A stretch of DNA of 64,000 nucleotides, taken from Eubacteriales bacterium (GTDB lineage Bacteria; Bacillota; Clostridia; Oscillospirales; CAG-382). The position numbers and the translations under genes were made by a program. The stretch lies in the NCBI GenBank assembly GCA_045580005.1, contig JAZNMZ010000009.1, forward strand, positions 21,154-85,153, in the 5' to 3' direction. This document shows, one piece after another, positions 1 through 64,000 of this stretch (the stretch's first letter is position 1; every line of letters starts with the position of its first letter). The notes beneath the pieces are model-generated. The model ran no database searches and was not told the DNA's origin. It saw only the letters and a list, made by a program, of their open reading frames with translations.

Positions 1-255
1 TGATGAGTGTAGCATAATTCCGCCAAACAGTGGAAGCTGTCTGTAAAATTCAAAGCCTTTCCAGATATACTCACAGTCGTTCATAGAAAGATGAGGGTTC
101 TTACTATGTTTGTATTCAATAAACTCCTGCGGCAGGTCAACGGTGAAATCGAAAGCGGCGTCATCAAAGGTCCTGTACGGTTCACTCTGCTTTTGCAAAG
201 TAGGATATTGTGGAGACATAGCAACAGTAAGACCAGCTATTTTATATTTATACAT
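1..255 (-). CDS. hypothetical protein, partial (start in window, 3' end beyond window edge)
   Basis: Minus-strand ATG at 255..253 opens a frame that runs to base 1 (MYKYKIAGLTVAMSPQYPTLQKQSEPY...). It follows the VanZ gene in the same direction. No function recognised. Confidence 0.4.
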   Translation of the reverse strand, partial: MYKYKIAGLTVAMSPQYPTLQKQSEPYRTFDDAAFDFTVDLPQEFIEYKHSKNPHLSMNDCEYIWKGFEFYRQLPLFGGIMLHSS

Positions 256-262
256 ATATACC

Positions 263-760
263 TCACAATTCTTTTTTGTGTTTTTTGCGGTATCTTAGCC
301 AAAAAATACAAAACAAAACGAGTGCTGTAAAAAAAGCACCGCTAGTGTCTATCAGCACATCAATAGGCTGTGGAGATCTGCCTGCAGAAAACTGTTGAGA
401 ATATTCATCGAGAGCACCGATAGCAGCAGAAAACAAAGTCGCAAACAACGGGCAAAACCACATAGGCTTCCTGTGAAAGAAAGCCACAAGATATGCAATT
501 GCCGAAAGCAAAGCATATTCAGAAAAATGAGCCGCTTTACGCACCACTCTTGTAACCAAATCTACAAGAGCGGTGTCAGCACACCCATAGTCAATTCCAA
601 AAAGTTTTTCAAAAATAAATTTTACAAGCACGCCGCTGCTTGCATTTGAATGATCGGCGTCAAGGCTTGAATTGTAGAAAATAAAGAATATCCACAAAAA
701 TAGCAATAAGTAAAGAACGACTATAACGAGCTTTCTGTTCTTAAGCATTATATTATTCAA
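263..760 (-). CDS. VanZ family membrane protein
   Basis: Four or more hydrophobic segments. VanZ-like motifs RKAAHFSEYALL and LDEYSQQFSAGRSPQPIDVLIDTSGA. Confidence 0.7.
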   Translation of the reverse strand: MNNIMLKNRKLVIVVLYLLLFLWIFFIFYNSSLDADHSNASSGVLVKFIFEKLFGIDYGCADTALVDLVTRVVRKAAHFSEYALLSAIAYLVAFFHRKPMWFCPLFATLFSAAIGALDEYSQQFSAGRSPQPIDVLIDTSGAFFTALVLFCIFWLRYRKKHKKEL

Positions 761-762
761 AA

Positions 763-1452
763 TTAATACTTTCCATAGTTCCTGTATGACGAGCTATTGC
801 GCCTTGAACCGACGAGGACCGTACCGAGTATCGGGAAGTTTGCCATCTTGAGAGCTGAAACTACATTTGAAAATTCAGTATACGAAGTCTTGTTTACCCT
901 ACAGGAAAGGATAATACCTGCTGATACAGAAGACAGCATCAAGGCGTCAGAAACGACAAGAACGGGCGGAGAGTCAACAATTATATAATCATAGATATCC
1001 TCTGCTGTCTCCAGCAATTTGTGCATAGCCGAGGAACTAAGAAGTTCTGAGGGGTTAGGCGGTATAGTTCCCGCAGGTAAAAAATCAAGGTTACATGAAT
1101 CAATGTGAATAAGCGAATCTTCGAATGTTTTACTGCCGACAATAACATCTGTAAGACCCGAAACATTTTTCTCTTCAAAAACAGAGTGAAGTCTGGGCTT
1201 ACGCAAATCTCCGTCTATAATCAGCACTTTTTTATTAAGTTTTGCAAGGGAAATTGCAAGATTTGAACTGACAGTAGATTTACACTCAGACGGCATTGCA
1301 CTTGATACCACAATAGTTTTCTTTTTCTTGTCAGATGCTGCGAGCGTGAACATTACATTAGTTCGAAGAAGATTGTATGACTCTCTGTATGCAAAAGGAG
1401 ATTCGTCAGATATTCTGACATTTTTATTCTGATCTTCTATGTGTTTATTCAT
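763..1452 (-). CDS. CpsD/CapB-family tyrosine-protein kinase (BY-kinase)
   Basis: Walker A-like SAMPSECKST, Walker A' VLIIDGDLRKP, Walker B YIIVDSPP and a C-terminal Tyr-rich tail SSSYRNYGKY. Start moved to the internal MNKHIED (1452), which overlaps the upstream stop. Confidence 0.85.
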   Translation of the reverse strand: MNKHIEDQNKNVRISDESPFAYRESYNLLRTNVMFTLAASDKKKKTIVVSSAMPSECKSTVSSNLAISLAKLNKKVLIIDGDLRKPRLHSVFEEKNVSGLTDVIVGSKTFEDSLIHIDSCNLDFLPAGTIPPNPSELLSSSAMHKLLETAEDIYDYIIVDSPPVLVVSDALMLSSVSAGIILSCRVNKTSYTEFSNVVSALKMANFPILGTVLVGSRRNSSSYRNYGKY

Positions 1453-2149
1453 AGTAATTGTAGCCTCCTTTTGACACATTGGATATATCGGGAATGTTTC
1501 CAAGAACGGGAATACTATATCTTCTGCTGAACTCCTCGGCATCAGATATCTTATTGTTTACAATGTTGCTGACAAGAATTATACACACTCCAAGCACCGC
1601 GCCAAAAACAATGGCAACAGCACAGTTATAACCTACCCTCGGAGAAATTGGAGTGGCGCTACCGCAAACTTCTTCAAGACCGGATATGTCACAGCCCTTT
1701 ATAATATTCTCCCTGATGTGAGGAATAAGAGTAGTAGAAACGATGTAGCAAATATCGTTTGCAACTTCAAAACTACTGGAGGTTACATGAATCTCCATAA
1801 GTTCAGTATCTGTCTTTCTGACAGAAATAGCACTCTTAAGGTGAGCTGCGGAGTATTTTCCATCTATAGCCTTTGAAAGATATTGCATCATCTCATCTGT
1901 TTCTATAATTTCGGCGCAAGTCTCCACAAGCAGTCTTGACGCGCTCAGTTCATTTATAGAATAAGAATAGCTGTCATTTGTGTTTCTGACAACAAATGAT
2001 GTTTTAACTCTGTACACCTCTGTGGCAAAAAAGCTCGAATATATAAACGCAAACAAGAAGAAGACCAATGATATAGCAACAACAATCTTCCATTTTTTTA
2101 AAATAAGTTTAAATAAAAAACGCAAATCCATTTCGTTATCAGAAAACAT
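1445..2149 (-). CDS. Wzz/CpsC-type polysaccharide chain-length determinant
   Basis: N- and C-terminal transmembrane segments flank a soluble domain, and it is paired with the BY-kinase. Start set at MFSDNEMDL (2149), which has GGAGG 6 nt upstream. Confidence 0.8.
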   Translation of the reverse strand: MFSDNEMDLRFLFKLILKKWKIVVAISLVFFLFAFIYSSFFATEVYRVKTSFVVRNTNDSYSYSINELSASRLLVETCAEIIETDEMMQYLSKAIDGKYSAAHLKSAISVRKTDTELMEIHVTSSSFEVANDICYIVSTTLIPHIRENIIKGCDISGLEEVCGSATPISPRVGYNCAVAIVFGAVLGVCIILVSNIVNNKISDAEEFSRRYSIPVLGNIPDISNVSKGGYNYYE

Positions 2150-2296
2150 TTTTTCCTCCGTATGTCTAAACAAATTTTATTACACATATATAGAATATTT
2201 TACAGTTTTTACAGTAAAAAGTCAAGGCTTTTTTCCCTATTTGTCACAAAAGACACAAAAAAACTCACCATTATTATTTGCCACAGCAAAAACAAC

Positions 2297-2322
2297 TAAA
2301 GCCTCGCCGAAGCGAGGCTTTA
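2297..2322 (-). terminator. intrinsic terminator candidate downstream of the 2326..2835 gene
   Basis: Perfect 11-bp stem TAAAGCCTCGC / GCGAGGCTTTA with a CGAA loop. A T-run follows on the minus strand. Confidence 0.5.
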
Positions 2323-2325
2323 GAC

Positions 2326-2835
2326 TCAATTTGCAAAATCGCAGAAGGTTCTGACAAATCCACCCATCGATGACGAGGATATGTCCCCTGCTATAACTCT
2401 GTTTTTATATATTATGAGGTTTAAAAAAACTTTGCCTGACGGTTCACCCTGAGAGTTTTTAGGATAGTTCAGAATCTCGTATGTATATCTTGTTATTTTC
2501 TTACCTTTATATTTTGAAAGGTCAAGACCCTGCGCTTTTTGAATATTGTTATAATCCTCGTAAACAGAATCAAATTTCTTCGGCACCTTTGTCGTATACT
2601 CCTCCATGGGATCTGCCGACACCTCTATGCCGAATTTATTTATAAATTCAAGTCTGTCCTCGGCAGTCTTTATTCCGTTGAAACTGATTGCCTCGTTGGC
2701 AGAGGCCGATACATACGCCATTCCGTTTGTGTCATAATCAGGTAAAAAAAAGATTGCTCCTGCAATGACAAGGCACGCAACAAGTGCAATGCTGGCAAGC
2801 TTTATAGATTTTCCTTTCAGCGAGTATACAAACAT
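2326..2835 (-). CDS. membrane-anchored hypothetical protein (DUF4830-like)
   Basis: N-terminal transmembrane anchor followed by a soluble domain. Overall resemblance to DUF4830 proteins common in Clostridia, recalled from memory only. Confidence 0.4.
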   Translation of the reverse strand: MFVYSLKGKSIKLASIALVACLVIAGAIFFLPDYDTNGMAYVSASANEAISFNGIKTAEDRLEFINKFGIEVSADPMEEYTTKVPKKFDSVYEDYNNIQKAQGLDLSKYKGKKITRYTYEILNYPKNSQGEPSGKVFLNLIIYKNRVIAGDISSSSMGGFVRTFCDFAN

Positions 2836-2893
2836 ATTTTTTCTCCTTGTAACATTAATTTTCGTTACTAAAATATATGCAGTATACTCCGTA

Positions 2894-3382
2894 TTATTCC
2901 GAAATACGCAGATTTATCTTTTCTTTTTTACTGTTTCTCAGTTTTTTAAAAAAGCTTTTTAAAATCCGAGAACACTCATCTTCGCAGATACCATATGTTA
3001 TATTTGGTTTGTGATTATATGGTAAATCATTGAAATTTATTACACTGCCAAAACTGCCGGCTTTCGCGTCATATGCTCCTATATACAAATTTCTGATACG
3101 GGAGTTTATTATAGCTCCTGCACACATAGGGCACGGCTCCAGAGTCACATACATATCGCACTCCCACAAGCGCCATCCGCCCAGCTTTCTGCAAGCGCTG
3201 TCTATTGCAGAAATTTCGGCATGGTAAAGTGCGTTCTTACCCGTTTCTCTGCGATTTCTGCCACCTGATATAATACGTCCTTTATGCACAATTACAGCTC
3301 CAACCGGGATTTCTCCGTTCTTTGCCGCAGTCTTTGCGCGACCCAAAGCCGCTTTCATGTAATATTCATTACTCTTTTGCAT
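2894..3382 (-). CDS. tadA: tRNA adenosine(34) deaminase
   Basis: CDA-fold zinc motifs HAEISAI and PCPMCAGAI. Size of about 160 aa. Confidence 0.9.
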   Translation of the reverse strand: MQKSNEYYMKAALGRAKTAAKNGEIPVGAVIVHKGRIISGGRNRRETGKNALYHAEISAIDSACRKLGGWRLWECDMYVTLEPCPMCAGAIINSRIRNLYIGAYDAKAGSFGSVINFNDLPYNHKPNITYGICEDECSRILKSFFKKLRNSKKEKINLRISE

Positions 3383-3386
3383 ACAC

Positions 3387-4430
3387 TTACCCCCATATAA
3401 TAGGAAGCCACAGCAACAGCAAATATATAAGAAAAACAGGTGTAAACATAGCTGTCACCTTCACTTCATTTTTTGTAGTATCGGCATATTGCAGGTTGCC
3501 TGAGATTTTCTTGTAAGTGTATGCAAAAATCATAGCACCGGCAATACCGAGAGCGAAAACTATAAAAGGATAGGATATCGAAATAATATCAAAAAGCGCT
3601 GGCAACTTTCGTTCTGCAAGCATTATAATGCATGAAATGAAATTATTGACAAAGTGAATAATCATTGGGGTTTTCATGTTTCCTGTAGATACCGTTAAGT
3701 ATGCAAAGAATATTCCCGCACACAGCGCAAACAGCATAGAATCATAGCTGTGAGTCAGAGCAAAAAAGACAGACGAAACAACAATCGCAAAGTTTTTGCC
3801 GAAAGGCAGAAGCGTTCCTAATATATAGCCTCTGAAAATAAATTCCTCGAGAGTTGCAGGAACAACTGTAGTAGATATGAGCCATATTACAGTTGCAAGA
3901 ATGCTGTATTGCGAAAGCTCACCTACAGCAACACTCTGGCTTTTCTCAGAAAAAAACACAGAAGAAATGTTGCCGAGAAACGCAGACGCTATAATAATAA
4001 AAAATGTATATGGTATAATTTTTTGATTTAATCTTCCTTTAAGGTTGAAAAAGTCAGTCACCTTTGCGCATCTTAAGCGTATCACAGCATAAAAAGGTAC
4101 AAAAAAGCAAACAAAATATCTGAGCGCGCTTAATAATTCTTTAAGAGCATATGAATTCAGAGCACTATTTGCAAAGGCAACAGATTCCCGAACCGAAAGC
4201 TCTGAGAAAGACATGACTACAAAAGAAAACGCATAAGAAATGCTATCAAGAGCAAAACACTCGATTAAATATGAAAGCGTTCCATATAACACAGACACTC
4301 CCAGGACAAGAAAAAAAGCAAACGCAATACTGTTAACTTCCTGTTTTGCAAGTCGTGTAAGCGATTTATTATCAGTAGACTCTTGCACGCAAAGAGAACC
4401 TTTATTTGGTTGTTGGTAATACTGATTCAT
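3387..4430 (-). CDS. CPBP family intramembrane glutamic endopeptidase
   Basis: Polytopic membrane protein with motifs EEFIFRG, FALTH and HFVNNF. Confidence 0.75.
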   Translation of the reverse strand: MNQYYQQPNKGSLCVQESTDNKSLTRLAKQEVNSIAFAFFLVLGVSVLYGTLSYLIECFALDSISYAFSFVVMSFSELSVRESVAFANSALNSYALKELLSALRYFVCFFVPFYAVIRLRCAKVTDFFNLKGRLNQKIIPYTFFIIIASAFLGNISSVFFSEKSQSVAVGELSQYSILATVIWLISTTVVPATLEEFIFRGYILGTLLPFGKNFAIVVSSVFFALTHSYDSMLFALCAGIFFAYLTVSTGNMKTPMIIHFVNNFISCIIMLAERKLPALFDIISISYPFIVFALGIAGAMIFAYTYKKISGNLQYADTTKNEVKVTAMFTPVFLIYLLLLWLPIIWG

Positions 4431-4453
4431 AATTCCTCCCTACAATCTTGTGC

Positions 4454-4490
4454 AAAAAGAATGCAGCCATAAAAAAGGCTGCATTCCAAA
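4454..4490 (-). terminator. intrinsic terminator after the lipoprotein gene
   Basis: 10-bp stem GAATGCAGCC / GGCTGCATTC. A T-run follows on the minus strand. Confidence 0.6.
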
Positions 4491-4537
4491 AATAATTATT
4501 AAATTATAACTCAGCCTTTTAAAAGAGTTTCAGCAGT

Positions 4538-6328
4538 TTAATCTTCAATGAGGTAGTCTTCTTCAACGACAGTTCTGGGGTTTGTGGGGTGATATGGATT
4601 TGAAATATCCGAAAATCTGCTGTAAAGAGAGTCAATCTCTTCAACAGTATCTGCGAATGTATAAACTTCCTCTTCTGCTATATTGCTGTCTGTTTCTTCT
4701 GCATCTGCTGCGTTTTCTGCATAATATGCAGCAAGCTCAGCAGAAATGTCAATAGCAGCAAGCCTGTTCTTGATTTCACTCTTTATGCTGTTAATATCAT
4801 AGCTACCTGACATAAGTCCGGGGTAATATGCTCTGGTGATTTCATTTGCTTTTTCAAGCATGATCTTATCTTCAATATCAAGATCCGCAGTTGAGAATCC
4901 AAGGAATGCATGGGGAACAGAATCAAGATTCTGCGCCTTGTATGACTCGATGTAACCAGATTCGCCGATTTCTGTGTGCTTGATATACAGATTACCCGTC
5001 TGCTTGTTATTCATGCTGTAAACGCCGTCTGCAGTCACATGAGTAACCTCTCCTGCATCATCAGCATAGTAGTGAGTACCCTCAATGCCGTACTGAAGAA
5101 GGTTTGCAAGTTCAGGATTTGTGTTGAAATGTCTAATAAGCTCTGTCGCTCTGCTGGGATTCTCTGAATATTTGCTTACAACAAATACAGAATTGAGAAT
5201 ATTTTCAGAAGTAGCACGGGGCGCTTTGTATACGACACATTCGTAACCCTGAGCCTCAAGCTCCTGCATTTTGTGATAGCTACCTGTTCTTACATCAACA
5301 GCAAACGCTTCACCGTTGTAACTTGCAGGTATATACCCTGCAAGTCTGTAATTTCTGATAGTTTCAAAGTGGTCATAGAACGCGTTTACATCAAACAGCG
5401 AAACGGCAAAACCAGGGAATGCTGATTCATCGTCAAACTTCTGTGTTCCGACAGCAGAACCGTCTTCACCCAAAAAGTCAAACCCATATACACTTGCAGC
5501 TCGTGTCAGCGGAACATAACCGGGTTCTCTTGTTCTTATTACGGAGAGGTATTCTCCGAGTGATTCGAATGTGTTGAGATTTTCTGCGGAATAGCCATAC
5601 TTGTCAAGAAGACCCTTGTCAAACACAAAGTATTCATACTCGCCGATAGGCTTGTTTGTAGGAACACCGTAAGTCAGTCCCTTGCCTGCCTTTGCTCCAA
5701 GGAAAAATGTTGGGTGAATATATGAATTGAGGATCTTGTTTTCGAGAGTAATATAGCTGTCGATAGAAGCAAGTCTTTCGTCTTCGATAAGCTCAAAGAA
5801 CTTGTCTGCACTGTTTACAAAAAAGATGTCAAGCTGGGGATGCTCAAGTTCAATATCTGTGCTGTCCTCGTCAAAGACCTGGTCAATAAGCTCATTGAAC
5901 TCCTGATCAACCGACTCAGCATCTTCAACCGCTTCTGATTCTTCCTTTTTTGTGCCTGTAGCGCTGTTGGCTTCCTTAGCTGCCTTGCGCTTTGCCTCTG
6001 TCTCAGCCTGCTTTTGCTCCTGATATTCAATAGCTTCCTGCTCTGCAGTATCTACTGCAGCCCAATATTCATCTTCGGTAAAATAATTAATCTTTACCAT
6101 TGTCTTATATTCAGGCAAAGTAATTTCGTTGATTGCCATCTGAACAGCCTTTGCTTGGTCAAGATCAGTTTCTGCGTTTGTAATAACATACATATTTAGT
6201 GTTACATTCTGCTTGATTGTGTTGGTAGATGCGGTTGTTTCGTCATCAATCTGATTGCATCCAGACAAAATCACCGGCGCTACCATAAGCGCAGCAAGAG
6301 AAATACCCAAAAAGTTTTTAGATTTCAT
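4538..6328 (-). CDS. extracellular solute-binding lipoprotein (ABC substrate-binding family 1-like)
   Basis: Lipobox signal peptide ...VILSGC. Large SBP-like body with an acidic, Lys/Glu-rich insertion. No permease or ATPase gene adjacent. Confidence 0.65.
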   Translation of the reverse strand: MKSKNFLGISLAALMVAPVILSGCNQIDDETTASTNTIKQNVTLNMYVITNAETDLDQAKAVQMAINEITLPEYKTMVKINYFTEDEYWAAVDTAEQEAIEYQEQKQAETEAKRKAAKEANSATGTKKEESEAVEDAESVDQEFNELIDQVFDEDSTDIELEHPQLDIFFVNSADKFFELIEDERLASIDSYITLENKILNSYIHPTFFLGAKAGKGLTYGVPTNKPIGEYEYFVFDKGLLDKYGYSAENLNTFESLGEYLSVIRTREPGYVPLTRAASVYGFDFLGEDGSAVGTQKFDDESAFPGFAVSLFDVNAFYDHFETIRNYRLAGYIPASYNGEAFAVDVRTGSYHKMQELEAQGYECVVYKAPRATSENILNSVFVVSKYSENPSRATELIRHFNTNPELANLLQYGIEGTHYYADDAGEVTHVTADGVYSMNNKQTGNLYIKHTEIGESGYIESYKAQNLDSVPHAFLGFSTADLDIEDKIMLEKANEITRAYYPGLMSGSYDINSIKSEIKNRLAAIDISAELAAYYAENAADAEETDSNIAEEEVYTFADTVEEIDSLYSRFSDISNPYHPTNPRTVVEEDYLIED

Positions 6329-6524
6329 TATTACAAATCCTCCAATAGTTTAAAACTTAATTTTTCCTTAAAAGGATATATATTACATCTTGTATATTTT
6401 ACACCAATTATTCGAGCGTGTCAAGAGAAGAAATGATTTTTGTAAATATTGTATAGTATAAATCACCTATATGGCATAAAGTGCATAAAATCATGTGTGC
6501 AAAAAGCCAAAACTACACAGCCCA

Positions 6525-7889
6525 TCACTCAGCGGTTTCGTCTTCCCTGTCATCGTCGATATTAATTGTCATAAACAATTCTTCAATATGGTGCTCTTGC
6601 ACAGACAGCACCTTGAAAATCAGATTGCCAAATGTCACACTGACAGTCTCGCCATCCTCGGGAATAATTCCAAGAAGACTGACAACAAGACCCCCTATAG
6701 TTTCACAGTTGTTCTCGTTCGGAATGACTATCTGCGCCGCATCCTCAACATCCTTAATCGAAACAAGTCCGTTGAGAATATATTCGTTGTCAGAGATTTT
6801 TCTGACATCAGTGATTTCGGGTTCAGTATCGTACTCATCGTGCATAGTACCCATTATAGACTCAAGAAGGTCCTCCATAGTAACAATACCGAGTGTTCCG
6901 CCATATTCATCTATAACAATTGCCATCTGAATATGTGTGTCCTTGAACTTTTCAAAAAGCTCCTTGAAGCTATTTGTTTCTGGAACATACAGTGCAGTTC
7001 TCATATATTCCCTGATATCAAATTTTCCGATAAGCTCCTCCGACAGTCCACCATTGGCGTCCTTGATTATCTTAATCAAGTCTTTTGTATAAAAAAGGCC
7101 AATAACATTGTCAAGAGTGCCGTCATACACAGGCATTCTCGAAAAGCCGAAATCGTTTGCAAGCGCAACTATCTCGTCAAGCGGAGTGTTAACTTCGATT
7201 GCTGTGATATCTGTACGGTGGGTCGTAATTTCTCCAACCAATCTGTCGTCAAACTCGAAAACATTATGTATCATCTGCTTTTCGCTCTCTTCGATGGTGC
7301 CGCTAACCTCGCCGACATCGACGAGCATTCTGATGTCGTCCTCTGTTACCTCCTCATCCTGCTCTCGAGGGTTAACTCCTAGAAACGCAAGGAACAATGT
7401 TGTGATTCCCCTGTTTACAAGGTAAATCGGATAAAACAGCTTTGCAAAGAACACGAGCATAGACACGCACGAAAGACATAGCTTGTCAGTGTTCTTTGCT
7501 GCATACTTTGACGGAAGCCTCTTGGAAAAGGAGCAAAGCACAAGAAAAACTATAATAAAGAGAAATAAACAAGAAATAATTTCACTGATTCCGATATCTA
7601 TTTCCGAGAATAAAGCAAGTTTTGCAAAAGAAAAAGCAAATTTGACACTTACAAGCATTGTGAATATTATCATCAACACTCTCTGCCCAAGATCCACGAC
7701 CGACGAAATCTTGTCCTGTCTTTCTATAACAGAAAGAAGTCTTTCGGTCTTGGCGGTGTCCTCGGGAAAAATCTTTCTGATATTGTTGGGTGTCTGCGAA
7801 AGGACTGCAGCCTTTGCAAACTCAGAAAGAAAGCACAAAACGGAAATAGCAATCAAAATCAGTATACTACTCCAGGGGTCCATATACAC
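6525..7889 (-). CDS. hemolysin/CNNM family protein (DUF21 + CBS pair + CorC_HlyC)
   Basis: N-terminal 4-TM DUF21 region, a central CBS-pair-like region and a C-terminal CorC/HlyC-like domain. Confidence 0.8.
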   Translation of the reverse strand: MYMDPWSSILILIAISVLCFLSEFAKAAVLSQTPNNIRKIFPEDTAKTERLLSVIERQDKISSVVDLGQRVLMIIFTMLVSVKFAFSFAKLALFSEIDIGISEIISCLFLFIIVFLVLCSFSKRLPSKYAAKNTDKLCLSCVSMLVFFAKLFYPIYLVNRGITTLFLAFLGVNPREQDEEVTEDDIRMLVDVGEVSGTIEESEKQMIHNVFEFDDRLVGEITTHRTDITAIEVNTPLDEIVALANDFGFSRMPVYDGTLDNVIGLFYTKDLIKIIKDANGGLSEELIGKFDIREYMRTALYVPETNSFKELFEKFKDTHIQMAIVIDEYGGTLGIVTMEDLLESIMGTMHDEYDTEPEITDVRKISDNEYILNGLVSIKDVEDAAQIVIPNENNCETIGGLVVSLLGIIPEDGETVSVTFGNLIFKVLSVQEHHIEELFMTINIDDDREDETAE

Positions 7890-8008
7890 TCTCCTTATAA
7901 TGTATCGGCAAAATCGATACCCTTTTAATTTATGATAATATTATACAATACATGTCAAAAAAAGTCAATGAACATTTTCTCACAATGATTGAACATTAAA
8001 AAGAAAAC

Positions 8009-8037
8009 TTGACAATTTCTGCTAAAAAAACTATAAT
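8009..8037 (+). promoter_or_regulatory. sigma-A-type promoter candidate for manA
   Basis: TTGACA, 17-nt spacer, TATAAT, located about 35 nt upstream of the manA RBS. Confidence 0.55.
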
Positions 8038-8069
8038 ATTCATGTAAAATGTTTTGGAGGTAATATAAT

Positions 8070-9005
8070 ATGTATCCGTTGAAGTTAAAATCAGTATTGA
8101 AAGAAATAATCTGGGGAGGCACACTGTTGTCTGAGCAGTTCGATAAAGGTGAAAAAGGACAGAAAATCGCTGAAGCATGGGTACTTGCCAACAGACCGGA
8201 CGGTATTTGTATTGTTGAAAACGGTGAATATGCAGGGAAAAGTCTTAATGAAGTGCTACCGGAAAGCTCTGAGCCGTTTCCGCTTCTGATAAAGCTTATA
8301 GACGCCTGTGACAGACTTTCTGTACAGGTTCATCCCGATGATAAGTATGCAAAAATGTGCGGTCTTGATGCCGGAAAGACAGAAATGTGGTATATTCTTG
8401 AAGCAACACCTGACGCAAAGCTTGTATACGGCATGAACAAGGACACAGACTTTACAGATGATGATATTCGCTCTGCAGCTGCAGACGGAACACTTGACAA
8501 GTACCTCAACTATGTTCCCGTAAAAAAAGGTGATGTATTCTTTATACCCGCAGGTCTTGTACACGCTATCGGCAAAGGCATTCTTATTGCCGAGGTTCAG
8601 CAGAATTCAAACACAACATACAGACTTTACGATTATGACAGAAGAGATAAAGACGGAAAAGGCCGCGAGCTTCATATTGAGGAGGCTCTCAGGGTTATTG
8701 ACAAGACACTTCCGCACGGCGACAACATTCCTACTGTTCTTTTTGACAGGGACGGCAAAGTACTGAAGCAGCTTTGCACCTGCGAATTCTTCTCGGTTGA
8801 AAGTCTTAGCCTAAACAAAGCAGAACACACTTTAAAAGCTGACAAAATGATACATCTGCTCTGCACAGACGGAAAAGGCAGTCTGGTATGCGACAATGTT
8901 ACATATGATTTCAGCAAAGGCGAAAGCTATCTTCTGACAGAAGGGCTTTCCGACATCATAATATCAGCAGAAAATTGTGAGCTTATCGTTTCTGCCACAA
9001 AATAA
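8070..9005 (+). CDS. manA: class I mannose-6-phosphate isomerase
   Basis: Firmicute-type PMI: MYPLKLK..IWGG start, QVHPDD metal motif, cupin core. Confidence 0.85.
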   Translation: MYPLKLKSVLKEIIWGGTLLSEQFDKGEKGQKIAEAWVLANRPDGICIVENGEYAGKSLNEVLPESSEPFPLLIKLIDACDRLSVQVHPDDKYAKMCGLDAGKTEMWYILEATPDAKLVYGMNKDTDFTDDDIRSAAADGTLDKYLNYVPVKKGDVFFIPAGLVHAIGKGILIAEVQQNSNTTYRLYDYDRRDKDGKGRELHIEEALRVIDKTLPHGDNIPTVLFDRDGKVLKQLCTCEFFSVESLSLNKAEHTLKADKMIHLLCTDGKGSLVCDNVTYDFSKGESYLLTEGLSDIIISAENCELIVSATK

Positions 9006-9025
9006 TTTTTATACCGCATAATTGC

Positions 9026-9078
9026 AAAAGCACCTCCACATACTAAAAAAGCTTTAGTACGGAGGTGCTTTTATTTTG
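9026..9078. terminator. bidirectional terminator hairpin between convergent genes
   Basis: 12-bp stem AAAAGCACCTCC / GGAGGTGCTTTT with A/T runs on both sides. Confidence 0.55.
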
Positions 9079-9097
9079 TAACTTTATAAAAATCCGA

Positions 9098-10660
9098 TCA
9101 GTGAAGCAAAATAAACCTTTTTCCATCAAAAGTTTCGCCGGTTACATTGTTGTCACTCTTAAGACGCGAGCAAGAAACATGGTGAGCTTTTGCAACATTC
9201 CAAACACTCTCACCTGCTACAGGATAATATATTGTAAAGCCTTTTGTGCGTACACTATCGTTTTGCGTGCTGAGCCTTTCGTAACCCGTCACAACCTCAT
9301 GCGTTTCCTCAGATATTACAGCACATCGCTCATGTATATTTATCTTAAGCACAAGCTCGCCACCATACAGCTCGCATTCGTAAGAATCAACAAACGACGC
9401 GTTTATAAATCTGTATTTCTGGGGGTCCCCTGTGATTAGATTTGAAAGATTCGAAGTCGGAATATGTATATTGATAGGTATCTGAACAGCCTCTATCTCG
9501 CCGTTTTCTTTTACCCCTATCACGCAAAGAGTTCCGCGCGCGCCAAACGACAGCCTGTCATCGTAGTTCTCGGGATTGGATAGCGAAAGTCTCAGATTTG
9601 ACAAAACAACAGAAGTTATACCTTTCAGGTCTGTTCTCAGATGTTCTTCAGCGTTAATATTTTCTTCATATATATTTACAAAAGTGCTGACACGGATTTT
9701 TTTCTTTTCTATCTTCATATGGCAGTTTGTAGAATAAGCGTCAACATTAAGCAGTTTTTCGCAGTTTTTTAAGCCGTATATAACGAAATTTATGCCTGCA
9801 TTTAGCGAAATGAGTCTATTTTCACCATAATTGTCCGACATAACCTCGGTGCCTACTCCTGTTATATCTGCACAGGCTACTGCTTGCCATTCCGGGTCAA
9901 TTTCAAAAATATCGTACTCAGACTTGAAAGGTACTGACTTTTTAAATGAGACATATTCCTCATTGTCATCGGAGACTGCTCTGTACAAACACGAAAAATC
10001 AACATTTGCTGCCACAGTCACACAGCCGTCGTTTACCGATACCTCGCCGACAGAAACACCGATGTCTGCATTGATAATTTCATCAATCTCAGGCATTCCG
10101 TCATCGAGTCTGATTTCCTCAGAAAGACTTTTTTGATTGTCTTCCGAAAGAATCATATGAGTAGCCAACACACTCTTTTCAAGGTATTCCACATCACAAT
10201 CTTCGTTTTGCGTACACTGATCCTCGCCGCTGCTTTCTACAGATAGTTTTATCACATCGCAGCATACAGATATCTTTGACTTTGCTGTCACTCTCCGTTG
10301 GTTATGCATCCTCGATGAAGAGTGTCCCACAAACACATTTACAACAGGGCGCAGGTCCTGTTCATCAACCGACTCTCCGGACGATATATTGAAGCTCTGG
10401 TTGAATTCGCCTGAAAATACTGCGCTTTTGAGTTTATTTTTAAAGTCTGAAACATACAAAACACTGTATACAACCTCGCCGTCAACATATACTGTGCCGT
10501 TTTCTATTGATTTGCTTTTAATTTTTGCTTTTGCGTCAGTCTTTACTATTCTTGATATGTTTGGCAGATATTCCGGAAGAGTGTAATCTGTTTCATTTTC
10601 TTTTTCTGTCTTTTCAAAGAACACTCTTTCATACGCCGGAGACATACAGTAATTTTCCAT
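9098..10660 (-). CDS. DUF3794-like protein with C-terminal LysM-like domain (SipL/SpoVID-like spore morphogenesis candidate)
   Basis: C-terminus TIYYPVAGESVWNVAKAHHVSCSRLKSDNNV fits the LysM pattern. The long repeat-like body is typical of DUF3794. Start set at MENYCMS (10660), with AAGGAG 9 nt upstream. Confidence 0.55.
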   Translation of the reverse strand: MENYCMSPAYERVFFEKTEKENETDYTLPEYLPNISRIVKTDAKAKIKSKSIENGTVYVDGEVVYSVLYVSDFKNKLKSAVFSGEFNQSFNISSGESVDEQDLRPVVNVFVGHSSSRMHNQRRVTAKSKISVCCDVIKLSVESSGEDQCTQNEDCDVEYLEKSVLATHMILSEDNQKSLSEEIRLDDGMPEIDEIINADIGVSVGEVSVNDGCVTVAANVDFSCLYRAVSDDNEEYVSFKKSVPFKSEYDIFEIDPEWQAVACADITGVGTEVMSDNYGENRLISLNAGINFVIYGLKNCEKLLNVDAYSTNCHMKIEKKKIRVSTFVNIYEENINAEEHLRTDLKGITSVVLSNLRLSLSNPENYDDRLSFGARGTLCVIGVKENGEIEAVQIPINIHIPTSNLSNLITGDPQKYRFINASFVDSYECELYGGELVLKINIHERCAVISEETHEVVTGYERLSTQNDSVRTKGFTIYYPVAGESVWNVAKAHHVSCSRLKSDNNVTGETFDGKRFILLH

Positions 10661-10732
10661 TTTGATTTTCTCCTTTTCGATCATGTTTTCTGCTACAAGT
10701 ATATTTTGATAAAAGGAGAAATATTACAAAGA

Positions 10733-10813
10733 TTACTTACCTCTTTTTTCTTTAACAAACAGTGATAAAATTTTTCTGAGTATTCCTCCCGGTTTAAGTA
10801 CAACTATTTTCAT
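10733..10813 (-). CDS. spoVM: SpoVM-like 26-aa amphipathic peptide (absent from the ORF track, which lists nothing shorter than 60 aa)
   Basis: Hand translation gives MKIVVLKPGGILRKILSLFVKEKRGK*. AGGGG RBS upstream. Same length and MK..(I/L)K.P..GGI.R pattern as B. subtilis SpoVM, recalled from memory. Confidence 0.5.
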   Translation of the reverse strand: MKIVVLKPGGILRKILSLFVKEKRGK

Positions 10814-10837
10814 AAGTATACCCCTTTCAAAGTACTG

Positions 10838-11032
10838 TCATTTTGAAAAATACAAAAAACCTGCAAATATTAAAAGCAAAGCCTCAATACATACCAAAGC
10901 TACCGAGGGTAAGAAGCAGGAAACAAGAATTGTTACTCCCATTGCCATAATACAGATTCCTATCAGTTTAGAATTTTTTCTCATAATATCCCTCATTTGC
11001 TTTATATTTATATTTCCATTATATGACATCAA
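10838..11032 (-). CDS. small membrane protein, hypothetical
   Basis: 64-aa ORF with two hydrophobic segments. No recognisable family. Confidence 0.35.
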   Translation of the reverse strand: MMSYNGNINIKQMRDIMRKNSKLIGICIMAMGVTILVSCFLPSVALVCIEALLLIFAGFLYFSK

Positions 11033-11139
11033 CTAGTTTGTGACACTGATTTTATAAAAATATCGTTGGCATCAAAAAACTAACAAAAAATCGTTTTTTT
11101 ACATATTTATATGTTAAATAATAAAACGGAGCTGATATA

Positions 11140-12123
11140 ATGCACTTAACAAAAATCCTGCTGATTGCTGCTACTGTGAATATTCTGGTACTACTTCTCG
11201 GTTCGGAGTATTTTATCAGAATCGGATTTGACAGACGCGCAAGTCGTAAGGCGATAACCGGCGCATCGGTAAACACTCTGCCAATGCTCAAAAATCCAAA
11301 CGGTTTTATCCCTCGTACTCGTGAGGAAAACAAAAAATGGGTAGACTCTGTTGAACACAAGGAAATATACCTTGTATCACACGATGGTATAATACTGCAC
11401 GGATACGAGTTTTTAAACAAAAGGAAATGCAGCAACTACTGTATTTGCTTACACGGCTATTCCGGATGTCCAGAGGACAATTCAGGCTTTGCAGAGGCTT
11501 TTTTGAGAATGGGTTTTAATGTAATTCTGCCAACAATGCGCGGTCACGGAAAAAGCGGCGGAAACTATATATGTATGGGCTATCCCGAAAGACTTGATAT
11601 AGCAGAGTTTACAGATTATATCATAAAAAAAGAAAAAGACGCTAAAATCGTCGTATATGGCATCTCGATGGGCGCAGCTGCCGCAATGATGTATGCAGGA
11701 GAAAAATTACCGGAAAATGTGAAATGCATTATAGAGGACTGCGGATACTGCTCTATCCACGACGAACTAAAATATGAACTTTCGTCAGTGTTTCATTTGC
11801 CGCCATATCCTCTTATTAGTATTGTTGACAAAAGAGCAAGGAAAAAGCTCGGCTTCTCGATAATCAAAGAAGGAAGCTGCATAGATGCTGTCAAAAGAAG
11901 CAAAACCCCTATTCTGTTCATTCACGGAGACAGCGACACTTTCGTCCCGACAAAAATGGTTTATAAAGTATATGGGGCTGCGAACTGTGATAAAGAGCTT
12001 CTAATCATCAAAGGTGCCGGGCACGCAATGTCTTCCTGTGAGGATCCAAAAAAATATTGGGCAACTGTTGAAAACTTTATAAGAAATCATATGGGTATAG
12101 ATGTAAGCCATGTGTTAGAATAA
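11140..12123 (+). CDS. alpha/beta hydrolase (membrane-anchored)
   Basis: N-terminal transmembrane segment, nucleophile elbow GISMGAA and a C-terminal HGDSDTFVP...GAGH acid/His region. Confidence 0.8.
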   Translation: MHLTKILLIAATVNILVLLLGSEYFIRIGFDRRASRKAITGASVNTLPMLKNPNGFIPRTREENKKWVDSVEHKEIYLVSHDGIILHGYEFLNKRKCSNYCICLHGYSGCPEDNSGFAEAFLRMGFNVILPTMRGHGKSGGNYICMGYPERLDIAEFTDYIIKKEKDAKIVVYGISMGAAAAMMYAGEKLPENVKCIIEDCGYCSIHDELKYELSSVFHLPPYPLISIVDKRARKKLGFSIIKEGSCIDAVKRSKTPILFIHGDSDTFVPTKMVYKVYGAANCDKELLIIKGAGHAMSSCEDPKKYWATVENFIRNHMGIDVSHVLE

Positions 12124-12153
12124 AAAAATCCGGAGTATCTCCGGATTTTTATT
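12124..12153 (+). terminator. intrinsic terminator after the hydrolase gene
   Basis: AAAAATCCGGAG-TAT-CTCCGGATTTTT: perfect stem plus T-run. Confidence 0.8.
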
Positions 12154-12250
12154 CTAATGAACGACAGTCCAAAAAGAATAATTTGAACAAGCTTTGTTTA
12201 TTCATACCAAATCAATATGAATTGATATCGCGCAAAAAAAATACTTTAAT

Positions 12251-12274
12251 TGACACATTGTTAAAATAGTGTCA
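12251..12274. promoter_or_regulatory. inverted repeat TGACAC-N12-GTGTCA in the BMC operon leader
   Basis: Perfect 6-bp arms read directly from the sequence. Function unknown. Confidence 0.25.
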
Positions 12275-12304
12275 TTACAAATATACATTTTTAAAGTGAA
12301 AAAA

Positions 12305-12332
12305 ACACTGTTTTATCCTATCAAAACAGTGT
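12305..12332. promoter_or_regulatory. inverted repeat ACACTGTTTT-N8-AAAACAGTGT (candidate operator)
   Basis: Perfect 10-bp arms about 100 bp upstream of the promoter candidate. No T-run follows, so it is unlikely to be a terminator. Confidence 0.3.
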
Positions 12333-12347
12333 GGTATTTAATAACTG

Positions 12348-12359
12348 TTTGTTAACAAA
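12348..12359. promoter_or_regulatory. perfect 12-bp palindrome TTTGTTAACAAA
   Basis: Read directly from the sequence. Shares the TGTT/AACA core with the neighbouring repeats. Confidence 0.25.
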
Positions 12360-12435
12360 TCAAAAAAAGTAGTGCTTTTTGACAAAAAAATGCACTTTTT
12401 TTCTTTCAACAGACAATTTTTGTGGAAAAGTGTTA

Positions 12436-12464
12436 TTGACAACGCAAAAATATTGTTGTATCAT
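12436..12464 (+). promoter_or_regulatory. sigma-A-type promoter candidate for the BMC operon
   Basis: TTGACA (12436-41), 17-nt spacer, TATCAT (12459-64). The first operon gene starts about 60 nt downstream. Confidence 0.45.
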
Positions 12465-12526
12465 TATATTAGTATATAATAACTAACTTGGATAATTGTC
12501 TAAAATTTTATACAAGGTGGATAGAT

Positions 12527-13306
12527 TTGAAGAAAGCGGTAATCAGTGATATAGACGGCTCTTTAATATACAGAGGTCATCATCTGAACAAGACAAGATT
12601 TCCTCTTATGCTCAAAAAGCTGAGCGACAAAGATATTGCTTTTTGTCTTGCAACCGGCAGAACATACGGCGATGTCGCGTGTCTTTTTGGAGATCTTCTT
12701 GACGGGGTACATATTTTATGCTGTGACGGTGCGCTTAGCATCACAGGACACAAGATTGTTCATTCCTTCCCTATCAGAAGCTATTTTCTTTCCTACTTTT
12801 TTGATTTTGCAAAAAACCAAACCGACACCTATGTAAATCTTCATAAATCCTTTGCGATTGAATTTCACGGATATACGCACTCATATATTTTCACTCACAG
12901 TGCTTGTCTTTATCATAAGGAAGCTGCAAAGCTGAAAAACCTCAAGAGGATTTCTGCTCTTGAAGAAATAAAAGAAGATATATTTAAAATCAGTCTGTTT
13001 AGCAACAGCTCGATTGGTACACCTGACGGATTGCGTATTTGCTACGATAAGGGCGGTATTACCGAGTATGTACCCAAAGCTGCCACAAAGCTCTCGGCAG
13101 CAAAAGACCTGTCGGATAGACTTGGCATCCCACTTAGCTGTTTCACAGCATTCGGCGACAGCGATAACGACGCTGAGTTGCTTTGCGCCTGCGGGTGTTC
13201 ATACTCCACTTACTGCGCGCAAAAAGAAGTATTTGAGCTGACAGACCACCATACAAGAGATGTGATCGGCACAGTGATAAGACTTGCCGATGAAAAAGTA
13301 TTATAA
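12527..13306 (+). CDS. Cof-type HAD-IIB phosphatase
   Basis: Motif I SDIDGSL, ATGR, and motif IV GDSDND. TTG start at 12527 preferred, with AAGGTGGA 5 nt upstream, giving the typical (M)KKAVISDIDG N-terminus. Confidence 0.8.
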   Translation: MKKAVISDIDGSLIYRGHHLNKTRFPLMLKKLSDKDIAFCLATGRTYGDVACLFGDLLDGVHILCCDGALSITGHKIVHSFPIRSYFLSYFFDFAKNQTDTYVNLHKSFAIEFHGYTHSYIFTHSACLYHKEAAKLKNLKRISALEEIKEDIFKISLFSNSSIGTPDGLRICYDKGGITEYVPKAATKLSAAKDLSDRLGIPLSCFTAFGDSDNDAELLCACGCSYSTYCAQKEVFELTDHHTRDVIGTVIRLADEKVL

Positions 13307-13331
13307 ACAACACCACAAAAGAGGTTGTAAA

Positions 13332-15860
13332 ATGGATAAGTACACAGTAAAAGACATTCCGAAAACCGAAAGAATCTCAAGGCTGATAGATGCGCTCTAC
13401 GACCATCTCCCCGAGATTGAGGCAGACCGCGCGGTTCTTCTTACAGAATCTTATAAGATGACAGAAAACGAGCCAATTATCACACGCAGAGCAAAGGCAT
13501 TTGCGCATATTTGCGAGAATATTCCTGTCACTATCCGCGACAACGAGCTTATTGTCGGAAGTGCAACAAAGGTGCCGAGAGGCTGTCAGGTGTTCCCTGA
13601 GTTTTCGTTTGAGTGGCTTGAGTCGGAGTTTGATACAATTGAACACCGCACTGCAGATCCTTTCCATATTTCCGAACAGACCAAAGAAACACTTCACGAA
13701 GTGTACAAGTACTGGAAGGGTAAAACAACAAGTGAGCTTGCAACAGCGTATATGTCTCCCGAAACTCTCAAGGCTATCGAGCACAATATATTCACTCCCG
13801 GTAACTACTTCTATAACGGCGTAGGTCATGTTACCGTCAACTACGGTAAAATTTTAGCAAACGGACTTGACGGTATAATTGAAGAGGCAAAAAGCGCTCT
13901 TTCCGACATTAAGTTTTCTGATAGTGATTATTCAAAAAAGACTCACTTTTTAAACGCAGTTATTGAAAGCTGCAAGGCGGCAGAAACTTATGCCGCAAGA
14001 TACGCAAAACTCGCTCTTGAGCTCGCAGAAAAAGAAAAAGACCCTAAGCGCAAGGCAGAACTAATAGTTATTGCTTCTAACTGCTCTAATGTCCCTAAGA
14101 AAGGTGCTGCAAACTTCTATGAAGCGTGTCAGTCTTTCTGGTTTATACAGATGCTTCTGCAGACAGAGTCAAGCGGACATTCTATCTCGCCCGGCAGATT
14201 TGATCAGTATATGTATCCTTATTATAAAAAGGATATTGATGCAGGCAAAATAACTATGGAAGCGGCACAGGAGCTTATGGACTGTATCTGGGTTAAGCTC
14301 AATGACCTCAACAAGGCAAGAGACGCGGCAAGTGCCGAGGGATTTGCAGGTTACAGCCTTTTCCAGAATCTTATCGCAGGCGGTCAGGACGAAAACGGAC
14401 TTGACGCAACGAACGACCTATCTTTTATGTGCATACAGGCAACAAAGCATGTACTTTTGCCTCAGCCGTCTTTCTCTGTTCGTGTCTGGAACGGCACACC
14501 GCATGAATTTCTTATAAAAGCCGCAGAGCTCACACGCACTGGCGTAGGTCTTCCTGCATATTACAACGACGAAGTAATTATCCCCTCTCTTCTCAACAGA
14601 GGTCTTACTATTGAGGACGCGAGAGACTACAATATAATCGGATGTGTAGAGCCTCAGAAATCAGGCAAAACAGAGGGCTGGCATGATGCAGCGTTCTACA
14701 ATATGTGTCGACCGCTTGAGCTTGTTTTTACAGACGGGTACGATAACGGCGAGTTTATCGGAGTACATACAGGCGATGTAACAAAGTTTAAGACATTCGA
14801 TGAGTTCTATGACGCATACAAGGCGCAGAACAACTATATGCTTGGCCTTCTTGTGAATGCAGACAACGCTATCGATGTTGCGCACAGCGAGAGATGTCCC
14901 CTGCCGTTCCTTTCAGGAATGATAGAGGACTGTATAGGCAAAGGTAAGAGTGTACAGGAGGGCGGCGCTGTATATAACTTCACCGGTCCTCAGGGTTTTG
15001 GTGTTGCAAATATGGCAGACTCGCTTTATGCTGTCAAGAAGCTTGTATTTGATGAGAAAAAGATTACAATGTCAGAACTCAAGGAAGCTCTCGAACACAA
15101 CTTTGGAGAGGATATTCCCGACAGCATTGCGCAAAAGAAAACTGTAGAAGCAATAAAGAAGCTTTCGGAATCCGGAAGAGCGGTTACAAAGCTTGTCATT
15201 GAAGATACATATAAAAAAGAAAAATCTCTCGGTATGCAACAGTTCCAGAGAACAAGGTACAGAAAGATACGCGAAATGATTGAAGCTGTACCAAAGTTCG
15301 GCAACGACATCCCCGAAGTGGATGCATTTGCAAGAGATGTGGCTTATACTTATACAAGACCTCTTGAAACTTTCAAAAACCCGAGAGGTGGTATGTATCA
15401 GGCAGGACTCTACCCTGTTTCCGCAAATGTTCCTCTTGGTGCTCAGACTGGAGCCACTCCTGACGGCAGGCTTGCTTACACTCCTGTTGCAGACGGTGTA
15501 TCTCCCTCTGCTGGAAAAGACCTCAAGGGCCCTACAGCAACAGCTAATTCTGTATCAAAGCTTGACCATGGTATCGCTTCAAACGGTACATTGTTTAATA
15601 TGAAGTTCCACCCATCGGCACTTGAGGGCAGAGCTGGCCTTGAGAGCTTTGTGGCGCTTATACGAGCATACTTTGATCAGAAAGGCAGCCATGTACAATT
15701 TAATGTTGTAAGCCGTGAAACGCTTAAGGATGCTCAGCTGCACCCTGAAAACTATAAATCGCTTGTTGTGCGAGTTGCCGGATACAGCGCGCTCTTTACC
15801 ACGCTTTCAAAGTCGCTGCAGGATGACATCATCAACCGTACAGAGCAGGGCGGCTTCTGA
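13332..15860 (+). CDS. glycyl radical enzyme, B12-independent 1,2-propanediol dehydratase type
   Basis: C-terminal glycyl radical motif VVRVAGYSALF. Thiyl loop IIGCVEPQ (Cys-x-Glu). NGVGH histidine. 842 aa from the ATG at 13332, with AGAGG upstream. Counted from that start, the residues are His166, Cys438, Glu440 and Gly817. Confidence 0.9.
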   Translation: MDKYTVKDIPKTERISRLIDALYDHLPEIEADRAVLLTESYKMTENEPIITRRAKAFAHICENIPVTIRDNELIVGSATKVPRGCQVFPEFSFEWLESEFDTIEHRTADPFHISEQTKETLHEVYKYWKGKTTSELATAYMSPETLKAIEHNIFTPGNYFYNGVGHVTVNYGKILANGLDGIIEEAKSALSDIKFSDSDYSKKTHFLNAVIESCKAAETYAARYAKLALELAEKEKDPKRKAELIVIASNCSNVPKKGAANFYEACQSFWFIQMLLQTESSGHSISPGRFDQYMYPYYKKDIDAGKITMEAAQELMDCIWVKLNDLNKARDAASAEGFAGYSLFQNLIAGGQDENGLDATNDLSFMCIQATKHVLLPQPSFSVRVWNGTPHEFLIKAAELTRTGVGLPAYYNDEVIIPSLLNRGLTIEDARDYNIIGCVEPQKSGKTEGWHDAAFYNMCRPLELVFTDGYDNGEFIGVHTGDVTKFKTFDEFYDAYKAQNNYMLGLLVNADNAIDVAHSERCPLPFLSGMIEDCIGKGKSVQEGGAVYNFTGPQGFGVANMADSLYAVKKLVFDEKKITMSELKEALEHNFGEDIPDSIAQKKTVEAIKKLSESGRAVTKLVIEDTYKKEKSLGMQQFQRTRYRKIREMIEAVPKFGNDIPEVDAFARDVAYTYTRPLETFKNPRGGMYQAGLYPVSANVPLGAQTGATPDGRLAYTPVADGVSPSAGKDLKGPTATANSVSKLDHGIASNGTLFNMKFHPSALEGRAGLESFVALIRAYFDQKGSHVQFNVVSRETLKDAQLHPENYKSLVVRVAGYSALFTTLSKSLQDDIINRTEQGGF

Positions 15861-15897
15861 TTAGTTTACTTTAATAAATCTCTTACGGAGAAAAACA

Positions 15898-16689
15898 ATG
15901 ATTGAGCAATACAAAGACATAAAAGGGAGAGTCTTTGATATTCAAAGATTCTCTGTCCACGACGGACCCGGAATACGGACGATAGTATTCCTCAAGGGAT
16001 GTCGTCTTCGCTGTCGCTGGTGCTGTAATCCTGAGTCTCAGGAGTATGAAATTCAAAAGATGCTCAAAGGCGGCAAACAAGAAACCGTTGGCTACGACAC
16101 AACTGTAGGACAGGTTATGGAAGATATTCTAAAGGACGCACCATACTACAGACGCTCAGGCGGAGGTGTTACACTCTCGGGTGGTGAAGCGCTGTGTCAG
16201 CCTGATTTTGCGGTGGCTCTTCTTTCTGCTTGCAAGGAATACGGTCTGTCGACCGCTATTGAAACAACAGGCTTTGCAGACTATTCTGTGATAGAAAGAT
16301 ACATACCTGTGTGCGATCATTTTCTTATGGACATCAAACACACAAACAGCGACAAGCACAAGGAGTTCACTACACAGCCAAACGAACTTATCCTCGAGAA
16401 TGCAAAGAAGATTGCAAAAAACGCCAAGCACCTTGTGATAAGAGTACCTACCATCCCCACATTCAACGACACTGTCGAAGAAATATCCGACATTGCAAAA
16501 TTTGCGTCATCTCTTGTCAGTGTCGATGAGCTTCATCTTCTGCCATACCACAAGCTCGGTTATGACAAGTATGTGGGGCTTGGCCGGCAGTATCTTATGG
16601 GAGATCTCCCCTCGCCGGGTGCAGACAAAATGCAAGAGCTGAAAAAAGCTGCTGAAAAATACATAAACAATGTAATAATCGGCGGATAA
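15898..16689 (+). CDS. glycyl-radical enzyme activating enzyme (radical SAM)
   Basis: [13 protein letters not shown]3CX2C (CRLRCRWC) followed by CNPES, and GGE motif SGGEAL. 263 aa. Confidence 0.9.
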
Positions 16690-16717
16690 GCATCAAAAAC
16701 ACAAAGGATTGATTACG

Positions 16718-17113
16718 ATGAACAATATAGACAAGATTCTATCGCAATACAGGGGTCCTGGTGAAGACAAGCTGAGAATAATACAGGAGCTTGTTCCGGG
16801 TAAGCAGATAACACTTGCTCATATCATTGCAAACCCCAATGAGATTCTGTACCGGAAGCTCGGTCTTGATCCGTCACTTGACTACTCTCACGCCGCAATC
16901 GGAGTTATAACTATGAGTCCTAGTGAAACGGCAATTATTGCAGCTGATATAAGTATGAAAGCGTCGGGCGTTGAGCTTGGTTTTGTTGACAGATTCAGCG
17001 GTACTCTTATCATCACTGGAAGTATCTCGGATGTAGAAGCAGCATTCCGTGCTGTTCTTGAATATGCGGTAGAAAAACTCGGTTTTTCTGTATGTGAGCT
17101 TACAAGAACATAA
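16718..17113 (+). CDS. BMC shell protein, circularly permuted PduU/EutS type
   Basis: [22 protein letters not shown]-terminal region and a permuted BMC fold signature. ATG at 16718 with AAGGA upstream. Confidence 0.8.
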
Positions 17114-17116
17114 TTT

Positions 17117-17578
17117 ATGAAAAAAATTATTCTTATAGGACGCAGCGAGAGCGGTAAGACAACATTGACTCAAGCGCTCAAGGGCGAGAAGATCACATAC
17201 AATAAAACACAGTATGTAAACCACTATGATGTAATTATCGACACCCCCGGCGAATACATACAGACAAAGACGCTCGGAGGCGCGTTGGCAGTATACTCGT
17301 ATGAGGCAGATGTTGTCGGACTTCTTGTGAGTGCAACTGAGCCATTTTCACTGTTCAGTCCGAATGTAGTCAGTATGGCGACCCGCGAGGTTATCGGCAT
17401 TGTCACAAAAATTAACGACAACGGCGCAAACATTGCTCTTGCTGACAGATGGCTTGAGCTGTCTGGATGCAAAACAATTTTCCATGTAGACTCAAAGACA
17501 GGTGAAGGAATAACTGACATTCTCTCGCACCTCAAAGAGTCGGACGACGAGCCTCTCCCCTGGGAAAGCAAGTCGTAA
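17117..17578 (+). CDS. EutP/PduV family microcompartment-associated GTPase
   Basis: P-loop GRSESGKTTL, DTPGE and a size of about 150 aa. Typical of PduV/EutP. Confidence 0.85.
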   Translation: MKKIILIGRSESGKTTLTQALKGEKITYNKTQYVNHYDVIIDTPGEYIQTKTLGGALAVYSYEADVVGLLVSATEPFSLFSPNVVSMATREVIGIVTKINDNGANIALADRWLELSGCKTIFHVDSKTGEGITDILSHLKESDDEPLPWESKS

Positions 17579-17657
17579 AACATTTTCGTAAGCAAGGCGA
17601 AAGCCTACTTAAATAAAGTTACCATTTTTACTAAAATAAAGAAAAGGAGAAGAAAAA

Positions 17658-18461
17658 ATGGCATCAGAATACGCAATTAAAGTGCAGATGTGTGAAATCG
17701 GCAAGAGAATTTACGACAGAGGCATGGTTGCTTCTAACGACGGTAACATTTCTGTTAAGGTGGGCGCAGATGAATATCTTTGCACACCCACAGGTGTATC
17801 AAAGGGCTTTATGACACCCGAGTACATCTGTAAAGTAAACGGCAGAGGCGAAGTTCTTGAGGCTTATGAAGGCTTCAAACCCTCCTCAGAAATTAAAATG
17901 CATCTTCGTGTTTACAAGGAAAGACCTGATGTAAACTCTGTTGTTCATGCACACCCTATGTATGCAACAGGCTTTGCTATCGCAGGTATTCCGCTTACAG
18001 CACAGATCATGCCAGAAGCTGTTATCGCTCTCGGATGTGTTCCGATTGCTGAATACGGCACACCCTCAACTGAAGAGATTCCCGACGCAGTTTCTAAGTA
18101 TCTGCAGCACTATGACGCAGTTCTTCTTGAAAATCACGGAGCTCTCGCTTTCTCTGATTCACTTCTCAACGCATATCACAAGATGGAATCAGTTGAATTC
18201 TACGCACAGCTTATGTTCATCTCAACACTTCTCGGTGGTCCCAAGGAACTGTCACCCGAACAGGTTCAGAGACTTTACGAAATCCGCCGTCAGTTTGGTA
18301 TGAAGGGTAAGCACCCCGCTGACCTCTGTCCCAACCTCGCAGCAGGCAAGCCTGCTTGTCCTAATTGCACAGGCGACTGCGGCAGCCACACAGCAACATC
18401 AAGCGACGCCGATGTTATTTCCGAGATTACAAAGAGAGTACTTGCACAGCTCGGCAAATAA
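17658..18461 (+). CDS. class II aldolase (L-fuculose/L-rhamnulose-1-phosphate aldolase type) with C-terminal extension
   Basis: NDGNISV, SSEIKMH and VVHAHP zinc-ligand motifs. About 215-aa core plus a 53-aa tail ending in DADVISEITKRVLAQLGK. Confidence 0.85.
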   Translation: MASEYAIKVQMCEIGKRIYDRGMVASNDGNISVKVGADEYLCTPTGVSKGFMTPEYICKVNGRGEVLEAYEGFKPSSEIKMHLRVYKERPDVNSVVHAHPMYATGFAIAGIPLTAQIMPEAVIALGCVPIAEYGTPSTEEIPDAVSKYLQHYDAVLLENHGALAFSDSLLNAYHKMESVEFYAQLMFISTLLGGPKELSPEQVQRLYEIRRQFGMKGKHPADLCPNLAAGKPACPNCTGDCGSHTATSSDADVISEITKRVLAQLGK

Positions 18462-18477
18462 TTTTCGGTGACCATCT

Positions 18478-18984
18478 ATGGATAACGCTAAAATAAAAGG
18501 CATAGTAGATTCTATCTCATACGAACTGAAAAAGGAAAAGTCTACATACACGACAGACACAATTACTCTGCGTCTTGCAAAAAGGGTTGCAAAAAGAGTT
18601 GAACAAAGAGCAACTGAGCTTGGCGTCCACGCTGTTATTGCAATATGCTCGAATGCAGCAAGACCAGTTCTCGTACACTGTATGGATGACTCGTATATCG
18701 CGAGCTATGATATAGCTTTTAACAAGGCATATACATCCGCTTCGATAAAAATGTCTACAAAAGTACTCAAGGGACTGAGCCAGCCACACTCACCTCTTTA
18801 CGGCATTCAGAATACGAACGACGGAAAGATTGTGATTTTCGGCGGCGGTGAGCCCTTAGTACTTGGAGGCAAAATTATCGGTGCCCTCGGTGTCAGCGGT
18901 GGCAGCGAAGAGCAGGACACACTGCTTGCGGCATACGGAGCTTCGGTTCTCGAGGAAGAAGCTAAAGAATGCCTACAAATATAA
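18478..18984 (+). CDS. GlcG/HbpS-like DUF336 protein (PduO C-terminal domain-like)
   Basis: GGGEPLVLGGKIIGALGVSGGSEEQD signature, preceded by an extra N-terminal extension of about 25 aa. Confidence 0.8.
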   Translation: MDNAKIKGIVDSISYELKKEKSTYTTDTITLRLAKRVAKRVEQRATELGVHAVIAICSNAARPVLVHCMDDSYIASYDIAFNKAYTSASIKMSTKVLKGLSQPHSPLYGIQNTNDGKIVIFGGGEPLVLGGKIIGALGVSGGSEEQDTLLAAYGASVLEEEAKECLQI

Positions 18985-18998
18985 GATGGAGTAAAATA

Positions 18999-20222
18999 AT
19001 GGACTACAACAAGGAAAATATTGAAGAAATCGTGAAGCAGGTTCTTGCAGGCATGGTTGGCGAGGTGGCAACAGCTACCAGCGCTCCTGCCGCTCCCAGA
19101 AGAACTACTGGTGGAGCTGTTCCTTCAACAGCAAGAGTGGCTATGCTCACAGGCATCGAAAAGTTTGAGATCAAGACTTATCCTATGCCTGAAGTCGGCG
19201 ACGACGACATTCTTGTTAAGGTTGAGGGCTGCGGTATCTGCGGCACCGACGCTCACGAGTATAAGCGCGACCCGTTTGGCCTTATCCCTGTAGCACTCGG
19301 ACATGAGGGCACAGGCGAGATTGTCAAAATGGGCAAGAATGTAACAAAAGACAGTGCAGGAAAACCCCTCAAAGTCGGCGACAAGGTTGTAACCTGTATG
19401 ATATTTAAGGATAATCCAGATATCACAATGTTTGACCTTAACAAGCAGAATGTAGGCGGTGCTGATGTATACGGTCTTTTGCCTGATGACGATGTTCATC
19501 TCAACGGTTGGTTTGCCGATTACATCATTGTAAGAAAAGGCTCTACTATATTCAATGTAAGCGATCTTGACCTCGACTCAAGAATTCTTATCGAGCCCTG
19601 CGCAGTTCTTATCCACGCTGTAGAGCGTGCGAAGACAACTGGTATACTCCGCTTTAACAGCAGAGTAGTTGTACAGGGCTGCGGACCTATCGGTCTTATT
19701 TGTATCGCTGTACTTCGTACAATGGGTATCGAAAACATTGTTGCTGTTGACGGCAATGCCAAAAGACTCCAGTTTGCAAAGAGAATGGGTGCTGACCACA
19801 CAGTGAACTTTACAGAGCATAAGGGCATTGAAGCTCTTACAGATGCTGTAAAGGATGCTTTTGGCGGCTATCTTGCTGACTTTGCGTTTCAGTGTACAGG
19901 AAGCCCTGTAGCTCACGCAAACATCTATAAGTTTATCCGCAATGGCGGAGGTCTTTGCGAACTTGGCTTCTTTATCAACGGCGGCGACGCTACAATTAAC
20001 CCTCACTTTGACATCTGCTCAAAGGAAATCACAACTGTCGGCTCATGGGTATACACACTTCGTGACTACGCAACAACATTTGATTTTCTAAAAAGAGCAA
20101 TCGCTATCGGTCTTCCTATCAAAGAGCTTATCACACATAAGTATCCGCTTGACAAAATTAATGACGCGTTTATTACAAATGTCAAGATGGAAGGTCTTAA
20201 GATAGCTATAGTCAATAAATAA
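18999..20222 (+). CDS. Zn-dependent medium-chain (MDR) alcohol dehydrogenase with N-terminal encapsulation-peptide-like extension
   Basis: EGCGICGTDAHE and GHEGTGEIV zinc motifs, and the Rossmann motif VVQGCGPIGL. ATG at 18999 with GGAG upstream. The N-terminal 50 aa are a helix plus an Ala/Pro/Thr linker. Confidence 0.8.
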   Translation: MDYNKENIEEIVKQVLAGMVGEVATATSAPAAPRRTTGGAVPSTARVAMLTGIEKFEIKTYPMPEVGDDDILVKVEGCGICGTDAHEYKRDPFGLIPVALGHEGTGEIVKMGKNVTKDSAGKPLKVGDKVVTCMIFKDNPDITMFDLNKQNVGGADVYGLLPDDDVHLNGWFADYIIVRKGSTIFNVSDLDLDSRILIEPCAVLIHAVERAKTTGILRFNSRVVVQGCGPIGLICIAVLRTMGIENIVAVDGNAKRLQFAKRMGADHTVNFTEHKGIEALTDAVKDAFGGYLADFAFQCTGSPVAHANIYKFIRNGGGLCELGFFINGGDATINPHFDICSKEITTVGSWVYTLRDYATTFDFLKRAIAIGLPIKELITHKYPLDKINDAFITNVKMEGLKIAIVNK

Positions 20223-20240
20223 TCAAAGGAGTAAATGCTA

Positions 20241-20555
20241 ATGACAGAAGCAGTCGGCATTATCGAGGTTTACGGTCTTGTAGCAGCCTTTGTCGCTTGT
20301 GACGCAGGATGTAAAGCAGCGAATGTGAGAGCAGAAACCTTTGATAAAAACAAACCAAAAAAGCCTGACGAGCTCAAGGTGCCGCTTATTGTGGCTGTTA
20401 AGTTCAGAGGAAGTGTTGACGCGGTAACATCGGCTATAGATGCAGCCGAAGCTGCGGCAAACCAGGTATCAGGCGTAGTAACAAAACACATTATAGCCCG
20501 TCCCGAGAACGGCACCGAAAAGATGCTCAAGCTCTCAGGACTCGACAAAAAATAA
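20241..20555 (+). CDS. BMC-H shell protein, divergent (expanded pore loop)
   Basis: BMC domain AVGIIEVYGLVAAFVACDAGCKAANV...HIIARP. The canonical IGSG pore loop is replaced by FDKNKPKKPDELKVP. Confidence 0.75.
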   Translation: MTEAVGIIEVYGLVAAFVACDAGCKAANVRAETFDKNKPKKPDELKVPLIVAVKFRGSVDAVTSAIDAAEAAANQVSGVVTKHIIARPENGTEKMLKLSGLDKK

Positions 20556-20588
20556 TTTAAAACTTTTATTAAACGGAGGAAATTTAAA

Positions 20589-20864
20589 ATGGCACAGGAA
20601 GCATTAGGAATGGTAGAAACAAGAGGTCTTACAGCAGCTATCGAAGCAGCAGACTCTATGGTTAAGGCCGCAGAAGTAACACTTGTTGGAACAGAAAAGA
20701 TCGGTTCCGGACTCGTAAGCGTTATGGTACGCGGTGATGTTGGCGCAGTTAAGGCGGCAGTTGAGGTTGGCGGCGAGGCAGCTTCCAGACTCGGAGAGCT
20801 TGTTGCTACACATGTAATCCCCAGACCTCACGCTGATGTTGAGAAGATTCTTCCCAAGTTCTAA
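20589..20864 (+). CDS. BMC-H shell protein, canonical PduA/PduJ type
   Basis: [25 protein letters not shown]...[22 protein letters not shown]...HVIPRPH. 91 aa. Confidence 0.92.
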
Positions 20865-20894
20865 TCTAAACCAGATACATAAAGGATGAAGAAT

Positions 20895-21200
20895 ATGAAA
20901 TCTCTAGGACTCGTCGAAGTTTCCGGAGTAGTTGCCGCAGTTGACGCGCTCGATATCATGTGCAAAAGCGCGAATGTATCTTTTGTTACATGGGAACGCA
21001 AGCTCGGTGGCAGACTTGTTACAATCATTGTAACCGGAAGCGTTTCAGATGTTACCGAAGCGATTGAATGTGTAAAGCAAAATGCGTCAGTCCCCCTCTG
21101 CGCGTATGCTGTTATTGCAAATCCGCACGAGGAAACAATCCGCATAGCTGAGCTTAGCGCATCAAGAATCAAAAAAGCAGCAGACGCTGCAAAAAATTAA
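20895..21200 (+). CDS. BMC-H shell protein, divergent (KLGGRLV pore, C-terminal helix)
   Basis: SLGLVEVSGVVAAVDALDIMCKSANV...VIANPH with a C-terminal tail IRIAELSASRIKKAADAAKN. ATG at 20895 preferred, with AAGGA 8 nt upstream. Confidence 0.75.
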   Translation: MKSLGLVEVSGVVAAVDALDIMCKSANVSFVTWERKLGGRLVTIIVTGSVSDVTEAIECVKQNASVPLCAYAVIANPHEETIRIAELSASRIKKAADAAKN

Positions 21201-21217
21201 CTTAAGAGGAAAATAAC

Positions 21218-21649
21218 ATGGCTGAAAAGATTGAAAAATCCGCACCCAAGAAAAAGACAGGCGCGGTAAAGAAAACAGCTACTGTATCCCCTGCTGCAAA
21301 ACCTGTTGCAGCAAAGACAGAAACAAAAACAACAAATAATACTAAAGATAGTCTAACGGAGGTAAAAGTTATGACACAGTTAGCATTAGGCATGATCGAA
21401 ACAAGAGGACTTGTTGCAGCAGTTGAAGCAGCAGATGCTATGCTCAAGGCAGCAAATGTAGAGCTTGTTGGAACTGAAAAGATCGGTTCCGGACTCGTGA
21501 GCGTAATGGTTCGCGGCGATGTTGGCGCAGTTAAGGCAGCAGTTGAAGCTGGTGCTTCTTCTGCAGAGCGTCTCGGCGAAGTTATTGCAACTCATGTAAT
21601 CCCCAGACCTCATGCAGATGTTGAAAAGATTCTTCCCGCCCTTAAATAA
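21218..21649 (+). CDS. BMC-H shell protein, PduA/PduJ type, with a 51-aa Lys/Ala/Thr-rich N-terminal extension (alternative internal start at 21371)
   Basis: The C-terminal 92 aa are a close paralog of 20589..20864. Both the ATG at 21218 (AGAGGA upstream) and the in-frame ATG at 21371 (GGAGG 8 nt upstream) have good RBSs. Confidence 0.8.
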
Positions 21650-21709
21650 GGCGACCCTTAAATAAGAGCAATCTTATACAATAATACGAATCTTTTTAAC
21701 CTCGGTTGT

Positions 21710-21736
21710 CCTGCGAAGACCTCGCGTCTTCGCAGG
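21710..21736 (+). other. GC-rich intra-operon stem-loop (no T-run)
   Basis: CCTGCGAAGAC-CTCGC-GTCTTCGCAGG, a perfect 11-bp stem in the 164-bp gap between the shell BMC-H genes and the BMC-P gene. Confidence 0.5.
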
Positions 21737-21813
21737 GGACTCCCGAACACCTGCCGAAAAATCGGCAAAATACCAAACAGATATCTAATTGATATCGGAT
21801 TAAAGGTGAAAAT

Positions 21814-22080
21814 ATGATTATTGGAAAAATCGTCGGAAATGTAGTTTCTACAAAAAAGAACGAAAACCTAACTGGTGGAAAGTTCCTTGTTGTGGAAGTA
21901 TATTCTTCTATGGCGAACGATAAAAGAAAAATGGTGGCAGTTGACAATGTCGGAGCCGGAATGGGCGACATTGTGTTGGTAGCACAGGGCAGTGCCGCAC
22001 GACTTGCTTGTCAGGATGAAAAGCTTCCTATTGACGCAGCGGTTGTCGGTATTGTAGATACAGCCACCGGACTGGAGTAA
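21814..22080 (+). CDS. BMC-P pentameric vertex protein (EutN/PduN/CcmL family)
   Basis: MIIGKIVGNVVSTKK...GKFLVVE...AVDNVGAG.GD.VLV. 88 aa. Confidence 0.9.
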   Translation: MIIGKIVGNVVSTKKNENLTGGKFLVVEVYSSMANDKRKMVAVDNVGAGMGDIVLVAQGSAARLACQDEKLPIDAAVVGIVDTATGLE

Positions 22081-22089
22081 TATAAAGTT

Positions 22090-23418
22090 ATGGTATTAAC
22101 AGAACTTGTTGAAACAATGAAGAAAAGCGGTGTCGCCGGAGCAGGCGGAGCCGGATTTCCTTCCTATGCAAAGCTCGACAAACGAGCTGACACCATAATC
22201 CTTAACTGTGCAGAGTGTGAACCGCTCCTCAAGCTCCATAGACAGGTACTCGAGAAATACGCTTACGAAATTTTAAGCACACTTACAACTATTGCTGACG
22301 CTGTAGAGGCAGACAGTGTTATTATCGCTGTTAAGTCCTCCTACAAGGGAGCTGTTGAGGCTGTTAAAAATAACCTCAGCAAATTTCCCAAGGTATCTAT
22401 CGGACTTCTTCCCGAAATTTACCCTGCAGGAGACGAAGTTGTAACAATCTATGAAACAACAAAGAGAGTTGTCGCTCCCGGTGCACTTCCTATCACTGTC
22501 GGAGTTACAGTTTTCAATGTTGAAACAATTCTCAATGTTTATAATGCAATCAATTCTGACTCCCCTGTTACTACAAAGTATATCACAATAGCAGGTGAAG
22601 TAAAGAATCCGATTACACTCAAAGCGCCTCTCGGTATTACATATGCAGAGCTTATAGAAATGGCAGGCGGAGCAACAGTTTCCGATTATAAGCTGATCGG
22701 CGGCGGTCCTATGACAGGTCGTATTGTTTCTCCTACTGATGTAGTAACAAAGACATCAAACGCTATTCTTGTTCTCCCCTCAAATCATTCCTTGATACTC
22801 AAAAAAACATCAAAGATTCAGATTGACATGAAGAGAGCTAAAGCGGCTTGCTGCCAGTGCAGAATGTGTACTGATTTGTGCTCAAGAAACCTGCTTGGTC
22901 ATCCTATTGAGCCACACGCGTTTATGCGTTCGGTTACAACAGGAAACACACAGGATGTTGCGCCCTTTATCAACACTATGTTCTGCTCACAGTGTGGACT
23001 TTGCGAGCTTTATGCTTGTGGTCAAGGTCTCTCCCCCAGAACTCTTATAGGTGAATACAAGAACGGATTGCGCGCTGCAGGAGTAAAGCCTCCGGTTGAC
23101 GCAAAGTTTGACGAAGTTCATCCCAACAGAGAAATCAGAAGAGTTCCTATGGGCAGACTCACAGCGAGACTTGGACTTACAGCATACAACAAACCTGCTC
23201 CCCTTGTTGACGAAACAGTTAATGCAGGCAAGGTTAAGATTATGCTCTCTCAGAGCATAGGTGCTCCTGCGACCGCTATTGTCAAAAAAGGCGACAAGGT
23301 TTCAGTCGGTCAGGTTATAGGAGAGGCTGCCGAAGGCAAGCTTTCTATGCCTGTACACGCTTCAATCAACGGCAAGGTTGTTGACGCAAACGACAGATTC
23401 GTTGTAATCGAGGCATAA
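22090..23418 (+). CDS. PduS-like Fe-S flavoprotein (RnfC/51K-like NADH-binding, SLBB, 2x[4Fe-4S])
   Basis: GVAGAGGAGFPSYAKL, an SLBB-like segment, and Cys clusters CCQCRMCTDLC and CSQCGLCELYAC. Confidence 0.85.
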   Translation: MVLTELVETMKKSGVAGAGGAGFPSYAKLDKRADTIILNCAECEPLLKLHRQVLEKYAYEILSTLTTIADAVEADSVIIAVKSSYKGAVEAVKNNLSKFPKVSIGLLPEIYPAGDEVVTIYETTKRVVAPGALPITVGVTVFNVETILNVYNAINSDSPVTTKYITIAGEVKNPITLKAPLGITYAELIEMAGGATVSDYKLIGGGPMTGRIVSPTDVVTKTSNAILVLPSNHSLILKKTSKIQIDMKRAKAACCQCRMCTDLCSRNLLGHPIEPHAFMRSVTTGNTQDVAPFINTMFCSQCGLCELYACGQGLSPRTLIGEYKNGLRAAGVKPPVDAKFDEVHPNREIRRVPMGRLTARLGLTAYNKPAPLVDETVNAGKVKIMLSQSIGAPATAIVKKGDKVSVGQVIGEAAEGKLSMPVHASINGKVVDANDRFVVIEA

Positions 23419-23483
23419 AGCAATTACATGGTTTTACCCCATAAAAACCCAGCCGAATAAAGATATATGGGGAGAAAGGATGT

Positions 23484-23509
23484 TTTTCATCAAAGATTTT
23501 TGATGAAAA
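23484..23509 (+). other. AT-rich hairpin in the pduS-pduT intergenic gap
   Basis: TTTTCATCAAA-GATT-TTTGATGAAAA, a perfect 11-bp stem. Confidence 0.35.
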
Positions 23510-23525
23510 CTCACGGTTATTATCA

Positions 23526-24074
23526 ATGAGTAAAGCAATCGGAATGGTTGAACTTCAGACAGTGTCCGCAGGCATTACCAGCGCGGATCTGATGCTTAAG
23601 ACCGCAGAGGTCGAAGTGATTGAAAGTCAGCCTGTATGTCCGGGAAAATACATAGTTCTTATCAGTGGCGATCTCAGCGCTGTTAAGGCGGCTGTGGACT
23701 CAGCTAAGGCAAAGGTCGGAGCGAAGCTTGTAGGAAGCTTTGTTCTCGGCAATCCTCATGAGTCTATTTTCCCTGCTCTTTATGGCGCAACTCAGGTAGA
23801 AGATGTAAAAGCTCTCGGTGTTCTTGAAACATTCTCGGCAGCTGATATTATCACTGCAGCTGACGCAGCAGCAAAGACATCTTTGGTTGACCTTATCGAG
23901 CTTCGTGTCGCCAGAGGTTTGGGCGGCAAATCCTATATGCTTATCACGGGCGATGTAGCAGCGGTTACAGCAGCTATCGAAAAGGCGCAGACAGAAGTGT
24001 CCGAAAACGGTATGCTTCTTGACAGCTCAATTATTGCAAATCCTGATAAGCGCCTTTGGGAAAATATCCTTTAA
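23526..24074 (+). CDS. BMC-T tandem-domain shell protein, PduT type
   Basis: Two BMC domains in 182 aa. PVCPGKY places a Cys at the position of the PduT pore [4Fe-4S] ligand. Confidence 0.85.
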   Translation: MSKAIGMVELQTVSAGITSADLMLKTAEVEVIESQPVCPGKYIVLISGDLSAVKAAVDSAKAKVGAKLVGSFVLGNPHESIFPALYGATQVEDVKALGVLETFSAADIITAADAAAKTSLVDLIELRVARGLGGKSYMLITGDVAAVTAAIEKAQTEVSENGMLLDSSIIANPDKRLWENIL

Positions 24075-24092
24075 TTTCTGAAAGGAATAAAA

Positions 24093-25235
24093 ATGAACAC
24101 ATTCAGACTATCTACTCAGGTCTGTTTTGACGAGAATGCACTCGATATTCTTTCTCAATACAAGAACTTGAATGCCGTTATTTTTACAGACGCCTTTATG
24201 GTAAAGTCAGGTGCTGCTGATAGAATAGCAAAGAAGCTTTCTGGCTGCTCAAGTGTAAAAATTTTTGGTGAAGTTATGCCTGACCCACCTATCGAGCTTG
24301 TAGTCAAGGGACTCAGATTTCTCCTTGATGCAAATGCTGATATCATAGTAGCTCTCGGAGGCGGCTCATCAATTGATGCTGCCAAAGCGGTACTTCTAAT
24401 GGCAAAAAGTTCAGGTAAAAAGCAGAATATCAAACTTGTGGCAATACCGACAACAAGCGGTACAGGCTCTGAGGTTACTCAGTTCTCTGTTATTACAGAT
24501 AAGCAGGCAGGTGTCAAGTATCCTCTTGTACATGAGGCTTTACAGCCGGATGTTGCGATTCTTGACGCAGAGCTTGTGCGCACCGCTCCCCCGTCGGTAA
24601 CTGCAGATACAGGATTTGATGTTATCACACACGCTCTTGAGGCATATATTTCTACAAAAGCAAACGAATTCTCTGACGCTCTTGCGGAAAAAGCTCTTGA
24701 GCTTGCCTTTGAATATCTGCCGCAGGCATACAAGGACGGCAATGATCTTGTTGCAAGAGAAAAAATGCATAAAGCCTCTTGCCTTGCAGGAATGGCATTT
24801 AACACCGTAAGTCTTGGGGTCAATCACGGTATTGCTCACGCGCTCGGTGCGAAGTTCCATATTCCTCACGGAAGAGCAAATGCAATGCTCCTGCCGCATG
24901 TTATGAAGTTCAACGCTGACCTGTCAAACAACTTTGACACAGCTGAATACACTGTAACTGCAAAGAAGCTGGCTAAAATAGCAAAAATCATTGGACTCAA
25001 TGCAACAAACACGCATTTTGCTGTCGTATCTCTTATAAAGCATATTCAGAGCTTGGAAAAAATATCAGGCATTCCCTCTACCCTTGCCGAAGCAAAGGTA
25101 TCAAAAGAGGATTATCTCGCTCAAAAGGATTCTATTATTAACAGTGCCCTTAACGATGCATGTACCGCGACCAATCCTCGCGAGATGACAGCACAGGGTG
25201 TTGAAAGTATCTTAAATTGTATTGCAACTTATTAA
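24093..25235 (+). CDS. iron-containing alcohol dehydrogenase (FucO/PduQ/EutG family)
   Basis: GGGSSIDAAK, PTTSGTGSEVT, TGFDVITHALEAY and HGIAHALG...HG metal-ligand histidines. 380 aa. Confidence 0.85.
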   Translation: MNTFRLSTQVCFDENALDILSQYKNLNAVIFTDAFMVKSGAADRIAKKLSGCSSVKIFGEVMPDPPIELVVKGLRFLLDANADIIVALGGGSSIDAAKAVLLMAKSSGKKQNIKLVAIPTTSGTGSEVTQFSVITDKQAGVKYPLVHEALQPDVAILDAELVRTAPPSVTADTGFDVITHALEAYISTKANEFSDALAEKALELAFEYLPQAYKDGNDLVAREKMHKASCLAGMAFNTVSLGVNHGIAHALGAKFHIPHGRANAMLLPHVMKFNADLSNNFDTAEYTVTAKKLAKIAKIIGLNATNTHFAVVSLIKHIQSLEKISGIPSTLAEAKVSKEDYLAQKDSIINSALNDACTATNPREMTAQGVESILNCIATY

Positions 25236-25265
25236 TACAGTTTTAGAATTAACCTGTCAAAAAAT

Positions 25266-25288
25266 GTCCGGGCACTCCGGACTTTTTT
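25266..25288 (+). terminator. intrinsic terminator at the end of the BMC operon
   Basis: GTCCGG-GCACT-CCGGAC followed by TTTTTTG. Confidence 0.7.
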
Positions 25289-25315
25289 GATATATCAATT
25301 TTTCAGGAGCAAACT

Positions 25316-25885
25316 ATGAACTTCAAACAGGAATTTATCGACATATTCAGGAATGTCGTAAAAAGAAACGGGGCGAGCGAGCTTTTAGAGTGGCTCCAGA
25401 CAACAGACTTTTTTACAGCTCCTGCCAGCTCCAGGTTTCACTGTGCCTATGAGGGCGGTCTGTGTGAGCACAGCCTTAATGTATACAAGGCTATGATCTC
25501 GCATTTCAACAACAGCCAGGACAGTGAATCCATGGCAATATGTGCTCTTCTGCACGATTTGTGCAAAGCAGAATTCTATAAAACAAGCTTCAGAAATGTA
25601 AAAGACGAAGCCACCGGAAAATGGGAAAAGGTCCCATATTACACCATAGAAGACAAATATCCTTTTGGTCATGGTGAAAAATCTGTATTTCTTATCGAGA
25701 GATTTATGAAGCTCAAGGTAGATGAAGCAATTGCCATAAGATGGCACATGGGTGGTTTTGACGACGCTGCGCGCGGCGGCAGCTTTGCTGTCAGCGGAGC
25801 TTTTGAGAAATATCCTCTTGCAGCTATGCTTCACATCGCAGATATCGAGGCTACATATCTTATGGAGGGCAAAAAAGATGAGTAA
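25316..25885 (+). CDS. HD-domain phosphohydrolase
   Basis: H...HD motif (LLHDLCK) and a later HMGG. 189 aa. Confidence 0.7.
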   Translation: MNFKQEFIDIFRNVVKRNGASELLEWLQTTDFFTAPASSRFHCAYEGGLCEHSLNVYKAMISHFNNSQDSESMAICALLHDLCKAEFYKTSFRNVKDEATGKWEKVPYYTIEDKYPFGHGEKSVFLIERFMKLKVDEAIAIRWHMGGFDDAARGGSFAVSGAFEKYPLAAMLHIADIEATYLMEGKKDE

Positions 25886-26690
25886 TGTACCTATACTTGA
25901 CATTGAGTCAAAAAAGGGCTTTATCTGCGACATGGACGGAGTTATCTACCACGGAAACAAGATTCTCCCCGGAGTAAAAGAATTTGTTCAGTGGCTTCAG
26001 AACAACGACAAACGCTTTTTGTTCCTTACAAACAGCAGCGAAAAATCGCCGCTCGAGCTCAGACTCAAGCTCCAGAGAATGGGTCTTGATGTGTCAGAGG
26101 AGCACTTCTACACAAGCGCACTGTCAACTGCACACTTTCTCAAAAAGCAAAAACCGAACTGCACAGCGTATGTAATCGGCGAGCCAGGACTTGTCAACGC
26201 TCTTTATGAGCACGGAATCGTTATGAACGATGTTAATCCCGACTATGTTGTTGTAGGAGAAACAAAAAATTATAATTATGATAACATCATCAGAGCTGTA
26301 AGGCTTGTTTTCGGTGGTGCAAAGCTCATTGGCACCAACCCTGATATGACAGGTCCGTCAGAGCAAGGAATTGTCCCCGCCTGCCGCGCTTTTGTCGCGC
26401 CGATTGAACTCACTACAGGCACACAAGCCTACTATCTCGGAAAGCCTAATCCCCTTATGATGCGCTCTGCTATCAGAATACTGGGAGTGGCTCCCGAGGA
26501 CGCTGTAATCGTTGGTGACAGGATGGACACCGATATCATTGCCGGAGTCGAGTCAAGCATAGAAACAGTGCTTGTGCTCTCTGGAGTTACCTCTCCCGAG
26601 GTTCTCAGGACTTTCACCTACCGCCCGACATATATTTACGAAAATGTAGGCGAGATTATAAAGAAGATTCCTTCTGAAATCAATAGCTGA
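25878..26690 (+). CDS. HAD-IIA family hydrolase (NagD-like sugar/nucleotide phosphatase)
   Basis: Motif I CDMDGVIY, LTNSS, and motif IV VGDRMDTDI. Start at MSNVPIL (25878) with GGAGGG upstream, overlapping the HD gene by 8 nt. Confidence 0.8.
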   Translation: MSNVPILDIESKKGFICDMDGVIYHGNKILPGVKEFVQWLQNNDKRFLFLTNSSEKSPLELRLKLQRMGLDVSEEHFYTSALSTAHFLKKQKPNCTAYVIGEPGLVNALYEHGIVMNDVNPDYVVVGETKNYNYDNIIRAVRLVFGGAKLIGTNPDMTGPSEQGIVPACRAFVAPIELTTGTQAYYLGKPNPLMMRSAIRILGVAPEDAVIVGDRMDTDIIAGVESSIETVLVLSGVTSPEVLRTFTYRPTYIYENVGEIIKKIPSEINS

Positions 26691-26700
26691 CAAATATGAA

Positions 26701-26729
26701 AGACTGCCGCTGTTACGGCAGTCTTTTTA
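26701..26729. terminator. bidirectional terminator between convergent genes
   Basis: AGACTGCCG-CTGTTA-CGGCAGTCT followed by TTTTT. Confidence 0.7.
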
Positions 26730-26731
26730 CA

Positions 26732-27100
26732 TTAATAAATTGTGTTTGTTGAATTCTGAGTACCGTTTATCCCATCATCGAACATTGATGATCCTGTGCC
26801 CATACCTCCTGATGAGCCTGAGTCCATACCACCCGATGAGCCTGAACCCATACCGTTATCTGTAGCAGACCCGTTATAATTGTTTGCTCCATCAACGCCA
26901 CCGTTGTTGTTAAATCCACTGTTTCCACCGCTTCTTGACATATTTCCGTCAACTACACCGCTATCATCATAGGGACTGTCAGTATCGTTTATATTGTTAT
27001 CCCTTGCTGAGCATGAACATAGCGATATTGCTGTTGCTGCTGTCAGAGCAAGAAGAAGTAACTTTACATTCTTAAAATTTTGCAAGATTTTCACCTCCAC
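26732..27100 (-). CDS. small secreted lipoprotein, Gly/Ser/Asn-rich low complexity
   Basis: Signal peptide with lipobox-like ISLCSC. Repeats MGSGSSGGMDSGSSGGMGTGSS. Confidence 0.5.
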   Translation of the reverse strand: MEVKILQNFKNVKLLLLALTAATAISLCSCSARDNNINDTDSPYDDSGVVDGNMSRSGGNSGFNNNGGVDGANNYNGSATDNGMGSGSSGGMDSGSSGGMGTGSSMFDDGINGTQNSTNTIY

Positions 27101-27230
27101 ATATATTTTTTTATAAAAGTAAATCTATATTCATCATAAATTATTACATAATGTATTAATTTTTACAGTGTTACATAAATAGAATTAATTGTGTAAAAAT
27201 ATATATAAAATATTACCTTTGGAGGAAAAA

Positions 27231-28412
27231 ATGAAAAAGAATTATGTAATAAAGACGCTGATTTTAGTTGTAATTTTCAGCGTTTGTATACCAAGCATCT
27301 ATGTAATTGCGCTCAATAATAGCGCGCAGGCTGCAGCCACAGGAGTTGCAATGGAACTCAACTCAGCATCCGCCTGTCTGATGGAAGCAAAAACAGGTGA
27401 GATAATATATGAGCAAAACGCAGATGAGCACCTTGAGCCTGCTTCGGTAACAAAGGTTATGAGTGTTCTCCTTATCTATGAAGCTCTTACAAACGGACAG
27501 ATAAAAAAAGAAGATATGGTAACAGCAAGTATGCAAGCTTCGCAAATGGGCGGCTCACAGATATGGCTCGAGTACGGTGAGCAAATGTCTGTTGACGATA
27601 TGCTCAAGGCGATACTTGTGGTTTCTGCAAATGACTGTACTGTTGCTATGGCAGAGCACATTGCAGGCAGTGAGCTGGCATTTGTTTCGCTGATGAATGA
27701 AAAAGCAAATAAGCTTGGTATGAATAACACAGTGTTTATGAACAGTACAGGTCTTCCTCAGGACGGACACTATACCTGTGCGCGTGATATTGCGATTATG
27801 ACAAGGGAGCTATTAAAGTATGAGGATGTCTTTAACTATACAACTATATGGATAGACTCACTGCGCGGCGGAGAATTCGGTCTTTCAAATACAAATAAGC
27901 TAATAAGATTCTACCCCGGTGCAAACGGTATGAAAACAGGATTTACCGACAATGCAGGATATTGCCTTTCAGGCACTGCAAAAAGAGATAATATGCAGCT
28001 GATTGCTGCTGTTATGAATGCTGATACTTCTGACAAGCGTTTTGAAGACGCTAAGAAGCTGTTTGACTACGGTTTTGCCAACTTCTCCATCTACGACATC
28101 CCCCAGAACACAATCACTCCTATACCCGTCAGAGGTGGCGTGAGCGAATATTTAAATGTAGAGTACTACGGCAACAGCGGCTCGGTGCTTGTTGCAAAAG
28201 GCAGAGAGTCGCTTGTGGAAACTGTTCCTGAGCTGCCCGAAAAAATCGACGCTCCAATAAAAAAAGGTGATGTAATCGGTCAGGTACACTTTGTTCTACA
28301 GGGTGAGGAAATACTATCGCTCAATGTTATTGCAAAAGAAGATGTTGACAGAATTGACCTATGGGGTATTTTTAAAAAGCTATTGTCAAAGGCAGTTAGT
28401 ATAGGCAATTAA
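27231..28412 (+). CDS. D-alanyl-D-alanine carboxypeptidase (S11 family, PBP5-like)
   Basis: SxxK (SVTKVM), SxN (SAND) and KTG motifs, plus a signal/anchor. ATG at 27231 after GGAGG. Confidence 0.85.
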   Translation: MKKNYVIKTLILVVIFSVCIPSIYVIALNNSAQAAATGVAMELNSASACLMEAKTGEIIYEQNADEHLEPASVTKVMSVLLIYEALTNGQIKKEDMVTASMQASQMGGSQIWLEYGEQMSVDDMLKAILVVSANDCTVAMAEHIAGSELAFVSLMNEKANKLGMNNTVFMNSTGLPQDGHYTCARDIAIMTRELLKYEDVFNYTTIWIDSLRGGEFGLSNTNKLIRFYPGANGMKTGFTDNAGYCLSGTAKRDNMQLIAAVMNADTSDKRFEDAKKLFDYGFANFSIYDIPQNTITPIPVRGGVSEYLNVEYYGNSGSVLVAKGRESLVETVPELPEKIDAPIKKGDVIGQVHFVLQGEEILSLNVIAKEDVDRIDLWGIFKKLLSKAVSIGN

Positions 28413-28442
28413 CACGGAACGGATATTGTTCACATTTGCTTC

Positions 28443-28471
28443 TTGAATTTTCCGATAAAATGATTTATAAT
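28443..28471 (+). promoter_or_regulatory. sigma-A-type promoter candidate for pgi
   Basis: TTGAAT, 17-nt spacer, TATAAT. Confidence 0.5.
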
Positions 28472-28517
28472 ATTGTTAGAGAAGTATTTTTATATTATAC
28501 ATCAAGGAGGACATACT

Positions 28518-29867
28518 ATGGCTATCAGATGCAAAGCAGACTATCTCAAGAACTTTGTGTCGCAAAGCGACATAGACGCATTTATTCCTAAAATGGAAAA
28601 AGCCCACGAAGCACTTGTGAACAAATCCGGCGCAGGTAACGATTTTCTCGGATGGTACGATCTGCCTGTCAATTATGACAAAGTTGAATTTGAGAGAATA
28701 AAGGCTGCAGCAGAAAAAATCAAAAAGGAAAGCGACATTTTTATTGCAATTGGTATCGGCGGTTCGTATCTCGGTGCGAGAGCCGCAATTGAATTTATCA
28801 AGTCTCCGAATTACAACGCTCTTTCCAAAAACACTCCTGACATCTATTTCGCAGGTAACTCTATCAGTTCCTCTGCTCTTTCGGATCTTCTTAAAATCTG
28901 CGAAGGTAAGGACATTTCAGTTAATGTTATTTCAAAATCCGGCACAACAACTGAACCCGGTGTTGCTTTCCGCGTATTTAAAGAACTCCTTGAGAAAAAG
29001 TACGGCAAGCAGGAGGCCGCCAAGAGAATTTACATAACAACAGACAAGGCTCGCGGCAACCTCAAAAAGTTTGCCGATTCCAATGGATGTGAAACCTTTG
29101 TTATTCCTGACGATGTAGGCGGAAGATTCTCTGTTCTTACAGCCTGTGGACTTCTGCCTATAGCAGTTGCTGGTGCAGATATTGACGCAATTATGGCAGG
29201 CGCAAAGGAAGCGTATGATTCGCTCAAAGTTTGTGACATCACAAAGAATGACGCATACAAGTATGCTGTACTCAGAAATGTTTTGCTCGCAAAGGGCAAG
29301 GTTATGGAGATTATGGCCTGTTATGAGCCTTCATGGCAGTATATGAACGAATGGTGGAAGCAGCTGTACGGCGAGAGCGAGGGAAAAGACGGAAAGGGCA
29401 TCTTCCCCGCTTCAGTTATTTACTCGACAGACCTGCACTCTCTCGGTCAGATAATACAGGAGGGTCAGAGAAATATTTTCGAAACAGTTATCGACATCAG
29501 AAAGTCTAATGATACGGTACTTATTCCTGATGACAGTGAAAATATCGACGGTATGAACTTTTTATCAGGCAAAGAGCTTCAGTTTGTAAACGAAAAGGCG
29601 TATCTTGGAACTCTCTTTGCTCATCTTGACGGCGGTGTACCCAACATTATTCTTGAGCTTGATTCAAGGAGCGAGAAAGATTACGGATATCTTGTATATT
29701 TCTTTGAACTTGCTTGTGCAATTTCAGGATATATACTTGGAGTTAATCCCTTTAATCAGCCCGGCGTTGAAGCATACAAAAAGAATATGTTTGCTCTTCT
29801 CGGAAAACCCGGAGATGAGAACACAGCAAGAAAAGCCGAACTCGATAAGCTCATGGCTAGCTTCTGA
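28518..29867 (+). CDS. pgi: glucose-6-phosphate isomerase (about 450-aa Gram-positive type)
   Basis: [21 protein letters not shown] and GRFSVLT motifs. ATG at 28518 after AAGGAGG. Confidence 0.9.
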
Positions 29868-29883
29868 TAAATTTGATACAAAA

Positions 29884-29916
29884 ATGGCACCGACTCAAAT
29901 CGGTGCCATAATTTTG
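29884..29916. terminator. bidirectional terminator
   Basis: TGGCACCGA-CTCAAA-TCGGTGCCA flanked by A- and T-runs. Confidence 0.7.
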
Positions 29917-29921
29917 TCATT

Positions 29922-30332
29922 TTATGCGAGATAGGGTTTTAAAGCTTCGGGAATCTTTTCAACCTCAACAGAAGCTGTGAGAGTGAAGTTAATCTTTTCT
30001 TTTTCAAGAAGAGGATTAATCTTTTCTACGAAAGTATCAAATCCCTCCATGTCATTCTTACAAATCTTGAGAGCAGAGTCAATAAAGAGATCTGTAATGT
30101 CATAGTTTGCAGCAAGGATACCGCAAATGAAACCATAGAGCTTTTCCCAGTCATCAACATCATAAGTTGTAGTGTCAATAAGTCTTGCCTTATGTGTGAT
30201 TTCGTGCATAAGCTTTGTGCCCTGTTCTATACAAACAACACTGCCGTTTGCGTTGGTAGCAGCTGCGTTAACCATTTCGATAAGATGTTTTGTTTTTCCC
30301 GAACCTTTAAGTCCTGCGAAAATCTTGAGCAT
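29922..30332 (-). CDS. small stand-alone P-loop NTPase, hypothetical
   Basis: Walker A GLKGSGKT at residues 7-14. 136 aa. No family recognised. Confidence 0.45.
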   Translation of the reverse strand: MLKIFAGLKGSGKTKHLIEMVNAAATNANGSVVCIEQGTKLMHEITHKARLIDTTTYDVDDWEKLYGFICGILAANYDITDLFIDSALKICKNDMEGFDTFVEKINPLLEKEKINFTLTASVEVEKIPEALKPYLA

Positions 30333-30385
30333 AGTAAATACCTCCGTGATGTAAATTGATAATTATTGTTATTATCTTGTGTAAT

Positions 30386-30414
30386 ATTGTACACCAATTT
30401 ATGAGATTTGTCAA
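30386..30414 (-). promoter_or_regulatory. sigma-A-type promoter candidate for the P-loop gene
   Basis: Minus strand reads TTGACA, 17-nt spacer, TACAAT. Confidence 0.45.
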
Positions 30415-30517
30415 TAATTTTATTATCAAAACCACAACTTTTGTACATTTAGACAAAATATTGTGAAAAAGTTTGTTAAATCCGATAAAAAAGCATATAC
30501 ATAAGAGAAAATTTATA

Positions 30518-31054
30518 TTATTCCTCTTCTGTTGGAACTATCAGACCATACTCCCCGCCTTCTCTTGAATATACAAGATTAATCTCACCGGAGCCTATGT
30601 TTTTAAACATATAGAAGCTATGCCCAAGCAGATTCATCTGAAGCACCGCATCTTCTGGTGACATCTCTGTAAGAGTAAAATTCTTAACCTTGGTAATGTT
30701 GATTGCGTCCTCTTCAAAGTCATCAAGACTGCCATCGCTCATAAACTCTTCAAAAGCATTTTCTCTGAGTCTTTTAGCGAGCTTTGTCTTATTCTTTCTG
30801 ATCTGACGCTCCAACAATTCCACAGCCTCATACAAAGCTGTTACTGCGTCCTCGTTCTCTTCTTCTGCTCTGAAAATAGTGCCCTTATAAAATATTGTGA
30901 TTTCTATTCTTGCAAGAGTTCGTCTTGTACTGAGTGTTACATTGGCAACTACTTCTGATGGAAAAAATTTGTCGAGCTTTGAAATTTTGCGCTCGATGAT
31001 TGCTCTCATCTTGTCAGATGTTTCGAACTTTCTGTTAGTGATAACCAACTTCAT
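30518..31054 (-). CDS. hpf: ribosome hibernation promoting factor, long form
   Basis: MKLVITNRKFE..S.KMR..IE.K..KL.KFF N-terminal domain plus a C-terminal dimerisation domain. ATG at 31054 with GGAGG 6 nt upstream. Confidence 0.85.
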   Translation of the reverse strand: MKLVITNRKFETSDKMRAIIERKISKLDKFFPSEVVANVTLSTRRTLARIEITIFYKGTIFRAEEENEDAVTALYEAVELLERQIRKNKTKLAKRLRENAFEEFMSDGSLDDFEEDAINITKVKNFTLTEMSPEDAVLQMNLLGHSFYMFKNIGSGEINLVYSREGGEYGLIVPTEEE

Positions 31055-31235
31055 ACTGTGCCTCCTGTGTTCCGCCTGAAATGAATATTTTCGGAGCTGA
31101 ATTTTCAAGAAACAAGAAATATCTCATCTCTTGACTATATTATAACATAAAACTTGCATTTTGTAAAGGTTTTTTATGCAAAATATACATATTTTTTCAA
31201 AATAAATATTATATTACACAGAAATTCACTTTTTT

Positions 31236-32081
31236 TCAGATAACACAGCTCGCATGTCTTGTAACATGGCATCCTATATTGACTGCACACGGAAGACCTG
31301 CAATGTGAGTAGGATAATACTCAATATTCACAGCAAGAGCTGTTGTACTTCCTCCAAAGCCCTGAGGACCGATTCCGCTGCTGTTTATTCTGTCAAGAAT
31401 CTTCTTTTCAAGCTGTGCATACTTTTCGTTGCTGTTTGCCACGCTGACATCACGACAAAGAGCAATTTTGGAAAGTAGTGCACAGTATTCAAAGTCTCCG
31501 CCGATACCAACGCCTACAACAACGGGAGGACACGGATTACTTCCTGCAGAAATCACAGTGTTTACAACAAAATCTGCAACATCATCAGGGGTGGCAGAAG
31601 GAGTAAACATTTTTATCGCGCTCATATTCTCACTGCCAAAGCCTTTAGGTGCTGCGGTAATCTTGATCTTGTCACCGTCAACTATCTTTGTATGTAAGAC
31701 AGCCGGCGTGTTATCGTTTGTGTTTAATCTTTCAAAAAGAGGTTCCGACACTATTGATTTGCGAAGATAGCCCTGCTCATACGCAGCGCGTACGCCCTCG
31801 TTTACAGCTTTTTCGAGGCTGGCCCCCGTAAGTGATACCTCTTGCCCTATTTCAAGAAATACTACCGCCATGCCGGTATCCTGGCATATCGGAACATTAG
31901 TCTTGACCGATGCGTCACAGTTATCTATCATTTTGCCAAGAATACTTACAGCAATATCTTCTTGCTCAGTATCAATACTCTCTTTAATCTTTTCGGTAAG
32001 GCTTTGAGGCAACGAATAGTTTGCTTTTATAAAAAGCTCTGTAATCTTTTCAACAATAACCTTTGTGTCAATTTTTCTCAT
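31236..32081 (-). CDS. Fe-S type hydro-lyase alpha subunit (class I fumarate hydratase / L(+)-tartrate dehydratase alpha)
   Basis: PICQDTGMAVVFLEIGQ motif. 281 aa, the usual alpha-subunit size. Confidence 0.8.
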   Translation of the reverse strand: MRKIDTKVIVEKITELFIKANYSLPQSLTEKIKESIDTEQEDIAVSILGKMIDNCDASVKTNVPICQDTGMAVVFLEIGQEVSLTGASLEKAVNEGVRAAYEQGYLRKSIVSEPLFERLNTNDNTPAVLHTKIVDGDKIKITAAPKGFGSENMSAIKMFTPSATPDDVADFVVNTVISAGSNPCPPVVVGVGIGGDFEYCALLSKIALCRDVSVANSNEKYAQLEKKILDRINSSGIGPQGFGGSTTALAVNIEYYPTHIAGLPCAVNIGCHVTRHASCVI

Positions 32082-32094
32082 TTATATCTCCGTA

Positions 32095-32385
32095 TCAATT
32101 CTCGGGTATGTCGCTGTTATAAACTTCTGAATTCGGGTCGTTATATCCGAGCTTGTCTTTCGCAAGTTCTTTTTTGAATTCATCAGTTCCGGCTCTGTCA
32201 AGCTGGTCCTGAAGTCTTTCTACCTCTATTCTGGCCTGTGTAAGCTGGTCATGAAGTTTGTCCGTGTTCTCTCTGAGTTCATTAAGCTCCATCTGCAACC
32301 TTAATGATGCAATTATAAGTATTACAACAATAGCGCAAATTGCGACAGCAACAAGTTTTGAGCCTTTTTTAAAATTCCTTTTCAT
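32095..32385 (-). CDS. septum formation initiator family protein (DivIC/FtsB)
   Basis: N-terminal transmembrane segment plus a coiled coil. Position after yabQ matches the B. subtilis yabP-yabQ-divIC order. Confidence 0.7.
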   Translation of the reverse strand: MKRNFKKGSKLVAVAICAIVVILIIASLRLQMELNELRENTDKLHDQLTQARIEVERLQDQLDRAGTDEFKKELAKDKLGYNDPNSEVYNSDIPEN

Positions 32386-32391
32386 ATCAAA

Positions 32392-32904
32392 TTAACCTTT
32401 TTCCAATATATTAAATCCAACTGCGGCAAGCCGCGTAAATTTCTTTTTTTCCTTATTATATTTATGCTCGCAGGAAGCCCTGACATATAGAGGCAGAAGC
32501 TTCTTGTACATAAAGCCTACTGCTCCCAACAAGCGATTCGCAGGATAAAGAATTAGCATGCAGGCTCTTTTTATGAGCACCAAAGCCAATTCAAACATCT
32601 TTTGAATAATAGGTCGCAAAAACTTTCCCGCAGTTTTTCTGTATAAGAATATTCCGCAGAAGAAAATAAAGAGATTGTACCACCTTATCTTGCCGTGATT
32701 ATATTCAAGAGCAAAGAAAAACAAAATTAAAAAAAGCACGACCGTTAAAATAAAATCATCAAGTGCGCTGATAATCCTATTTTTACTGAAAAATATATTT
32801 TTGACAGCTAAAATGTCAAAAAATATACCGCCTATTAATCCCAGAACAGCCGAATAAACCACAAAGGGCAACTGATTTTCCATCAAAAACACATTGTCAC
32901 TCAT
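32392..32904 (-). CDS. yabQ: spore cortex biosynthesis protein YabQ
   Basis: Polytopic membrane protein immediately downstream of, and overlapping, yabP. Confidence 0.65.
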   Translation of the reverse strand: MSDNVFLMENQLPFVVYSAVLGLIGGIFFDILAVKNIFFSKNRIISALDDFILTVVLFLILFFFALEYNHGKIRWYNLFIFFCGIFLYRKTAGKFLRPIIQKMFELALVLIKRACMLILYPANRLLGAVGFMYKKLLPLYVRASCEHKYNKEKKKFTRLAAVGFNILEKG

Positions 32905-33187
32905 ATGAGAATATCCTTTTTATAATACCCTTACGATATGATGCAGCTGTCTTTCCGACATACATAATCGTGTCAATCATGCCTTCGATAATAACATCTC
33001 CGGCGTCTGCACTGAAAGACGCAATCTTAAGACCGGTACCCTCAATGTTAAGCTGAGAATCGTTTATGTCAAGAATCACCGAAACCTCGTCAAAGCTGAT
33101 AATCTCAGAAACGCCGGTTACGGTAAGACTTGACCTTTCTTTGAGCGAAATGTTGTGTATACGCTTTATATTCTTTGCACCGTCCAT
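32897..33187 (-). CDS. yabP: sporulation protein YabP
   Basis: 96 aa. ERSSLTVTGVSEIISFDEVSVILD...LNIEGTGLKI pattern typical of YabP. Confidence 0.8.
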   Translation of the reverse strand: MDGAKNIKRIHNISLKERSSLTVTGVSEIISFDEVSVILDINDSQLNIEGTGLKIASFSADAGDVIIEGMIDTIMYVGKTAASYRKGIIKRIFSYE

Positions 33188-33248
33188 AGTAATTCTCCTT
33201 TCAGAGAATTATATGAAAATGCAGCGCAAAATATTCGTAAAGTCCTTT

Positions 33249-33491
33249 TTATTCAATCGCCTCATACATAGCTGAGGCGTCTTTTTTCTGAGCATACTCA
33301 TTAATATCGGTAACTCTGACCTTTAGCACACGCTGACCGAAAGTCACAGTTATTTCGTCGCCGACCTTTACCTCATAAGATGCACGCTGTACCCTGCCAT
33401 TGACAGATATGAGCGAGTTGTCACACGCTTCATTTGCAACGGTACGCCTTTTGATAATTCGCGAAACTTTTAAAAATTTATCTAATCTCAT
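33249..33491 (-). CDS. S4-domain RNA-binding protein (YabO-like)
   Basis: MRLDKFLKVSRIIKRRTVA S4 motif. 80 aa. Confidence 0.8.
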   Translation of the reverse strand: MRLDKFLKVSRIIKRRTVANEACDNSLISVNGRVQRASYEVKVGDEITVTFGQRVLKVRVTDINEYAQKKDASAMYEAIE

Positions 33492-33517
33492 ATCCTACCT
33501 AAACCAGTTTTTTCGAC

Positions 33518-33549
33518 AAAAAACCACACGCCGGAAGGCATGTGGTTTT
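33518..33549 (-). terminator. intrinsic terminator after hup
   Basis: AAACCACA(C/T)GCC stem with a GGAA loop. A T-run follows on the minus strand. Confidence 0.6.
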
Positions 33550-33559
33550 AAGCTGAATT

Positions 33560-33841
33560 TTATTTTGCCTTTGCTACGGCATCTTTGAGTGCCTGACCAG
33601 CTGTGAACTTGGGACGCTTAGTTGCAGGAACAACTTTCTTTTCGCCTGTTCTGGGAACTCTGGCGATCTTTTCTGCACACTGCTTAACGCTGAATGTACC
33701 GAAGCCAATGAGCTGAACCTTGTCGCCGCTCTTGAGAGCTTCTGTCATGGAATTAAAAACAGCGTTTACTGCGTTAGCAGCCTGTTCCTTTGTAAGTTTT
33801 GCATCTGCTGCAACCTTTGCAATCATTTGTGTCTTGTTCAT
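33560..33841 (-). CDS. hup: DNA-binding protein HU
   Basis: MNKTQMIAKVA....LTK.QA..AV.A......L..GDKVQLIGFGTF..K...R..RNP-like arm. Confidence 0.9.
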   Translation of the reverse strand: MNKTQMIAKVAADAKLTKEQAANAVNAVFNSMTEALKSGDKVQLIGFGTFSVKQCAEKIARVPRTGEKKVVPATKRPKFTAGQALKDAVAKAK

Positions 33842-33952
33842 GGGTGTATCTCCTTTATAAATTTTATGTTTATATTATAATCAATTAATTTCAAAAAAGC
33901 AACAATTTTAAGTTAAAAAAAGCCCAAATACTGTAAAAATTTACCAAAAAAA

Positions 33953-34753
33953 TCAAAGATTTTTCATTTTTTCCCAAAAAGCGAGCATTTCGTTTACAGA
34001 TAGTTCACAAAGGTCTCTTTTTTCTTTAGTTACAGCACTTTCCATCAATGCAAATCTTCTGATAAATTTCTCGTTTGCAAGGTATAGCGACTCCTCTGCG
34101 TTCACCTCTAATAGGCGCGCAACATTTGCAAAAGCAAAGAGTATGTCCCCTATTTCCTCCTGGATTTTTTCGTTATCTCCTGTAACTACAGCCTCTTTCA
34201 GTTCATTGAATTCCTCGTCTGCTTTCTCAAGTGCAGCGGATGCATCCTTATAGGTAAAACCGCACTTTGCCGCCTTACTTTGAATCTTACTGGCCCTCTG
34301 AAGTGATGGCATAGCTACAGATACTGAGCGAAGTGTGTCGGTGTGACTTTTCTGATGTTTTTCTTTCTTTTTGATTTCATCCCAATTTTTGAGCACCTGC
34401 TCCGAGGTTTCGGCATTGACATTCGAGAAAATATGCGGATGCCTGAGTATAAGCTTCTTGCAAACACCGTCTGCCACTTCGTTGATGTCAAAGCTACCCT
34501 CTTCTTTTGCTATCTGTGCGTGAAACACGACCTGCAAAAGGACATCCCCGAGCTCTTCTTTAAGTATCGCATCGTCACCGCTGTCTATACCCTCTATCGC
34601 CTCATAAGCCTCTTCAAGAAAATTGTTTCTAATAGACTTATGATCCTGTTCTCTGTCCCATGGACAACCGTTTTCTGCACGAAGAATTCTCATAATTTCG
34701 CAAAGGTCAGAGAAATCAAAACTATCTTTTTCCAAAAATTCTTTTACTTCCAT
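33953..34753 (-). CDS. mazG: nucleoside triphosphate pyrophosphohydrolase MazG
   Basis: Tandem MazG repeats: CPWDREQ, EE.YE..EAI and EELGD.L. Confidence 0.85.
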   Translation of the reverse strand: MEVKEFLEKDSFDFSDLCEIMRILRAENGCPWDREQDHKSIRNNFLEEAYEAIEGIDSGDDAILKEELGDVLLQVVFHAQIAKEEGSFDINEVADGVCKKLILRHPHIFSNVNAETSEQVLKNWDEIKKKEKHQKSHTDTLRSVSVAMPSLQRASKIQSKAAKCGFTYKDASAALEKADEEFNELKEAVVTGDNEKIQEEIGDILFAFANVARLLEVNAEESLYLANEKFIRRFALMESAVTKEKRDLCELSVNEMLAFWEKMKNL

Positions 34754-36385
34754 TTAACTTAACAGATTTGCCTTTCTTAAAATTTTAATAATCTTTTCGG
34801 ACTTTGGCAGCATTTTTATGTCCTGCTCAGCAAGAGCCTTTGTGGAAAGCAGCATAAGAATATATACAACACCTGCAACGCATATTGACAAAAGTGTGCC
34901 AATCTTGCTGTTTATTCTGTTATTAAGCAAGCTATACAGAGCGACACACGGAACAATACATACAACCGATGAGATAAAAGGTTTTAAGAATGTGCTCCTT
35001 ATCTTTGGCAAATAACCCATATGCTTTGTCATAAAGTACATATTCAGGATCATAATCGTAAAATAGCAGGCCGCTGTACTAATTGCTGCACCGACCACAT
35101 TTATCTCGGGTATGCCTATGAGTACATATGACAGAATAAGCTTCACTGCGATGCCGGAAACGGTAGAAATAATTGTCTTGTTCTGCAAATTATACGCCTG
35201 TAGCGCTGAATTTGTAACACCAATAAGACCGAGGAAGAATACCGCGAGCCCCATAACTGCAAGACAAGGGGCTGCAACCTGCGAGGTTGTCTTTGTCGTG
35301 CCCTCTATATACTCGGTACTGAAGAGAATCTGAAGAATAGGTCCTGCCATTGCAGAAAGCCCAAGAGCACACGGAAAAGCGACAATAGATGCCACCCTGA
35401 AAGTTGAGTCTAGAAGTGATTTAGCTTCTTCTTCCTGCTTCGCGCCAAAAAATCTTGACAACGCGGGAAGTGCGCTTATTGCAAAAGGTGATATAAGGTT
35501 TGTAGGCATATTAAAAAGTGTCAGCGCCTGTGAGGTATATGAGCCGTATGCGCTAACAGCATACGCATCCGAAAAGGCTCCCGAGGCGGTCATACGGCTT
35601 GTCACAAACCATGTGTCAATAATATTTGTAAACCCCATAATAGACGAAGCGAGAGTTATCGGGATAGATATTGCAACAAGCTCGGCCAAAAGACTCTTTG
35701 TCGGGCGCACAGCAAGTTCGAACTCAGGCTCAGTCGCCTCTGATACGCTATACATTCTTTTTATAAAAAAGGCATACATTGTCGAGGCAACAACACCTAT
35801 TGTCACCCCAAGTATCACAAATGCAGCCACAATGTGTATTGGATAACCAAGTGAAGTAAAATACCAACCTGCAACAAGACCGATAAGAAGCTTACCAAGA
35901 GACTCTATAACCTGCGAAACGGCAGTGGGAGTCATGTTCTGAAGTCCCTGAAAATAGCCTCTGTACGCCGATGAAATGCATATAAAGAACAGCGTGGGCG
36001 CTATTGCGATAATCGCAATAGACGCATCCTGAAGCTCCTCACTTACAAGCACATCCCGCAAAGCAATCATTATTGCGGTACCAAACAGTCCCACGGTAAA
36101 GAAAAGCCAGTATGCAATCTTGAACACCTTGTTTACTTCCTTTACATTACCCCTTGCGTTGCTTGTAGCAATCATCCTTGATATGGCAACAGGAAGACCC
36201 GCGGTTGACACCATATAAAATGTAGTATAAATGCTGTACGCCGCATTAAAATATGCCATTCCCTCCGAACCAATTATGTTGGTCAGCGGTATCTTGAAAA
36301 AAGCTCCTATCAGCTTCACAAGAACTGTTGAAAACATAAGTATCACTGCGCCGTACATAAATGTCTGGCTTTTTTGTCTAGTCAA
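34754..36385 (-). CDS. MOP-superfamily polysaccharide/lipid II flippase (YabM/SpoVB family)
   Basis: About 14 transmembrane segments. Position upstream of mazG matches the B. subtilis yabM-yabN order. Confidence 0.75.
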   Translation of the reverse strand: MTRQKSQTFMYGAVILMFSTVLVKLIGAFFKIPLTNIIGSEGMAYFNAAYSIYTTFYMVSTAGLPVAISRMIATSNARGNVKEVNKVFKIAYWLFFTVGLFGTAIMIALRDVLVSEELQDASIAIIAIAPTLFFICISSAYRGYFQGLQNMTPTAVSQVIESLGKLLIGLVAGWYFTSLGYPIHIVAAFVILGVTIGVVASTMYAFFIKRMYSVSEATEPEFELAVRPTKSLLAELVAISIPITLASSIMGFTNIIDTWFVTSRMTASGAFSDAYAVSAYGSYTSQALTLFNMPTNLISPFAISALPALSRFFGAKQEEEAKSLLDSTFRVASIVAFPCALGLSAMAGPILQILFSTEYIEGTTKTTSQVAAPCLAVMGLAVFFLGLIGVTNSALQAYNLQNKTIISTVSGIAVKLILSYVLIGIPEINVVGAAISTAACYFTIMILNMYFMTKHMGYLPKIRSTFLKPFISSVVCIVPCVALYSLLNNRINSKIGTLLSICVAGVVYILMLLSTKALAEQDIKMLPKSEKIIKILRKANLLS

Positions 36386-36393
36386 AATTACAC

Positions 36394-37863
36394 CTACTTT
36401 GTTTCTTCGTAAAATTTGATTGTCTCTTCCCTGTTTTTATAAATATACCTGTCATAAGACAAATATTCATACGGATATTTTGGGTTATAAAGATTAAGTG
36501 AGCGCGCACGATTGCGTGATACGAGCTTTGTGGCAGCACCTGCTCCCACTGCAAAGACGGTAGAAAGCTCATCCATCATATAAATATTATATAGGCATAT
36601 CTTTCCATCTCTTGCAAAACCGATGTTTTCAAAATTACCCGGAGTATTCTTCTGTCTGTAAATATAGTAAGGATCATATCCCCGGTTTGCAAGCGCAGAT
36701 TTTGCATAATCAAGCATTCTTTCAATGTCGCATATGTCTGTGTCGCATCCTATGCCCGACAGCTTGAATTCGGCAGATTTTTTGAGAGAAAATGTGTGCA
36801 CCGTAATATTTTCAGGAAAAAAATTCAGCACATCATCCACACTCTTGCAAAAGCTCTCATACGATTCTCCGGGAAGCCCTGCTATAAGGTCGGTGTTTAT
36901 ATTATCAAAACCTGCCGTGCGCGCCATATTCATCGCTCTTTTGTAATCTTCATAGGTGTGAGCCCTGCCCACAGACGCAAGTATGCTGTCGTTTGTAGTC
37001 TGGGTGTTAATACATATACGAGTAACGCCGCAGGACTTTAAAATTTTAAGTTTTGCTTCTGTTACCGTGTCGGGTCGCCCAAGCTCAAAAGTGAATTCCG
37101 AAAGAGAGGATATGTCGACACATTGTCTTATATGCCCGATAAGCGCGGCAAGCTCGCTCTCATTCAGCATGCCGGGCGTTCCTCCGCCCACATAAAGCGT
37201 TTTGAACGCCAGACCGAGGTCAGCTGCCATTGACGAGCAAAAGCTTAAATCAGCCTTGAGGCGGCTCACATAATCGGGCAACATAGAGATAAGTCTTTCG
37301 GTTGCATAAGATACAAAAGAACAGTATCTGCATTTTGTAGGGCAGAAAGGAATTCCTATATACAAGTTGCAATCACTGTCATTTGTTTTGTCGTATAGAG
37401 CCAGTTCATTTGCTGCAACATCAGCCGCAAGCTCTGCCTTGCTGCGTGATACTTTATAATACTTGCAAAGAATATCCTCAGTCTCGTCTTTGCTGTATCC
37501 TTTTAACATAAAACCAAGAGCAAAGCGCGCAGGTCTGACTCCAGTCATCATTCCCCACGGAGGCATATACCCTGTTATTTCGCAAAAAAGCGAAAGAAAC
37601 AGCTCACCTGCAAAGCACTTTTCACAGTCTGTCTGTGCGATATAATAAGAAATCTCCCTTTCAAGACTTTTTTGCAAAAAAGTGCCGTTATCTGCAAAAC
37701 TCATTTTCCCGGAAAGAATACCGTTTTTTCTCTCAAGTGATAAATCAAGCGTTTTATCGTTCTTGTCCTTGCCGAAGCTCTCACAGGGAAAATACAAAAG
37801 CGTCAGCGTCTGAAGATAATGCTCACTGAGACTTGTTCCGATATTTGTAAGAATTATTTTCAT
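36394..37863 (-). CDS. radical SAM protein, HemZ-like coproporphyrinogen dehydrogenase family
   Basis: [10 protein letters not shown] (CX3CX2C), HemN-like core and an N-terminal extension as in HemZ annotations. Confidence 0.7.
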
Positions 37864-38330
37864 ACCTTAAGGTCGTTTGTGTCAAGCAGAATTGTCACAG
37901 GTCCGTCGTTGAGCAATGAAACCTTCATATCCGCTCCAAATATGCCACACTCTACACTGAGTTTGTATTCATCCTTGAGGTAGCATACAAATTTTTCATA
38001 AAGGGGTTTTGCAATATCCGGCTTTGCTGCCGACAGAAAATCCGGTCTGTTGCCGTGTCTGCAATTTGCGTACAAAGTAAACTGTGAAATGACAAGAACG
38101 CTGTATGGGTTGTCTATATTCTGAAAATCAAGAAGCGAAAGATTCATTCTTTCGTTCTCATCCTCAAAGATTCTCATTTTTGCAATCTTGTCTGCCAGAG
38201 CCCTCATGTGAGCTTCGGTATCATCGGCCGTTACGCCTAAAAGTACAAGAAAACCGTTTCCGATTTTACCGACAACATTACCGTCAACCGTAACAGACGC
38301 GCTTGTTACTCTCTGAATTACTGCTTTCAT
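37860..38330 (-). CDS. dtd: D-aminoacyl-tRNA deacylase
   Basis: [12 protein letters not shown] start and SQFTLYA motif. Confidence 0.9.
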
Positions 38331-38351
38331 AAATCTTTCCTTTTACTGTTA

Positions 38352-40580
38352 TTAGGAAAAGCCTCTTGTAACATCCATAATATCAGAAAGGCTTCTGATT
38401 CTTCCAAGGATGGTATTTACATGAGTTGTGTTCTTACAAGTAATGTTTATTGTTATCATAAGAACATCTTTTCCCTGTATTACCTTTGAATTGAGTGAAT
38501 TTACCGGCACTTTCATATCCCCGAGCATTTTTGAAAGCTCAACGATAACAGAAAGTGAATTTCTTGCGTAAATCTGCAGAATTGTCTCAAATCCCTGCTC
38601 ATTGTTACTCTGAGCTATCGAGTACTGAGACCAGTGTACACTTACCCATCTGTCTGCTTCTTCGGGGCTGTTTTTGCCTGAAACGGCATTAGGACAGTTG
38701 GTCTTGTGAACCGACACACCAAAGCCTCTGGTGATATAACCTATAATGCTGTCGCCGGGAAGCGGATTACAGCAACGGGCAAATCTTATCTGACAGTTAT
38801 CTATGTCATCAACGATAATTGTCTGATTCAGCTTCTTGACGCGCTTTTTAACATTTTCCTGCTGATACTGCACATCATAGCTGGCTGTATCGTTAGACAC
38901 TGTTTCAGATTCCTCGACCTTTACCACTCTGTCAAACTCATCTCTGAGTTTTGGCAGCAGTTTTGACATTGACATACCGCCAAAGCCAAGACTGTTATAC
39001 AGGTCGTCAACATCAGCCATGCCTATGCGCTTTGAAACATTGGCAATAATTTCGGTCTTCTGCTGTTCTGTATATGCTCTGCCGAAGCTCTTAAGCTCTC
39101 TTTCGATAATTGCTTTGCCCTCGACAATGTTTTCTGTGCGTTTTTCTTTCTTGTACCACTGACGGATTTTATTTTTAGCTTCGCTTGTCCGTACAATTTT
39201 GAGCCAGTCCTTGCTGGGACCTTTTGGCGAGGACGAGGTGATTACTTCGACAATCTGTCCTGTCTGCAGCACAGTGTCGATTGGAACTATCATGCCGTTA
39301 ACCTTGGCTCCGGTCATACGATTGCCCACCTCACTGTGGATGGCGAAAGCAAAGTCAATGGCAGTAGAGCCGTTCTGAAGATTGATTACATCTCCCTTGG
39401 GAGTGAAAACAAATATTTCATCCTCAAAAATATCAATCTTAAGAGGCTTTAAGAATTCTTCGTTGTCAGCGTCACCCTTTTCGGTTTCAACAAGGGTGCG
39501 TATCCACTGGAGCTTTTCGGCAATATTCTCTTTATCCACATCACCCGACTTGTATTTCCAGTGTGCAGCAACACCGTATTCTGCGATAGTGTGCATTTCC
39601 CATGTTCTAATTTGCACTTCAAACGGTATACCGTGTCTGCCGATGACAGTAGTATGAAGTGAACGGTACATATTCGGTTTAGGGGTCGAGATATAGTCCT
39701 TAAAGCGACCGGGAATGAGATTGAACATCTCGTGTATAATGCCGAGAACAGTATAACACTCAAGCTCGGTATCAACAATAATTCTTATCGCATAAAAATC
39801 AAATATCTCATCAAAGCTCTTGCCCTGATTAAACATTTTCTTGTAAATACTGAAAATAGACTTAACGCGTCCAGACATAGAGTATTTAAAGCCCTCTGCA
39901 CCAAGCTTTTCTGCAACCTTATTTTGTGCGTGCTCAAGGAAATCGCGGTTTTCACCGTAACGGTGCTCGACCTCCTTTTTTACTTCGTCATAGCCAATTG
40001 GGTCAAGATACTTAAGAGCGAGATTTTCAAGTTCGCCCTTGATTTTCTGAATACCGAGGCGGTGAGCCAACGGTGCATACACATGCATTGTTTCGAGCGC
40101 AATAGAGCGCTGCTTTTCTTCAGGCTGTGCAGATAGCGTGCGCATATTGTGAAGCCTGTCGGCAAGCTTTATAAAAATCACGCGAATATCCTTGGACATA
40201 GCAAGGAACATCTTGCGCAGATTTTCTACGCTTTCCTCTTCCCTGTTTTCAAACTGAATGTCAACAAGCTTTGTAACGCCGTCAACAAGCTCGTAAACTT
40301 CATTGGAAAAGAGCTTTCTTATAGTGTTGCTGTCAGTCTTTTCCTTGCAGTCCTCAAGTGTATCATGCAATAGTGCCGCACAGACAGAATCGGTGTCAAG
40401 CTCAAGCTGAGCAACTATAATTGCAACGGCTACCGGATGAGAAATATATGGTTCTCCTGACTTTCTCATCTGTCCGTCGTGCATCTCATTGGCATAGTCA
40501 TATGCCTTTTTAATCTTATCAAAATCGTATAATGAGCTGATTTCTTTCAACTTGTCATACAGTTGCGAATAATAATCCAT
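38352..40580 (-). CDS. relA: bifunctional (p)ppGpp synthetase/hydrolase
   Basis: HD hydrolase domain (HPVAVA..LHDTLED), RelA/SpoT synthetase, TGS and ACT regions. ATG at 40580 after GGAGAG. Confidence 0.9.
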   Translation of the reverse strand: MDYYSQLYDKLKEISSLYDFDKIKKAYDYANEMHDGQMRKSGEPYISHPVAVAIIVAQLELDTDSVCAALLHDTLEDCKEKTDSNTIRKLFSNEVYELVDGVTKLVDIQFENREEESVENLRKMFLAMSKDIRVIFIKLADRLHNMRTLSAQPEEKQRSIALETMHVYAPLAHRLGIQKIKGELENLALKYLDPIGYDEVKKEVEHRYGENRDFLEHAQNKVAEKLGAEGFKYSMSGRVKSIFSIYKKMFNQGKSFDEIFDFYAIRIIVDTELECYTVLGIIHEMFNLIPGRFKDYISTPKPNMYRSLHTTVIGRHGIPFEVQIRTWEMHTIAEYGVAAHWKYKSGDVDKENIAEKLQWIRTLVETEKGDADNEEFLKPLKIDIFEDEIFVFTPKGDVINLQNGSTAIDFAFAIHSEVGNRMTGAKVNGMIVPIDTVLQTGQIVEVITSSSPKGPSKDWLKIVRTSEAKNKIRQWYKKEKRTENIVEGKAIIERELKSFGRAYTEQQKTEIIANVSKRIGMADVDDLYNSLGFGGMSMSKLLPKLRDEFDRVVKVEESETVSNDTASYDVQYQQENVKKRVKKLNQTIIVDDIDNCQIRFARCCNPLPGDSIIGYITRGFGVSVHKTNCPNAVSGKNSPEEADRWVSVHWSQYSIAQSNNEQGFETILQIYARNSLSVIVELSKMLGDMKVPVNSLNSKVIQGKDVLMITINITCKNTTHVNTILGRIRSLSDIMDVTRGFS

Positions 40581-40605
40581 ACTACTCTCCAAACAGCTAT
40601 TTGTA

Positions 40606-42699
40606 TCAGTGAAGCCCTCTGAGGCTTCTCAGCAATCTTGAATTTTCAAGAACTACCTTGTTTTCTACATTTTTTATAACAACATCACAATCGTTAAGTC
40701 CGCTGCGCTCAAGCTCTATAAGCCCCATTTCATAAAAAACATCGAGAATTATGTTAAGCATACATGGGGTGACATTCATAGAAAACTCGTCCGAAACAGA
40801 GCGCGCGGTCTTATACACATCTACATACTTTGTGTCCTTGAGCTTAGCTCTGAGATAAATAAATACCGCTTTAAAATTCTGCATATCCGGCAGATTGTCC
40901 TTGCTTATAATAAACGACGAAATGGCCACAAGGTATTCCTTGGCTTGCTTGTTAATGTAAGTAAGAATCCGCTCGGACAGCTTTATATCACGAACATTAA
41001 GCTGTGCGTTCCTTGATCCCTTATACTCATTAATCTCAAGGTTAAAAGCAACATCAACGGTAAAACCCTCCAGGAATCTGAAATTTTCGGGCGACATATT
41101 GAAGTATACAGCCGAAAACTTTTTTCCGTCCTTTGACAGGACAAGCTTTAAGTGCTTGTTTGCTCCGATGGGCACTACAGAATCAACTCTTGCATCTTTT
41201 AGAACAAAGACAGGAGCAGCGTTTCCAAGACCGAAAGGCTCCAACAAGCTGAGTGCTGAGGCAGTTTCGATATCTATCTCATCCGCAGAAAGCTCACAAT
41301 CAATATTTATACACGACTGTCTCATTTCATCGTTTAAAATGTCCTGAGCATAGTAGTTAATTGCATCATTGAAATCCTCAAGACTTTCCTGCGAAAGACT
41401 AAGACCTGCAGCAAGCTCGTGACCACCGTATTTGAGAAGATATTCCTTGCAGTTTGAAAAAGCTTCATTGATATTAAAGCCTTTTATACTTCTTGCAGAG
41501 CCTTTTCCGATACCATCCTTAAATGTGATGAGGACACTAGGCAGTCTGTATTTTTCTGTAATTCTGGAAGCCACGATTCCTGTGACTCCCTGATGCCACT
41601 TTTCTGACGACAGAACAATTACCTTTGTTTTTTCAAGGTTAATATTTTCAGAAATCTGCTTTTCAGCATCAAGTAAAATCTCATTTTCTATATTCTGACG
41701 CTGCTTGTTCAGTGTACAGAGTATATCGGCAAGCGACTCTGCTATTTCAGCGGTTTGAGTAATAAGAAGCTCCGCGGCATTCTTAACATCGCCTATTCTG
41801 CCTGCAGCATTAAGTCTCGGAGCAAGAGCAAAAGATACTAATGAGGACGGTATCTTTTTATTCTTTTCAAGATACTCGGGACAAGCTGCTTTAATAAGTG
41901 TTCTTATACCTAGGTTCTTTGTGTTTTTTATGCACTTAAGTCCGTGGCAAACTATTCTGCGGTTTTCTCCGACAAGGGGCATAACATCGGCAAGTGTGCC
42001 TACCGAAACAAGGTCAATATACTTATCGCAAACTGCTGGAAGATTTTCCTCCCCCTCAAGAGCGCAGATAAGTTTGAACACAACACCCACTCCGGCAAGC
42101 TCGCGGAAAGAAAATTCATTGTCGCTTCGCTGCGGATTTACAACAGCATAGGCAGCCTCGGGAAGTTCCTCGCGGCATTCGTGGTGGTCTGTAATGACAA
42201 CATCTATTTGCTTTTCCTTAGCATATTCTGTCTCAGCGCTCGCTGTAACACCTGTGTCTACTGTAATAATGAGCTGTATGCCGGCAGCTGCAAATTTATC
42301 TATAGCAGCAGTGTTGAGTCCATATCCTTCCGAGAGTCTTTCGGGTATATAATAGCATACATTTGCGCCCTGCTCTCTGAGATAAAGATAAAGAGTGGCA
42401 ACAGAGGTAATGCCGTCGACATCATAGTCGCCGTATATCAGAATTCTCTCACGACCCGTAATAGCCTTATTTACCCTATTTACAGCCTTATCCATATCCT
42501 TAAGCAAAAACGGATCTATAAAGGAGTAATCATCAGCACTGAGAAAATCCTGCACCTTGCTCTGCGTATCAAAGCCTCTTGTTACAAGAAGTTTTGCAAC
42601 AAGTTCGGGGATGTCGAACTTTTGTGAAATGACTCCAGAAATATCATTATCGGTTGTCAGGATATTCCATTTTTTCTCATCTTGTAGTTTAATTCTCAT
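40606..42699 (-). CDS. recJ: single-stranded-DNA-specific exonuclease RecJ
   Basis: DHH motifs (GDYDVDGITS, DHH) and DHHA1 (GGHELAAG). Confidence 0.9.
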   Translation of the reverse strand: MRIKLQDEKKWNILTTDNDISGVISQKFDIPELVAKLLVTRGFDTQSKVQDFLSADDYSFIDPFLLKDMDKAVNRVNKAITGRERILIYGDYDVDGITSVATLYLYLREQGANVCYYIPERLSEGYGLNTAAIDKFAAAGIQLIITVDTGVTASAETEYAKEKQIDVVITDHHECREELPEAAYAVVNPQRSDNEFSFRELAGVGVVFKLICALEGEENLPAVCDKYIDLVSVGTLADVMPLVGENRRIVCHGLKCIKNTKNLGIRTLIKAACPEYLEKNKKIPSSLVSFALAPRLNAAGRIGDVKNAAELLITQTAEIAESLADILCTLNKQRQNIENEILLDAEKQISENINLEKTKVIVLSSEKWHQGVTGIVASRITEKYRLPSVLITFKDGIGKGSARSIKGFNINEAFSNCKEYLLKYGGHELAAGLSLSQESLEDFNDAINYYAQDILNDEMRQSCINIDCELSADEIDIETASALSLLEPFGLGNAAPVFVLKDARVDSVVPIGANKHLKLVLSKDGKKFSAVYFNMSPENFRFLEGFTVDVAFNLEINEYKGSRNAQLNVRDIKLSERILTYINKQAKEYLVAISSFIISKDNLPDMQNFKAVFIYLRAKLKDTKYVDVYKTARSVSDEFSMNVTPCMLNIILDVFYEMGLIELERSGLNDCDVVIKNVENKVVLENSRLLRSLRGLH

Positions 42700-42720
42700 A
42701 TCTATTCTAAATTCAGAAAA

Positions 42721-43152
42721 TCAGTTTTCCGGGTCCTCTCCTAATATTTTTGTAATTTCGATATTCGTGCTTTTTGAAAGCCTCTTGTTCAGCGAAAAGC
42801 TGATAATAAGTGCAGAAAGTATAAAAACTGTCGCACACACGATGTAACAGACGGTATTATTGTCAGTAAAATATCGGGTGACAAAATAAGAAACAAAAGA
42901 AAGAATTATCGGAAGCACAAATACACAAAAACTGATACCGAGTATCAAAGAGCTGTCGGAGATAATCTCAACAGTATCTCCCGGTTTTGCCCCGACGGTA
43001 TTTTTCGCAAGCGACACAACATGCTCACAGCCATGAGCTCCAGTGCCGCAAACAGCCTTTTGCTTACAACTTTCACAAGCAGACCTGCGTACTACGCTTA
43101 TTGTAGCAAAACCTCCGTTTGTTGAAATAACCTTACCTGTATTTTTCATCAA
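42721..43152 (-). CDS. RseC/MucC (SoxR-reducing system) family protein
   Basis: N-terminal Cys cluster (CESCKQKAVCG...GC) followed by two transmembrane segments. Confidence 0.6.
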   Translation of the reverse strand: MMKNTGKVISTNGGFATISVVRRSACESCKQKAVCGTGAHGCEHVVSLAKNTVGAKPGDTVEIISDSSLILGISFCVFVLPIILSFVSYFVTRYFTDNNTVCYIVCATVFILSALIISFSLNKRLSKSTNIEITKILGEDPEN

Positions 43153-43158
43153 TTTACC

Positions 43159-44802
43159 TCAAAGCTTATATCTGGAAATAAATTCAATAGCACATTTGAT
43201 GCCATCAACTGCGGCACTTGTAATGCCTCCTGCATAGCCTGCCCCCTCGCCACACGGGTATATACCATCATAGTGAGGAGCCTGAAATTTATCATTTCTG
43301 ACAATTCTGACAGGAGATGATGTTCTCGTCTCGGGTCCTGTGATAATTGTGCTGTCGGCAGAAAAGCCCTCTATACGACTGTTGAAGCTCGCAAATCCGT
43401 CTTTCAGCATCTCAGTAATGTAGCCCGGAAAAATCTCTGCTATATTGCAGCGAGAGATTTTCCCTGTATATGTTGGCAGGACATCAGTGGACAAGGAATT
43501 CTTTGTAGTACCCAAGAAATCGCCCATTGTCTGGTATGGCGCACTGCCGTCGTCGCCGGCAAGGCGAAAAGCAGCATTTTCTATCCTTTGTTGGTATTGA
43601 ATTGCACCAAATACACTTGAGCCGTAGTCTTTTTCCAAAACAGATACGGCAATGGCAGAATTTGCATTCTTTCCGTCACGAGCAGAATAACTCATGCCGT
43701 TTGTTACAATCTCTCCATCAGCTGACGCAGAGGCAACAACAGTTCCTCCAGGACACATACAAAAAGAATACACAGCCCTGTCGCCCACTCTTTTTGAAAG
43801 TGCGTATTCGCCCTGAGGCAAAGCGGGATTCAGGTATTCTTTACCGTAAAGAGCCTTATTAATGTTTTCCTGAAGATGTTCTACCCGAACACCCACAGAA
43901 AAGGCTTTTGGACGGATGTCAAAGCCGCCCTTCATAAGCATCTCAAAACTATCCCTCGCGCTGTGTCCAAGTGCGAGAAATACACTTTTTGCAGTGAAAT
44001 CACCTTTTGTCGTGCGAACAGCGTTCAGTCTGCCTGCACTATCAAACAAGAAGCCTGATAGAGTAGTATTGAAGTGCACCTCGCCACCGAGCGAAATTAT
44101 TTCATTTCTCATGTTCTTTACAATAATTCTAAGCTTATCGGTGCCGATATGGGGCTTTGCGTTTGTAAGAATATCACGGTCAGCACCGAATCTGTAGAAT
44201 GTATCAAGAACAAAGCTACAGTATCTGTTGTTGATTCTTGTTAGCAGCTTGCCGTCAGAAAAAGTGCCTGCACCTCCCTCGCCGAACTGAACATTAGAGT
44301 GTGGATTGAGATTGCCTTTTTCCCAGTACTCGCTCACACTTTTCGCTCTTGAATCAACATCCTCACCGCGCTCAAGCACGATCGGTCTGAATCCCGCCCT
44401 CGCAAGGACGAGAGCACAGAACATTCCGCACGGCCCGAACCCTGCAACAACAGGACGAAAGTCGGCTCTTTCTGTGCCGTATTCATACTCAAGACCGATT
44501 TCGTCCAACACGGCAAAACCGTTCTTTTTACAGCACTCATACAACCTATCAAGCTGCTTTATGTCAAAGGTGACAAAGTCGGTGCTTATAAGTACCGAAT
44601 ACACAAAGCAAATCTCGTCCTTTTTGCGCGCGTCTACCGACTTCTTATACACCGACAGATCTTTATCTTCAAAATCAAGAGGAATATGTGATTTTACAGC
44701 TAACTTTCTAGCCTTATATATAGCCGCAAGGTCATGATCTGCAAAGCTGCCGGTAAGCGGTACTTTTATATTGCGTATGACAATACCCTTAATTGCGCTC
44801 AT
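43159..44802 (-). CDS. FAD-dependent oxidoreductase family protein (uncharacterised)
   Basis: Dinucleotide-binding motif VVAGFGPCGMF and a C-terminal GEGAGYAGGI motif. Confidence 0.65.
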   Translation of the reverse strand: MSAIKGIVIRNIKVPLTGSFADHDLAAIYKARKLAVKSHIPLDFEDKDLSVYKKSVDARKKDEICFVYSVLISTDFVTFDIKQLDRLYECCKKNGFAVLDEIGLEYEYGTERADFRPVVAGFGPCGMFCALVLARAGFRPIVLERGEDVDSRAKSVSEYWEKGNLNPHSNVQFGEGGAGTFSDGKLLTRINNRYCSFVLDTFYRFGADRDILTNAKPHIGTDKLRIIVKNMRNEIISLGGEVHFNTTLSGFLFDSAGRLNAVRTTKGDFTAKSVFLALGHSARDSFEMLMKGGFDIRPKAFSVGVRVEHLQENINKALYGKEYLNPALPQGEYALSKRVGDRAVYSFCMCPGGTVVASASADGEIVTNGMSYSARDGKNANSAIAVSVLEKDYGSSVFGAIQYQQRIENAAFRLAGDDGSAPYQTMGDFLGTTKNSLSTDVLPTYTGKISRCNIAEIFPGYITEMLKDGFASFNSRIEGFSADSTIITGPETRTSSPVRIVRNDKFQAPHYDGIYPCGEGAGYAGGITSAAVDGIKCAIEFISRYKL

Positions 44803-46109
44803 TGTGCAGTACCCGCACCGACTATTTCAATCTCAACAGTGCGCGATGTATGATTCTTTAAGAAAATATTCTTTTTCCGAGTTGAAATAACAGCAAGATA
44901 TTGGTTGCTGTCGCCCACTCTCTCGTCTCCGTTCAGTTGTACCTCGACATCAATATCAGAAGCATGAATATTCTGAACTACTTCAGCAGGACCGCATACC
45001 ATAACACTCAGCTGTGTTTTGATATCGGCCGATACTCCGTCTTTGCTGCCTTTTATAGCAATGTCGCCGTTAGGGATAATAATCTCTTTTTCTGTGTAGC
45101 CGGGGATGGTAACAGTAACATCGCGCTTATCCTGCGCAGCATATGCCTGACCGGGTATAGAAAGTGCCGATTTAAGGTGAAGTATGCCCTCTATCTGAGT
45201 TTCATCTATTGGCTCGGTAGCGATATATTCAATATTGTTCAGAAGATCGGGATCGCCCTTGAGTATAATTGTTGGAGGAAGAATATTACATTCAATATAT
45301 TCTTCGTCAAAATACCCATGCTTATATTTTGCAACAATTGGAAACTCCTTTTCCATCGTAACAACAACCTCAACATCAAGCTCTGAAGGCTCAGTCTTAA
45401 TATACGGACTCGAGACAATTTCGCCGTTTGCGTCGACAAGCTCTATCTTCTGCCGTACTTTCACTGATTTTTCTATATTGTCAAGCTCAAGTGTAACCCT
45501 TGCCTTTTCAATCTTGTTGATATACTGTGTTGGTCCCTCAACAAGAATCTCAGGCACAGCAGGTCTGAGCTCATCTATTGACAGTTTTTCACTCTTGACA
45601 ATACCAGTATACTCAATGTCAATATCAGCAACAGCCTTGGTAATTGTTTTATCTACATAGACAACAAGACTGGCGGGATTCTTGACTATTACGCTGGCGT
45701 TGGAAACGGGACTGACATACACATCAAGCGTGTATGTTCCTGCTTTTGTAATATCAGATAAATCAACATACGCATAAAGATCCTGCGCCTTAATTTTGTT
45801 GATTTCGCTCCTCTTTCCCGAAAGAACAACCTCGGCATAAGCGCCATATCCAGACAAAACAGAAAGATTGTTTCCGATGTTTGAAGCGTTTTCAAGAGAA
45901 ATCGGAACGGTAAATGTGTTTTCGAATGTAGGCGATTCTGCGCCGATTACATAAAACCAGAGACAGATAGCCGCGAAGACACACATAATCTTTGCGCCAA
46001 GGTCGTTCATAAATCTGCGTGAAAACTTTGCGTCCTTGCTTTCGTTTGAAACCTTATAGCTCGGCTGCGAGCTGTTCTTACCAAAAAACTTTTTAATTCT
46101 TTCTATCAA
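44799..46109 (-). CDS. cdaR: YbbR-domain protein CdaR (diadenylate cyclase regulator)
   Basis: N-terminal transmembrane segment plus repeated YbbR-like beta domains. Translationally coupled downstream of cdaA. Confidence 0.75.
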   Translation of the reverse strand: MIERIKKFFGKNSSQPSYKVSNESKDAKFSRRFMNDLGAKIMCVFAAICLWFYVIGAESPTFENTFTVPISLENASNIGNNLSVLSGYGAYAEVVLSGKRSEINKIKAQDLYAYVDLSDITKAGTYTLDVYVSPVSNASVIVKNPASLVVYVDKTITKAVADIDIEYTGIVKSEKLSIDELRPAVPEILVEGPTQYINKIEKARVTLELDNIEKSVKVRQKIELVDANGEIVSSPYIKTEPSELDVEVVVTMEKEFPIVAKYKHGYFDEEYIECNILPPTIILKGDPDLLNNIEYIATEPIDETQIEGILHLKSALSIPGQAYAAQDKRDVTVTIPGYTEKEIIIPNGDIAIKGSKDGVSADIKTQLSVMVCGPAEVVQNIHASDIDVEVQLNGDERVGDSNQYLAVISTRKKNIFLKNHTSRTVEIEIVGAGTAQ

Positions 46110-46969
46110 AGCTCGTCACCGTCCTTTTCTACTATTTCAACACTTATATCACCGTTTTTCTGATTGTTTTCATCGTTAAGTAACAGTTCAACAAGCTCAT
46201 TTTTAAGACTTGTACTATCAAAATTCCTTGTCAGATGTCCATCAAGTGCTATAGATATTGTTCCTGTTTCCTCCGAAACAATAATTACAACAGCATCAGA
46301 ATTTTCACTCATACCGATACCCGCTCTGTGACGGGTACCAAGGTCCTTGATTATCTCAGAGTTCATCGAAAGGGGCAAAAAACAGCCAGCAGAGTAAAGA
46401 CGGTTATTTCTGATAATAAGTGCACCGTCATGCAAAGGCGCCTTATTGAAGAAAATATTCTTGATCATTGATGCACCCGGAAAAGCATCAATAACAGTTC
46501 CGGTTTTTATAACATCGCCCAGCTTTGTTGTGCGCTCAAAAATTATAAGTGCTCCGGTCTTTTCTGCCGAAAGGTCTGACACTGCAGAAACGACAGCGTC
46601 TATACAGTCGGATGTACGGGTATATGTATTTTCCTTTTTAAGGCTTTTCACAAAAAAGGACTGACCACCCATCTTCTCCAGGAACGAGCGAAGTTCGGAC
46701 TGAAATAGAATAATTACACCAATTATTCCCGCCTGAACTATGTTATCAATAAGAAAACTCAAAACCTGCATTCCAAAAAGGTTACTTATAACCATTACGA
46801 GAATAACAAAGAGAATGCCTATAGCGAGCTTACCTGCGCGTCTGTCGCGTACAAATCGGTATATATAATAAAAAATAACCGAAACAATGATTATATCAAG
46901 AACATCAAATACTCCGATATGAGATAGCTGTGTAAAGATTGTAGCTATTGCGTCAGATAAAACTTTCAC
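46106..46969 (-). CDS. cdaA: diadenylate cyclase CdaA
   Basis: Three transmembrane segments plus a DAC domain with DGALII and GTRHRAGIG motifs. Confidence 0.9.
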   Translation of the reverse strand: MKVLSDAIATIFTQLSHIGVFDVLDIIIVSVIFYYIYRFVRDRRAGKLAIGILFVILVMVISNLFGMQVLSFLIDNIVQAGIIGVIILFQSELRSFLEKMGGQSFFVKSLKKENTYTRTSDCIDAVVSAVSDLSAEKTGALIIFERTTKLGDVIKTGTVIDAFPGASMIKNIFFNKAPLHDGALIIRNNRLYSAGCFLPLSMNSEIIKDLGTRHRAGIGMSENSDAVVIIVSEETGTISIALDGHLTRNFDSTSLKNELVELLLNDENNQKNGDISVEIVEKDGDEL

Positions 46970-46972
46970 AGA

Positions 46973-47806
46973 TTATTCCTCCTTTACGAGTTTTGTGCTT
47001 ACCTCGCCTGTACGCAAAATCCCTGTTGTGCCGTTGTCATACTGTACATACAGTGAGGCGTTGTCATCGATTCCTATTGCTTTTGCTTTTATTTGCTCGT
47101 CGCCGCTGATAATGTAAATATCTTTTCCGATAAGTATTGAGCGCTGTCTGTACTCGTCAAGCATAAGCTCGTGACTCTTCTTATCTGTAACTGACAAGTA
47201 CTTTTCAAGATTGTTTATAATCTCTGCAGCAAGCTTGTTTCTGGAAAAATCAATTACGCAGAAATCTGAAATTGATGAGGCAATATCCCTGACATCGCTC
47301 GAGAAGTCAGACGGTTTTGTTGTAACATTTACCCCTATGCCGAGGACGATGTAGTCGCTCTTACCCTTGTTCACAACTCGCTCTGCAAGTATTCCGCATA
47401 CTTTTTTATCATCGCAGTAGATATCGTTAACCCACTTTATTCCTATATTTTCAAGTCCTGTAAGCTCCTTTAGCGCACTTGTGACAGCAAGAGCCGCGCG
47501 CACTGTTATGTAATCTGCATTCTTTGTATAAACACGATCTTTTAAAAGGATACTCATATAAAGACCGCCGTTTGGTGAAATAAACACCTTTCCAAGTCTG
47601 CCGCGTCCTGCATGCTGAGTCTCGGAAATCATTACGAAACCGTTATCGAGCACTTCTGCATTATCTTTTATGTACTGGTTTGTCGAACCGATAACCCGAA
47701 CAACACCGATTGTCGAGCCCAACGACTCCGTATTAAGATAAGACGAAATACCTGCTATTGACAAAGGAACTTTTGCTAACGGTCTGTGTCTTTTGCTTGC
47801 TGTCAT
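46973..47806 (-). CDS. birA: biotin--[acetyl-CoA-carboxylase] ligase
   Basis: GRGRLGKVF.SP.GGLYMS motif. No obvious N-terminal HTH domain. Confidence 0.85.
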   Translation of the reverse strand: MTASKRHRPLAKVPLSIAGISSYLNTESLGSTIGVVRVIGSTNQYIKDNAEVLDNGFVMISETQHAGRGRLGKVFISPNGGLYMSILLKDRVYTKNADYITVRAALAVTSALKELTGLENIGIKWVNDIYCDDKKVCGILAERVVNKGKSDYIVLGIGVNVTTKPSDFSSDVRDIASSISDFCVIDFSRNKLAAEIINNLEKYLSVTDKKSHELMLDEYRQRSILIGKDIYIISGDEQIKAKAIGIDDNASLYVQYDNGTTGILRTGEVSTKLVKEE

Positions 47807-47839
47807 ATTTTCACCTCACTGTAAAAACTATATATGGGA

Positions 47840-49003
47840 CTATACTCCCGGGATGTTCATATCAAAATCAATAATTCTAGAGAGTATGAAGTTTGAAACA
47901 TACATTCCCTCGGGAGAAAATGCGTAGCCCTTTTTTGTTCGGATAACATGTCCCGAATTTATATATGGTCTGAGTTTCTGATAGTAAACAGAGTCAAAAT
48001 CTCTGCCAAAAAGTTTGTAAAACTGCTCACAATCTATACCGTCGCTGAGTCTGAATCTCAGCATTACATATTCTGCAATCCTTGCCGAATGCGGAATGTC
48101 GATTATCTCATCAACAATGCTCTCGGAGGATATGCCTTTGAAAGAATCTATATAGAGCTTTATGTCCTTTTTAAAGGAGAATCTCTTGCCTGCAAAATAT
48201 GAGTGCGCTGACGGGCCTATTCCAAGATATTCATCGCTGTTCCAATACTTGAAATTGTGTCTGCAATACTTATTTTTCTTAGCAAAATTAGAAATCTCGT
48301 AGTGATGATAGCCATTAGCAATCATAATCTGCCTTGAGGCAAAGTACATCTCGCTTTCGCTGTCCTCGTCAGGCAGGTTAAGAGTGTTTCTCATCTCAAA
48401 AAAAGGAGTCCCCTCTTCTATCTTAAGTCCGTAAAACGAAATGTGTTCGGCTCCCAGCTTGAATGCATAGTTAAGACTTTGAACAAGTGATGCCATGTTT
48501 TGTCCTGGAAGTCCAAACATAATATCAAGATTTATATTGTCAAAGCCAGCTTTTCTCGCTAGAGCGAACGCCCTTACCGAATCGGCAGCCGAATGTATTC
48601 TTCCGCAGACCTTGAGGTCATCGTTTACAAAGCTCTGTACGCCGAGGCTGAGTCTGTTGATTCCAACCTTTTTGTAAAGCTTTAGTTTCTTTTCGTCCAG
48701 AGTACCGGGGTTTGCTTCTATTGTCACCTCAGCACTTTTTACGACATTGAAGTCAGAATATATTCGTTTAAAAAGCGCCGCAGTCTGCTTTTCGCCGAGA
48801 AGTGACGGTGTTCCTCCTCCGATAAACACAGTGTCAACTGCATAGTTTGAAGCCTGGGACTTATATTCGTCAAGCTGAAGCATAAGCGCATTTAGATATT
48901 CCTGTTTAGTAAGCTCGCCCACTGCAGGCAAAGAATAGAAATCGCAGTAACTGCACTTCCTTGCGCAAAAAGGAATATGGATATAAAGTCCGAGCTTTTT
49001 CAT
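47840..49003 (-). CDS. hemW: radical SAM heme chaperone HemW
   Basis: YIHIPFCARKCSYCDF, HemN-like. Classical position downstream of lepA. ATG at 49003 with AGAAAGGA upstream. Confidence 0.85.
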   Translation of the reverse strand: MKKLGLYIHIPFCARKCSYCDFYSLPAVGELTKQEYLNALMLQLDEYKSQASNYAVDTVFIGGGTPSLLGEKQTAALFKRIYSDFNVVKSAEVTIEANPGTLDEKKLKLYKKVGINRLSLGVQSFVNDDLKVCGRIHSAADSVRAFALARKAGFDNINLDIMFGLPGQNMASLVQSLNYAFKLGAEHISFYGLKIEEGTPFFEMRNTLNLPDEDSESEMYFASRQIMIANGYHHYEISNFAKKNKYCRHNFKYWNSDEYLGIGPSAHSYFAGKRFSFKKDIKLYIDSFKGISSESIVDEIIDIPHSARIAEYVMLRFRLSDGIDCEQFYKLFGRDFDSVYYQKLRPYINSGHVIRTKKGYAFSPEGMYVSNFILSRIIDFDMNIPGV

Positions 49004-49027
49004 ATTTATGCAATCCTTTCTCAAAAA

Positions 49028-50836
49028 TTAGTCTTCATCAAACTTGAGCACCGCCATAAATGCTTCCTGGGGCACCTCTACGCTTCCGAGAGAGCGCATG
49101 CGCTTTTTACCCTCTTTCTGCTTTTCAAGCAGCTTCTTCTTTCTAGTAATATCGCCGCCGTAGCACTTTGCGAGAACATCCTTACGCAGAGCTCTTACTG
49201 TTTCTCTTGCGATAATCTTGGAGCCTATTGCCGCCTGAACGGGGATTTCAAAAAGCTGACGCGGAATATTTTCCTTTAGCTTTTCAACAATCTTACGCGC
49301 TCTGCCGTATGCCTTGTCGGTATGAACGATAAACGACAGTGCATCAACCATATCTCCGTTGAGAAGAATGTCGAGCTTTACAAGCGACGACTGGCGGTAT
49401 CCGGCAAGCTCATAATCAAGTGAAGCATATCCTTTGCTTCTCGATTTGAGTGCGTCAAAGAAATCATAAACTATCTCGTTAAGCGGAAGTGTGTAGTGAA
49501 GCTCAGCGCGCGTAGAGTCAAGATACTTCATATCCTTATACTCGCCGCGTCTGTCTTGACAAAGCTCCATAATACTGCCCACATACTCGGTAGGCGTGAT
49601 AATGCTTGCCTTAACAATAGGCTCGCTTACATACTCACACGAGTCAGATCCAGGGAAATTAGCAGGATTGTCAATAAAATATTCACTTCCGTCGTGCTTT
49701 GTGACTTTATAAATAACGCTTGGAGCTGTCGTGATAAGATCAAGATTGAATTCTCTCTCTAGGCGTTCCTCAATAACCTCCATGTGCAAGAGTCCCAAAA
49801 ATCCGCATCTGAAGCCAAAGCCGAGAGCTGTTGATGTTTCAGGTTCAAATATCAGCGATGCATCGTTGAGACAGAGCTTTTCAAGTGCGTCTCTGAGATC
49901 ACCGTATCGTGCGCCGTCTGCAGGATATATACCGCTGAAAACAACCGGCAAAGCCTGCTTGAAGCCCGCCAAAGGCTCGTCGCAAGGATTGGTATCAAGA
50001 GTGACTGTGTCGCCAACTCTTGTATCAGATACTGTCTTGATTGCGGCAGTTATATATCCAACTTCACCTGCCGAAATGCTGTCAGCCTTTTCAAGACCGA
50101 AAGGTCTTAGATATCCAACCTCGTTTACCTCGTAGGTAATGCCGTTTGACATGAGACGAATAACATCCCCTGAGCGCACCTTACCATCAAATATTCTGAT
50201 ATATACAACAACACCCCTGTATGAGTCGTAGTATGAATCAAATATGAGGGCTCTGAGTGGCTTTGCAGTGTCTCCCTTGGGCGCAGGGATGCTCTTTACG
50301 ACCTGTTCGAGCACTTTATCTATATTTACACCCGCTTTTGCAGAAACACAAGGAGCTTCGTCTGCAGGGATGCCGACTATATCCTCAATATCGTTCTTGA
50401 CTCTCTCGGGGTCGGCAGACGGCAGGTCAATCTTGTTGATAACCGGAACAATCTCAAGGTCGTTGTCAAAAGCAAGATATGCGTTTGCCATAGTCTGAGC
50501 CTCAACACCCTGTGTCGCATCAACAACCAACAATGCACCCTCGCACGCCTGAAGCGAACGCGATACCTCATAATTGAAGTCGACATGACCGGGAGTGTCA
50601 ATAAGATTAAAGGTATATTCCTTGCCCTCATAAGTATAGTTGAGCTTTACTGCACGAGCCTTGATAGTAATGCCTCTTTCTCTCTCAAGGTCCATATTGT
50701 CGAGAAGCTGTGCTTCCATTTCTCTCTTCTGTACGGTATCTGTAAGCTCAAGTATCCTGTCGGCAAGAGTAGACTTACCGTGATCTATATGAGCAATTAT
50801 ACAAAAGTTTCTGATATGCGATAGTTCGTTTGACAT
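49028..50836 (-). CDS. lepA: translation elongation factor 4
   Basis: [32 protein letters not shown] and the LepA-specific C-terminal domain. Confidence 0.95.
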
Positions 50837-51012
50837 AAATTTAGCCTTTCGTAAGGAGTGATAGTGCTCAAGTATCGGCTGAAAGAAAAATAGTAATACT
50901 TCTCATGATAGCCTATGATCTTGTATCTATATAATTATATAACAAAACACTCGTATAATCAAGAGAAATATGCAAAATTTAAGCAATATTTTTATATTTT
51001 TTTATATTTCTA

Positions 51013-51041
51013 TTGAATAGATGTCTATTTTGATTTATAAT
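51013..51041 (+). promoter_or_regulatory. sigma-A-type promoter candidate
   Basis: TTGAAT, 17-nt spacer, TATAAT upstream of the cysteine desulfurase gene. Confidence 0.5.
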
Positions 51042-51082
51042 ATAGTAAGTAAAGATAAAAAACGACAAAACAAGGAACACAG

Positions 51083-52228
51083 ATGGAAAAAATATACTAT
51101 TTTGACAATGCAGCCACAACAAAGGTGTCAGACTCCGCAGCGAGCGAAGCTGTGCGTATTATGACGGAATTGTACGGAAATCCGTCATCTGTTCACGATT
51201 TCGGATACGAAGCCGAAAAGGTTCTCAAATCCTCAAGAAAGATACTGCTCGAAACGATAGGTTCTGACGACAGAAAAGACGACTTTATATTCACTTCAGG
51301 TGGTACTGAGGCAAACAATCTTGCAATCCTCGGCACGCTCAAATTAAGACAACGCTTGGGCAAGACAGTAATATTTTCAGATTCCGAGCATGCATCGGTC
51401 TATACCCTGTCAAGAAAGCTCGCAGATAGCGGCTACACAGTTAAGTATATCCCCACCAAGGGCGGTGCGCTTGACTTTGATTTTTGCGAGCAGGAATTTA
51501 ACGATGATGTCGTGCTTATATCATGTATGTATGTCAACAACGAAACAGGCGCAAAATACGACCTGAAAAAGTTAAACCAATATCGCCAGAGACTCTGTCC
51601 CGAAGCAATTTTTCATTCAGACTGCGTGCAGGCGTTTACAAAAGTAAAGGATCCTCTTTGCGAAACCGGCGCAGACCTCATCTCTGTCAGCGGTCACAAA
51701 ATTCACGCTCCAAAGGGCGTCGGCGGACTTTATATCAAATCAGGGGTGCGTATTTCAAATATCATCTACGGCGGCGGCCAGGAAAAGAATATCCGCTCAG
51801 GCACAGAAGCCCTTCCCCTCATTGCTGCCTTTTCAAAGGCTGTTAAGGAAACAGACACTTCCGCCAACTACTCATATGTCGAAAAACTGAGGGAATACCT
51901 TTTAAACTCTGTTGCAAGAAAGCTACCTGAGCTTACGGTTAATATACCTGCAGATTCTTCCCCATATGTTGTTTCTCTCACACTTCCCGCCATAAAAAGC
52001 GAGGTTATGCTCAGACACCTGTCAAGCAAAAACATCTATATTTCCGCAGGCTCAGCCTGCTCGTCAAAGCACCGCGAGAACAGGGTTCTCGCAGCATACG
52101 GATTGAACACAAAACAAGCCGACACCACTGTCAGAATCAGTTTTTCCGAATATAATACAAAAGATGAAATTGATATTCTGACAGAGGAAATACGAATCGG
52201 CACAGACACTCTTGTCTCTATGAAATAA
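51083..52228 (+). CDS. cysteine desulfurase (NifS/IscS class V aminotransferase)
   Basis: PLP-lysine motif SGHKIHAPKGVG and active-site loop SAGSACSS. Confidence 0.85.
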   Translation: MEKIYYFDNAATTKVSDSAASEAVRIMTELYGNPSSVHDFGYEAEKVLKSSRKILLETIGSDDRKDDFIFTSGGTEANNLAILGTLKLRQRLGKTVIFSDSEHASVYTLSRKLADSGYTVKYIPTKGGALDFDFCEQEFNDDVVLISCMYVNNETGAKYDLKKLNQYRQRLCPEAIFHSDCVQAFTKVKDPLCETGADLISVSGHKIHAPKGVGGLYIKSGVRISNIIYGGGQEKNIRSGTEALPLIAAFSKAVKETDTSANYSYVEKLREYLLNSVARKLPELTVNIPADSSPYVVSLTLPAIKSEVMLRHLSSKNIYISAGSACSSKHRENRVLAAYGLNTKQADTTVRISFSEYNTKDEIDILTEEIRIGTDTLVSMK

Positions 52229-52249
52229 CAGCTACTTTGGGAGAAAATC

Positions 52250-53737
52250 ATGAACATACAAGGCATAAAAACAGTTTTATCAGATGAACTTATCAGAGAA
52301 TGCATAAAGCAAAACTCCGAAATCTCTCACCTTGCCTATGACTCTAGAAAAGCGGAGAGAGACGGAGCATTTGTCTGTCTCAAGGGCGCCCTCAGCGATG
52401 GCCACAAGTATATCTTAAACTGCGCCGAAAAGGGCGTTTCACTCATTGTAATGCAGGACGAAAAGATATATGAGCAATGGCTGAAAGACGATCGTGAATT
52501 CAGCATACTTCTCGTAAAAGATACAAGAAAAGCTCTTGCGCTGATCTCGGCAGCGTTCTTCGGATATCCTGCCAAAAATCTCTTTGTAATAGGCCTTACA
52601 GGCACTAAAGGAAAAACAAGCACAACCTTTATGACAAAAGCCATTCTTGAGAGGAGTGGAAAGAAAGTCGGAATTATAGGAACAACCGGAATATATTACG
52701 CTAACAAATACGAATATATTGACAACTCCACTCCTGAGAGCTATGAGATACACAGACTCTTTTCGTGCATGATCGAGGAGGGGGTCGACACTGTACTTAT
52801 AGAAGTTTCCTCGCAGGCGCTCATGATGCACAGAACATACGGAATTAGCTTTGATATAGGCGTTTTCACCAATCTATCCCCAGACCATATCGGAGAAAAC
52901 GAGCACTCAAGCTTTGAGGAATACAAGGAGTGTAAGGGCATTCTTTTTACTCAAAGTAAAAAAGCAATCATAAATGACGATTCAAACTATATTGACTATT
53001 ATAAAAGTATTATAGACAACAGCGGAATTGAATGTATAACCTATTCAGCAAAGAATAAAAATGCGGATTTTTATGCCTATAACATACGATTTGAAATGAC
53101 CCCTGAGCTTTCGACAAGATTTAACATCAAAGGCTATGGTGAGATGTTTACAAATGTGCCGGGAGAATTTTCTGTATACAACTGCCTTGTTTCAACTGCA
53201 ATCGCGCTCTGCTGCGGGGCACCTTTTACTGATGCAGTAAAAGCTCTCAGCGATGTTCATGTTTTTGGCAGGGTCGAGCCTGTAAAACATCCGAAATGCT
53301 CTTTTTCGGTACTTATAGACTATGCTCACAATGCGCTGAGTCTTGAAAGTCTATACAAATCGATTATGATTTACTCTCCCAAAAACATATATTGCGTTTT
53401 CGGCTGCGGTGGTAACCGTTCCAAGCTCAGACGCTATGACATGGGAGAGATATCAGGTAAATATGCAACATTGTCTGTTCTCACCTCTGACAACCCAAGA
53501 ACAGAAACGGTGGAGGCTATTATTGATGACATACTGGTCGGAATGAACAAGTCAGGCGGCAAGTATACCGTTATCAAAGACCGACGCGAAGCAATCAGAT
53601 ACGCGCTGTCTATTTCGAACCCAGGCGATATTGTGCTGATTGTAGGAAAAGGTAATCAGCTTTATGAAGAAATCGGACATGAAAAAATATATTTCAACGA
53701 ACGAGAGGTTGTAAAAGAGTATTTTGATGAGCGATAA
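52250..53737 (+). CDS. murE: UDP-N-acetylmuramoyl-L-alanyl-D-glutamate--2,6-diaminopimelate ligase
   Basis: GLTGTKGKTST P-loop and the DNPR motif (SDNPRTE) associated with meso-DAP specificity. Confidence 0.85.
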   Translation: MNIQGIKTVLSDELIRECIKQNSEISHLAYDSRKAERDGAFVCLKGALSDGHKYILNCAEKGVSLIVMQDEKIYEQWLKDDREFSILLVKDTRKALALISAAFFGYPAKNLFVIGLTGTKGKTSTTFMTKAILERSGKKVGIIGTTGIYYANKYEYIDNSTPESYEIHRLFSCMIEEGVDTVLIEVSSQALMMHRTYGISFDIGVFTNLSPDHIGENEHSSFEEYKECKGILFTQSKKAIINDDSNYIDYYKSIIDNSGIECITYSAKNKNADFYAYNIRFEMTPELSTRFNIKGYGEMFTNVPGEFSVYNCLVSTAIALCCGAPFTDAVKALSDVHVFGRVEPVKHPKCSFSVLIDYAHNALSLESLYKSIMIYSPKNIYCVFGCGGNRSKLRRYDMGEISGKYATLSVLTSDNPRTETVEAIIDDILVGMNKSGGKYTVIKDRREAIRYALSISNPGDIVLIVGKGNQLYEEIGHEKIYFNEREVVKEYFDER

Positions 53738-54743
53738 AAACAAGTACAGCAAGTTTAACAAGCTTCTTTTCCCTGTCACATTACTTGACAACAAAGGAAA
53801 AATAATTTACAAAAACAGCGTTGCCTCAAAATACAAATGCTTCAGAATAGGAGTAAGCGCCGACAGGGTTTTTACCCAAAACTCTTTAAAGGATTTTAAT
53901 AAGCTTCTTGAAGACGGTACATCCTGTGTGCTTTTGTGCAATTCCAAGTCCTATCTCACATACGCTGTTGCCTTCAGATATGATAAAGACGCCTTTGCTG
54001 TCTTTTATATTATGAATTCTACCATATACAGAAGTATTATGAATGTGTATAAGGATGCATCTGCGTTACATATAAAATCCATTAACGACAGTGTTATAAA
54101 AATGTACCGCGAGATGTGCGACAATATAGATGACAATACGCTTCAGAAGACTGACAGAATTCTCAAAATCAACTCGCTGAAGTTTGAGCGGGCAAACAGG
54201 CACTTCAGCATAATTATCAACTCACTCACAAAACTTATCACAGATTATTCGCTTGTAAACATAAACAAGATTACAACAGAGATCATAGCGTACATAGACG
54301 AAACGGTGGCATCCCAGGGATACAAAGCAAATACAAGGTACTCTTCCGGTGATTTGCTCACAAGGCTTGACAAGGAAACTTTTATCTGCACATTCCTGAC
54401 ACTTGTAACTCTTTCGATGAAACTGTCAAAGGACGGCACAGTAAATATAGCCATATTTGAGCGTGACTACAACATTTGCTTTTCCTTAAGATTTGATTGC
54501 GCAAATCTTGAAGAGGGAAAGATATTGTATAAAGACGAATTCTATTTTCTACAGCGCGTTGCGACAGTAAACGACTGGATGTTCCTTGATGCTGAATACA
54601 TTCATGACAAGCTCGCTGAAATAGTGCTTGTAATACCTATAAGGCACTCAGTCCATCAGGTCTTTCTTAAGGCACCTACACCCGACACTCCTGATGCAAT
54701 GATAGCAGAAATAATAAATGAAGAGCTTTCGATTCTTTTGTAA
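53727..54743 (+). CDS. hypothetical protein
   Basis: 338-aa ORF overlapping the murE stop. No motif recognised. Confidence 0.4.
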   Translation: MSDKNKYSKFNKLLFPVTLLDNKGKIIYKNSVASKYKCFRIGVSADRVFTQNSLKDFNKLLEDGTSCVLLCNSKSYLTYAVAFRYDKDAFAVFYIMNSTIYRSIMNVYKDASALHIKSINDSVIKMYREMCDNIDDNTLQKTDRILKINSLKFERANRHFSIIINSLTKLITDYSLVNINKITTEIIAYIDETVASQGYKANTRYSSGDLLTRLDKETFICTFLTLVTLSMKLSKDGTVNIAIFERDYNICFSLRFDCANLEEGKILYKDEFYFLQRVATVNDWMFLDAEYIHDKLAEIVLVIPIRHSVHQVFLKAPTPDTPDAMIAEIINEELSILL

Positions 54744-54750
54744 AAAAAGA

Positions 54751-54790
54751 AAAAATAGCTGTAACCCTGGCGGTTACAGCTATTTTTATT
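54751..54790. terminator. bidirectional terminator between convergent genes
   Basis: AAAAATAGCTGTAACC / GGTTACAGCTATTTTT, a 16-bp stem with a 5-nt loop. Confidence 0.75.
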
Positions 54791-54792
54791 AC

Positions 54793-56049
54793 TTATCTCT
54801 TAATGAGAACATCTCTTTCGTATGCACGAACACTATCAAGCCACTTTTCGCGTGTGGGAACTCCCATTGTTTCGCAATAGTAATCCCAAACAGCGCCGAA
54901 CGGATATGACTTATATTCTTCTGTAAGAGCAAGTCTTGTTGTATAGTCGAACTCATACTCAGCCTTCTTGAGAAGGTCGATAGGCTCAAGCATAGCTTTG
55001 AGGAGCGCTTTCTGAGTGTTTCTTGAACCAATTACCCATGCAGCAACACGGTTAATACTTGCGTCAAAGAAGTCAAGAGCGATATTTACGCGGTTTTCAA
55101 AATTGTTGCGGATGATTTCCTGACCGATAGCCATAAGCTCGTCGTCGAGAATAACAACATGGTCGCTGTCCCAACGCATAGGACGAGAAACATGGAGAAG
55201 TATTTCATCAGCGAAAAGAAGCATAGAAGAAATTTTATTCGAGATAACTTCTGTAGGATGGAAGTGTCCTGCGTCAAGACATACCATAACATCGGGATTC
55301 TTCATTCCATATCCCATATAAAACTCGTGAGAACCCACTGTGAATGCTTCTACACCTACTGCGAACACCTTTGATTCAACTGCGTCCTTTGTGTATTTAG
55401 GATCGAGCTTCTTAGCTTCAATCTTGTTGAGCGAGTCGAGAAGTCTTGCGCGGGGAGCTACCTTGTCAAAGCAGTTGTCCTTGTATCCGTCAGGAACCCA
55501 GATGTTGTTCACAGAACGCACACCTGTACGCTTGCCGAGATACTCGGAAACCTCACGGCTGCGGATGCAGTGGTCAATCCAGAACTGACGAATTCCCTCA
55601 TCGGGATGAGAAAGTGTGAGGCCGTCAGAGCTCTTTGGATGGGAGAAGCATGTGGGATTGAAGTCAAGACCGATTTTCTGATCAACAGCCCAATCTGCCC
55701 AGTTAGAGAAGCACTCGGGTGTGATAGAATCCCTGTCGGCCTTGAGACTCTTAGGTTCGCTATAGAAAGCATGAATATTAGCTTTCTTGGGACCGGGGAT
55801 AAGAGAGAAAGCAAAACTCATATCAGCTCTGAGCTGATCGGGAGTCTTAGCTGCTCCGGGATAGTTACCTGTTACCGCAAGGCCGCCGTCGAGAGAACCG
55901 TCAAGATTTTCAAATCCTCTTACATCGTCGCCCTGCCAGCAGTGGATAGAAATCGGAATTTCCTTGAGTCTTGCGATTGCCGCATCAGTGTCTACGCCAA
56001 TCTGTGCGTACTGCTCACGCGCAAGCTCGTATGATTTTTCAATAGACAT
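54793..56049 (-). CDS. rhaA: L-rhamnose isomerase
   Basis: Collinear with E. coli RhaA as recalled: HCWQGDDV.GFE, GNYPG, LDAGHFHPTE, VSRP.RWDSDHVV and DFFDASINR.AAWVIG.RN. Confidence 0.95.
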   Translation of the reverse strand: MSIEKSYELAREQYAQIGVDTDAAIARLKEIPISIHCWQGDDVRGFENLDGSLDGGLAVTGNYPGAAKTPDQLRADMSFAFSLIPGPKKANIHAFYSEPKSLKADRDSITPECFSNWADWAVDQKIGLDFNPTCFSHPKSSDGLTLSHPDEGIRQFWIDHCIRSREVSEYLGKRTGVRSVNNIWVPDGYKDNCFDKVAPRARLLDSLNKIEAKKLDPKYTKDAVESKVFAVGVEAFTVGSHEFYMGYGMKNPDVMVCLDAGHFHPTEVISNKISSMLLFADEILLHVSRPMRWDSDHVVILDDELMAIGQEIIRNNFENRVNIALDFFDASINRVAAWVIGSRNTQKALLKAMLEPIDLLKKAEYEFDYTTRLALTEEYKSYPFGAVWDYYCETMGVPTREKWLDSVRAYERDVLIKR

Positions 56050-56070
56050 TCTTTTTCTCCTTTTTATGTA

Positions 56071-57555
56071 TTATAATTTTTTGATTAACTTTAAGAATTT
56101 TTCATAACCCTCATCCCACATTGCTGTGTCCTTGGGCTCAAAGCACTTAATTTCAAAAGAATTTGCAATAACCTGTCTTGCTTCCTTTACATTCTTAATC
56201 TCACCGCAGGCAATAGCCTGAACAGCAATATTACCGAGTGCTGTAGCTTCTACAGGACCTGTATATACAGGTCTGCCACAAGCGTCAGCTGTAAACTTGC
56301 ACAGGGGCTCTTCCTTTGTGCCGCCGCCGACGATATTAATAAACGGAGTCTTTTTGCCAGTGATATCGTCCATCATAGAAACTGTATGTCTGTAGCAAAG
56401 CGCAAGACTATCAAAAATACATCTTACAATCTCACCCTTTGTCTGTGGAACATACTGACCTGTCTTTTCGCAGTACTCCTGAATTCTGCGCGGCATGTTG
56501 CCGGGAGTCTGGAACGAAAGATCATCGGGGTTAATAAGACAAGCAAGCGGCTTTGACGCAACGGCTGCTTCTGACAGCTCGTTGAACGAAACATCCTGTC
56601 CCTCTCTCTGCCACTGACGGCGCGATTCCTGTTCAATCCACAGACCCATAATATTCTTCAAGAATCTGATTTTCCTCTCAGCTCCGCCCTCGTTTGTAAT
56701 GTCATACTTATACGAAAGCTCGCCTGTTGACGGCTCGGAAAGTTCCTTACCCATAAGCGACCATGTGCCGCTTGATATGTATACAAAATCATCTTTCTGA
56801 GAGGGCACTGCAACAACAGCCGCCGCAGTATCGTGAGAAGCTGTGTTTACGACTGTGGGGTTGATACCGCCGATTTCTTCAATAACAGAGGGCAAAAGCT
56901 TTCCGCAGACAGTTCCGGGAGTCACGATATTTCCGAGCAGATGTCTCGGAATGCCGAGCTTGTCTGTAACATTGTATGCCCAGTCGCGGCTGTTTGCATC
57001 AAGCATCTGTGAAGTGGAAGCAATCGTGTATTCTGTCTGCTTTACTCCCGTGAGAAAATACTTCAAAAGGTCGGGAATAAAGAGCATATCCTTTGCAATA
57101 TCAAGCATTTCAGGTCGCTCTTTAACCACACAGTATAGCTGGTAAATTGTGTTGAAGTTCAAAAACTGTGTGCCGGTAATCTTATAAAGTTCTTCCTTTG
57201 GGATAACCTTAAAGAGTTCTTCCATGATACCCTTTGTTGTTCTCTCATCTCTGTAGCAAAAAGGGTTTTCAATAAGGTTTCCGCCGGCGTCAAGAAAGCC
57301 GTAGTCAACGCCCCATGTGTCAATCGCCATTGTCTTGATATCCTTGTTGTCGGACATAGAGCAGTTGTGCAAAGCAGTTTTAATCTCACCGTATGTACGG
57401 AGAATATCCCAATAAAGGTTGCCGTTGAGATTTACGGGACCGTTGGGAAATCTGTGTATCTCCTCAAGAGATATTTTTTCTCCATCGAATTTTCCTACCA
57501 TACCTCTGCCGCTTGAAGCGCCAAGGTCAATAGCAAGCATTTTTAATGTTGCCAT
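56071..57555 (-). CDS. rhaB: rhamnulokinase
   Basis: FGGY kinase: LAIDLGASSGR and GGG.K. motifs. Adjacent to rhaA. ATG at 57555 with GGAGG 8 nt upstream. Confidence 0.9.
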   Translation of the reverse strand: MATLKMLAIDLGASSGRGMVGKFDGEKISLEEIHRFPNGPVNLNGNLYWDILRTYGEIKTALHNCSMSDNKDIKTMAIDTWGVDYGFLDAGGNLIENPFCYRDERTTKGIMEELFKVIPKEELYKITGTQFLNFNTIYQLYCVVKERPEMLDIAKDMLFIPDLLKYFLTGVKQTEYTIASTSQMLDANSRDWAYNVTDKLGIPRHLLGNIVTPGTVCGKLLPSVIEEIGGINPTVVNTASHDTAAAVVAVPSQKDDFVYISSGTWSLMGKELSEPSTGELSYKYDITNEGGAERKIRFLKNIMGLWIEQESRRQWQREGQDVSFNELSEAAVASKPLACLINPDDLSFQTPGNMPRRIQEYCEKTGQYVPQTKGEIVRCIFDSLALCYRHTVSMMDDITGKKTPFINIVGGGTKEEPLCKFTADACGRPVYTGPVEATALGNIAVQAIACGEIKNVKEARQVIANSFEIKCFEPKDTAMWDEGYEKFLKLIKKL

Positions 57556-57583
57556 AGGAAACACCTCCTCATTTATGTTCTGT

Positions 57584-58534
57584 TTATTTTTTCATATTGA
57601 TTTTAATATTACACGAAAGCACCTCGGCGGTTTCAAGTCTGCCGTCTGAGTCTACAAGGTTTGCGCCAACAGTCTTTCTGTTAACATCCATATAGTATTC
57701 GCTCTTTCTGCCCTCGATTTTAATTGTGCCGTCGTCACAAAGAGTTATCATTGCAAAAATCGGATCTTCTCTAAGAATCGTGCGCGAAAGATATTTGTAT
57801 TTCTTTGTGAGTTCTTTAGGGAAAAAATCATGCTTGAAATTATCCCCGAGCCAGTCGGTTGCAACCGAGTTAAGATCAAGAAAAGCAATATTCTTAAAAA
57901 TTCTCAGATTGTCTCTGTGGTGATGGCCGTTTATTGCCATAAGGACCCTCTGCTTATCTGAATTCACTCTGTCAAGCAGTGCCCATATTTTGTCATTCTC
58001 TTCTCTGGAAAGACCGTTATTAAATCTTTCAAGACTGTGATGCGAGAAGATAACACACGGAAAGCCTGACTCCATAATAGTATTTTCAAGCCACTTGAGC
58101 TGTTCATCTCCGCACGATGCTATAGCAGAAGCAAACGGTGCTTTTTTGTACTGATTGCCGTTGGAATAGTGATATCTCTTACCGTCAATCACAAATGCAT
58201 TAAAGTCAAGCACGATAAATCTGAAGCCGCATTTATCAAAGAAATAGTAGCCGTTTTCGAGTCCAAAGCCCTGCAGGGCGCTTTTGTATGTGCTCTTATC
58301 AAACTCGTGATTGCCGAACACATGATATACTTCCATAGGGAAATCAGAAAGCATCTCTATAACATCGGTAAACTTGCCTGCTCCGTGGCAGAAATCTCCA
58401 AGCTGTACAACAAAATCGGCTTTCGCCTCAATTGCACTTTTTTTGATTACAGCAAGCCTTTCCTCGGACTGTGTATAGAATGTGCCGGGAAAGTGCTGCA
58501 AGTCAGCAAAAGCACAAAAGGTAATCTTGTTCAT
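57584..58534 (-). CDS. metallophosphoesterase (calcineurin-like)
   Basis: ADLQH, GDFCHG, GNHEFD, and SHH / GHHH motifs. Only 19 nt upstream of rhaB. Confidence 0.8.
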   Translation of the reverse strand: MNKITFCAFADLQHFPGTFYTQSEERLAVIKKSAIEAKADFVVQLGDFCHGAGKFTDVIEMLSDFPMEVYHVFGNHEFDKSTYKSALQGFGLENGYYFFDKCGFRFIVLDFNAFVIDGKRYHYSNGNQYKKAPFASAIASCGDEQLKWLENTIMESGFPCVIFSHHSLERFNNGLSREENDKIWALLDRVNSDKQRVLMAINGHHHRDNLRIFKNIAFLDLNSVATDWLGDNFKHDFFPKELTKKYKYLSRTILREDPIFAMITLCDDGTIKIEGRKSEYYMDVNRKTVGANLVDSDGRLETAEVLSCNIKINMKK

Positions 58535-58567
58535 AGATCTTGCTCCTTGCTAAATTTATACAAAATG

Positions 58568-58596
58568 ATTGTATCACATCTTGACGCTTTTTTCAA
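58568..58596 (-). promoter_or_regulatory. sigma-A-type promoter candidate for the metallophosphoesterase-rhaB-rhaA operon
   Basis: Minus strand reads TTGAAA, 17-nt spacer ending in TG, then TACAAT. Confidence 0.45.
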
Positions 58597-58637
58597 TGCT
58601 TTTTGGAATTTTTTCGTATATTTTTCAAAATTCCCGT

Positions 58638-61076
58638 TTATTTGAGTTTTACAACAGTGACTCCTGCGTCTCCCTCTCCATACATACCGCCGCGTATTGA
58701 CTCAACACGCTTATCACGACGCAGTTGGGTTGTGAGAGCTGCTCTGAGCGCTCCTGTACCCTTGCCATGTATGATTGTGACCTGAGAAAGATTTGCCATA
58801 AGAGCATCATCAAGATACTTATCCACGACAAACCACGCATCGTCACCTATCATACCGCGCACATCAATCTCGGCACTCACCGACATACTTGCCTTGGGTG
58901 CCTTTGTGAGTTTAACATTCTTTTCGGGGGTCGCGGTACGCTCTACAAGCATGAGATTTTTGAGCTTTGTCTTTGTCTTTATAATGCCTGCCTGTACGGT
59001 TACATTCTTACCGTCAATCTGAAGCACTGTTCCCTGCTTATTGATGTCGCGCAGTATAACAGTATCCCCCACAACAAGCTCTCTCGGCAGGACATACTCC
59101 TCCTCGAGTTTTTTTGTGACGCTCGAGCCGATCTTTTTGTCCATTGCGTTAAGTTGGGCTTTGACCTGACTCTTCGCCTGCTGGAGGTTCTCGGCAAAAT
59201 GCTCACTGTCCTTTTGCTTTTTTATCTTGTCGAGCTCAGCAAAGATATAATCAGCAGAGGCTCTTGCCTGGTCAATGAGGGCTGTAGCGGTTTTTTGTGA
59301 CCTTTCGCTTTCTGCCTCAAGACGCTTATTGAACTTTTCTCTGTCTTCCCTTGTCTTTTTGTGCATCTCGGAAAGCTCTTTTCGCAGCGCTGTGGCTTTC
59401 TGCTTTTCTTTTTCGTAGTGCGAACGCTCGTCCTCAAGCTGCTCAAGAAGACTCTCGAATCTTCTCGTTTCGCCCGCAACACTGTCTCTTGCGCTGTCGA
59501 TAATATCCTCGGGTATGCCGAGCCTTTTTGCTATGGCAAAAGCATTGGATTTGCCGGGAAGACCGATAAGAAGCCTGTATGTCGGTTTAAGAGTTTCAAC
59601 ATCAAACTCACAGCTGGCATTCATAACGCCCTCGGTAGACAATGCATACGCTTTCAACTCCGCATAGTGAGTAGTAGCAGCACAAAGGCAGCCCCTGCCT
59701 CTTACGGTTTCAAGAATAGCCTCAGCAAGCGCAGCGCCCTCTATCGGGTCTGTACCTGCACCAAGCTCATCAAAGAGCACGAGTGAAGACGAATTTATTT
59801 TCTTTAATATTTCAACAATATTCACCATGTGAGCAGAAAAGGTAGAGAGCGATTGTTCAATGCTCTGCTCGTCACCTATATCCGCAAGTATCGAATCAAA
59901 AACAGGAAGTGTAGAGCCGTCCCCTGCAGGAATATGAAGACCACACTGAGCCATTACAGACAAAAGTCCGAGTGTCTTGAGCGTAACAGTTTTACCACCC
60001 GTGTTAGGGCCTGTTATGACAAGCATATTAAAGTCCTTGCCGAGATATACATTTATCGGCACAACAGTGCTCTTGTCAAGCAACGGATGTCTTGCGTTTT
60101 TTAAATCAATATTGTTCTTCATTGAAATAATAGGCTCTGTCGCGTCCATTTTGTACGACAAATCAGCCTTTGCAAAAATGACAGACAACTCGCAAAGATT
60201 TTCATAGTTTGCGACAAGAGAATCACAGAACCTTGCACACTCTGATGAAAGATTATATAGAATTCTTTCTATCTCAGCCTCTTCCTTTGACTGAAGTACC
60301 CTTATTTCATTGTTGGCCTCGACAACGCTCATAGGCTCAACAAAAAGCGTTGCACCCGTTGCTGAGGTGTCGTGTACAAGTCCTTTTATCTCTGCTCTGT
60401 ACTCAGCCTTAACGGGCACTACGAATCTGCCATTTCGTGTTGTGATAATATTCTCCTGCAGATATTTTGAACCGCCGCCCGAAACATATTTTTGAAGATT
60501 GTCTCTGATTTTATTTGACGCAGCACGGATTTTTCTGCGAATGTTATACAGCTCATCTGATGCAGTATCTGCAAGAGCCTCCTCAGAGATAATTGAAGAT
60601 GCTATGAGCTCCTCAAGAAATTTATTTGGCTGGAGAAGACTTACAATGTCATAAAGCGATGACTTTTCGCTATCTGTAAATGTTCCGAAATACTCAGAAA
60701 TACTTCTTGTACAAGTAAGAACTGCAGCAACACGCAGAAGTTCTGCCATATTCAAGGGCGCTCCTTTGCGTGCACGCTTGAGCGTATTTGTTATATCGGT
60801 AACTCCGCCGAAAGACGGCTTTCCCTTTGAAGCCATAATATTTTTGGCTTCACTTGTCTGAGAAAGCATATACTTGATATGCTTTGCTGATACTGACGGA
60901 CGAAGCTGCCTGATAATTTCCTTTGCACTATCAATGACAGTGCACTCTGCAAGCATATCTATAATCTTGTCAAATTCAAGCGTTGTCAGCGCCTTTGAAA
61001 ATCCCTGCGCGGCATAATCGTTTATTCCGTCAGAATAAAGCACACCACGCATAGAGCTTGTTTTGTCCTGTGACAT
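58638..61076 (-). CDS. mutS2: endonuclease MutS2 (MutS domain V ATPase + Smr)
   Basis: ITGPNTGGKT Walker A, DELGAGTDP, and a C-terminal Smr domain (IIHGKGTGALR). Start at MSQDK (61076). The longer ORF-track version would overlap recO. Confidence 0.9.
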   Translation of the reverse strand: MSQDKTSSMRGVLYSDGINDYAAQGFSKALTTLEFDKIIDMLAECTVIDSAKEIIRQLRPSVSAKHIKYMLSQTSEAKNIMASKGKPSFGGVTDITNTLKRARKGAPLNMAELLRVAAVLTCTRSISEYFGTFTDSEKSSLYDIVSLLQPNKFLEELIASSIISEEALADTASDELYNIRRKIRAASNKIRDNLQKYVSGGGSKYLQENIITTRNGRFVVPVKAEYRAEIKGLVHDTSATGATLFVEPMSVVEANNEIRVLQSKEEAEIERILYNLSSECARFCDSLVANYENLCELSVIFAKADLSYKMDATEPIISMKNNIDLKNARHPLLDKSTVVPINVYLGKDFNMLVITGPNTGGKTVTLKTLGLLSVMAQCGLHIPAGDGSTLPVFDSILADIGDEQSIEQSLSTFSAHMVNIVEILKKINSSSLVLFDELGAGTDPIEGAALAEAILETVRGRGCLCAATTHYAELKAYALSTEGVMNASCEFDVETLKPTYRLLIGLPGKSNAFAIAKRLGIPEDIIDSARDSVAGETRRFESLLEQLEDERSHYEKEKQKATALRKELSEMHKKTREDREKFNKRLEAESERSQKTATALIDQARASADYIFAELDKIKKQKDSEHFAENLQQAKSQVKAQLNAMDKKIGSSVTKKLEEEYVLPRELVVGDTVILRDINKQGTVLQIDGKNVTVQAGIIKTKTKLKNLMLVERTATPEKNVKLTKAPKASMSVSAEIDVRGMIGDDAWFVVDKYLDDALMANLSQVTIIHGKGTGALRAALTTQLRRDKRVESIRGGMYGEGDAGVTVVKLK

Positions 61077-61080
61077 ATAT

Positions 61081-61878
61081 TTACTCCAAATCAGTAATAC
61101 TTTTGTAGAATGAAAGTGTTTTGAAATCTTTTCCTGTATGGTAAGAAACATACCTTTCGCAAATAAGCGAAAGCATATCTGCCCCATCGTCTGACAGCTC
61201 AAAGCTAAGCATTTTTGACTGGGGTGTATGTACAATAAAAGCGAAAGCAGCAACCATATCCTCGCCAAGCTCTGTAACAAAAACACTTCCGCTGTCGGCA
61301 CAGCTATCGCAAAGAATACTTCCGTCGGAAAGCGAGAAGAAATATTTACCTTTCTTGTTCGCACATTCTGCTATTCCCTTTTGGCATATACCACACTCCG
61401 AAAGCTGGGGCATATATCCCGATGTAACCATGGTCTTAAGTTCAAATGCTGCCTTTATCTTCCACAAGGGAACACTTTGCATTTTTGACAGTGCATAAAA
61501 GCTGTTGAGCAAAAGACGCAGCATTTCTGTTTCATCGTTGTTCTCTGTACAGACCGTAAGAGCAATATCCGCAAAATAAGAAGCAAGAGCAAACCTTTTT
61601 ACATCGTTTCTTATTTGATAGTGCGTATCCTTTATCGTCGCAGTTTTGAGAAGATACATATAATTGCGGCTGATAAGCTCAAATTCTGAATAACAAAACT
61701 GCTGTACTGCATATGCATTTTTGCTTTTGGGATTTTTCACTCCCTTTGCAAGAATATCAATCTTGCCGTATTTCGATGTAAGGACCGTGACTATCTTGTC
61801 GCCCTCGCCTTTCAGCGTCTCCTTAAGCACAATACCGACACAAGTTTCCTCGGTACATCCCGCAAGATTATTTTTCAT
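61081..61878 (-). CDS. recO: DNA repair protein RecO
   Basis: OB-fold N-terminus (GIVLK....GEGDKIVTVL) and a Cys4 zinc motif (C.IC...C..C). Confidence 0.85.
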   Translation of the reverse strand: MKNNLAGCTEETCVGIVLKETLKGEGDKIVTVLTSKYGKIDILAKGVKNPKSKNAYAVQQFCYSEFELISRNYMYLLKTATIKDTHYQIRNDVKRFALASYFADIALTVCTENNDETEMLRLLLNSFYALSKMQSVPLWKIKAAFELKTMVTSGYMPQLSECGICQKGIAECANKKGKYFFSLSDGSILCDSCADSGSVFVTELGEDMVAAFAFIVHTPQSKMLSFELSDDGADMLSLICERYVSYHTGKDFKTLSFYKSITDLE

Positions 61879-63265
61879 CTTTGAACCCTAATCTGTTAAG
61901 GGTTACCTGGCTGTCACGCCAATTTTCTTTTACTTTTACCCATATATCAAGGAATACTTTGTTTTCAAACATCTTTTCCATATCTTCGCGGGCATAGGTC
62001 GCAGCCTTTTTGAGAGTTTCGCCGTTTTTGCCTATTATAATTCTCTTATGAGCTTCTTTCTCGCAATATACCTCTGCTCTGATGCTCACTATTTTGGGCT
62101 TTTCTTCAAACTGCTCAATTACAACAGCAATACCGTGAGGTACTTCATCATCAAGAAGACGAAGGAGCTTTTCTCTTATAATCTCAGACGCTATCTGACG
62201 CATAGGCTGGTCTGTAACAATATCGTCAGGAAAATACCAGCGTTCCTGCTTGAGAAAAGGCGAAAGCTCATCTATAACAATATCAACTCCGTCATTGTTA
62301 AGTGCAGAAATCGGAATGACCGATTTAAACTCGCACAACTTTGAAAAATGGTCTATAGTTGTTAATATCTTTGTCTTTTTGAAAGCGTCTGCTTTGTTGA
62401 TAACAAGAATCGCAGGAACTTTCATCAAGTTGATTTTTTCTGCAATTTCAAGCTCAATCTTAGCAGGCTTTTCAGTCGGCTCAACAACAAACACAACAGC
62501 ATCAATACCTACAACAGACTCGCCTACTGTTTTCATCATATATTCGCCAAGCTTATTCTTTGGCTTATGGATACCGGGAGTATCGACAAAAACGAACTGA
62601 TCTGCTCCTTTGGTATAAACACCTGTAATCTTATTGCGTGTGGTCTGAGGCTTTTTGGAAACTATTGCAACCTTTTCACCGATAATGGCATTGAGCAGCG
62701 TACTCTTACCAACATTCGGGCGTCCGAGAATGCTTATAAAGCCCGTTCTCATTTCCTGAGTCTCTTCTTTTGATTCCTCCTCGTCCTGCAAACCACGGGT
62801 AATGCCGATTGATGAGAGAATCTTCTCGCACGACTCATTCATATACACCTCGTCCTGCGAGCTTGTTTCGTGGTCGTAGCCCAAAAGATGTAGCACCGAA
62901 TGAACTGCAAGAAACGCAATTTCCCTTTCAAAACTGTGGCCAAAAGTCTCTGCTTGATCGGCAGCTCTCTCAAGCGAGATAACTATATCGCCGACAGCAA
63001 CGCTCTCGTCGCCTACAATGCCCGATATCTGCTCTTTTTCAAAAAGAGGAAAAGACAGAACATCAGTGGCACTGTCTTTGTTCCTGAACTGACAGTTAAG
63101 ACTCCTTATACTTTCGTTATCGGCAAAGGTAACAGATACCTCACAAGGAAAAGAAATTTTTTCAAACTTCAGTGCAGCATTTATAGCTTTTTTTACTGTA
63201 TTCTTGTGCTCAGGCAAAACCTTGATTTTTTTCTGATTGTCTGCAAAATAAATTTTATTTTTCAT
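61868..63265 (-). CDS. in-frame fusion of endoribonuclease YbeY and GTPase Era
   Basis: N-terminal part carries the YbeY metal motif [11 protein letters not shown]. After the acidic linker [14 protein letters not shown] comes [21 protein letters not shown], then DTPG, NKAD and a KH domain. One uninterrupted ORF. Confidence 0.8.
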
Positions 63266-64000
63266 TTTTAAAATTCTTTTCCTTTCTCTGCTGTTCATAT
63301 CTGTCGTATGCCAGTATAATCTTCTGTACGAGTGCGTGTCTTACAATATCCCTGTCAGATAGTCTGTGTACCGATACGCCCTCAACATCCTTGATTATTT
63401 TTGCCGCCTCAATAAGTCCCGAACGATGTCCCTCCGGCAGATCAATCTGCGTAACATCGCCTGTCACAACAATTTTCGAACCAAAGCCGAGTCTTGTCAG
63501 GAACATCTTCATCTGCTCTGGAGTTGAGTTCTGCGCCTCATCAAGGATGATAAACGAGTCATCAAGCGTTCTGCCTCGCATATATGCAAGGGGTGCTATT
63601 TCGATAGCGCCCTTTTCTACATTTCTCGCATAGCCCTCAGCACCGAGCATTTCAAAAAGAGCGTCATGCAAGGGTCTGAGATACGGGTCAATCTTGTTCT
63701 GCAAATCACCAGGCAAAAAACCAAGCTTTTCTCCCGCTTCGACTGCAGGTCGTGTCAACACAATTCTGCTAACTGTTTTTGAGCGGAGCGCATTTACAGC
63801 CATTGCAACGGCAAGAAAAGTCTTACCTGTGCCTGCAGGACCTATACCGAGAACAACCGTGTTATCGCGTATCGCATCGACATACTTTCTCTGTCCCACC
63901 GTTTTTGCCTTGATAGGCTTGCCTCTGCTTGTAATACATATGCAGTCTTCCTCAAGCTTTACAATATCCTCAGCACTTTCCTCACCCGAAGTAGAAATTG
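63255..64000 (-). CDS. phoH: PhoH family ATPase, 5' end beyond window
   Basis: [13 protein letters not shown] Walker A and ILDEAQN Walker B. The frame stays open to the window edge. Confidence 0.85.

What the first reader, a model, noticed from the sequence alone, without database searches (positions are those of the whole stretch)
12436..25288. GRM5-like glycyl-radical propanediol microcompartment operon with no aldehyde dehydrogenase, PduL or acyl kinase
Seen in the sequence: 18 co-directional genes with short gaps lie between a promoter candidate and a terminator. In order they are Cof-HAD, GRE, activase, PduU/EutS-type shell, PduV, class II aldolase, DUF336, Zn-ADH, four BMC-H, BMC-P, PduS, PduT and Fe-ADH. 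Established knowledge, from memory: this order parallels the fucose/rhamnose GRM5 loci of Clostridium phytofermentans and Roseburia inulinivorans. Those loci carry an acylating aldehyde dehydrogenase (PduP/EutE type) and a PduL phosphotransacylase, and the aldehyde dehydrogenase is regarded as the signature core enzyme of metabolosomes. I find no ORF in 12.1-25.3 kb with the size or motifs of either enzyme, or of an acetate/propionate kinase. Inference: the lumen chemistry would be purely reductive (lactaldehyde -> 1,2-propanediol -> propanal -> 1-propanol), using 2 NADH per deoxyhexose. On paper this balances the reducing equivalents released when the DHAP half goes to acetate. The compartment would therefore act as an aldehyde-sequestering electron sink rather than a CoA/ATP-yielding metabolosome.
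Basis: partly seen in the sequence, partly recalled or inferred. Interest (0 to 1): 0.85.

Follow-up and report, generated by a model that had tools for sequence, protein, structure and literature searches.

The report
Propanediol microcompartment operon lacking aldehyde dehydrogenase
This is a real, intact rhamnose/fucose (GRM5-type) bacterial microcompartment operon that, like its relatives in at least eight other gut Clostridia species, lacks the aldehyde dehydrogenase and PduL normally found in such organelles, so it may only reduce propanal to propanol, unless those two genes lie elsewhere in the genome.

Summary
It runs from a promoter-like site at 12436 to a terminator at 25266-25282.

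- **Gene content.** Pfam confirms every assignment. The glycyl radical enzyme (GRE) is a full-length ortholog of the Roseburia inulinivorans diol dehydratase (PDB 5i2a).
- **Missing enzymes.** No aldehyde dehydrogenase (AldDH), PduL or acyl kinase occurs anywhere in the 64-kb window. Pfam scans, tblastn and six-frame profile HMM searches all agree.
- **Not a one-off.** Of 67 related loci that extend past PduT, 59 carry AldDH and PduL, either inside the operon or as a 3' module. Eight lack both. Seven of these have the window's exact architecture, which ends in an Fe-ADH.
- **One lineage.** The window and these eight form a single clade. dN/dS is at most about 0.2 for 15 genes and about 0.3 for HAD, with synonymous sites saturated. 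Independent assemblies show the same gene order.

The reductive "electron sink" reading is plausible but unproven. I could not search any whole genome for a satellite AldDH/PduL locus. The 2021 BMC catalogue lists an undescribed "GRM5like" class of 44 loci that might overlap this type.

Verdict: a new variant of a known kind, of moderate to high interest.

The parts
12436..12464 (+). Promoter-like site, TTGACA-17 nt-TATCAT (11 of 12 matches)
   Evidence: consensus match only, function not shown
12488..13306 (+). Cof-type HAD-IIB phosphatase, first gene of the operon. The true start codon is probably a few codons downstream.
   Evidence: PF08282 E=6e-25; TIGR00099/TIGR01484. Present at this position in 7 of the 8 AldDH-less relatives whose 5' end is held, and in many type C loci. 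It evolves fastest (26-43% identity, dN/dS about 0.3).
13332..15860 (+). Glycyl radical 1,2-propanediol dehydratase, 842 aa (the listed ORF starts at the TTG at 13284)
   Evidence: PF02901 + PF01228. Full-length match to the R. inulinivorans diol dehydratase 5i2a (1286 bits, residues 3-840 against 3-840). This includes the GCVEP Cys loop, the RVAGYS glycyl motif and the internal insertion typical of GRM3/4/5.
15898..16689 (+). GRE-activating radical-SAM enzyme, 263 aa, without the ferredoxin-like insertion
   Evidence: PF04055 + PF13353; TIGR02494. Ferlez 2019 states that only GRM5 activases lack the insertion.
16709..17113 (+). Permuted BMC-H shell protein (EutS/PduU type)
   Evidence: PF00936; NF012012 EutS E=2.5e-32
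17117..17578 (+). PduV/EutP small GTPase
   Evidence: PF10662 E=1e-49
17658..18461 (+). Class II (fuculose/rhamnulose-1-phosphate type) aldolase. Its C-terminal extension ends ...DADVISEITKRVLAQLGK and is a putative encapsulation peptide.
   Evidence: PF00596 E=1e-49 covers residues 10-186 of 267; sequence; FucA-type NCBIfam hits. The encapsulation role is inferred from the sequence pattern.
18478..18984 (+). HbpS-like / DUF336 protein
   Evidence: PF03928 E=3.6e-33. A known ancillary gene of GRM loci (Axen 2014).
18999..20222 (+). Zn-dependent medium-chain alcohol dehydrogenase. Its N-terminal extension of about 65 aa has an amphipathic start (MDYNKENIEEIVKQVLAGM) followed by an Ala/Pro/Thr linker, a putative encapsulation peptide.
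   Evidence: PF08240 + PF00107; the catalytic domain starts near residue 77 of the 417-aa ORF. It is 80-90% identical across the 80 related loci returned. It is the standard GRM5 'lactaldehyde reductase', called 'propanol dehydrogenase' by Petit 2013.
20235..20555 (+). BMC-H shell protein 1
   Evidence: PF00936
20589..20864 (+). BMC-H shell protein 2 (canonical PduA-like, 91 aa)
   Evidence: PF00936 E=7.6e-30
20886..21200 (+). BMC-H shell protein 3
   Evidence: PF00936
21218..21649 (+). BMC-H shell protein 4, with a 55-aa Lys/Ala/Pro/Thr-rich N-terminal extension
   Evidence: PF00936 covers residues 56-131 of 143; sequence
21710..21736 (+). Perfect 10-bp stem-loop (CCTGCGAAGA-CCTCGCG-TCTTCGCAGG) in the 164-nt gap before eutN. 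PduL sits at this position in canonical loci.
   Evidence: Read from the sequence. No T-run follows. No PduL remnant is present. Function unknown.
21814..22080 (+). BMC-P pentamer (EutN/PduN)
   Evidence: PF03319 E=1.1e-29
22090..23418 (+). PduS-type flavin/Fe-S oxidoreductase (RnfC/NuoF-like NADH-binding and FMN-binding domain, two 4Fe-4S motifs)
   Evidence: PF01512, PF10531, PF13534, PF13375; TIGR01945 rnfC E=4.9e-66
23526..24074 (+). PduT-type tandem-BMC shell trimer with the pore cysteine (PVC38PGK)
   Evidence: Two PF00936 domains, E=2.6e-44. Cys38 read from the translation.
24093..25235 (+). Fe-dependent alcohol dehydrogenase, last gene of the operon, with no terminal extension
   Evidence: PF00465 + PF25137. 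Best solved relative is the ADH domain of AdhE, 3zdr (330 bits); FucO scores 188 bits. Present at this position in all the AldDH-less relatives.
25266..25290 (+). Intrinsic-terminator-like hairpin (GTCCGGGCACTCCGGAC) followed by TTTTTT
54793..57564 (-). L-rhamnose isomerase RhaA (54793-56049) and an FGGY sugar kinase, RhaB-like (56071-57564). These are upstream pathway steps encoded 30 kb away, with no aldolase beside them.
   Evidence: PF06134 E=1.4e-202; PF00370 + PF02782. The link to the operon is inferred.

Best explanation
The operon encodes a GRM5-type glycyl-radical microcompartment for the lactaldehyde half of rhamnose or fucose. In this lineage it has lost the oxidative, CoA-dependent branch.

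**Proposed pathway.** Rhamnose is converted to rhamnulose-1-phosphate by RhaA and the FGGY kinase encoded 30 kb away. The encapsulated class II aldolase cleaves it to DHAP and lactaldehyde. The encapsulated Zn-ADH reduces lactaldehyde to 1,2-propanediol. The glycyl radical dehydratase makes propanal. Propanal is then reduced to 1-propanol by the Zn-ADH and/or the co-transcribed Fe-ADH.

**Consequence.** No propionyl-CoA, propionyl-phosphate or ATP is made. The organelle consumes two NADH per deoxyhexose and acts as an aldehyde-confining electron sink. The DHAP half yields acetate and ATP.

**Open problem.** Nothing in the lumen would regenerate NADH. Reducing power would therefore have to enter from outside, either as NADH or as electrons passed through the PduT Fe-S pore to the RnfC-like PduS.

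**Shown versus inferred.**
- Shown: gene content, orthology of the dehydratase, absence of AldDH and PduL from the operon and the window, the clade-wide conserved architecture, and purifying selection.
- Inferred: which enzymes are encapsulated, which ADH does which step, the product spectrum, and the route of electrons.
For: 1. Every gene is assigned by Pfam or NCBIfam. The GRE is a full-length ortholog of the characterised diol dehydratase 5i2a.
2. No AldDH, PduL or acyl kinase occurs in the 64-kb window by three methods.
3. Eight species-level relatives (L001, L002, L023, L024, L039, L045, L062, L074) also lack both within +-10 kb. Seven of them share the exact HAD...PduT-FeADH layout.
4. 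In a neighbour-joining tree of aldolase + Zn-ADH + PduS + PduT (1286 columns), the window and these loci form one clade, sister to lineages that carry AldDH-PduL as a 3' module. This implies one loss or replacement event.
5. All 16 genes are intact. dN/dS is at most about 0.2 for 15 genes and about 0.3 for HAD, and dS is saturated. The AldDH-less operon has therefore been kept under selection for a long time.
6. The same architecture appears, with independent gene calls, in ENA, NCBI and JGI assemblies (L082-L085). The EutN of that relative is indexed in 105 blocks of the collection.
7. Flanking genes differ between genomes. HAD-to-FeADH is therefore the conserved unit.
8. An Fe-ADH is present in all 9 AldDH-less loci (8 relatives plus the window), immediately after PduT in all but L024, where a reverse-strand DeoR gene lies between. 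By contrast it appears at the 3' end in 0 of 25 type B loci and 1 of 16 type C loci (opposite strand). A reductive enzyme sits where the oxidative module sits in the nearest relatives.
9. AldDH and PduL are missing together. This is expected if the CoA branch was dropped, since PduL only recycles CoA for AldDH.
Against: - No whole genome of this clade could be searched, so a satellite AldDH-PduL locus is not excluded. Satellite AldDHs are documented for the ACI and HO BMC types.
- In the nearest relatives the AldDH-PduL pair is already a detachable 3' module, often placed after the DeoR regulator. DeoR is also missing here, so the whole DeoR-AldDH-PduL unit could simply have moved.
- A lumen that consumes two NADH per turnover with no internal regeneration contradicts the usual private-cofactor-pool model of metabolosomes.
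- The Fe-ADH has no recognisable encapsulation peptide, and no AldDH partner is available for it to piggy-back on.
- There is no physiological, transcript or proteomic data for any member of this clade.
Confidence: 0.5

Rival explanations
1. Conventional GRM5 metabolosome with a split locus. The AldDH-PduL pair, probably with the DeoR regulator, is encoded at a satellite site elsewhere in the genome and is targeted to the same shell. Propanal would then be disproportionated to propionate (with ATP) and propanol as in C. phytofermentans.
For: - In 41 of 59 AldDH-bearing relatives (types B and C), AldDH-PduL is a separate 3'-terminal module rather than embedded in the operon. In type B it follows the DeoR gene. 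One rearrangement could detach it.
- DeoR is also missing from this operon, and no regulator is visible nearby.
- Satellite AldDH loci are known for other BMC types.
- The rhamnose isomerase and kinase genes are already encoded 30 kb away, so pathway genes are scattered in this genome.
Against: - Nothing is found in 64 kb of this genome or in +-10 kb of eight relatives.
- An Fe-ADH has been recruited into the vacated 3' position in every member, followed in the window by a terminator-like hairpin.
- The operon is conserved as a self-contained block in different genomic contexts.
Confidence: 0.33
2. Leaky or hybrid arrangement. The compartment makes propanal, and part of it is oxidised outside the shell by a housekeeping AdhE or AldDH, or inside by an AldDH/PduL borrowed from a different BMC locus (EUT or PDU) in the same genome.
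For: - The catalogue reports that EUT2B loci co-occur with GRM5/5like loci, at about 5-15% of EUT2B loci for each listed type.
- The Fe-ADH is most similar to the ADH domain of AdhE and lacks an encapsulation peptide, so some propanal chemistry may be cytosolic.
Against: - It would defeat the purpose of confining the aldehyde.
- No second BMC locus or AdhE lies in the window.
- Mixed BMCs are normally avoided by regulation (Sutter 2021 text).
Confidence: 0.12
3. Decaying or non-functional remnant of a GRM5 locus, or an assembly artefact that dropped genes.
For: Two core genes are missing relative to the canonical type.
Against: - All 16 ORFs are intact.
- dN/dS is at most about 0.2-0.3 with saturated dS.
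- The architecture is identical in eight species-level relatives and in independent ENA, NCBI and JGI assemblies.
- No pseudogene remnants are present.
Confidence: 0.03

Closest known systems
GRM5 (fucose/rhamnose glycyl-radical microcompartment) of Roseburia inulinivorans, Clostridium phytofermentans and many Lachnospiraceae ('type A' here)
   Same: - GRE orthologous to the R. inulinivorans diol dehydratase over its full length.
- Short activase, EutS/PduU-type shell protein, PduV, and class II aldolase with a C-terminal extension.
- DUF336, and Zn-ADH with an N-terminal extension.
[quoted passage not shown]
- Same relative gene order.
   Different: - The canonical loci have a PduP-type AldDH (about 463 aa) between DUF336 and the Zn-ADH.
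- They have PduL (about 218 aa) between the fourth BMC-H and EutN.
- They have a DeoR regulator after PduT.
- All three are absent here. Here a HAD gene leads the operon and an Fe-ADH ends it.
Rearranged GRM5 loci of Acutalibacteraceae and Oscillospiraceae MAGs ('types B and C' here)
   Same: - They are the nearest relatives in the marker tree.
- They share the direct DUF336-ZnADH junction and the same shell set.
- Type C also begins with the HAD gene.
   Different: They end with (DeoR)-AldDH-(BMC-H)-PduL after PduT and have no Fe-ADH. The window's type ends with Fe-ADH and has no AldDH, PduL or DeoR.
'GRM5like' class (44 loci) in the Sutter et al. 2021 BMC catalogue
   Same: By its name it is a GRM5 relative. 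It is the only catalogued class that could already contain this architecture.
   Different: - Its content is unknown to me. The held supplement shows only a heading and an image placeholder.
- Labelled members seen in the tree files are Halanaerobium and a Firmicutes MGS:41 genome.
- The close EutN relatives of the window (72-100% identity) come from NCBI, ENA, JGI and Logan only. None comes from UniRef. This hints that the clade was not in the UniProt-based catalogue, but does not prove it.
BMC classes with an incomplete or absent metabolosome core (MIC, BUF) and types whose AldDH is on a satellite locus (ACI, HO type I)
   Same: They depart from the signature-enzyme + AldDH + PTAC + AlcDH paradigm.
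   Different: - Those types have unknown or unrelated signature enzymes.
- Here the aldehyde-generating steps and the substrate are well predicted, and only the oxidative branch is missing.
- No satellite has been demonstrated or excluded.

Membership tests
GRM5 microcompartment locus | GRE (PF02901 + PF01228) of the 1,2-propanediol dehydratase clade, with the internal insertion | tested here: met
   Full-length alignment to 5i2a, 1286 bits, residues 3-840 against 3-840, with Cys loop and glycyl motif conserved.
GRM5 microcompartment locus | Adjacent radical-SAM activase lacking the ferredoxin-like insertion (stated as unique to GRM5) | tested here: met
   263 aa with only PF04055 + PF13353. 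NCBIfam models of longer activases match in two pieces. Criterion taken from Ferlez 2019.
GRM5 microcompartment locus | Class II aldolase (PF00596) and Zn-dependent ADH (PF00107/PF08240) in the locus | tested here: met
GRM5 microcompartment locus | [quoted passage not shown] | tested here: met
   with the catalogue description. One EutS-type permuted hexamer is also present.
GRM5 microcompartment locus | Acylating aldehyde dehydrogenase (PF00171, PduP type) in the locus | tested here: not met
   Absent from the operon and the 64-kb window. The rest of the genome was not searchable.
GRM5 microcompartment locus | PduL phosphotransacylase (PF06130) in the locus | tested here: not met
   Same searches.
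GRM5 microcompartment locus | DeoR-family regulator in the locus | tested here: not met
   No PF00455 or PF08220 hit in the window. tblastn with DeoR gives a best hit of 21.9 bits.
Canonical metabolosome (signature enzyme + AldDH + PTAC + AlcDH with internal NAD/CoA recycling) | Aldehyde-generating signature enzyme and an alcohol dehydrogenase | tested here: met
   GRE plus aldolase, and two ADHs.
Canonical metabolosome (signature enzyme + AldDH + PTAC + AlcDH with internal NAD/CoA recycling) | AldDH and PTAC that regenerate NADH and CoA inside the shell | tested here: not met
   Not encoded in the operon or the window. A satellite locus was not testable.
Canonical metabolosome (signature enzyme + AldDH + PTAC + AlcDH with internal NAD/CoA recycling) | Physical encapsulation of the enzymes in a polyhedral shell | not testable with these tools
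   Terminal extensions resembling encapsulation peptides are seen on the aldolase and the Zn-ADH. There is no microscopy or proteomics.

The most novel reading that the evidence does not exclude
A clade of gut and rumen Clostridia runs a microcompartment with no aldehyde dehydrogenase anywhere in the genome. The organelle performs no CoA chemistry or substrate-level phosphorylation and serves purely as an electron sink. Its luminal NADH would be regenerated by electrons imported from cytosolic reduced ferredoxin, passing through the PduT [4Fe-4S] pore to the RnfC-like PduS. That would give PduS/PduT in B12-independent microcompartments a defined, essential role.
Probability: 0.2. Interest if true: 0.85.

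Novelty: new variant of a known kind. Interest (0 to 1): 0.6.

Why it matters
AldDH is treated as the common core of metabolosomes. The accepted logic of these organelles is that AldDH, ADH and PduL recycle NAD(H) and CoA privately inside the shell.

A conserved, selected GRM5 lineage whose operon has only the reductive half would be a natural experiment on that rule. If the shell truly lacks AldDH, reducing power must cross the shell. That would make the long-debated role of PduS/PduT as a trans-shell electron conduit in B12-independent compartments directly testable. It would also predict propanol-only deoxy-sugar fermentation in gut and rumen Clostridia, which affects propionate/propanol budgets and hydrogen economy in those ecosystems.

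If a satellite locus exists instead, the finding reduces to a split GRM5 locus of modest interest.

Tried and rejected
- **Source genome.** Exact look-ups of the window's PduS, GRE and LepA found nothing on record. The window's EutN is on record, but only a 1.6-kb Logan contig could be fetched. Cluster look-ups gave no accessions for it.
- **Satellite search.** I considered tracing AldDH/PduL homologs back to the same MAGs through accession blocks or contig look-ups. I dropped this because the caps allow only a handful of the hundreds of candidates to be checked.
- **'GRM5like' in the 2021 catalogue.** I read Supplementary Data 2 and 6, part 1 of the two-part Supplementary Information and the bioRxiv version. 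Only a heading and an image placeholder are held.
- **Zarzycki 2015.** PMC4644659 is not held.
- **Literature searches.** Searches for an AldDH-less GRM or a propanol-only, electron-sink BMC returned nothing relevant.
- **PduL remnant.** I looked for one in the 164-nt gap before eutN and found none.
- **RNA elements.** An Rfam scan of the whole window for a riboswitch or other RNA gave no hits.
- **Flanks of AldDH-less relatives.** I checked them for rhamnose or fucose genes. They are unrelated housekeeping genes.
- **Pseudogenised locus.** Rejected on dN/dS and conservation.
Full report
**1. What is in the sequence**

Between a sigma-70-like site (TTGACA-17-TATCAT, 12436-12464) and a GC-rich hairpin with a T-run (25266-25282) lie 16 co-directional ORFs with short gaps. 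Pfam and NCBIfam give the following order:

| Coordinates | Gene product |
|---|---|
| 12488-13306 | Cof-type HAD phosphatase |
| 13332-15860 | Glycyl radical enzyme (GRE) |
| 15898-16689 | Radical-SAM activase |
| 16709-17113 | EutS/PduU-type permuted shell protein |
| 17117-17578 | PduV |
| 17658-18461 | Class II aldolase |
| 18478-18984 | HbpS-like/DUF336 |
| 18999-20222 | Zn-ADH |
| 20235-20555, 20589-20864, 20886-21200, 21218-21649 | Four BMC-H |
| 21814-22080 | EutN |
| 22090-23418 | PduS |
| 23526-24074 | PduT |
| 24093-25235 | Fe-ADH |

The GRE aligns end to end with the Roseburia inulinivorans diol dehydratase 5i2a (1286 bits). The alignment includes the Cys loop, the glycyl motif and the internal insertion typical of propanediol-type GRM enzymes.

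Other sequence features, read:
- The aldolase has a C-terminal extension ending DADVISEITKRVLAQLGK.
- The Zn-ADH has an N-terminal extension starting MDYNKENIEEIVKQVLAGM, followed by an Ala/Pro/Thr linker. Both look like encapsulation peptides.
- PduT keeps the pore cysteine (PVC38PGK).
- The Fe-ADH has no extension. It is closest to the ADH domain of AdhE (3zdr, 330 bits; FucO 188 bits).
- PduS is RnfC-like.

**2. The claimed absence**

No ORF of 150 aa or more anywhere in the 64-kb window hits aldehyde dehydrogenase, PduL/PTAC, PTA or acetate kinase families. tblastn with AldDH, PduL and DeoR taken from related loci gives only noise of 25 bits or less. Profile HMMs built from 59 GRM5 AldDHs and 55 PduLs, run with filters off on every six-frame segment of 40 aa or more, give a best E-value of 0.04.

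The 164-nt gap before eutN is where PduL sits in canonical loci. It holds no remnant of PduL, only a perfect 10-bp hairpin.

The window does encode RhaA and an FGGY kinase at 54.8-57.6 kb. No aldolase lies beside them, so the operon's aldolase is the likely third step of rhamnose catabolism.

**3. Comparison with relatives**

A scan of species-representative genomes with the Zn-ADH gave 573 confirmed matches. The 80 best are 80-90% identical, and all come from Clostridia, mostly gut or rumen MAGs. The Zn-ADH is thus a standard, highly conserved GRM5 part, as the literature says (PMC6325248).

I mapped the window's proteins and AldDH, PduL and DeoR onto these loci. This gives four architectures:

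| Type | Loci | 3' end and AldDH/PduL position |
|---|---|---|
| A | 18, including Dorea and Lachnospiraceae | Published layout: AldDH between DUF336 and Zn-ADH, PduL before EutN, DeoR after PduT, sometimes Fe-ADH |
| B | 25, mostly Acutalibacteraceae | PduT-DeoR-AldDH-PduL |
| C | 16 | Starts with HAD; ends PduT-AldDH-BMC-H-PduL-DeoR |
| D | 8: L001, L002, L023, L024, L039, L045, L062, L074 | No AldDH or PduL within +-10 kb |

Seven of the eight type D loci have exactly the window's layout, HAD...PduT-FeADH. Thirteen further loci are too truncated to classify.

A neighbour-joining tree of aldolase + Zn-ADH + PduS + PduT (1286 columns) puts the window and all type D loci in one clade, next to types B and C. 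The simplest history is as follows. The B/C/D ancestor had AldDH-PduL as a 3' module. The D ancestor lost or detached that module once, and an Fe-ADH now occupies the position.

An Fe-ADH closes the operon in all 9 D-type loci counted with the window, directly after PduT in all but L024, where a reverse-strand DeoR gene lies between. It does so in 0 of 25 type B loci and 1 of 16 type C loci (opposite strand).

**4. Is the variant functional?**

- All 16 genes are intact in every D locus.
- Against L001, L002 and L062, dN/dS is at most about 0.2 for 15 genes and about 0.3 for HAD, with dS saturated.
- The same gene order, with independent gene calls and precomputed Pfam hits, occurs on contigs from ENA, NCBI (GCA_054285125.1) and JGI. 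The EutN of that relative is indexed in 105 blocks of the public collection.
- Flanking genes differ between genomes: MntP/NUDIX, ABC transporters, PFK, AzlC. HAD-to-FeADH therefore behaves as a self-contained unit.

Decay and assembly artefact are effectively excluded.

**5. Mechanism**

The aldolase makes lactaldehyde inside the shell. The Zn-ADH reduces it to 1,2-propanediol. The GRE makes propanal. An ADH reduces propanal to 1-propanol. There is no CoA branch and no ATP from the C3 half.

This consumes two NADH per sugar. It matches the NADH plus reduced ferredoxin released when DHAP goes to acetate only if ferredoxin electrons can reach NAD+.

The striking consequence is that no enzyme in the lumen would regenerate NADH:
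- Type B/C loci (Zn-ADH + AldDH) could be perfectly NAD-balanced internally.
- Type A loci can disproportionate propanal.
- Type D would need NADH or electrons from outside. PduT (Fe-S pore) and RnfC-like PduS are the obvious candidates. This step is pure inference.

**6. What remains open**

I could not examine any whole genome of this clade. The window's genome is not retrievable.

A satellite AldDH-PduL locus is a serious rival, for four reasons:
- The pair is already a detachable 3' unit in the nearest relatives.
- DeoR is missing too.
- Pathway genes are scattered in this genome.
- Satellite AldDHs are known for ACI and HO BMCs.

I put the models at about 0.5 for reductive-only, 0.33 for a satellite locus, 0.12 for cytosolic or borrowed oxidation, and 0.03 for a non-functional locus.

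**7. Novelty**

All text I could read describes GRM5 as having AldDH and PduL: Axen 2014, Petit 2013, Ferlez 2019, Sutter 2021 and a 2026 GRE review. Searches found no description of an AldDH-less GRM.

The 2021 catalogue lists 'GRM5like - 44 loci', but only an image placeholder is held, so overlap cannot be ruled out. The close EutN relatives of the window occur only in NCBI, ENA, JGI and Logan sources and not in UniRef. This hints that the clade post-dates that UniProt-based catalogue.

I class it as a new variant of a known kind. It is interesting to BMC specialists because it tests the AldDH-centred cofactor-recycling paradigm and the function of PduS/PduT. It is one whole-genome HMM search away from being either confirmed or reduced to a split locus.

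Noticed in passing
window 54793-57564 (- strand): L-rhamnose isomerase (RhaA, E=1.4e-202) and an FGGY (RhaB-like) kinase lie 30 kb from the microcompartment operon. No RhaD/FucA aldolase and no regulator lie beside them. The only class II aldolase in the window is the one inside the BMC operon.
   Followed up: partly
window 21710-21736: Perfect 10-bp stem-loop (CCTGCGAAGA-CCTCGCG-TCTTCGCAGG) with no T-run, in the 164-nt gap between the last BMC-H gene and eutN. The closest relatives (L001, L002) also have a 130-180-nt gap here, while the other AldDH-less subclade has almost none. It could be an RNA processing or attenuation element that lowers pentamer expression.
   Followed up: partly
window 12305-12332: Perfect 10-bp inverted repeat ACACTGTTTT-N8-AAAACAGTGT about 100 nt upstream of the operon's promoter-like site, in an AT-rich 364-nt intergenic region. 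It could be an operator or a weak bidirectional terminator. No regulator gene is nearby, and Rfam finds nothing.
   Followed up: no
window 21218-21649: The fourth BMC-H carries a 55-aa Lys/Ala/Pro/Thr-rich, low-complexity N-terminal extension. BMC-H proteins with N-terminal extensions, matching this one best, occur at the same position in relatives sampled from all four architectures, and type B loci have a second copy without it. Its function is unknown.
   Followed up: partly
window 61868-63298 (- strand): A single 476-aa ORF combines a YbeY endoribonuclease domain (residues 30-163) with an Era-type GTPase plus KH domain (188-461). These are normally separate neighbouring genes. It may be a real fusion, or a lost stop codon or frameshift.
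   Followed up: no
L-loci (e.g. L012, L033 versus L013): GRM5 loci fall into at least three AldDH-containing gene orders. Types B and C carry only the Zn-ADH plus AldDH/PduL and no Fe-ADH. On paper this would give an internally NAD-balanced, propionate-only compartment, the mirror image of the window's type.
   Followed up: partly
window 4538-6328 (-) and 53724-54743 (+): Two sizeable ORFs (596 aa and 339 aa) have no Pfam hit at E<=0.001. The second lies immediately next to, and divergent from, rhaA.
   Followed up: no
window 9098-10684 (-), 32392-32904 (-): SipL and YabQ sporulation proteins indicate that the host is a spore-forming Firmicute. The closest BMC relatives are annotated as Ruminococcaceae or Oscillospiraceae MAGs.
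   Followed up: no

Follow-up and report, generated by a model that had tools for sequence, protein, structure and literature searches.

A conserved cysteine cluster, possibly a metal site, between the lid and the candidate encapsulation peptide of a GRM5-type aldolase

The window, by which we mean the whole 64-kb stretch of DNA analysed here, carries a run of microcompartment genes on the forward strand, among them a class II aldolase gene whose product extends well beyond its catalytic core. The features of this locus and of the aldolase are:

13284-16689, + strand: glycyl radical enzyme (13284-15860) and short activating enzyme (15898-16689); Pfam PFL-like and Gly_radical, and Radical_SAM
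16709-17578, + strand: BMC-domain shell protein (16709-17113) and PduV/EutP GTPase (17117-17578), directly upstream of the aldolase; Pfam BMC and PduV-EutP
17658-18461, + strand: class II (FucA-type) aldolase gene, 267 aa plus stop codon; ORF list, sequence and Pfam
18294-18314, + strand: core end and lid of the aldolase, F213-H219 (FGMKGKH), with F213 equivalent to FucA Y209; BLASTP and PDB alignments
18327-18380, + strand: cysteine cluster C224-x9-C234-x2-C237-x3-C241, with the invariant G230 inside it; conservation, codons and AlphaFold2 (AF2)
18381-18404, + strand: hypervariable Gly/Ser/Thr/Ala spacer G242-S249, the true flexible linker; entropy and AF2
18405-18458, + strand: encapsulation-peptide-like amphipathic helix D250-K267 (DADVISEITKRVLAQLGK); AF2, conservation and hydrophobic moment
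19014-19061, + strand: N-terminal helix of the adjoining Zn-dependent alcohol dehydrogenase (Zn-ADH) of the lactaldehyde-reductase type, resembling an encapsulation peptide (EP) (ENIEEIVKQVLAGMVG); translation, Pfam ADH_N/ADH_zinc_N
20235-24074, + strand: shell and redox module of four BMC-H, BMC-P (EutN), PduS and a PduT-type BMC-T; Pfam

As its signature enzymes the locus has the glycyl radical enzyme and its activating enzyme. A GRM5 locus is recognised by a glycyl radical enzyme, an activating enzyme free of the ferredoxin insert, a class II aldolase, a lactaldehyde reductase of the Zn-ADH type (defined as pfam00107+08240), PduS, PduT and the absence of GrpU (PMC6325248). The activating enzyme of the window, at 263 aa, lacks the ferredoxin insert, as expected of GRM5, and the pore motif of the PduT-type BMC-T reads VCPGKY in translation, the published PduT motif being C-P/S/A-G-K/R/S-Y/F (PMC6325248). 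With the glycyl radical enzyme, activating enzyme, aldolase, Zn-ADH, PduS and PduT all present, the locus is, on its gene content, a GRM5-type glycyl-radical microcompartment. The acylating aldehyde dehydrogenase is, with phosphotransacylase, a core metabolosome enzyme of such loci; no AldDH-like ORF was found anywhere in the 64-kb window, although one is present in 65 of 80 related loci. Shell genes accompany the aldolase in the window and in nearly all related loci that have enough flanking sequence. For two distant EP-like aldolases, P0146 and P0217, shell genes were absent within 10 kb, the genomic context of distant lineages being taken from single-protein loci on contigs of which several are too short to inform. 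The hosts of GRM5 loci are strict anaerobes.

The translation of the aldolase ORF ends ...KGKHPADLCPNLAAGKPACPNCTGDCGSHTATSSDADVISEITKRVLAQLGK, identical to the letters given in a first-pass annotation of this DNA, which had marked the tail as 18300-18461, a range that starts at about K216 and takes in the stop codon. That annotation had also put the FucA-like core at about 215 aa, and this is borne out, since homology with E. coli FucA and the solved FucA structures reaches approximately residue 216. Aldolase_II (PF00596) spans residues 10-186 with E=1e-49, its score of 169.4 bits exceeding the Pfam gathering threshold of 22.2, and the AF2 model of the enzyme matches the E. coli FucA structures 1e4c and 2fua in Foldseek with a TM score of 0.91 and an rmsd of 2.0 A; the FucA Y209F and R212A mutant structures are among its PDB and structure matches. 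Residues E78, H97, H99 and H160 align with FucA E73, H92, H94 and H155 (the alignment coordinates match those of the PDB search), and the catalytic Glu and His are all intact. By alignment, F213-H219 is the counterpart of the mobile C-terminal lid of FucA, and H219 and P220 are invariant in an alignment of 88 sequences. The FucA tail reportedly has a role in catalysis, according to work from 2000 by Joerger and others. By homology and by the GRM5 pathway model (PMC6325248, PMC3557285), the enzyme would cleave L-fuculose-1-P or L-rhamnulose-1-P to DHAP and L-lactaldehyde. Within the core, C12, C42, C58, C127 and H174 co-vary with the tail cluster, a signal that is confounded by phylogeny, a close family dominating the group.

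The far end of the extension conforms to expectation. Across residues 242-251, which take in the spacer, column entropy in the 88-sequence alignment is 2.3-2.9 bits, with indels, and the pLDDT of the spacer is below 50. A C-terminal helix follows, predicted at 250-264 or 251-264 in two AF2 runs with a pLDDT of ~72-78; its hydrophobic moment is 0.52, compared with 0.27 for shuffled sequence (p ~0.04), each of I257, T258, V261 and L265 is at least 90% conserved, and the helical extension is absent from 39 short-tail aldolase representatives. It is very similar to the helix at the N-terminus of the adjoining Zn-ADH, with which it shares a consensus (EITKRVLAQL against EIVKQVLAGM). An encapsulation peptide is expected to be a terminal amphipathic alpha-helix of ~15-20 aa; terminal and amphipathic, placed behind a variable spacer, encoded in a microcompartment locus and absent from short aldolases outside microcompartments, the helix shows all the features of such a peptide that can be read from sequence, which supports it as a candidate targeting helix, as the first reading of the sequence had it. 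This idea is correct but not new: C-terminal encapsulation peptides on the class II aldolases of GRM5 and PVM loci are already published (PMC4594438), and cleavage of fuculose or rhamnulose phosphate inside the shell, likewise suggested at first sight, is the published model (PMC4594438, PMC6325248). The further suggestion that the cysteines of the linker control cargo packaging found no direct support; the EP-bearing aldolases P0178, P0207 and P0139 contain no cysteine at all, so that cysteines are not generally needed for an EP-bearing tail. By neighbour-joining and nearest-neighbour comparison of representative cores, long- and short-tail aldolases are only weakly separated (agreement 0.65 versus 0.50 when permuted).

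Between lid and spacer lie the cysteines, encoded at 18327-18329 (C224), 18357-18359 (C234), 18366-18368 (C237) and 18378-18380 (C241). Segment 219-241, which holds them, is well conserved, unlike the poorly conserved linker expected of encapsulation peptides. C224, C234 and C237 occur without exception, in 120/120 homologous protein clusters and 80/80 species-representative genomes, and the 88-sequence alignment, with homologs down to 38-40% identity, has C224, G230, C234 and C237 at 100% and C241 at 93%. The equivalent of C241 falls anywhere from 2 to 7 residues downstream of C237, and the fourth cysteine is absent in seven of the 80 species, five of which have a His three residues past C237. 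The four-cysteine motif proposed in the first-pass annotation therefore stands for C224, C234 and C237, which are conserved in orthologs, but only largely for C241; as aligned, the conserved unit consists of three cysteines and a variable fourth ligand rather than a fixed set of four. Locally, sequences of the cluster resemble metal knuckles (C-P-N-C-T-G, C-H-S-C-G-G).

Because the cysteines are invariant in clusters, genomes and distant homologs, directly beside a hypervariable spacer, and because their codons have turned over synonymously (TGT and TGC are both in use across species), the pattern is above chance, and chance composition was rejected on the strength of this invariance next to the spacer. 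A related view, that the linker cysteines have no dedicated function and are compositional or historical, tolerated rather than selected, could appeal to the published survey that found the linker unconserved (PMC4594438), to the EP-bearing aldolases without cysteine and to the disorder in the AF2 models. Against it stand the three positions that remain invariant in more than 200 sequences, down to 38% identity, the synonymous codon turnover, and the recurrence of the pattern in two other families. On the conservation data, a lack of function is very unlikely.

This recurrence extends to microcompartments of other kinds. All 356 of the 356 tail-bearing aldolases compared have a cysteine 6-12 residues past the lid glycine; they represent three kinds of microcompartment, GRM5 (Clostridia), HO-like (Myxococcota, with C-x2-C-N-A-C-P) and ACI-like (Acidobacteriota), and a microcompartment context was confirmed for L088, L090 and L087. 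The HO-like aldolases have C-x2-C-x2-C in 119/119 and exactly three cysteines in 102 of these, whereas the ACI-like aldolases share the first cysteine (117/117) but have C-x2-C-x2-C in 54 and a single cysteine in 50. The pattern thus recurs independently in these two other families. Short class II aldolases mostly have no tail cysteine (35/39), and two distant variants, P0135 and P0146, have a ferredoxin-like C-T-N-C-G-A-C.

The first cysteine, equivalent to C224, is the only one retained universally, persisting in the 50 ACI-like sequences that have lost the others, and this invites a reading in which C224 acts as a switch or lid thiol. It would reach the catalytic Zn or the aldehyde pocket of the neighbouring subunit, keeping the enzyme latent until the encapsulation peptide is engaged in the microcompartment, or holding lactaldehyde transiently, while the additional cysteines would be lineage-specific elaborations. 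The constant offset from the lid glycine (+6 to +12 in all three families), the position a few residues from the equivalent of the FucA lid, and the association of the cysteine with tail-bearing aldolases and its rarity in short ones are all consistent with such a role. However, AF2, of low confidence in this segment, does not place C224 at the active site, none of the catalytic Glu and His ligands is missing, and neither the invariant C234 and C237 of GRM5 nor the C-x2-C-x2-C of the HO-like enzymes would be explained. We consider a thiol switch improbable.

The same counts weigh on the suggestion that the cysteines are redox-sensitive thiols, forming intra- or inter-chain disulfides that would cross-link the tails and so condense cargo or gate its packaging. 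Carboxysome scaffold proteins carry redox-sensitive cysteines, and in the AF2 models the aldolase cysteines lie in a flexible, exposed segment; moreover, in tetramers of this fold all four C-termini emerge on one face (PMC11841055). Yet the strictly anaerobic GRM5 hosts have a reducing cytoplasm, odd numbers of cysteines are common (three in 102/119 HO-like and one in 50/117 ACI-like sequences), the fourth is missing from 7/80 GRM5 species, and the C-x2-C spacing suits metal chelation as much as dithiol-disulfide exchange. Disulfides alone were rejected as the leading explanation because of the odd counts and the anaerobic hosts; among metal site, Fe-S centre and disulfide they are least favoured, and we hold them to be more doubtful than the switch.

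Structure prediction and motif searches returned little that resembles a known site. The cysteine segment has a pLDDT of 38-56 in both AF2 runs, one with a deep, diverse alignment and one with a clean alignment of the same architecture, and in these models of a metal-free monomer it is unfolded and shows no metal-site geometry. Pfam searches of isolated tails at E<=10 returned noise alone (zf_Rg at E=2.1; NADH_4Fe-4S at E=0.09, with the P0146 tail), while profiles of the GRM5 and HO-like cysteine segments had zero matches to PDB sequences at E<=10. The window motif C-x9-C-x2-C-x3-C-G departs from the ferredoxin type C-x2-C-x2-C-x3-C-P and has no Fer4 match in Pfam; the HO-like variant, C-x2-C-x2-C-P, has no fourth cysteine. 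Nor is the Zn(Cys)4 site of a zinc ribbon or rubredoxin apparent, there being a single C-x2-C pair, no hairpin in the AF2 models and no zinc-finger match in Pfam or the PDB.

An Fe-S centre could take the form of a [4Fe-4S] cluster on three cysteines whose fourth site is open or exchangeable, and two or more subunits might share it. In a microcompartment that already has many Fe-S proteins, it would be a further centre for redox chemistry or O2 sensing and could, for example, halt the production of lactaldehyde in the presence of oxygen, which would inactivate the glycyl radical enzyme. PduS and PduT are always encoded in GRM5 loci, and a C-terminal tetracysteine motif in PduK has been proposed to bind Fe-S (PMC6325248). 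The conserved three-cysteine unit recalls site-differentiated [4Fe-4S] proteins; the HO-like, P0135 and P0146 motifs are ferredoxin-like, the NADH_4Fe-4S match of the P0146 tail is weak and non-significant, and the GRM5 hosts are anaerobic. On the other hand, the aldolase reaction requires no electron transfer, and neither the canonical four-cysteine spacing of ferredoxins nor a significant Pfam match is present. Moreover, comparable clusters are found in HO-like and ACI-like loci in which, where we looked, PduS and PduT were not seen nearby, and in the Myxococcota and Acidobacteriota, which are largely aerobic. We regard an Fe-S centre as unlikely, though the strongest of the rival readings, and Zn2+ as marginally likelier than an Fe-S cluster at this site.

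The extension has four parts: the lid, ending at H219, the cysteine cluster, the hypervariable spacer and the candidate encapsulation peptide. The lid is the homologue of the mobile FucA tail, which covers the active site of the neighbouring subunit on closing. In our preferred interpretation, to which we give about an even chance, the cysteine cluster binds a metal. Three fixed thiolates (C224, C234 and C237) and a variable fourth ligand, either C241 or a nearby His, would hold the metal, in a site that would fold only once metallated or within the tetramer. Since the cluster starts about five residues past the lid, it would fix the point at which the spacer and encapsulation peptide leave the enzyme, and could link metal state, redox state or tethering to the closing of the lid, and through it to activity. 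The encapsulation peptide would recruit the tetramer into the GRM5 microcompartment, where fuculose- or rhamnulose-1-phosphate would be converted to DHAP and lactaldehyde inside the shell.

Metal ligands are preferred to disulfide pairs because the spacing of the fourth ligand varies, a His lies three residues past C237 in five of the seven species that lack it, the local sequences are knuckle-like and cysteine counts are odd in the HO-like and ACI-like families. The metal-site proposal draws further support from conservation throughout the GRM5 protein clusters and genomes, from recurrence in the HO-like and ACI-like enzymes, from the location immediately behind the equivalent of the FucA lid, from the emergence of all four C-termini on one face of such tetramers (PMC11841055) and from near absence in short aldolases, and the low AF2 confidence obtained for the apo monomer is compatible with a fold that depends on metal or oligomerisation. 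Several observations tell against it. AlphaFold2 is usually confident on autonomous zinc fingers, yet was not so here; the tail belongs to no Pfam family, and the segment profile has no counterpart among solved chains even at E<=10; the spacing is non-canonical, corresponding neither to two CxxC knuckles nor to CxxCxxCxxxCP; about half of the ACI-like aldolases have one cysteine and could not make a single-chain site; and some EP-bearing aldolases have none.

EP extensions are now regarded, and engineered, as a helix with a featureless linker. A conserved cysteine cluster behind the lid in GRM5, HO-type and ACI-type enzymes would give the extension a second function, as metal cofactor, redox sensor or activity switch, and bring a cargo enzyme in among the metal centres of gut-bacterial glycyl-radical microcompartments. 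The broader claim, that aldolases of at least three organelle types carry, between lid and encapsulation peptide, an unrecognised metal or redox module on whose metallation, redox state or encapsulation their activity is conditional, is a long shot. Were it true, toxic lactaldehyde would be freed by the pathway's first enzyme only inside a functional shell. Three Cys-to-Ser mutations offer a concrete handle on the coupling of cargo activity to encapsulation, and aldolase tails should not be treated as inert for truncation or swapping. Should the cluster be merely a structural Zn knot, the outcome would be a modest refinement of annotation.

Among known systems, E. coli FucA and the window aldolase are alike in fold, metal ligands, catalytic Glu and C-terminal lid (F213/Y209), but FucA is a cytosolic enzyme that ends at residue 215 (equivalent to about H219 here) and lacks cysteine cluster, spacer and encapsulation peptide. 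Medium-chain alcohol dehydrogenases have a structural Zn(Cys)4 lobe with C-x2-C-x2-C-x7-C, and WhiB-like proteins a [4Fe-4S] motif with C-xn-C-x2-C-x5-C. The cysteine spacing of the ADH lobe and WhiB motifs broadly recalls the C-x2-C-x2-C of the HO-like and ACI-like tails and the C-x9-C-x2-C-x3-C of GRM5; no homology of either to the aldolase tail was detected, and the likeness, being one of spacing alone, does not discriminate Zn from Fe-S. The tetracysteine extension of PduK and the pore cysteines of PduT and GrpU are likewise cysteine-rich, set off from the main fold and putative or established Fe-S sites, but these are shell proteins whereas the aldolase is a cargo enzyme, and they have no sequence similarity to it; the review of GRM Fe-S proteins in which they are described omits the aldolase (PMC6325248).

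The closest comparison is with the encapsulation peptides of class II aldolases from GRM5, PVM, PVM-like, ACI and HO microcompartments (PMC4594438, PMC8217296). These belong to the same enzyme family as the window aldolase and, like it, end in an amphipathic helix of ~17 aa behind a linker of 23-81 aa, with the gene placed in a GRM5 locus beside those for the lactaldehyde reductase and the glycyl radical enzyme. Aussignargues et al. 2015 described the aldolase linker as having no conserved composition or sequence, although their Table 2 gives aldolase linkers 5.5% Cys, the highest among linkers, without comment (PMC4594438). The cysteine cluster is apparently new to the literature, although Zarzycki et al. 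2015, the primary bioinformatic account of GRM5, may mention it. In the window aldolase, by contrast, strict conservation marks the first half of this 'linker', the cysteine cluster, and it is only the final ~8-15 residues that vary.

The aldolase of the window, a FucA-type class II enzyme, is located within a glycyl radical enzyme (GRE) microcompartment locus, identified from Pfam matches and translations, whose genes run in this order:

GRE and a short activating enzyme of 263 aa
Bacterial microcompartment (BMC)-domain protein and PduV/EutP GTPase
17658-18461, + strand: aldolase, 267 aa (ORF translation)
18478-18984: HbpS/GlcG-like protein (PF03928, DUF336-type)
18969-20222: Zn-dependent alcohol dehydrogenase with an N-terminal extension
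Four BMC-H genes and one BMC-P gene
PduS
PduT-type BMC-T, pore motif VCPGKY
24093-25235: Fe-ADH

This locus fits the published definition of GRM5, which comprises an aldolase and a pfam00107/08240 lactaldehyde reductase, PduS and PduT as invariable members, and an activating enzyme that lacks the ferredoxin insert (PMC6325248). The HbpS/GlcG-like gene between aldolase and lactaldehyde reductase has a homolog in most related GRM5 loci, and the BMC-H at 21218-21649 carries a Lys/Ala/Thr-rich, low-complexity N-terminal extension of ~55 residues ahead of its BMC domain. No coding gene for an acylating aldehyde dehydrogenase was found across the 64-kb window; one lies ~7-8.5 kb downstream of the aldolase in 65 of 80 related GRM5 loci and is likewise absent from L001 and L008, the nearest relatives with complete flanks, both of which share with the window the Fe-ADH after the BMC-T. 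The locus may belong to a GRM5 sub-variant that lacks the CoA-acylating branch or encodes it on a satellite locus.

The Pfam Aldolase_II domain occupies residues 10-186 of the aldolase (E=1e-49), and an AlphaFold2 (AF2) model (mean pLDDT 88; core >90) superposes on structures of E. coli L-fuculose-1-phosphate aldolase with a TM of 0.91 and an rmsd of ~2 A. Residues 22-216 align with FucA and solved FucA chains, keeping the metal ligands H97, H99 and H160 and the catalytic Glu E78, and matching F213, the aromatic C-terminal lid residue, to FucA Y209. FucA ends at about H219 of the aldolase, which has 48 further residues, identical in the translation to the tail given in the first-pass annotation. 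Its cysteines are spaced C224-x9-C234-x2-C237-x3-C241 (nt 18327-18380), and downstream of C241 come a Ser/Thr/Ala stretch and then DADVISEITKRVLAQLGK.

Three of these cysteines are retained throughout the GRM5 family. Searching 5.8 billion proteins gave 7,947 homologs, and C224-x9-C234-x2-C237 was present in all of the best 120 clusters (75-94% identity), with a fourth Cys 2-7 residues beyond C237. The same three residues occur in 80/80 species-representative genomes (69-81% identity; Oscillospiraceae, Acutalibacteraceae, Lachnospiraceae, Mediterraneibacter, Acetatifactor, Anaerocolumna, Herbinix and others), where nearly all related loci with adequate flanks contain GRE, shell, PduS and Zn-ADH genes; the C224-C234 spacing is only 6-8 residues in four species. 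The fourth Cys is absent from seven species, five of which have a His three residues past C237. In an alignment of 88 sequences of the same architecture, two of them at just 38-40% identity, the invariant tail positions are R210, H219, P220, C224, G230, C234, C237 and V261, and C241 is conserved at 93%. Column entropy is 0 bits at C224, C234 and C237, against 2.3-2.9 bits, with indels, at 242-251, so that the 'linker' evidently divides into a conserved Cys segment (219-241) and a spacer (242-251) that is short and truly variable. Both Cys codons occur at each Cys position across species (at C224, 16 TGT against 63 TGC). Judged from these alignments, the cluster is real and under selection, and it is very unlikely, given conservation data that oppose such a reading, that the tail cysteines have no function. 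The four-Cys motif as first described stands fully for C224, C234 and C237 and largely for C241, and the conserved unit among these sequences is three cysteines, not four.

The resemblance of the C-terminal helix to an encapsulation peptide (EP), also noted at first pass, was borne out. Two independent AF2 runs place a helix at 250-264 (pLDDT 72-78) with double the hydrophobic moment of shuffled sequence, and conservation reaches at least 90% at I257, T258, V261 and L265. The helix is very similar to the one at the N-terminus of the adjacent lactaldehyde reductase (EITKRVLAQL vs EIVKQVLAGM), and this near-identity of consensus suggests a single binding partner for both cargo proteins. The reductase, the Zn-dependent alcohol dehydrogenase, has its probable true start at the ATG at 18999, and its extension reads MDYNKENIEEIVKQVLAGMVG, with a helix of about the same consensus as that of the aldolase, and leads into a Cys-free linker rich in Ala, Pro and Thr. 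The aldolase helix is a putative EP of a known type, since a ~17-aa C-terminal EP has been described on 21/23 BMC-associated class II aldolases, GRM5 included (Aussignargues et al. 2015, PMC4594438), and again on aldolases of the ACI, PVM and GRM5 types (Sutter et al. 2021, PMC8217296). Sugar-phosphate cleavage inside the shell, proposed from the same helix, is a sound deduction already in the literature, a GRM review figure placing the aldolase there (PMC6325248).

Our best estimate is that the Cys cluster forms a putative metal-binding knot beside the lid, where Zn is slightly more likely than Fe-S. This is supported by three fixed thiols combined with a fourth ligand that varies, by a His close to the fourth site in most of the species without a fourth Cys, by local sequence of knuckle type (C-P-N-C-T-G and C-H-S-C-G-G), by odd Cys counts in other families and by the strictly anaerobic hosts, in which obligatory disulfides are unlikely. 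Against a canonical site, the Cys segment has pLDDT 38-56 in AF2 with both deep and clean alignments, no Pfam family matches the tail, segment profiles found no solved chain even at E<=10, and the Cys spacing is unlike both the ferredoxin motif and the zinc ribbon; low AF2 confidence is what a fold dependent on metal or on the tetramer would give. An Fe-S centre and redox cross-linking are main rivals. The cluster begins about five residues beyond the equivalent of the mobile C-terminal tail of FucA, which is said, from work by Joerger et al. in 2000, to shut over the neighbouring active site; FucA Y209F and R212A mutant structures are among the structure matches of the aldolase. The central cavity of a related enzyme that shares this tetramer fold opens 'on the C-terminal side' (PMC11841055), so that by analogy all four aldolase tails would exit on one face of the tetramer. 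A metal knot next to the lid would define the place from which spacer and EP depart, and could make movement of the lid depend on metal state, redox state or tethering.

Aldolase homologs more widely were surveyed through 150 representatives of 50%-identity clusters, 107 with a near-complete core. No Cys lies past the core in 35/39 short-tail representatives; among the 44 with a long tail and EP-like end, the first 35 tail residues hold at least one Cys in 37 and at least two in 24, most commonly as C-x2-C-x2-C. That arrangement is present in 119/119 members of the P0203 family (consensus P-C-[DE]-[HQ]-C-N-A-C-P), whose locus (L088) encodes a CsoS1D-type BMC-T, BMC-H, three BMC-P proteins and an aldehyde dehydrogenase, and which we assign to the HO type because it contains Minicystis (Myxococcota). 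The P0200/P0275 family, adjoining BMC-H and a BMC-P triplet (L090), is taken as ACI-type because it contains Vicinamibacteria (Acidobacteriota); the first Cys is kept in 117/117 members, 54 having C-V-D-C-P-x-C-G and 50 the first Cys alone. With the core alignment as anchor, the lid glycine is followed 6-12 residues on by the first Cys in 355/356 tail-bearing sequences of the three families, and 17 residues on in the remaining one. In the ACI-like family (P0399-P0517) C-V-D-C-P-x-C-G and first-Cys-only members share the offset +6. Since about half of the ACI-like sequences keep only the first Cys, at an unchanged offset, this residue seems to be constrained separately from, and more strongly than, the other cysteines of the cluster. 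Another main rival to the metal knot is that this universally retained Cys acts as a 'cysteine switch'.

EP-bearing aldolases without any Cys also exist (P0178, P0207, P0139). P0146 and P0217 are distant aldolases in sugar operons with C-x2-C-x2-C and an EP-like C-terminal helix, one in a rhamnose-utilisation operon (RhaA, PfkB kinase, ABC transporter, Dak1/Dak2, FGGY kinase) and the other adjoining YjeF and HAD genes. No shell genes lie within 10 kb of P0146 (L082-L084) or P0217 (L089); either their genomes carry the microcompartment locus at another site or the tail functions outside microcompartments. Immediately downstream of a BMC-H gene in L087, the 241-aa aldolase P0152 has C-N-S-C-T-G-C straight after the core and ends seven residues on, a Cys cluster with neither spacer nor targeting EP helix, on a very short contig where truncation or assembly error is possible.

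Full-text literature on microcompartments with aldolase and cysteine or iron-sulfur, a scope outside which Zarzycki et al. 2015 falls, yielded nothing relevant. The Fe-S proteins named in the GRM review are PduS, PduT, GrpU, PduK and activating enzymes, the aldolase being absent (PMC6325248), and Aussignargues et al. 2015 (PMC4594438) describe the aldolase linker as conserved in neither sequence nor composition, although their Table 2 gives it 5.5% Cys, the highest among all linkers. The Cys cluster is a genuine and apparently unreported feature and, as far as these sequences indicate, is common to GRM5, HO-like and ACI-like microcompartment aldolases.

Follow-up and report, generated by a model that had tools for sequence, protein, structure and literature searches.

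A tagged, zinc-dependent MDR dehydrogenase is already catalogued as a part of the glycyl-radical fucose/rhamnose microcompartments known as GRM5. Such an enzyme was noted in a fucose/rhamnose microcompartment locus by Petit 2013 (PMC3557285), where the orthologue Cphy_1179 was annotated as a propanol dehydrogenase, and a lactaldehyde reductase was later predicted for the GRM5 dehydrogenase (Zarzycki 2017; Ferlez 2019), with Zarzycki et al. 2015 (PMC4644659) being the source to which later papers refer for this proposal. 'Lactaldehyde reductase [pfam00107 and pfam08240]' has been listed as a defining GRM5 component (PMC6325248), and the N-terminal tag of the enzyme has been captured in a 197-sequence model (Sutter 2021; PMC8217296, Supplementary Data 5). 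This zinc dehydrogenase family is widespread, counting relatives in at least 573 species-level genomes, and the literature assigns two different functions to it. Aldehydes are likewise reduced with NADH, on an unrelated fold, by the iron-type enzymes (PF00465) PduQ and EutG of PDU and EUT metabolosomes and FucO of E. coli fucose catabolism, with FucO catalysing the very reaction proposed for the zinc dehydrogenase. Aussignargues 2015 (PMC4594438) saw no obvious encapsulation peptide on the alcohol dehydrogenases of metabolosomes, and C-terminal encapsulation peptides have been reported on class II aldolases of the type found here (PMC4594438).

Here we describe a member of this family encoded in a 64-kb stretch of DNA (hereafter "the window") from the genome of an uncultured member of the Clostridia, of gut or rumen type. 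Judging from sequence and gene context, we interpret it as the encapsulation-peptide-tagged zinc dehydrogenase of a GRM5-type fucose/rhamnose microcompartment, and probably as a lumen-targeted, NADH-dependent L-lactaldehyde reductase. The initial annotation regarded a zinc enzyme targeted to the lumen in place of the aldehyde dehydrogenase as unusual, an assessment overtaken by the publications above (reported in 2013, PMC3557285; GRM5-defining, PMC6325248; tag modelled, PMC8217296) and by the presence of an iron-type dehydrogenase in the same locus.

The locus and its relatives

The window locus combines a glycyl radical 1,2-propanediol dehydratase and adjacent activase with a class II aldolase bearing a C-terminal extension and a pfam00107/pfam08240 dehydrogenase, all of which belong to the GRM5 definition, whereas the acylating aldehyde dehydrogenase (PF00171) and phosphotransacylase (PF06130) of that definition are absent from the 64-kb window (Table 1). 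The listed open reading frame for the dehydratase begins at TTG 13284, whereas its homologues fit ATG 13329, and the protein matches the Roseburia inulinivorans diol dehydratase (5i2a) over its full length with 1286 bits. The iron-type dehydrogenase scores 330 bits to the alcohol dehydrogenase domain of AdhE versus 188 to FucO, and NCBIfam gave no functional assignment for either this protein or the HbpS-like one. The minus strand between 31 and 38 kb, inspected for a second microcompartment locus, carries sporulation and housekeeping genes instead.

Table 1. Features of the zinc dehydrogenase gene and its surroundings in the window.
Feature	Position	Strand	Basis or remark
Glycyl radical 1,2-propanediol dehydratase	13329..15860	+	Pfam PFL-like and Gly_radical
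Glycyl radical activating enzyme, adjoins dehydratase	15898..16689	+	Pfam
BMC-domain shell protein; permuted EutS/PduU type assigned from locus position	16709..17113	+	Pfam
PduV/EutP GTPase	17117..17578	+	Pfam
Class II (fuculose/rhamnulose-phosphate) aldolase	17658..18461	+	Pfam, NCBIfam, tail comparison
HbpS/PduO-C-like protein, directly 5' of zinc dehydrogenase	18478..18984	+	Pfam
Ribosome-binding site GGAG	18988..18991	+	7 nt 5' of ATG 18999; read directly
Tagged zinc MDR dehydrogenase, full CDS	18999..20222	+	407 aa and stop
Putative encapsulation peptide, residues 1-22 (MDYNKENIEEIVKQVLAGMVGE)	18999..19064	+	tag model, AlphaFold2, conservation, aldolase-tail likeness
Ala/Pro/Ser/Thr/Gly-rich linker, residues 23 to about 43	19065..19127	+	variable among orthologues; low pLDDT
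Catalytic MDR core, residues 44-407	19128..20219	+	Pfam, structure alignment, 30-sequence alignment
Four BMC-H shell genes	20235-20555, 20589-20864, 20886-21200, 21218-21649	+	
BMC-P pentamer (EutN/CcmL family)	21814..22080	+	
PduS-like flavin/iron-sulfur protein	22090..23418	+	Pfam
PduT-like tandem-BMC shell protein	23526..24074	+	Pfam
Iron-type alcohol dehydrogenase (PF00465), no terminal extension	24093..25235	+	Pfam, locus survey
L-rhamnose isomerase (rhaA)	54793-56049	-	
Rhamnulokinase (rhaB)	56071-57564	-	

Compared with the described GRM5 zinc dehydrogenases (Cphy_1179 of Clostridium phytofermentans, ABC25529 of Roseburia inulinivorans and the model HMM00107alcdh_1_grm5), the window enzyme has the same Pfam domains, a tag nearly identical to the model consensus DMNNIEEIVKQVLESMLGG, the same place relative to the aldolase and shell genes, and the same partner, a glycyl radical diol dehydratase. 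Unlike the usual GRM5 locus, the window has neither aldehyde dehydrogenase nor PduL, carries an appended iron-type dehydrogenase (a separate, untagged gene), and has the HbpS-like gene directly abutting that of the zinc dehydrogenase.

Two further sets of relatives were compared. In B12-dependent PDU/aldolase hybrid loci (e.g. Caloramator sp. E03, P0370), a dehydrogenase of about 62% identity with the same tag motif MDFNNVNIEEIVKQVLKEM is encoded downstream of the aldehyde dehydrogenase and upstream of the shell genes. These loci also have a class II aldolase, but the partner dehydratase is PduCDE rather than a glycyl radical enzyme. The tag-less sisters from Akkermansia, Lentisphaeria and Victivallales (P0279, P0276, P0325) have the same catalytic residues at 57-62% core identity, without tag or linker.

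Catalytic core and N-terminal extension

The gene runs from ATG 18999 to a stop at 20220-20222 and encodes a 407-aa protein. The start is placed at 18999 rather than at the upstream ATG 18969 because of the GGAG spacing, the gene overlap that 18969 would create (the gene before it runs to a stop at 18982-18984), and the want of homologue support, as the 10 extra residues are absent from every homologue. In 80/80 related loci the dehydrogenase alignment begins at query residue 1-7, and the initially proposed span and start codon hold.

Pfam identifies ADH_N (PF08240; E 4.5e-14, residues 67-182) and ADH_zinc_N (PF00107; E 1.5e-24, residues 230-365), and the zinc motifs EGCGICGTDAHE (76-87) and GHEGTGEIV (101-109) and the Rossmann motif GCGPIGL (227-233) are all present as first described. 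Aligning the protein to human and sheep sorbitol dehydrogenase, we located the catalytic zinc ligands at Cys81, His102 and Glu103, together with Glu199, and these four residues are invariant among 30 aligned sequences. The NAD-binding Asp of sorbitol dehydrogenase ('VVVTDLS') has its counterpart in Asp251 (VAVDG), and this acidic residue behind the second Rossmann strand predicts NAD, not NADP, as the cofactor. The Cys4 structural-zinc lobe is missing: sister clades keep its four cysteines (C..PCGxCDxCLNxPxxxNLC in the Caloramator-type enzyme, and retained likewise in the tag-less sisters), whereas the window's clade has CMIFKDNPDITMFDLNKQNV there, with one Cys. This structural site is not universal in the MDR family, as the lobe region of the aligned sorbitol dehydrogenase sequences also lacks a Cys cluster. 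The best solved relatives belong to the sorbitol dehydrogenase/TM0436 branch (PDB 1pl6, 3qe3, 1vj0; E about 1e-32 to 1e-34), which shares the Cys-His-Glu zinc site and NAD-binding Asp but has other substrates and no targeting extension, with alignment starting at query residues 52-59. No NCBIfam functional model passes its cut-off for the protein, the best being threonine dehydrogenase at 140 bits versus the 380 needed. Its residues and motifs mark the core as an intact zinc MDR enzyme of NAD type, from a polyol/threonine dehydrogenase-like branch.

Preceding this core is an extension that the initial annotation had likened to encapsulation peptides, and for which a structure prediction now gives the expected order of helix, linker and core. 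AlphaFold2, run from an alignment, predicts a helix at residues 5-19 (pLDDT only about 60-68), a disordered linker (pLDDT below 50 at 20-38) and a first core strand at 44, with a mean pLDDT of 80. The hydrophobic moment is highest, at 0.53, over residues 6-19 and lies at 0.1-0.3 across most of the linker. Alignments with solved MDR structures do not begin until query residue about 41-60, and the tag-less relatives (about 60% identity) start exactly at a conserved 'TARVAMLT', query residues 44-51. Scoring by hand positions 1-19 of the 35-position model HMM00107alcdh_1_grm5.GRM5, we obtained 38.5 bits at residues 4-22, versus a maximum of 12.1 bits over 2000 shuffles of the protein, so the match is not due to chance. 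The tag also resembles the C-terminal tail of the aldolase encoded nearby (...DADVISEITKRVLAQLGK; IEEIVKQVLA vs ISEITKRVLA), a likeness equalled by 0.06% of shuffles. Through this shared motif, the helix may dock the dehydrogenase to the shell or to the cargo core during assembly.

The distribution of the tag follows that of microcompartments. It was kept in 80/80 related loci, where the linker differs in sequence and in length (roughly 20 to more than 40 residues), and it is conserved among proteins of 80-91% overall identity as the linker drifts. All 81 tagged genes have microcompartment neighbours, compared to 0/3 tag-less relatives within the 7-10 kb read per side, the latter being a small sample (n=3; Akkermansia glycaniphila, a Lentisphaeria MAG and one further genome). 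Within the limits of that tag-less sample, the extension is restricted to homologues in microcompartment loci. Divergent tagged MDR paralogues without zinc ligands (P0137 and others) occurred in none of the fetched loci. The first description is thereby borne out: the microcompartment locus encodes a zinc MDR dehydrogenase whose core is preceded by a linker and by a helix resembling encapsulation peptides.

Substrate, pathway and competing readings

The initial annotation found no substrate evident from the sequence, yet L-lactaldehyde is a published prediction for which the gene context offers support. Several observations favour this substrate: the zinc dehydrogenase is linked to an aldolase even among tag-less relatives (2/3 adjoin an aldolase gene, outside any microcompartment), rhaA and rhaB lie in the window, the enzyme is the only alcohol dehydrogenase found in the sequence read for the 40 type B loci, and the iron-type enzyme of the window is nearer AdhE than FucO. 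No enzyme assay of any family member was found in the searched literature. In the pathway we propose, rhamnose isomerase and rhamnulokinase would provide rhamnulose-1-phosphate, a lumenal class II aldolase would split this or fuculose-1-phosphate into DHAP and L-lactaldehyde, the zinc dehydrogenase would use NADH to turn L-lactaldehyde into (S)-1,2-propanediol, and the glycyl radical dehydratase would convert 1,2-propanediol to propanal. In most loci the aldehyde dehydrogenase would then re-reduce NAD+ and so close the cofactor cycle inside the shell. In the window locus, propanal would go only to 1-propanol, via the iron-type or the zinc dehydrogenase, because neither aldehyde dehydrogenase nor PduL is present.

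MDR enzymes are often promiscuous on short aldehydes, and one may ask whether the enzyme instead acts mainly on propanal, as a zinc-type counterpart of the propanol dehydrogenase PduQ that makes 1-propanol and regenerates NAD+ for the aldehyde dehydrogenase, with lactaldehyde being reduced elsewhere. Such a role would fit this promiscuity and the fact that in 40/40 type B loci the zinc dehydrogenase stands beside an aldehyde dehydrogenase as the only alcohol dehydrogenase in the sequence read; it is also how Cphy_1179 was originally annotated, in an organism, C. phytofermentans, that makes propanol on fucose and rhamnose (PMC3557285). We nevertheless consider it unlikely, given that the zinc dehydrogenase follows the aldolase and not the dehydratase type, being tied to class II aldolases in glycyl radical loci and also in B12-dependent PduCDE loci (Caloramator L083; L050, L060), and given that its tag-less relatives pair with aldolases where there is no microcompartment at all. 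The window locus, moreover, lacks the aldehyde dehydrogenase that would create a demand for NAD+, and its AdhE-like iron dehydrogenase could itself reduce propanal. Lactaldehyde reductase and propanol dehydrogenase activities are compatible and not mutually exclusive. That the extension serves no targeting at all, being a wrong-start artefact or a generic oligomerisation helix, would be in keeping with the modest pLDDT of the helix, but is very improbable in view of the ribosome-binding site before ATG 18999 and the start shared by all orthologues, the conservation of the tag beside a drifting linker, its strict tie to microcompartment context, and the match of the published tag model to residues 4-22.

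The initial annotation further placed the gene in a slot normally held by PduP/EutE, and by extension the zinc dehydrogenase could have taken over both the position and the role of that enzyme in an unusual metabolosome core. What speaks for this is the absence itself, which stands: Pfam searches covering many larger ORFs, together with tblastn to E=10, found no aldehyde dehydrogenase (PF00171), PduL (PF06130) or DeoR in the 64-kb window, with a best tblastn E-value of 0.1 for PF00171/PF06130. The absence is, however, a property of a locus variant and not of the zinc dehydrogenase, which is accompanied by an aldehyde dehydrogenase in 58/66 informative loci. The latter gene lies between the HbpS-like gene and the zinc dehydrogenase, immediately upstream of it, in 18 Lachnospiraceae-type loci, and after PduT in 40 further loci, and the position of the zinc dehydrogenase is constant in all 58. 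It is the iron-type dehydrogenase that tracks the loss of aldehyde dehydrogenase and PduL, being found in 8/8 loci without them and 0/40 type B loci. With the tagged dehydrogenase previously described as well, a takeover of the PduP/EutE position and role is scarcely credible, and we retain the interpretation as a tagged lactaldehyde reductase.

Loci without aldehyde dehydrogenase and PduL

The window locus and 7 others have no aldehyde dehydrogenase or PduL and carry an untagged iron-type alcohol dehydrogenase instead, and this iron-type gene marks the variant. A neighbour-joining tree, calculated without support values and with internal branches that are short, puts the loci without aldehyde dehydrogenase in three separate places. 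In the window variant, the reductions of lactaldehyde and of propanal would both use NADH, and the locus encodes no oxidising step to balance the cofactor within the shell. We tentatively raise the possibility, which we do not favour, that these 8 loci encode a complete fucose/rhamnose microcompartment without an aldehyde-oxidising branch, in effect an all-reductive organelle. Such a compartment would reduce lactaldehyde as well as propanal and yield propanol alone, and it would have to draw in NADH or electrons through the shell, with PduS/PduT as one conceivable route. By our own arithmetic, the conversion of deoxyhexose to acetate, CO2 and 1-propanol balances in atoms.

As first posed, the finding is a rediscovery of a catalogued feature, and its main value lies in the correct annotation of the gene in this uncultured genome. 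An all-reductive organelle, if true, would break the 'common core' model of metabolosomes, which has NAD recycled within the shell by an aldehyde dehydrogenase paired with an alcohol dehydrogenase. Should the loci without aldehyde dehydrogenase and PduL be truly self-sufficient, they would provide a natural test of metabolosome NADH balance without the canonical core, and likewise of whether PduS/PduT carry reducing power across the shell.

The zinc dehydrogenase and its locus

The microcompartment genes of the window occupy 13.3–25.2 kb, all on the plus strand; the table below lists them in order. Their shell set agrees with the one that Supplementary Data 2 of Sutter et al. 2021 gives for GRM5, the glycyl-radical fucose/rhamnose microcompartment type. 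The presence in the same window of L-rhamnose isomerase (RhaA match at E 1e-202) and rhamnulokinase (499 bits, slightly below the 528-bit cut-off) indicates rhamnose as a substrate.

Features of the microcompartment locus and associated genes, in window coordinates
Feature	Position	Strand	Remark
HAD-family phosphatase	12488-13306	+	Flanks the locus
Locus, layout C variant	13284-25235		
Glycyl radical enzyme		+	1286 bits, full length, to Roseburia inulinivorans diol dehydratase 5i2a
Glycyl radical enzyme activase		+	
BMC-domain shell protein		+	Permuted EutS/PduU type, assigned by position
PduV		+	
Class II aldolase		+	C-terminal tail
HbpS/PduO-C-like protein	18478-18984	+	~28 residues precede the domain (MDNAKIKGIVDSISYELKKEK...)
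Zinc dehydrogenase	18999-20222	+	407 residues; Pfam ADH_N and ADH_zinc_N
Four BMC-H genes, then one BMC-P		+	
BMC-H no. 4	21218-21649	+	55-residue Lys/Ala/Thr-rich N-terminal extension; Pfam BMC match from residue 56
PduS, PduT		+	
Iron-type alcohol dehydrogenase		+	After PduT; no terminal extension
HAD-family phosphatase	25752-26690	+	Flanks the locus
L-rhamnose isomerase and rhamnulokinase	54793-57564	-	~30 kb downstream of the locus

The zinc dehydrogenase, a tagged zinc-dependent MDR alcohol dehydrogenase, had been correctly annotated from the ATG at 18999, with GGAG standing 7 nt before it and all orthologues in 80 loci aligning from query residue 1–7. An in-frame ATG at 18969 was rejected because it runs into the 3′ end of the preceding gene. 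The zinc MDR fold proposed initially also stands, given its two Pfam domains and an alignment to sorbitol dehydrogenase structures that places the catalytic zinc site at Cys81, His102, Glu103 and Glu199 (invariant in a 30-sequence alignment with identity down to 57%) and an NAD-type acidic residue at Asp251. The Cys4 structural-zinc lobe is lost in the GRM5 clade (enzyme residues 131–150, at 19389–19448, read CMIFKDNPDITMFDLNKQNV), whereas a four-Cys lobe, C..PCGxCDxC...NLC, is retained both by tagged relatives in B12-PDU/aldolase loci and by untagged Akkermansia/Lentisphaeria relatives.

An encapsulation-type tag already catalogued for GRM5

Several lines of evidence confirm a helix-linker-core architecture. 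Alignments to solved MDR structures start no earlier than query residue ~41–60, and extension-free relatives (~60% identity) begin exactly at the conserved "TARVAMLT" of query residues 44–51. The AlphaFold2 model, built on the alignment (mean pLDDT 80, pTM 0.79), places a helix at residues 5–19, very low confidence at 20–38 and the first core strand at 44, and the hydrophobic moment is maximal over residues 6–19 (0.53). Across the 80 orthologous loci the tag helix is kept, roughly as M-D-x-N-x-x-N-[IV]-E-x-I-V-[KR]-Q-V-L-x-x-M, unlike the linker, which varies in length and sequence.

The encapsulation-type tag of the initial annotation is upheld by this helix together with a published model; the novelty claimed for a tagged zinc enzyme is not, as zinc MDR dehydrogenases of such loci have been in the literature since 2013. 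Petit et al. 2013 (PMC3557285) reported that in both C. phytofermentans and R. inulinivorans the microcompartment loci for fucose and rhamnose encode a zinc MDR enzyme with no relation to PduQ; the C. phytofermentans gene, Cphy_1179, is induced on fucose (73-fold) and rhamnose (45-fold). Zarzycki et al. 2017 and Ferlez et al. 2019 give lactaldehyde reductase (LR [pfam00107 and pfam08240]) as a defining GRM5 component. The first entry of ep_hmms.hmm of Sutter et al. 2021, HMM00107alcdh_1_grm5.GRM5 (35 positions, 197 sequences), has the consensus DMNNIEEIVKQVLESMLGG at positions 1–19, and these positions score 38.5 bits, ungapped, at window residues 4–22 (NKENIEEIVKQVLAGMVGE), versus 12.1 bits for the best of 2000 shuffles of the protein; none of the other locus proteins scores above zero. 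Given these reports and the model match, the tagged zinc dehydrogenase is a catalogued GRM5 hallmark, already known at catalogue level.

The tag (IEEIVKQVLA) resembles the C-terminal tail of the same locus's aldolase (ISEITKRVLA), with 0.06% of shuffled tails scoring as high, a likeness in sequence that suggests a docking site common to both. The N-terminus of the HbpS/PduO-C-like protein might be a further candidate targeting helix; its Mobilisporobacter orthologue (L050, 7944–8594) carries ~80 additional N-terminal residues.

Relatives of the zinc dehydrogenase occur in at least 573 species-level genomes, and in all of the best 80 loci, which we fetched, as in the window, microcompartment or pathway genes adjoin it. 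The tagged family forms one full-length cluster at 50% clustering, and its next relatives (~60% identity; Akkermansia, Lentisphaeria, Victivallales) are extension-free proteins of 367–369 aa. None of the three untagged relatives examined had microcompartment genes within the 7–10 kb read on each side, so that the tag appears to track encapsulation. Outside the window, six MDR paralogues with 31–40% identity (P0137, P0140, P0151, P0180, P0201, P0223) have a comparable helix at the N-terminus, e.g., MDLKIDDIVKQVLSEV. Their zinc Cys motif is degraded, and the catalytic "GHE" reads GKE, GQQ, GTD or GSE; judged by sequence, they may be tagged, catalytically dead dehydrogenases of another microcompartment type, and the 85 fetched loci contain none of them. 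The extension seen in a few members of the otherwise untagged sister family (P0335, P0348) is of another kind, non-amphipathic and rich in Lys and Ala (MAKKAAPKKAAAAPKK...).

Locus layouts and predicted function

A tblastn survey of 80 loci, with 10 kb on each side, yielded 66 informative loci in three layouts. Layout A (18 loci, mostly Lachnospiraceae) places the acylating aldehyde dehydrogenase between the HbpS-like gene and the zinc dehydrogenase, and PduL after the BMC-H genes. In the 40 loci of layout B, chiefly MAGs of Acutalibacteraceae and Oscillospiraceae, both genes come after PduT, in most cases with DeoR intervening. Layout C, with 8 loci, the window's among them, has neither in the at least 4 kb read past PduT. 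The zinc dehydrogenase keeps its position throughout, normally alongside an aldehyde dehydrogenase, and does not replace that enzyme, contrary to the initial view that it occupies a PduP/EutE slot.

Its substrate, first thought not evident, has a published prediction in the GRM5 lactaldehyde reductase, and reduction of L-lactaldehyde to 1,2-propanediol is the role we consider most likely, with some reserve, from gene context. Two of the three untagged relatives directly follow an aldolase gene (class II with an AraC regulator in one, FBP-aldolase-family in the other), and tagged relatives with the Cys4 lobe lie in PduCDE loci of the B12-dependent type, again with a class II aldolase (e.g., Caloramator sp. 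E03); the zinc enzyme thus tracks the aldolase and not the diol dehydratase type, which favors lactaldehyde reductase. In some loci (L050, 17183–18847; L060, from ~1724 by tblastn match; L083, 2719–7624) the same tagged dehydrogenase and aldolase accompany B12-dependent PduCDE and not a glycyl radical enzyme, so the aldolase/dehydrogenase module pairs with either dehydratase type.

The zinc enzyme could instead reduce propanal, alone or besides lactaldehyde, and Petit et al. 2013 named Cphy_1179 a putative propanol dehydrogenase (PMC3557285). Lactaldehyde is again favored by the window's iron-type dehydrogenase, which suits the propanal step in that it scores higher against the alcohol dehydrogenase domain of AdhE (330 bits) than against FucO (188 bits). 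Layout B favors it as well: another alcohol dehydrogenase is found in 0 of its 40 loci, in the sequence read, so that lactaldehyde reductase and aldehyde dehydrogenase would close an NAD cycle inside the shell. No NCBIfam functional model matched the zinc dehydrogenase at threshold, and the searched literature held no enzyme assay of any family member. Lactaldehyde reduction remains our preferred prediction.

The variant without aldehyde dehydrogenase

The variant lacking aldehyde dehydrogenase is the part that merits follow-up. PF00171 (aldehyde dehydrogenase), PF06130 (PduL) and DeoR are absent from the entire 64-kb window (best tblastn E-value 0.1). Besides the window, layout C comprises L001, L002, L023, L024, L045, L062 and L074. 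An iron-type dehydrogenase follows PduT, directly or with DeoR between, in all 8 layout C loci, versus 0/40 in layout B and 6/18 in layout A, and layout C falls at three positions in a neighbor-joining dehydrogenase tree built without support values. If layout C genomes hold no satellite aldehyde dehydrogenase elsewhere, the organelle would be purely reductive, without canonical internal NAD recycling.

Follow-up and report, generated by a model that had tools for sequence, protein, structure and literature searches.

The window analyzed here, a stretch of 64,000 nucleotides of DNA from a Eubacteriales bacterium, carries a BMC-H shell gene in which 51 codons of low-complexity sequence, with a start site of their own, precede in frame the start of a canonical shell domain. 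Does this gene supply one shell protein or two, and what might a tail of this kind do on a shell? An earlier note, made from the sequence alone, proposed that two isoforms arise from the single ORF in the manner of PduB/PduB′, and that the longer one bears a polycationic tail on the outside of the compartment. The analysis below argues for the first proposal and modifies the second. The combination of an extended BMC-H protein with a dual start appears to be new, whereas extended BMC-H proteins and dual-start shell genes (PduB/PduB′) were each already known; searches of the open-access literature turned up neither a tail of this kind nor a BMC-H gene with two starts.

The basic layout read by the earlier note was recovered in full (Table 1). 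The long ORF opens behind AGAGGA, the second in-frame ATG and its GGAGG were confirmed to the base, tail residues 1–51 are rich in Lys, Ala, Thr and Pro and devoid of aromatic residues, and the 92-residue PduA-like domain is bounded as proposed. The first ATG sits 17 nt past the stop codon of the upstream shell gene (TAA 21198–21200). The tail also lacks Cys and has a net charge of +7.

Table 1. Coordinates of the tailed shell gene, its two start sites and neighboring features of the host locus (window positions)
Feature	Position	Strand	Details
Host operon, GRM5-type microcompartment locus	13284..25235	+	Pfam and NCBIfam scans
Glycyl radical enzyme (GRE)	13284-15860	+	PFL-like (PF02901) + Gly_radical (PF01228)
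GRE activase	15898-16689	+	263 aa, Radical_SAM/Fer4_12
Class II aldolase	17658-18461	+	Aldolase_II (PF00596)
Zn-alcohol dehydrogenase, as for lactaldehyde reductase	18969-20222	+	ADH_N + ADH_zinc_N (PF08240/PF00107)
BMC-H paralog, A-type (KAAEV)	20589..20864	+	never extended
Upstream Shine-Dalgarno AGAGGA	21205..21210	+	7 nt before ATG 21218; moderate strength
Tailed BMC-H, long ORF	21218..21649	+	143 aa = 51-aa tail + 92-aa BMC-H domain
Tail-coding segment	21218..21370	+	51 codons; K/A/T/P/E-rich; protein start MAEK; predicted disordered
Embedded Shine-Dalgarno GGAGG	21358..21362	+	in codons ACG-GAG-GTA (T47-E48-V49); 8 nt before ATG 21371
Short-form ORF	21371..21649	+	92 aa; plain PduA/EutM-like BMC-H from Met52
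Hairpin, 11-bp GC-rich stem CCTGCGAAGAC-CTCGC-GTCTTCGCAGG	21710..21736	+	in the 164-nt gap 3′ of the tailed gene
BMC-P	21814-22080	+	
PduS-like flavoprotein	22090-23418	+	RnfC/Complex1_51K-like; classed with PduS
BMC-T, tandem BMC protein	23526-24074	+	classed as a PduT homolog

The folded part of the protein is a bona fide ‘basal’ BMC-H of the KAANV/PRPH type. Residues 56–131 match the Pfam BMC profile PF00936 over all of its positions (1–75 of 75, E = 1.3e-30), and this single, non-permuted domain places the protein among BMC-H proteins. Residues 52–141 align colinearly and end to end with PduA (3NGK), EutM (3I6P) and HO-5815 (5DJB/5V74), with E values of 1e-30 to 1e-36. The motifs that mark basal BMC-H proteins, KAAN (residues 77–80) and PRPH (residues 129–132), are invariant in 28 homologs. 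Unlike the tailed protein, the PduA, EutM and HO-5815 hexamers have no N-terminal extension, and no solved PDB chain covers tail residues 1–51. Residues 1–40 have AF2 pLDDT values below 50 and no predicted helix; the full-length monomer model (mean pLDDT 63) renders the first strand of the domain as a helix, is of too low quality for searches by fold, and was used only for this low confidence over residues 1–40. An encapsulation peptide was considered for the tail and rejected, as there is no amphipathic helix in residues 1–40 of the AF2 model and the first 20 residues are almost without hydrophobic positions.

The gene belongs to an operon that encodes, in order, a GRE, its activase, a EutS-like shell protein, EutP, a class II aldolase, a GlcG-like protein, a Zn-ADH, three BMC-H proteins, the tailed BMC-H, BMC-P, a PduS-like protein, BMC-T and an Fe-ADH. 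The BMC-P, BMC-T, EutS-like and three further BMC-H genes provide the shell context expected around a genuine BMC-H gene. GRM5 loci are defined by a GRE, a radical-SAM activase without a ferredoxin insert, an aldolase (PF00596), a lactaldehyde reductase (PF00107/PF08240) and PduS/PduT (Ferlez 2019, PMC6325248). The window's locus matches this GRM5-type fucose/rhamnose glycyl-radical microcompartment in its gene content, including an activase in which the Pfam scan gave no PF00037 match, as fits a GRM5 activase. An L-rhamnose isomerase and a sugar kinase are encoded at 54.8–57.6 kb of the window. Acylating aldehyde dehydrogenase and PduL (PduP/PduL-like; Cphy_1178/1183 in C. phytofermentans) were absent among the locus ORFs and ten further large ORFs of the window, and the gap of 760–840 nt, the size of PduL, that separates the tailed gene from BMC-P in Lachnospiraceae relatives is lacking in the window lineage; for both reasons the locus is classed as a reduced, GRM5-like variant. 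The N-terminus of its Zn-ADH includes an encapsulation-peptide-like segment.

In the window, the tailed gene and BMC-P are separated by only 164 nt, and this gap has a predicted fold of −52 kcal/mol compared with −29.8 for shuffled sequences (z = −5.9). The hairpin listed in Table 1 has no T-tract, and no terminator-like site was seen in the 164 nt. A role of the hairpin in mRNA stability or attenuation is possible, and its membership in the tailed-gene feature is uncertain.

Upstream, at 20589..20864, lies a BMC-H gene that the earlier note called a close paralog sharing identical nucleotide runs with the tailed gene. The shared runs are real: the two genes are 79% identical in protein and 78% identical in DNA, and an exact 23-nt run, GAAAAGATCGGTTCCGGACTCGT, occurs at 20694 in the paralog and at 21476 in the tailed gene. 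Closeness in the sense of a recent copy does not hold. A-type (KAAEV) and B-type (KAANV) genes co-occur as a pair in 42 genomes, which rules out a recent duplication as the source of the likeness; judged by this distribution, the A/B pair is ancient and conserved. The fraction of identical codons between A and B is higher within a genome (0.67) than between genomes (0.47), which could reflect codon bias or gene conversion. Only the B-type is extended: N-terminal extensions occur in 41 of 93 B-type genes versus 0 of 42 A-type genes (Fisher 8e-9, a value that, like the other Fisher p-values given below, overstates the evidence because the 40 tailed loci are phylogenetically non-independent and BMC loci move horizontally).

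The earlier note suggested a search for KA(T/P)-rich extensions on BMC-H proteins of related genomes, and such extensions proved to be widespread. Almost all of the best 120 homologs in a collection of 5.8 billion proteins are 130–200 residues long, that is, extended. A locus scan with one genome per species returned 80 loci, about 40 of which (about 40 species) carry an in-frame, ATG-started N-terminal tail of 27–96 codons. This set required a Met before the ALG motif, a requirement that was dropped in a re-scan giving 44 extended genes. Tails are found in many gut and soil Clostridia (Lachnospiraceae, Oscillospiraceae, Acutalibacteraceae, Anaerotaenia, Mobilisporobacter, Dorea, Faecalimonas and others), with Anaerotaenia torta DSM 100431 (L005) and Mobilisporobacter senegalensis DSM 26537 (L011) among the cultured carriers, and the synteny is conserved, with the tailed gene following the Zn-ADH and shell genes and preceding either BMC-P or a PduL-sized gap and then BMC-P. 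The scanned locus closest to the window comes from a ‘Eubacteriales bacterium’ MAG (L001). The tail is missing from a substantial minority of the retrieved GRM5-like loci, indicating that it is dispensable for building a shell.

An instance of such an extension can be found in published data. Growth on fucose or rhamnose induces the Clostridium (Lachnoclostridium) phytofermentans gene Cphy_1182 47- to 74-fold, and a table footnote limits the homology of its product with PduA to residues 73–161 (Petit et al. 2013, PMC3557285). Like the tailed gene, it is a PduA-like shell gene of a GRM5 fucose/rhamnose locus with an N-terminal extension, here of 72 residues as implied by the published range. 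In the open-access literature we found no analysis of the nature or conservation of this extension, or of a second start.

Across the family, the tails are unalignable beyond their first residues and the junction with the folded domain, while their composition is constant: 21% K, 18% A, 13% E, 12% T and 7% P, with aromatic residues near zero. Net charge ranges from 0 to +10, several tails having only 0 to +3, and positive charge is concentrated in the N-terminal half. APKK or PAKK motifs occur in several homologs and form no regular repeat. ‘Polycationic’, the earlier description, overstates these values; by composition the tail is a net-basic polyampholyte.

On which side of the shell would such a tail lie? 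The earlier note had placed BMC-H termini on the concave, cytosol-facing side, and for the N-terminus of PduA the literature agrees. This terminus emerges on the concave face, and recombinant shells turn that face to the cytoplasm, with some ambiguity left for the orientation in native BMCs (PMC6109187), and in GRM2 shells the convex side faces the lumen (PMC6971018). By analogy with these structures, the tail probably projects from the outside of the compartment.

The nearest precedent for a start-site-dependent shell peptide nevertheless acts in the lumen. PduB/PduB′ of the Salmonella Pdu system arise from two in-frame starts, each with its own RBS, and the N-terminal 37 residues of PduB bind the lumenal core (PMC9132943). 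As in PduB/PduB′, one shell gene here would give long and short products that differ by an N-terminal peptide, and the role of the PduB peptide is separate from tiling. If both forms of the tailed gene are made, its tail could likewise act inside, as a shell-to-core linker or a condensate-promoting cargo scaffold. PduB residues 1–37 are, after all, the one proven example of such a peptide, some data suggest contact of concave faces with lumen enzymes in native BMCs, and the locus encodes cargo with encapsulation-peptide-like segments, such as that of the Zn-ADH. However, the likeness to PduB is one of mechanism and not of family membership. PduB is a BMC-T trimer with permuted tandem domains, whereas the tailed protein is a single canonical BMC-H, and in a non-permuted BMC-H the N-terminus belongs to the concave face, the outer one in all of the solved shells cited. 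The PduB peptide is also conserved, structured and 37 residues long, while the tails vary from 27 to 96 residues or more, are hypervariable and disordered, and contain neither an amphipathic helix nor a conserved cargo-docking motif. We therefore consider an inside role improbable and an outward-facing tail the better reading.

The embedded start site carries the central claim, and its conservation stands out against the tails around it. When 28 homologs are aligned, just three columns ahead of the folded domain are invariant, namely Met1, Glu48 and Met52. In 38 of 40 loci the codons xxG-GAG-Gxx (for example AAG GAG GAA, ACG GAG GTA or CCG GAG GTA) are found at a constant spacing to the internal ATG. 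At codon −5 the residue varies among K, T, P, Q, M and R, yet the third base is G in 38 of 40 loci. Lys at this codon is encoded by AAG in 31 of 33 cases, versus 104 of 319 (33%) elsewhere in the same tails (Fisher 3e-12), and Glu at codon −4 by GAG in 37 of 38 cases, versus 49 of 175 (28%) elsewhere (Fisher 2e-16), both values being overstated for the reason given above. A codon bias combined with a varying residue indicates a constraint on the nucleotides and not on the protein, as expected if the motif is a Shine-Dalgarno site. The internal Met is kept in 42 of the 44 genes of the re-scan, in 39 of them at the identical position. On this evidence the embedded Shine-Dalgarno sequence and ATG are under selection.

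The predicted strength of the site agrees with this assignment. In the window it pairs with the anti-Shine-Dalgarno sequence at −10.8 kcal/mol, and the median duplex energy of internal sites is −11.2, compared with −7.5 for upstream starts and −10.2 for free-standing BMC-H genes. The mRNA is unstructured around both starts and A-rich at ATG 21371. From the strengths of the two Shine-Dalgarno sequences, the plain subunit is likely to be the more abundant product, although coupling to the upstream gene and occlusion by ribosomes make the actual isoform ratio unpredictable.

Several loci serve as natural experiments. Tail-less orthologs in several GRM5-like loci begin at the same Met behind the same Shine-Dalgarno sequence, implying that the short protein is a functional shell subunit by itself, and one locus (L020) retains a vestigial tail, MNFKEEIT-M. 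The extended gene of L045 retains neither the Shine-Dalgarno sequence nor the Met (…SEKE-ALG…), and two tandem short B-type copies lie directly downstream; the two isoforms seem here to have been divided between separate genes, which fits a need for both. A second long-only gene occurs in a different locus type (L069). Five other loci (L025, L031, L032, L035 and L063) combine an intact internal start with an additional short B-type copy. Together, these five loci and the two long-only genes indicate that the dual start is neither strictly necessary nor universal.

Such exceptions bear on the view that only the long form matters, the embedded Shine-Dalgarno sequence and ATG being an ancestral leftover, or K-E-E-K-K-M being needed as protein at the junction, with no meaningful short form. 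L045 and L069 lack the internal Met and Shine-Dalgarno sequence and are presumably functional, the junction residues are conserved at the protein level too, and ribosomes translating the long ORF could block initiation at the internal site. However, a requirement for the protein sequence does not account for a codon −5 whose residue varies while its third base stays G, or for the almost exclusive use of the rarer G-ending codons for Lys at codon −5 and Glu at codon −4. A leftover site would have decayed within tails that are otherwise unalignable, and L045 makes good its loss with separate short genes. An exclusive role for the long form is accordingly unlikely, and a working internal start explains the pattern better.

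The upstream start needs the same scrutiny, because failure of the upstream region to be conserved as coding in relatives would have told against the earlier note. Throughout the approximately 40 species this region is open, ATG-started, preceded by a Shine-Dalgarno sequence and codon-periodic. T makes up 3% of first and 18% of third codon positions (chi2 1109). The tail begins with MA in 33 of 40 loci and with MAE in 19, the usual form being MAE(E)KK, and its ATG lies 4–90 nt 3′ of the upstream gene, so that the tail ORF fills the gap. Upstream Shine-Dalgarno sequences pair with the anti-Shine-Dalgarno sequence at −5.9 kcal/mol in the window and at a median of −7.5 in the family, versus a background of −1.9. 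Codon periodicity, Shine-Dalgarno strength above background, MA starts and restriction to the B-type exclude frames open by chance; a joint probability of 1e-57 that all frames are open was not relied on, since the loci were selected for openness. The tail is almost certainly real coding sequence, as judged from these signals.

Gene-calling errors are nevertheless common for this protein class. N-terminally extended BMC-H proteins abound in a 50%-representative library, where many are mis-called ORFs, especially in high-GC lineages, and these were excluded from our counts; P0151, P0159, P0187 and P0217 are examples of over-called extensions. That the same error explains the present gene, with only the short form made and the upstream 153 nt an A-rich, unstructured leader left open by chance, is hardly credible: the much stronger internal site (−10.8 versus −5.9 kcal/mol in the window), the existence of tail-less orthologs and the frequency of over-calling in databases speak for it, but the three-base periodicity with its depletion of T at position 1, the usual MA(E/D) start behind a Shine-Dalgarno sequence well above background, the span of the ORF across the entire gap, the composition kept across families, the limitation of tails to one paralog type, and L045 and L069, which can be produced as long forms only, all stand against it.

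With two in-frame starts, each behind its own Shine-Dalgarno sequence, the gene has the sequence signature of a PduB/PduB′-type arrangement. The fixation of the internal site at synonymous positions, the tail-less orthologs that start at the same Met and the separate short copies of L045 together bear out the two isoforms proposed earlier. We conclude that dual initiation, giving a tailed and a plain protein from one gene, is very probable.

These observations can be assembled into a model. A basal GRM5 facet hexamer would have gained an N-terminal disordered tail while its original RBS and start were kept, embedded in frame. Initiation at ATG 21218, with its weaker Shine-Dalgarno sequence, would yield a 143-residue tailed subunit, and initiation at ATG 21371, with its strong GGAGG, a 92-residue plain subunit, so that a single tile position would receive tailed and untailed subunits in a fixed mixture from one gene. 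The tails would then cover the cytoplasmic side of the organelle as a sparse, flexible brush of net positive charge. The most likely role of such a brush would be to govern how compartments interact with their surroundings: it might prevent them from sticking to one another or stacking concave-to-concave, and might tether them loosely to the nucleoid or other polyanions, keeping them dispersed and inherited. As a whole, this reading of a dual-start basal BMC-H, a tailed/untailed mixture and an outward brush for spacing or tethering has a good likelihood of being correct. Spacing or tethering as the specific function of the tail is a tentative proposal that draws on analogy.

Some features of the tails limit how they could work. 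Tails differ freely in length and sequence but keep their composition and the net positive charge of the N-terminal half, which favors an entropic or electrostatic tail over a docking peptide. A simple DNA-binding model is weakened by the modest net charge (0 to +4 in many tails) and by the common acidic residues. More specifically, the ratio of the two starts in the main facet-hexamer gene might set the surface density of a cytoplasm-facing, nucleoid- or polyanion-binding brush in GRM5 microcompartments of gut and soil Clostridia, a suggestion that we regard as doubtful. If true, it would amount to a built-in, partner-free means of positioning and of preventing aggregation, an alternative in function to the McdAB of carboxysomes, to PduK or to PduV.

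Other organelle-surface proteins offer partial parallels. PduK is a BMC-H protein with a terminal extension, and its loss leaves well-formed compartments that aggregate at the poles; EutK carries a nucleic-acid-binding domain. Like these two, the tailed protein joins a canonical BMC-H domain to a non-shell extension at a concave-face terminus. Unlike it, PduK and EutK have C-terminal extensions, with a Cys motif in PduK and a folded helix-turn-helix in EutK, and each is a single isoform from a dedicated minor-shell gene. A K/A/P-rich, low-complexity tail on an organelle-surface protein also recalls histone-H1-like tails and PhaM of Cupriavidus necator, in which the lysines of a PAKKA tail anchor PHB granules on the nucleoid and secure their partitioning (PMC9049629). 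There is no homology to PhaM, the present tails have a lower charge density with their 13% Glu and 12% Thr, and the window copy is without regular PAKKA repeats.

The spacing, separation and inheritance of metabolosomes are poorly understood outside carboxysomes, and decoration of the outer shell is almost unknown. The tailed gene offers a genetically simple, conserved handle, as one gene with two starts whose tail can be removed or fixed in place by point mutations. With microcompartments of the type that houses this gene, abundant members of the gut flora (Dorea, Blautia, Faecalimonas, other Lachnospiraceae and Oscillospiraceae) ferment fucose and rhamnose. A dual start in this gene would extend the PduB/PduB′ principle, in which translation initiation governs the isoform ratio, from BMC-T to bulk BMC-H proteins. 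The embedded site is also a clean case of a Shine-Dalgarno motif maintained within coding sequence. For shell engineering, the family suggests that nature tolerates extensions of 30 to ~100 residues or longer (possibly ~170) on a facet hexamer, at its outward-facing N-terminus, where untailed subunits dilute them.

Disordered tails were also seen on other BMC-H proteins. P0143 has a tail of ~170 residues with EPKVE-like repeats, and that of P0200 is very basic.

The window's GRM5-like locus, a glycyl-radical fucose/rhamnose microcompartment cluster, appears from its gene content to encode a reduced, alcohol-only form of the pathway. Neither an acylating aldehyde dehydrogenase nor the phosphotransacylase PduL was found at 13284-25235 or in the other window ORFs scanned. 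In Lachnospiraceae relatives, a PduL-sized gap of 760-840 nt separates the tailed BMC-H gene from BMC-P, and this gap is missing throughout the window lineage (the window and the related loci L001, L002 and L014). Genes for RhaA and a sugar kinase are found 30 kb away from the microcompartment locus, in keeping with rhamnose as the substrate. The ORF-list start of the Zn-ADH, 18969, overlaps the preceding gene. The N-terminal residues of this enzyme, MDYNKENIEEIVKQVLAGMVG, are followed by an A/P/T-rich linker and look like an encapsulation peptide.

The space between tailed BMC-H and BMC-P in the window is unusually structured, with a minimum free energy of -52 kcal/mol against -29.8 for shuffled sequences (z -5.9), and its GC hairpin has no T-tract. 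Such a structure may act as an mRNA stabiliser, or as a partial attenuator that would set the ratio of hexamers to pentamers.

Features located in the window and in loci of two related genomes
Feature	Source	Position	Detail
Zn-ADH	window	18969-20222	lactaldehyde reductase type; probable start 18999
Structured gap, tailed BMC-H/BMC-P	window	21650-21813	164 nt; MFE compared with shuffles
GC hairpin	window	21710-21736	11 bp; inside the 164-nt gap
L-rhamnose isomerase (RhaA) and FGGY sugar kinase	window	54793-57564	minus strand; RhaA E 1e-202
Extended BMC-H	L045	9968-10339	
Tandem short copies	L045	10381-10659, 10704-10982	downstream of extended gene
Remnant MNFKEEIT-M	L020	10317-10343	8 codons, 5′ of tail-less ortholog

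Among the relatives, the extended BMC-H of L045 has lost both the internal SD and the Met. Two short copies come after it, and the two isoforms, long and short, thus seem to have been divided between separate genes. The L020 remnant looks like a truncated former tail, and within it lies AAG GAG GAA, the same motif as in tailed genes.

Disordered N-terminal tails, much longer or different, also occur on BMC-H proteins P0143, P0176, P0182 and P0200 of the 50%-representative library, examples being ∼170 aa of EPKVE-like repeats (P0143) and, in P0200, which belongs to a different BMC-H lineage, a strongly basic tail rich in KSK/KKR. Since all four retain Met at the canonical start, the phenomenon of tailed proteins with a retained start may extend beyond GRM5.

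When A-type ('KAAEV') and B-type ('KAANV') BMC-H genes were compared (20589-20864 versus 21371-21649 in the window, plus 42 other loci), the fraction of identical codons was higher within genomes (0.67) than between them (0.47), which codon bias or ongoing gene conversion could explain.
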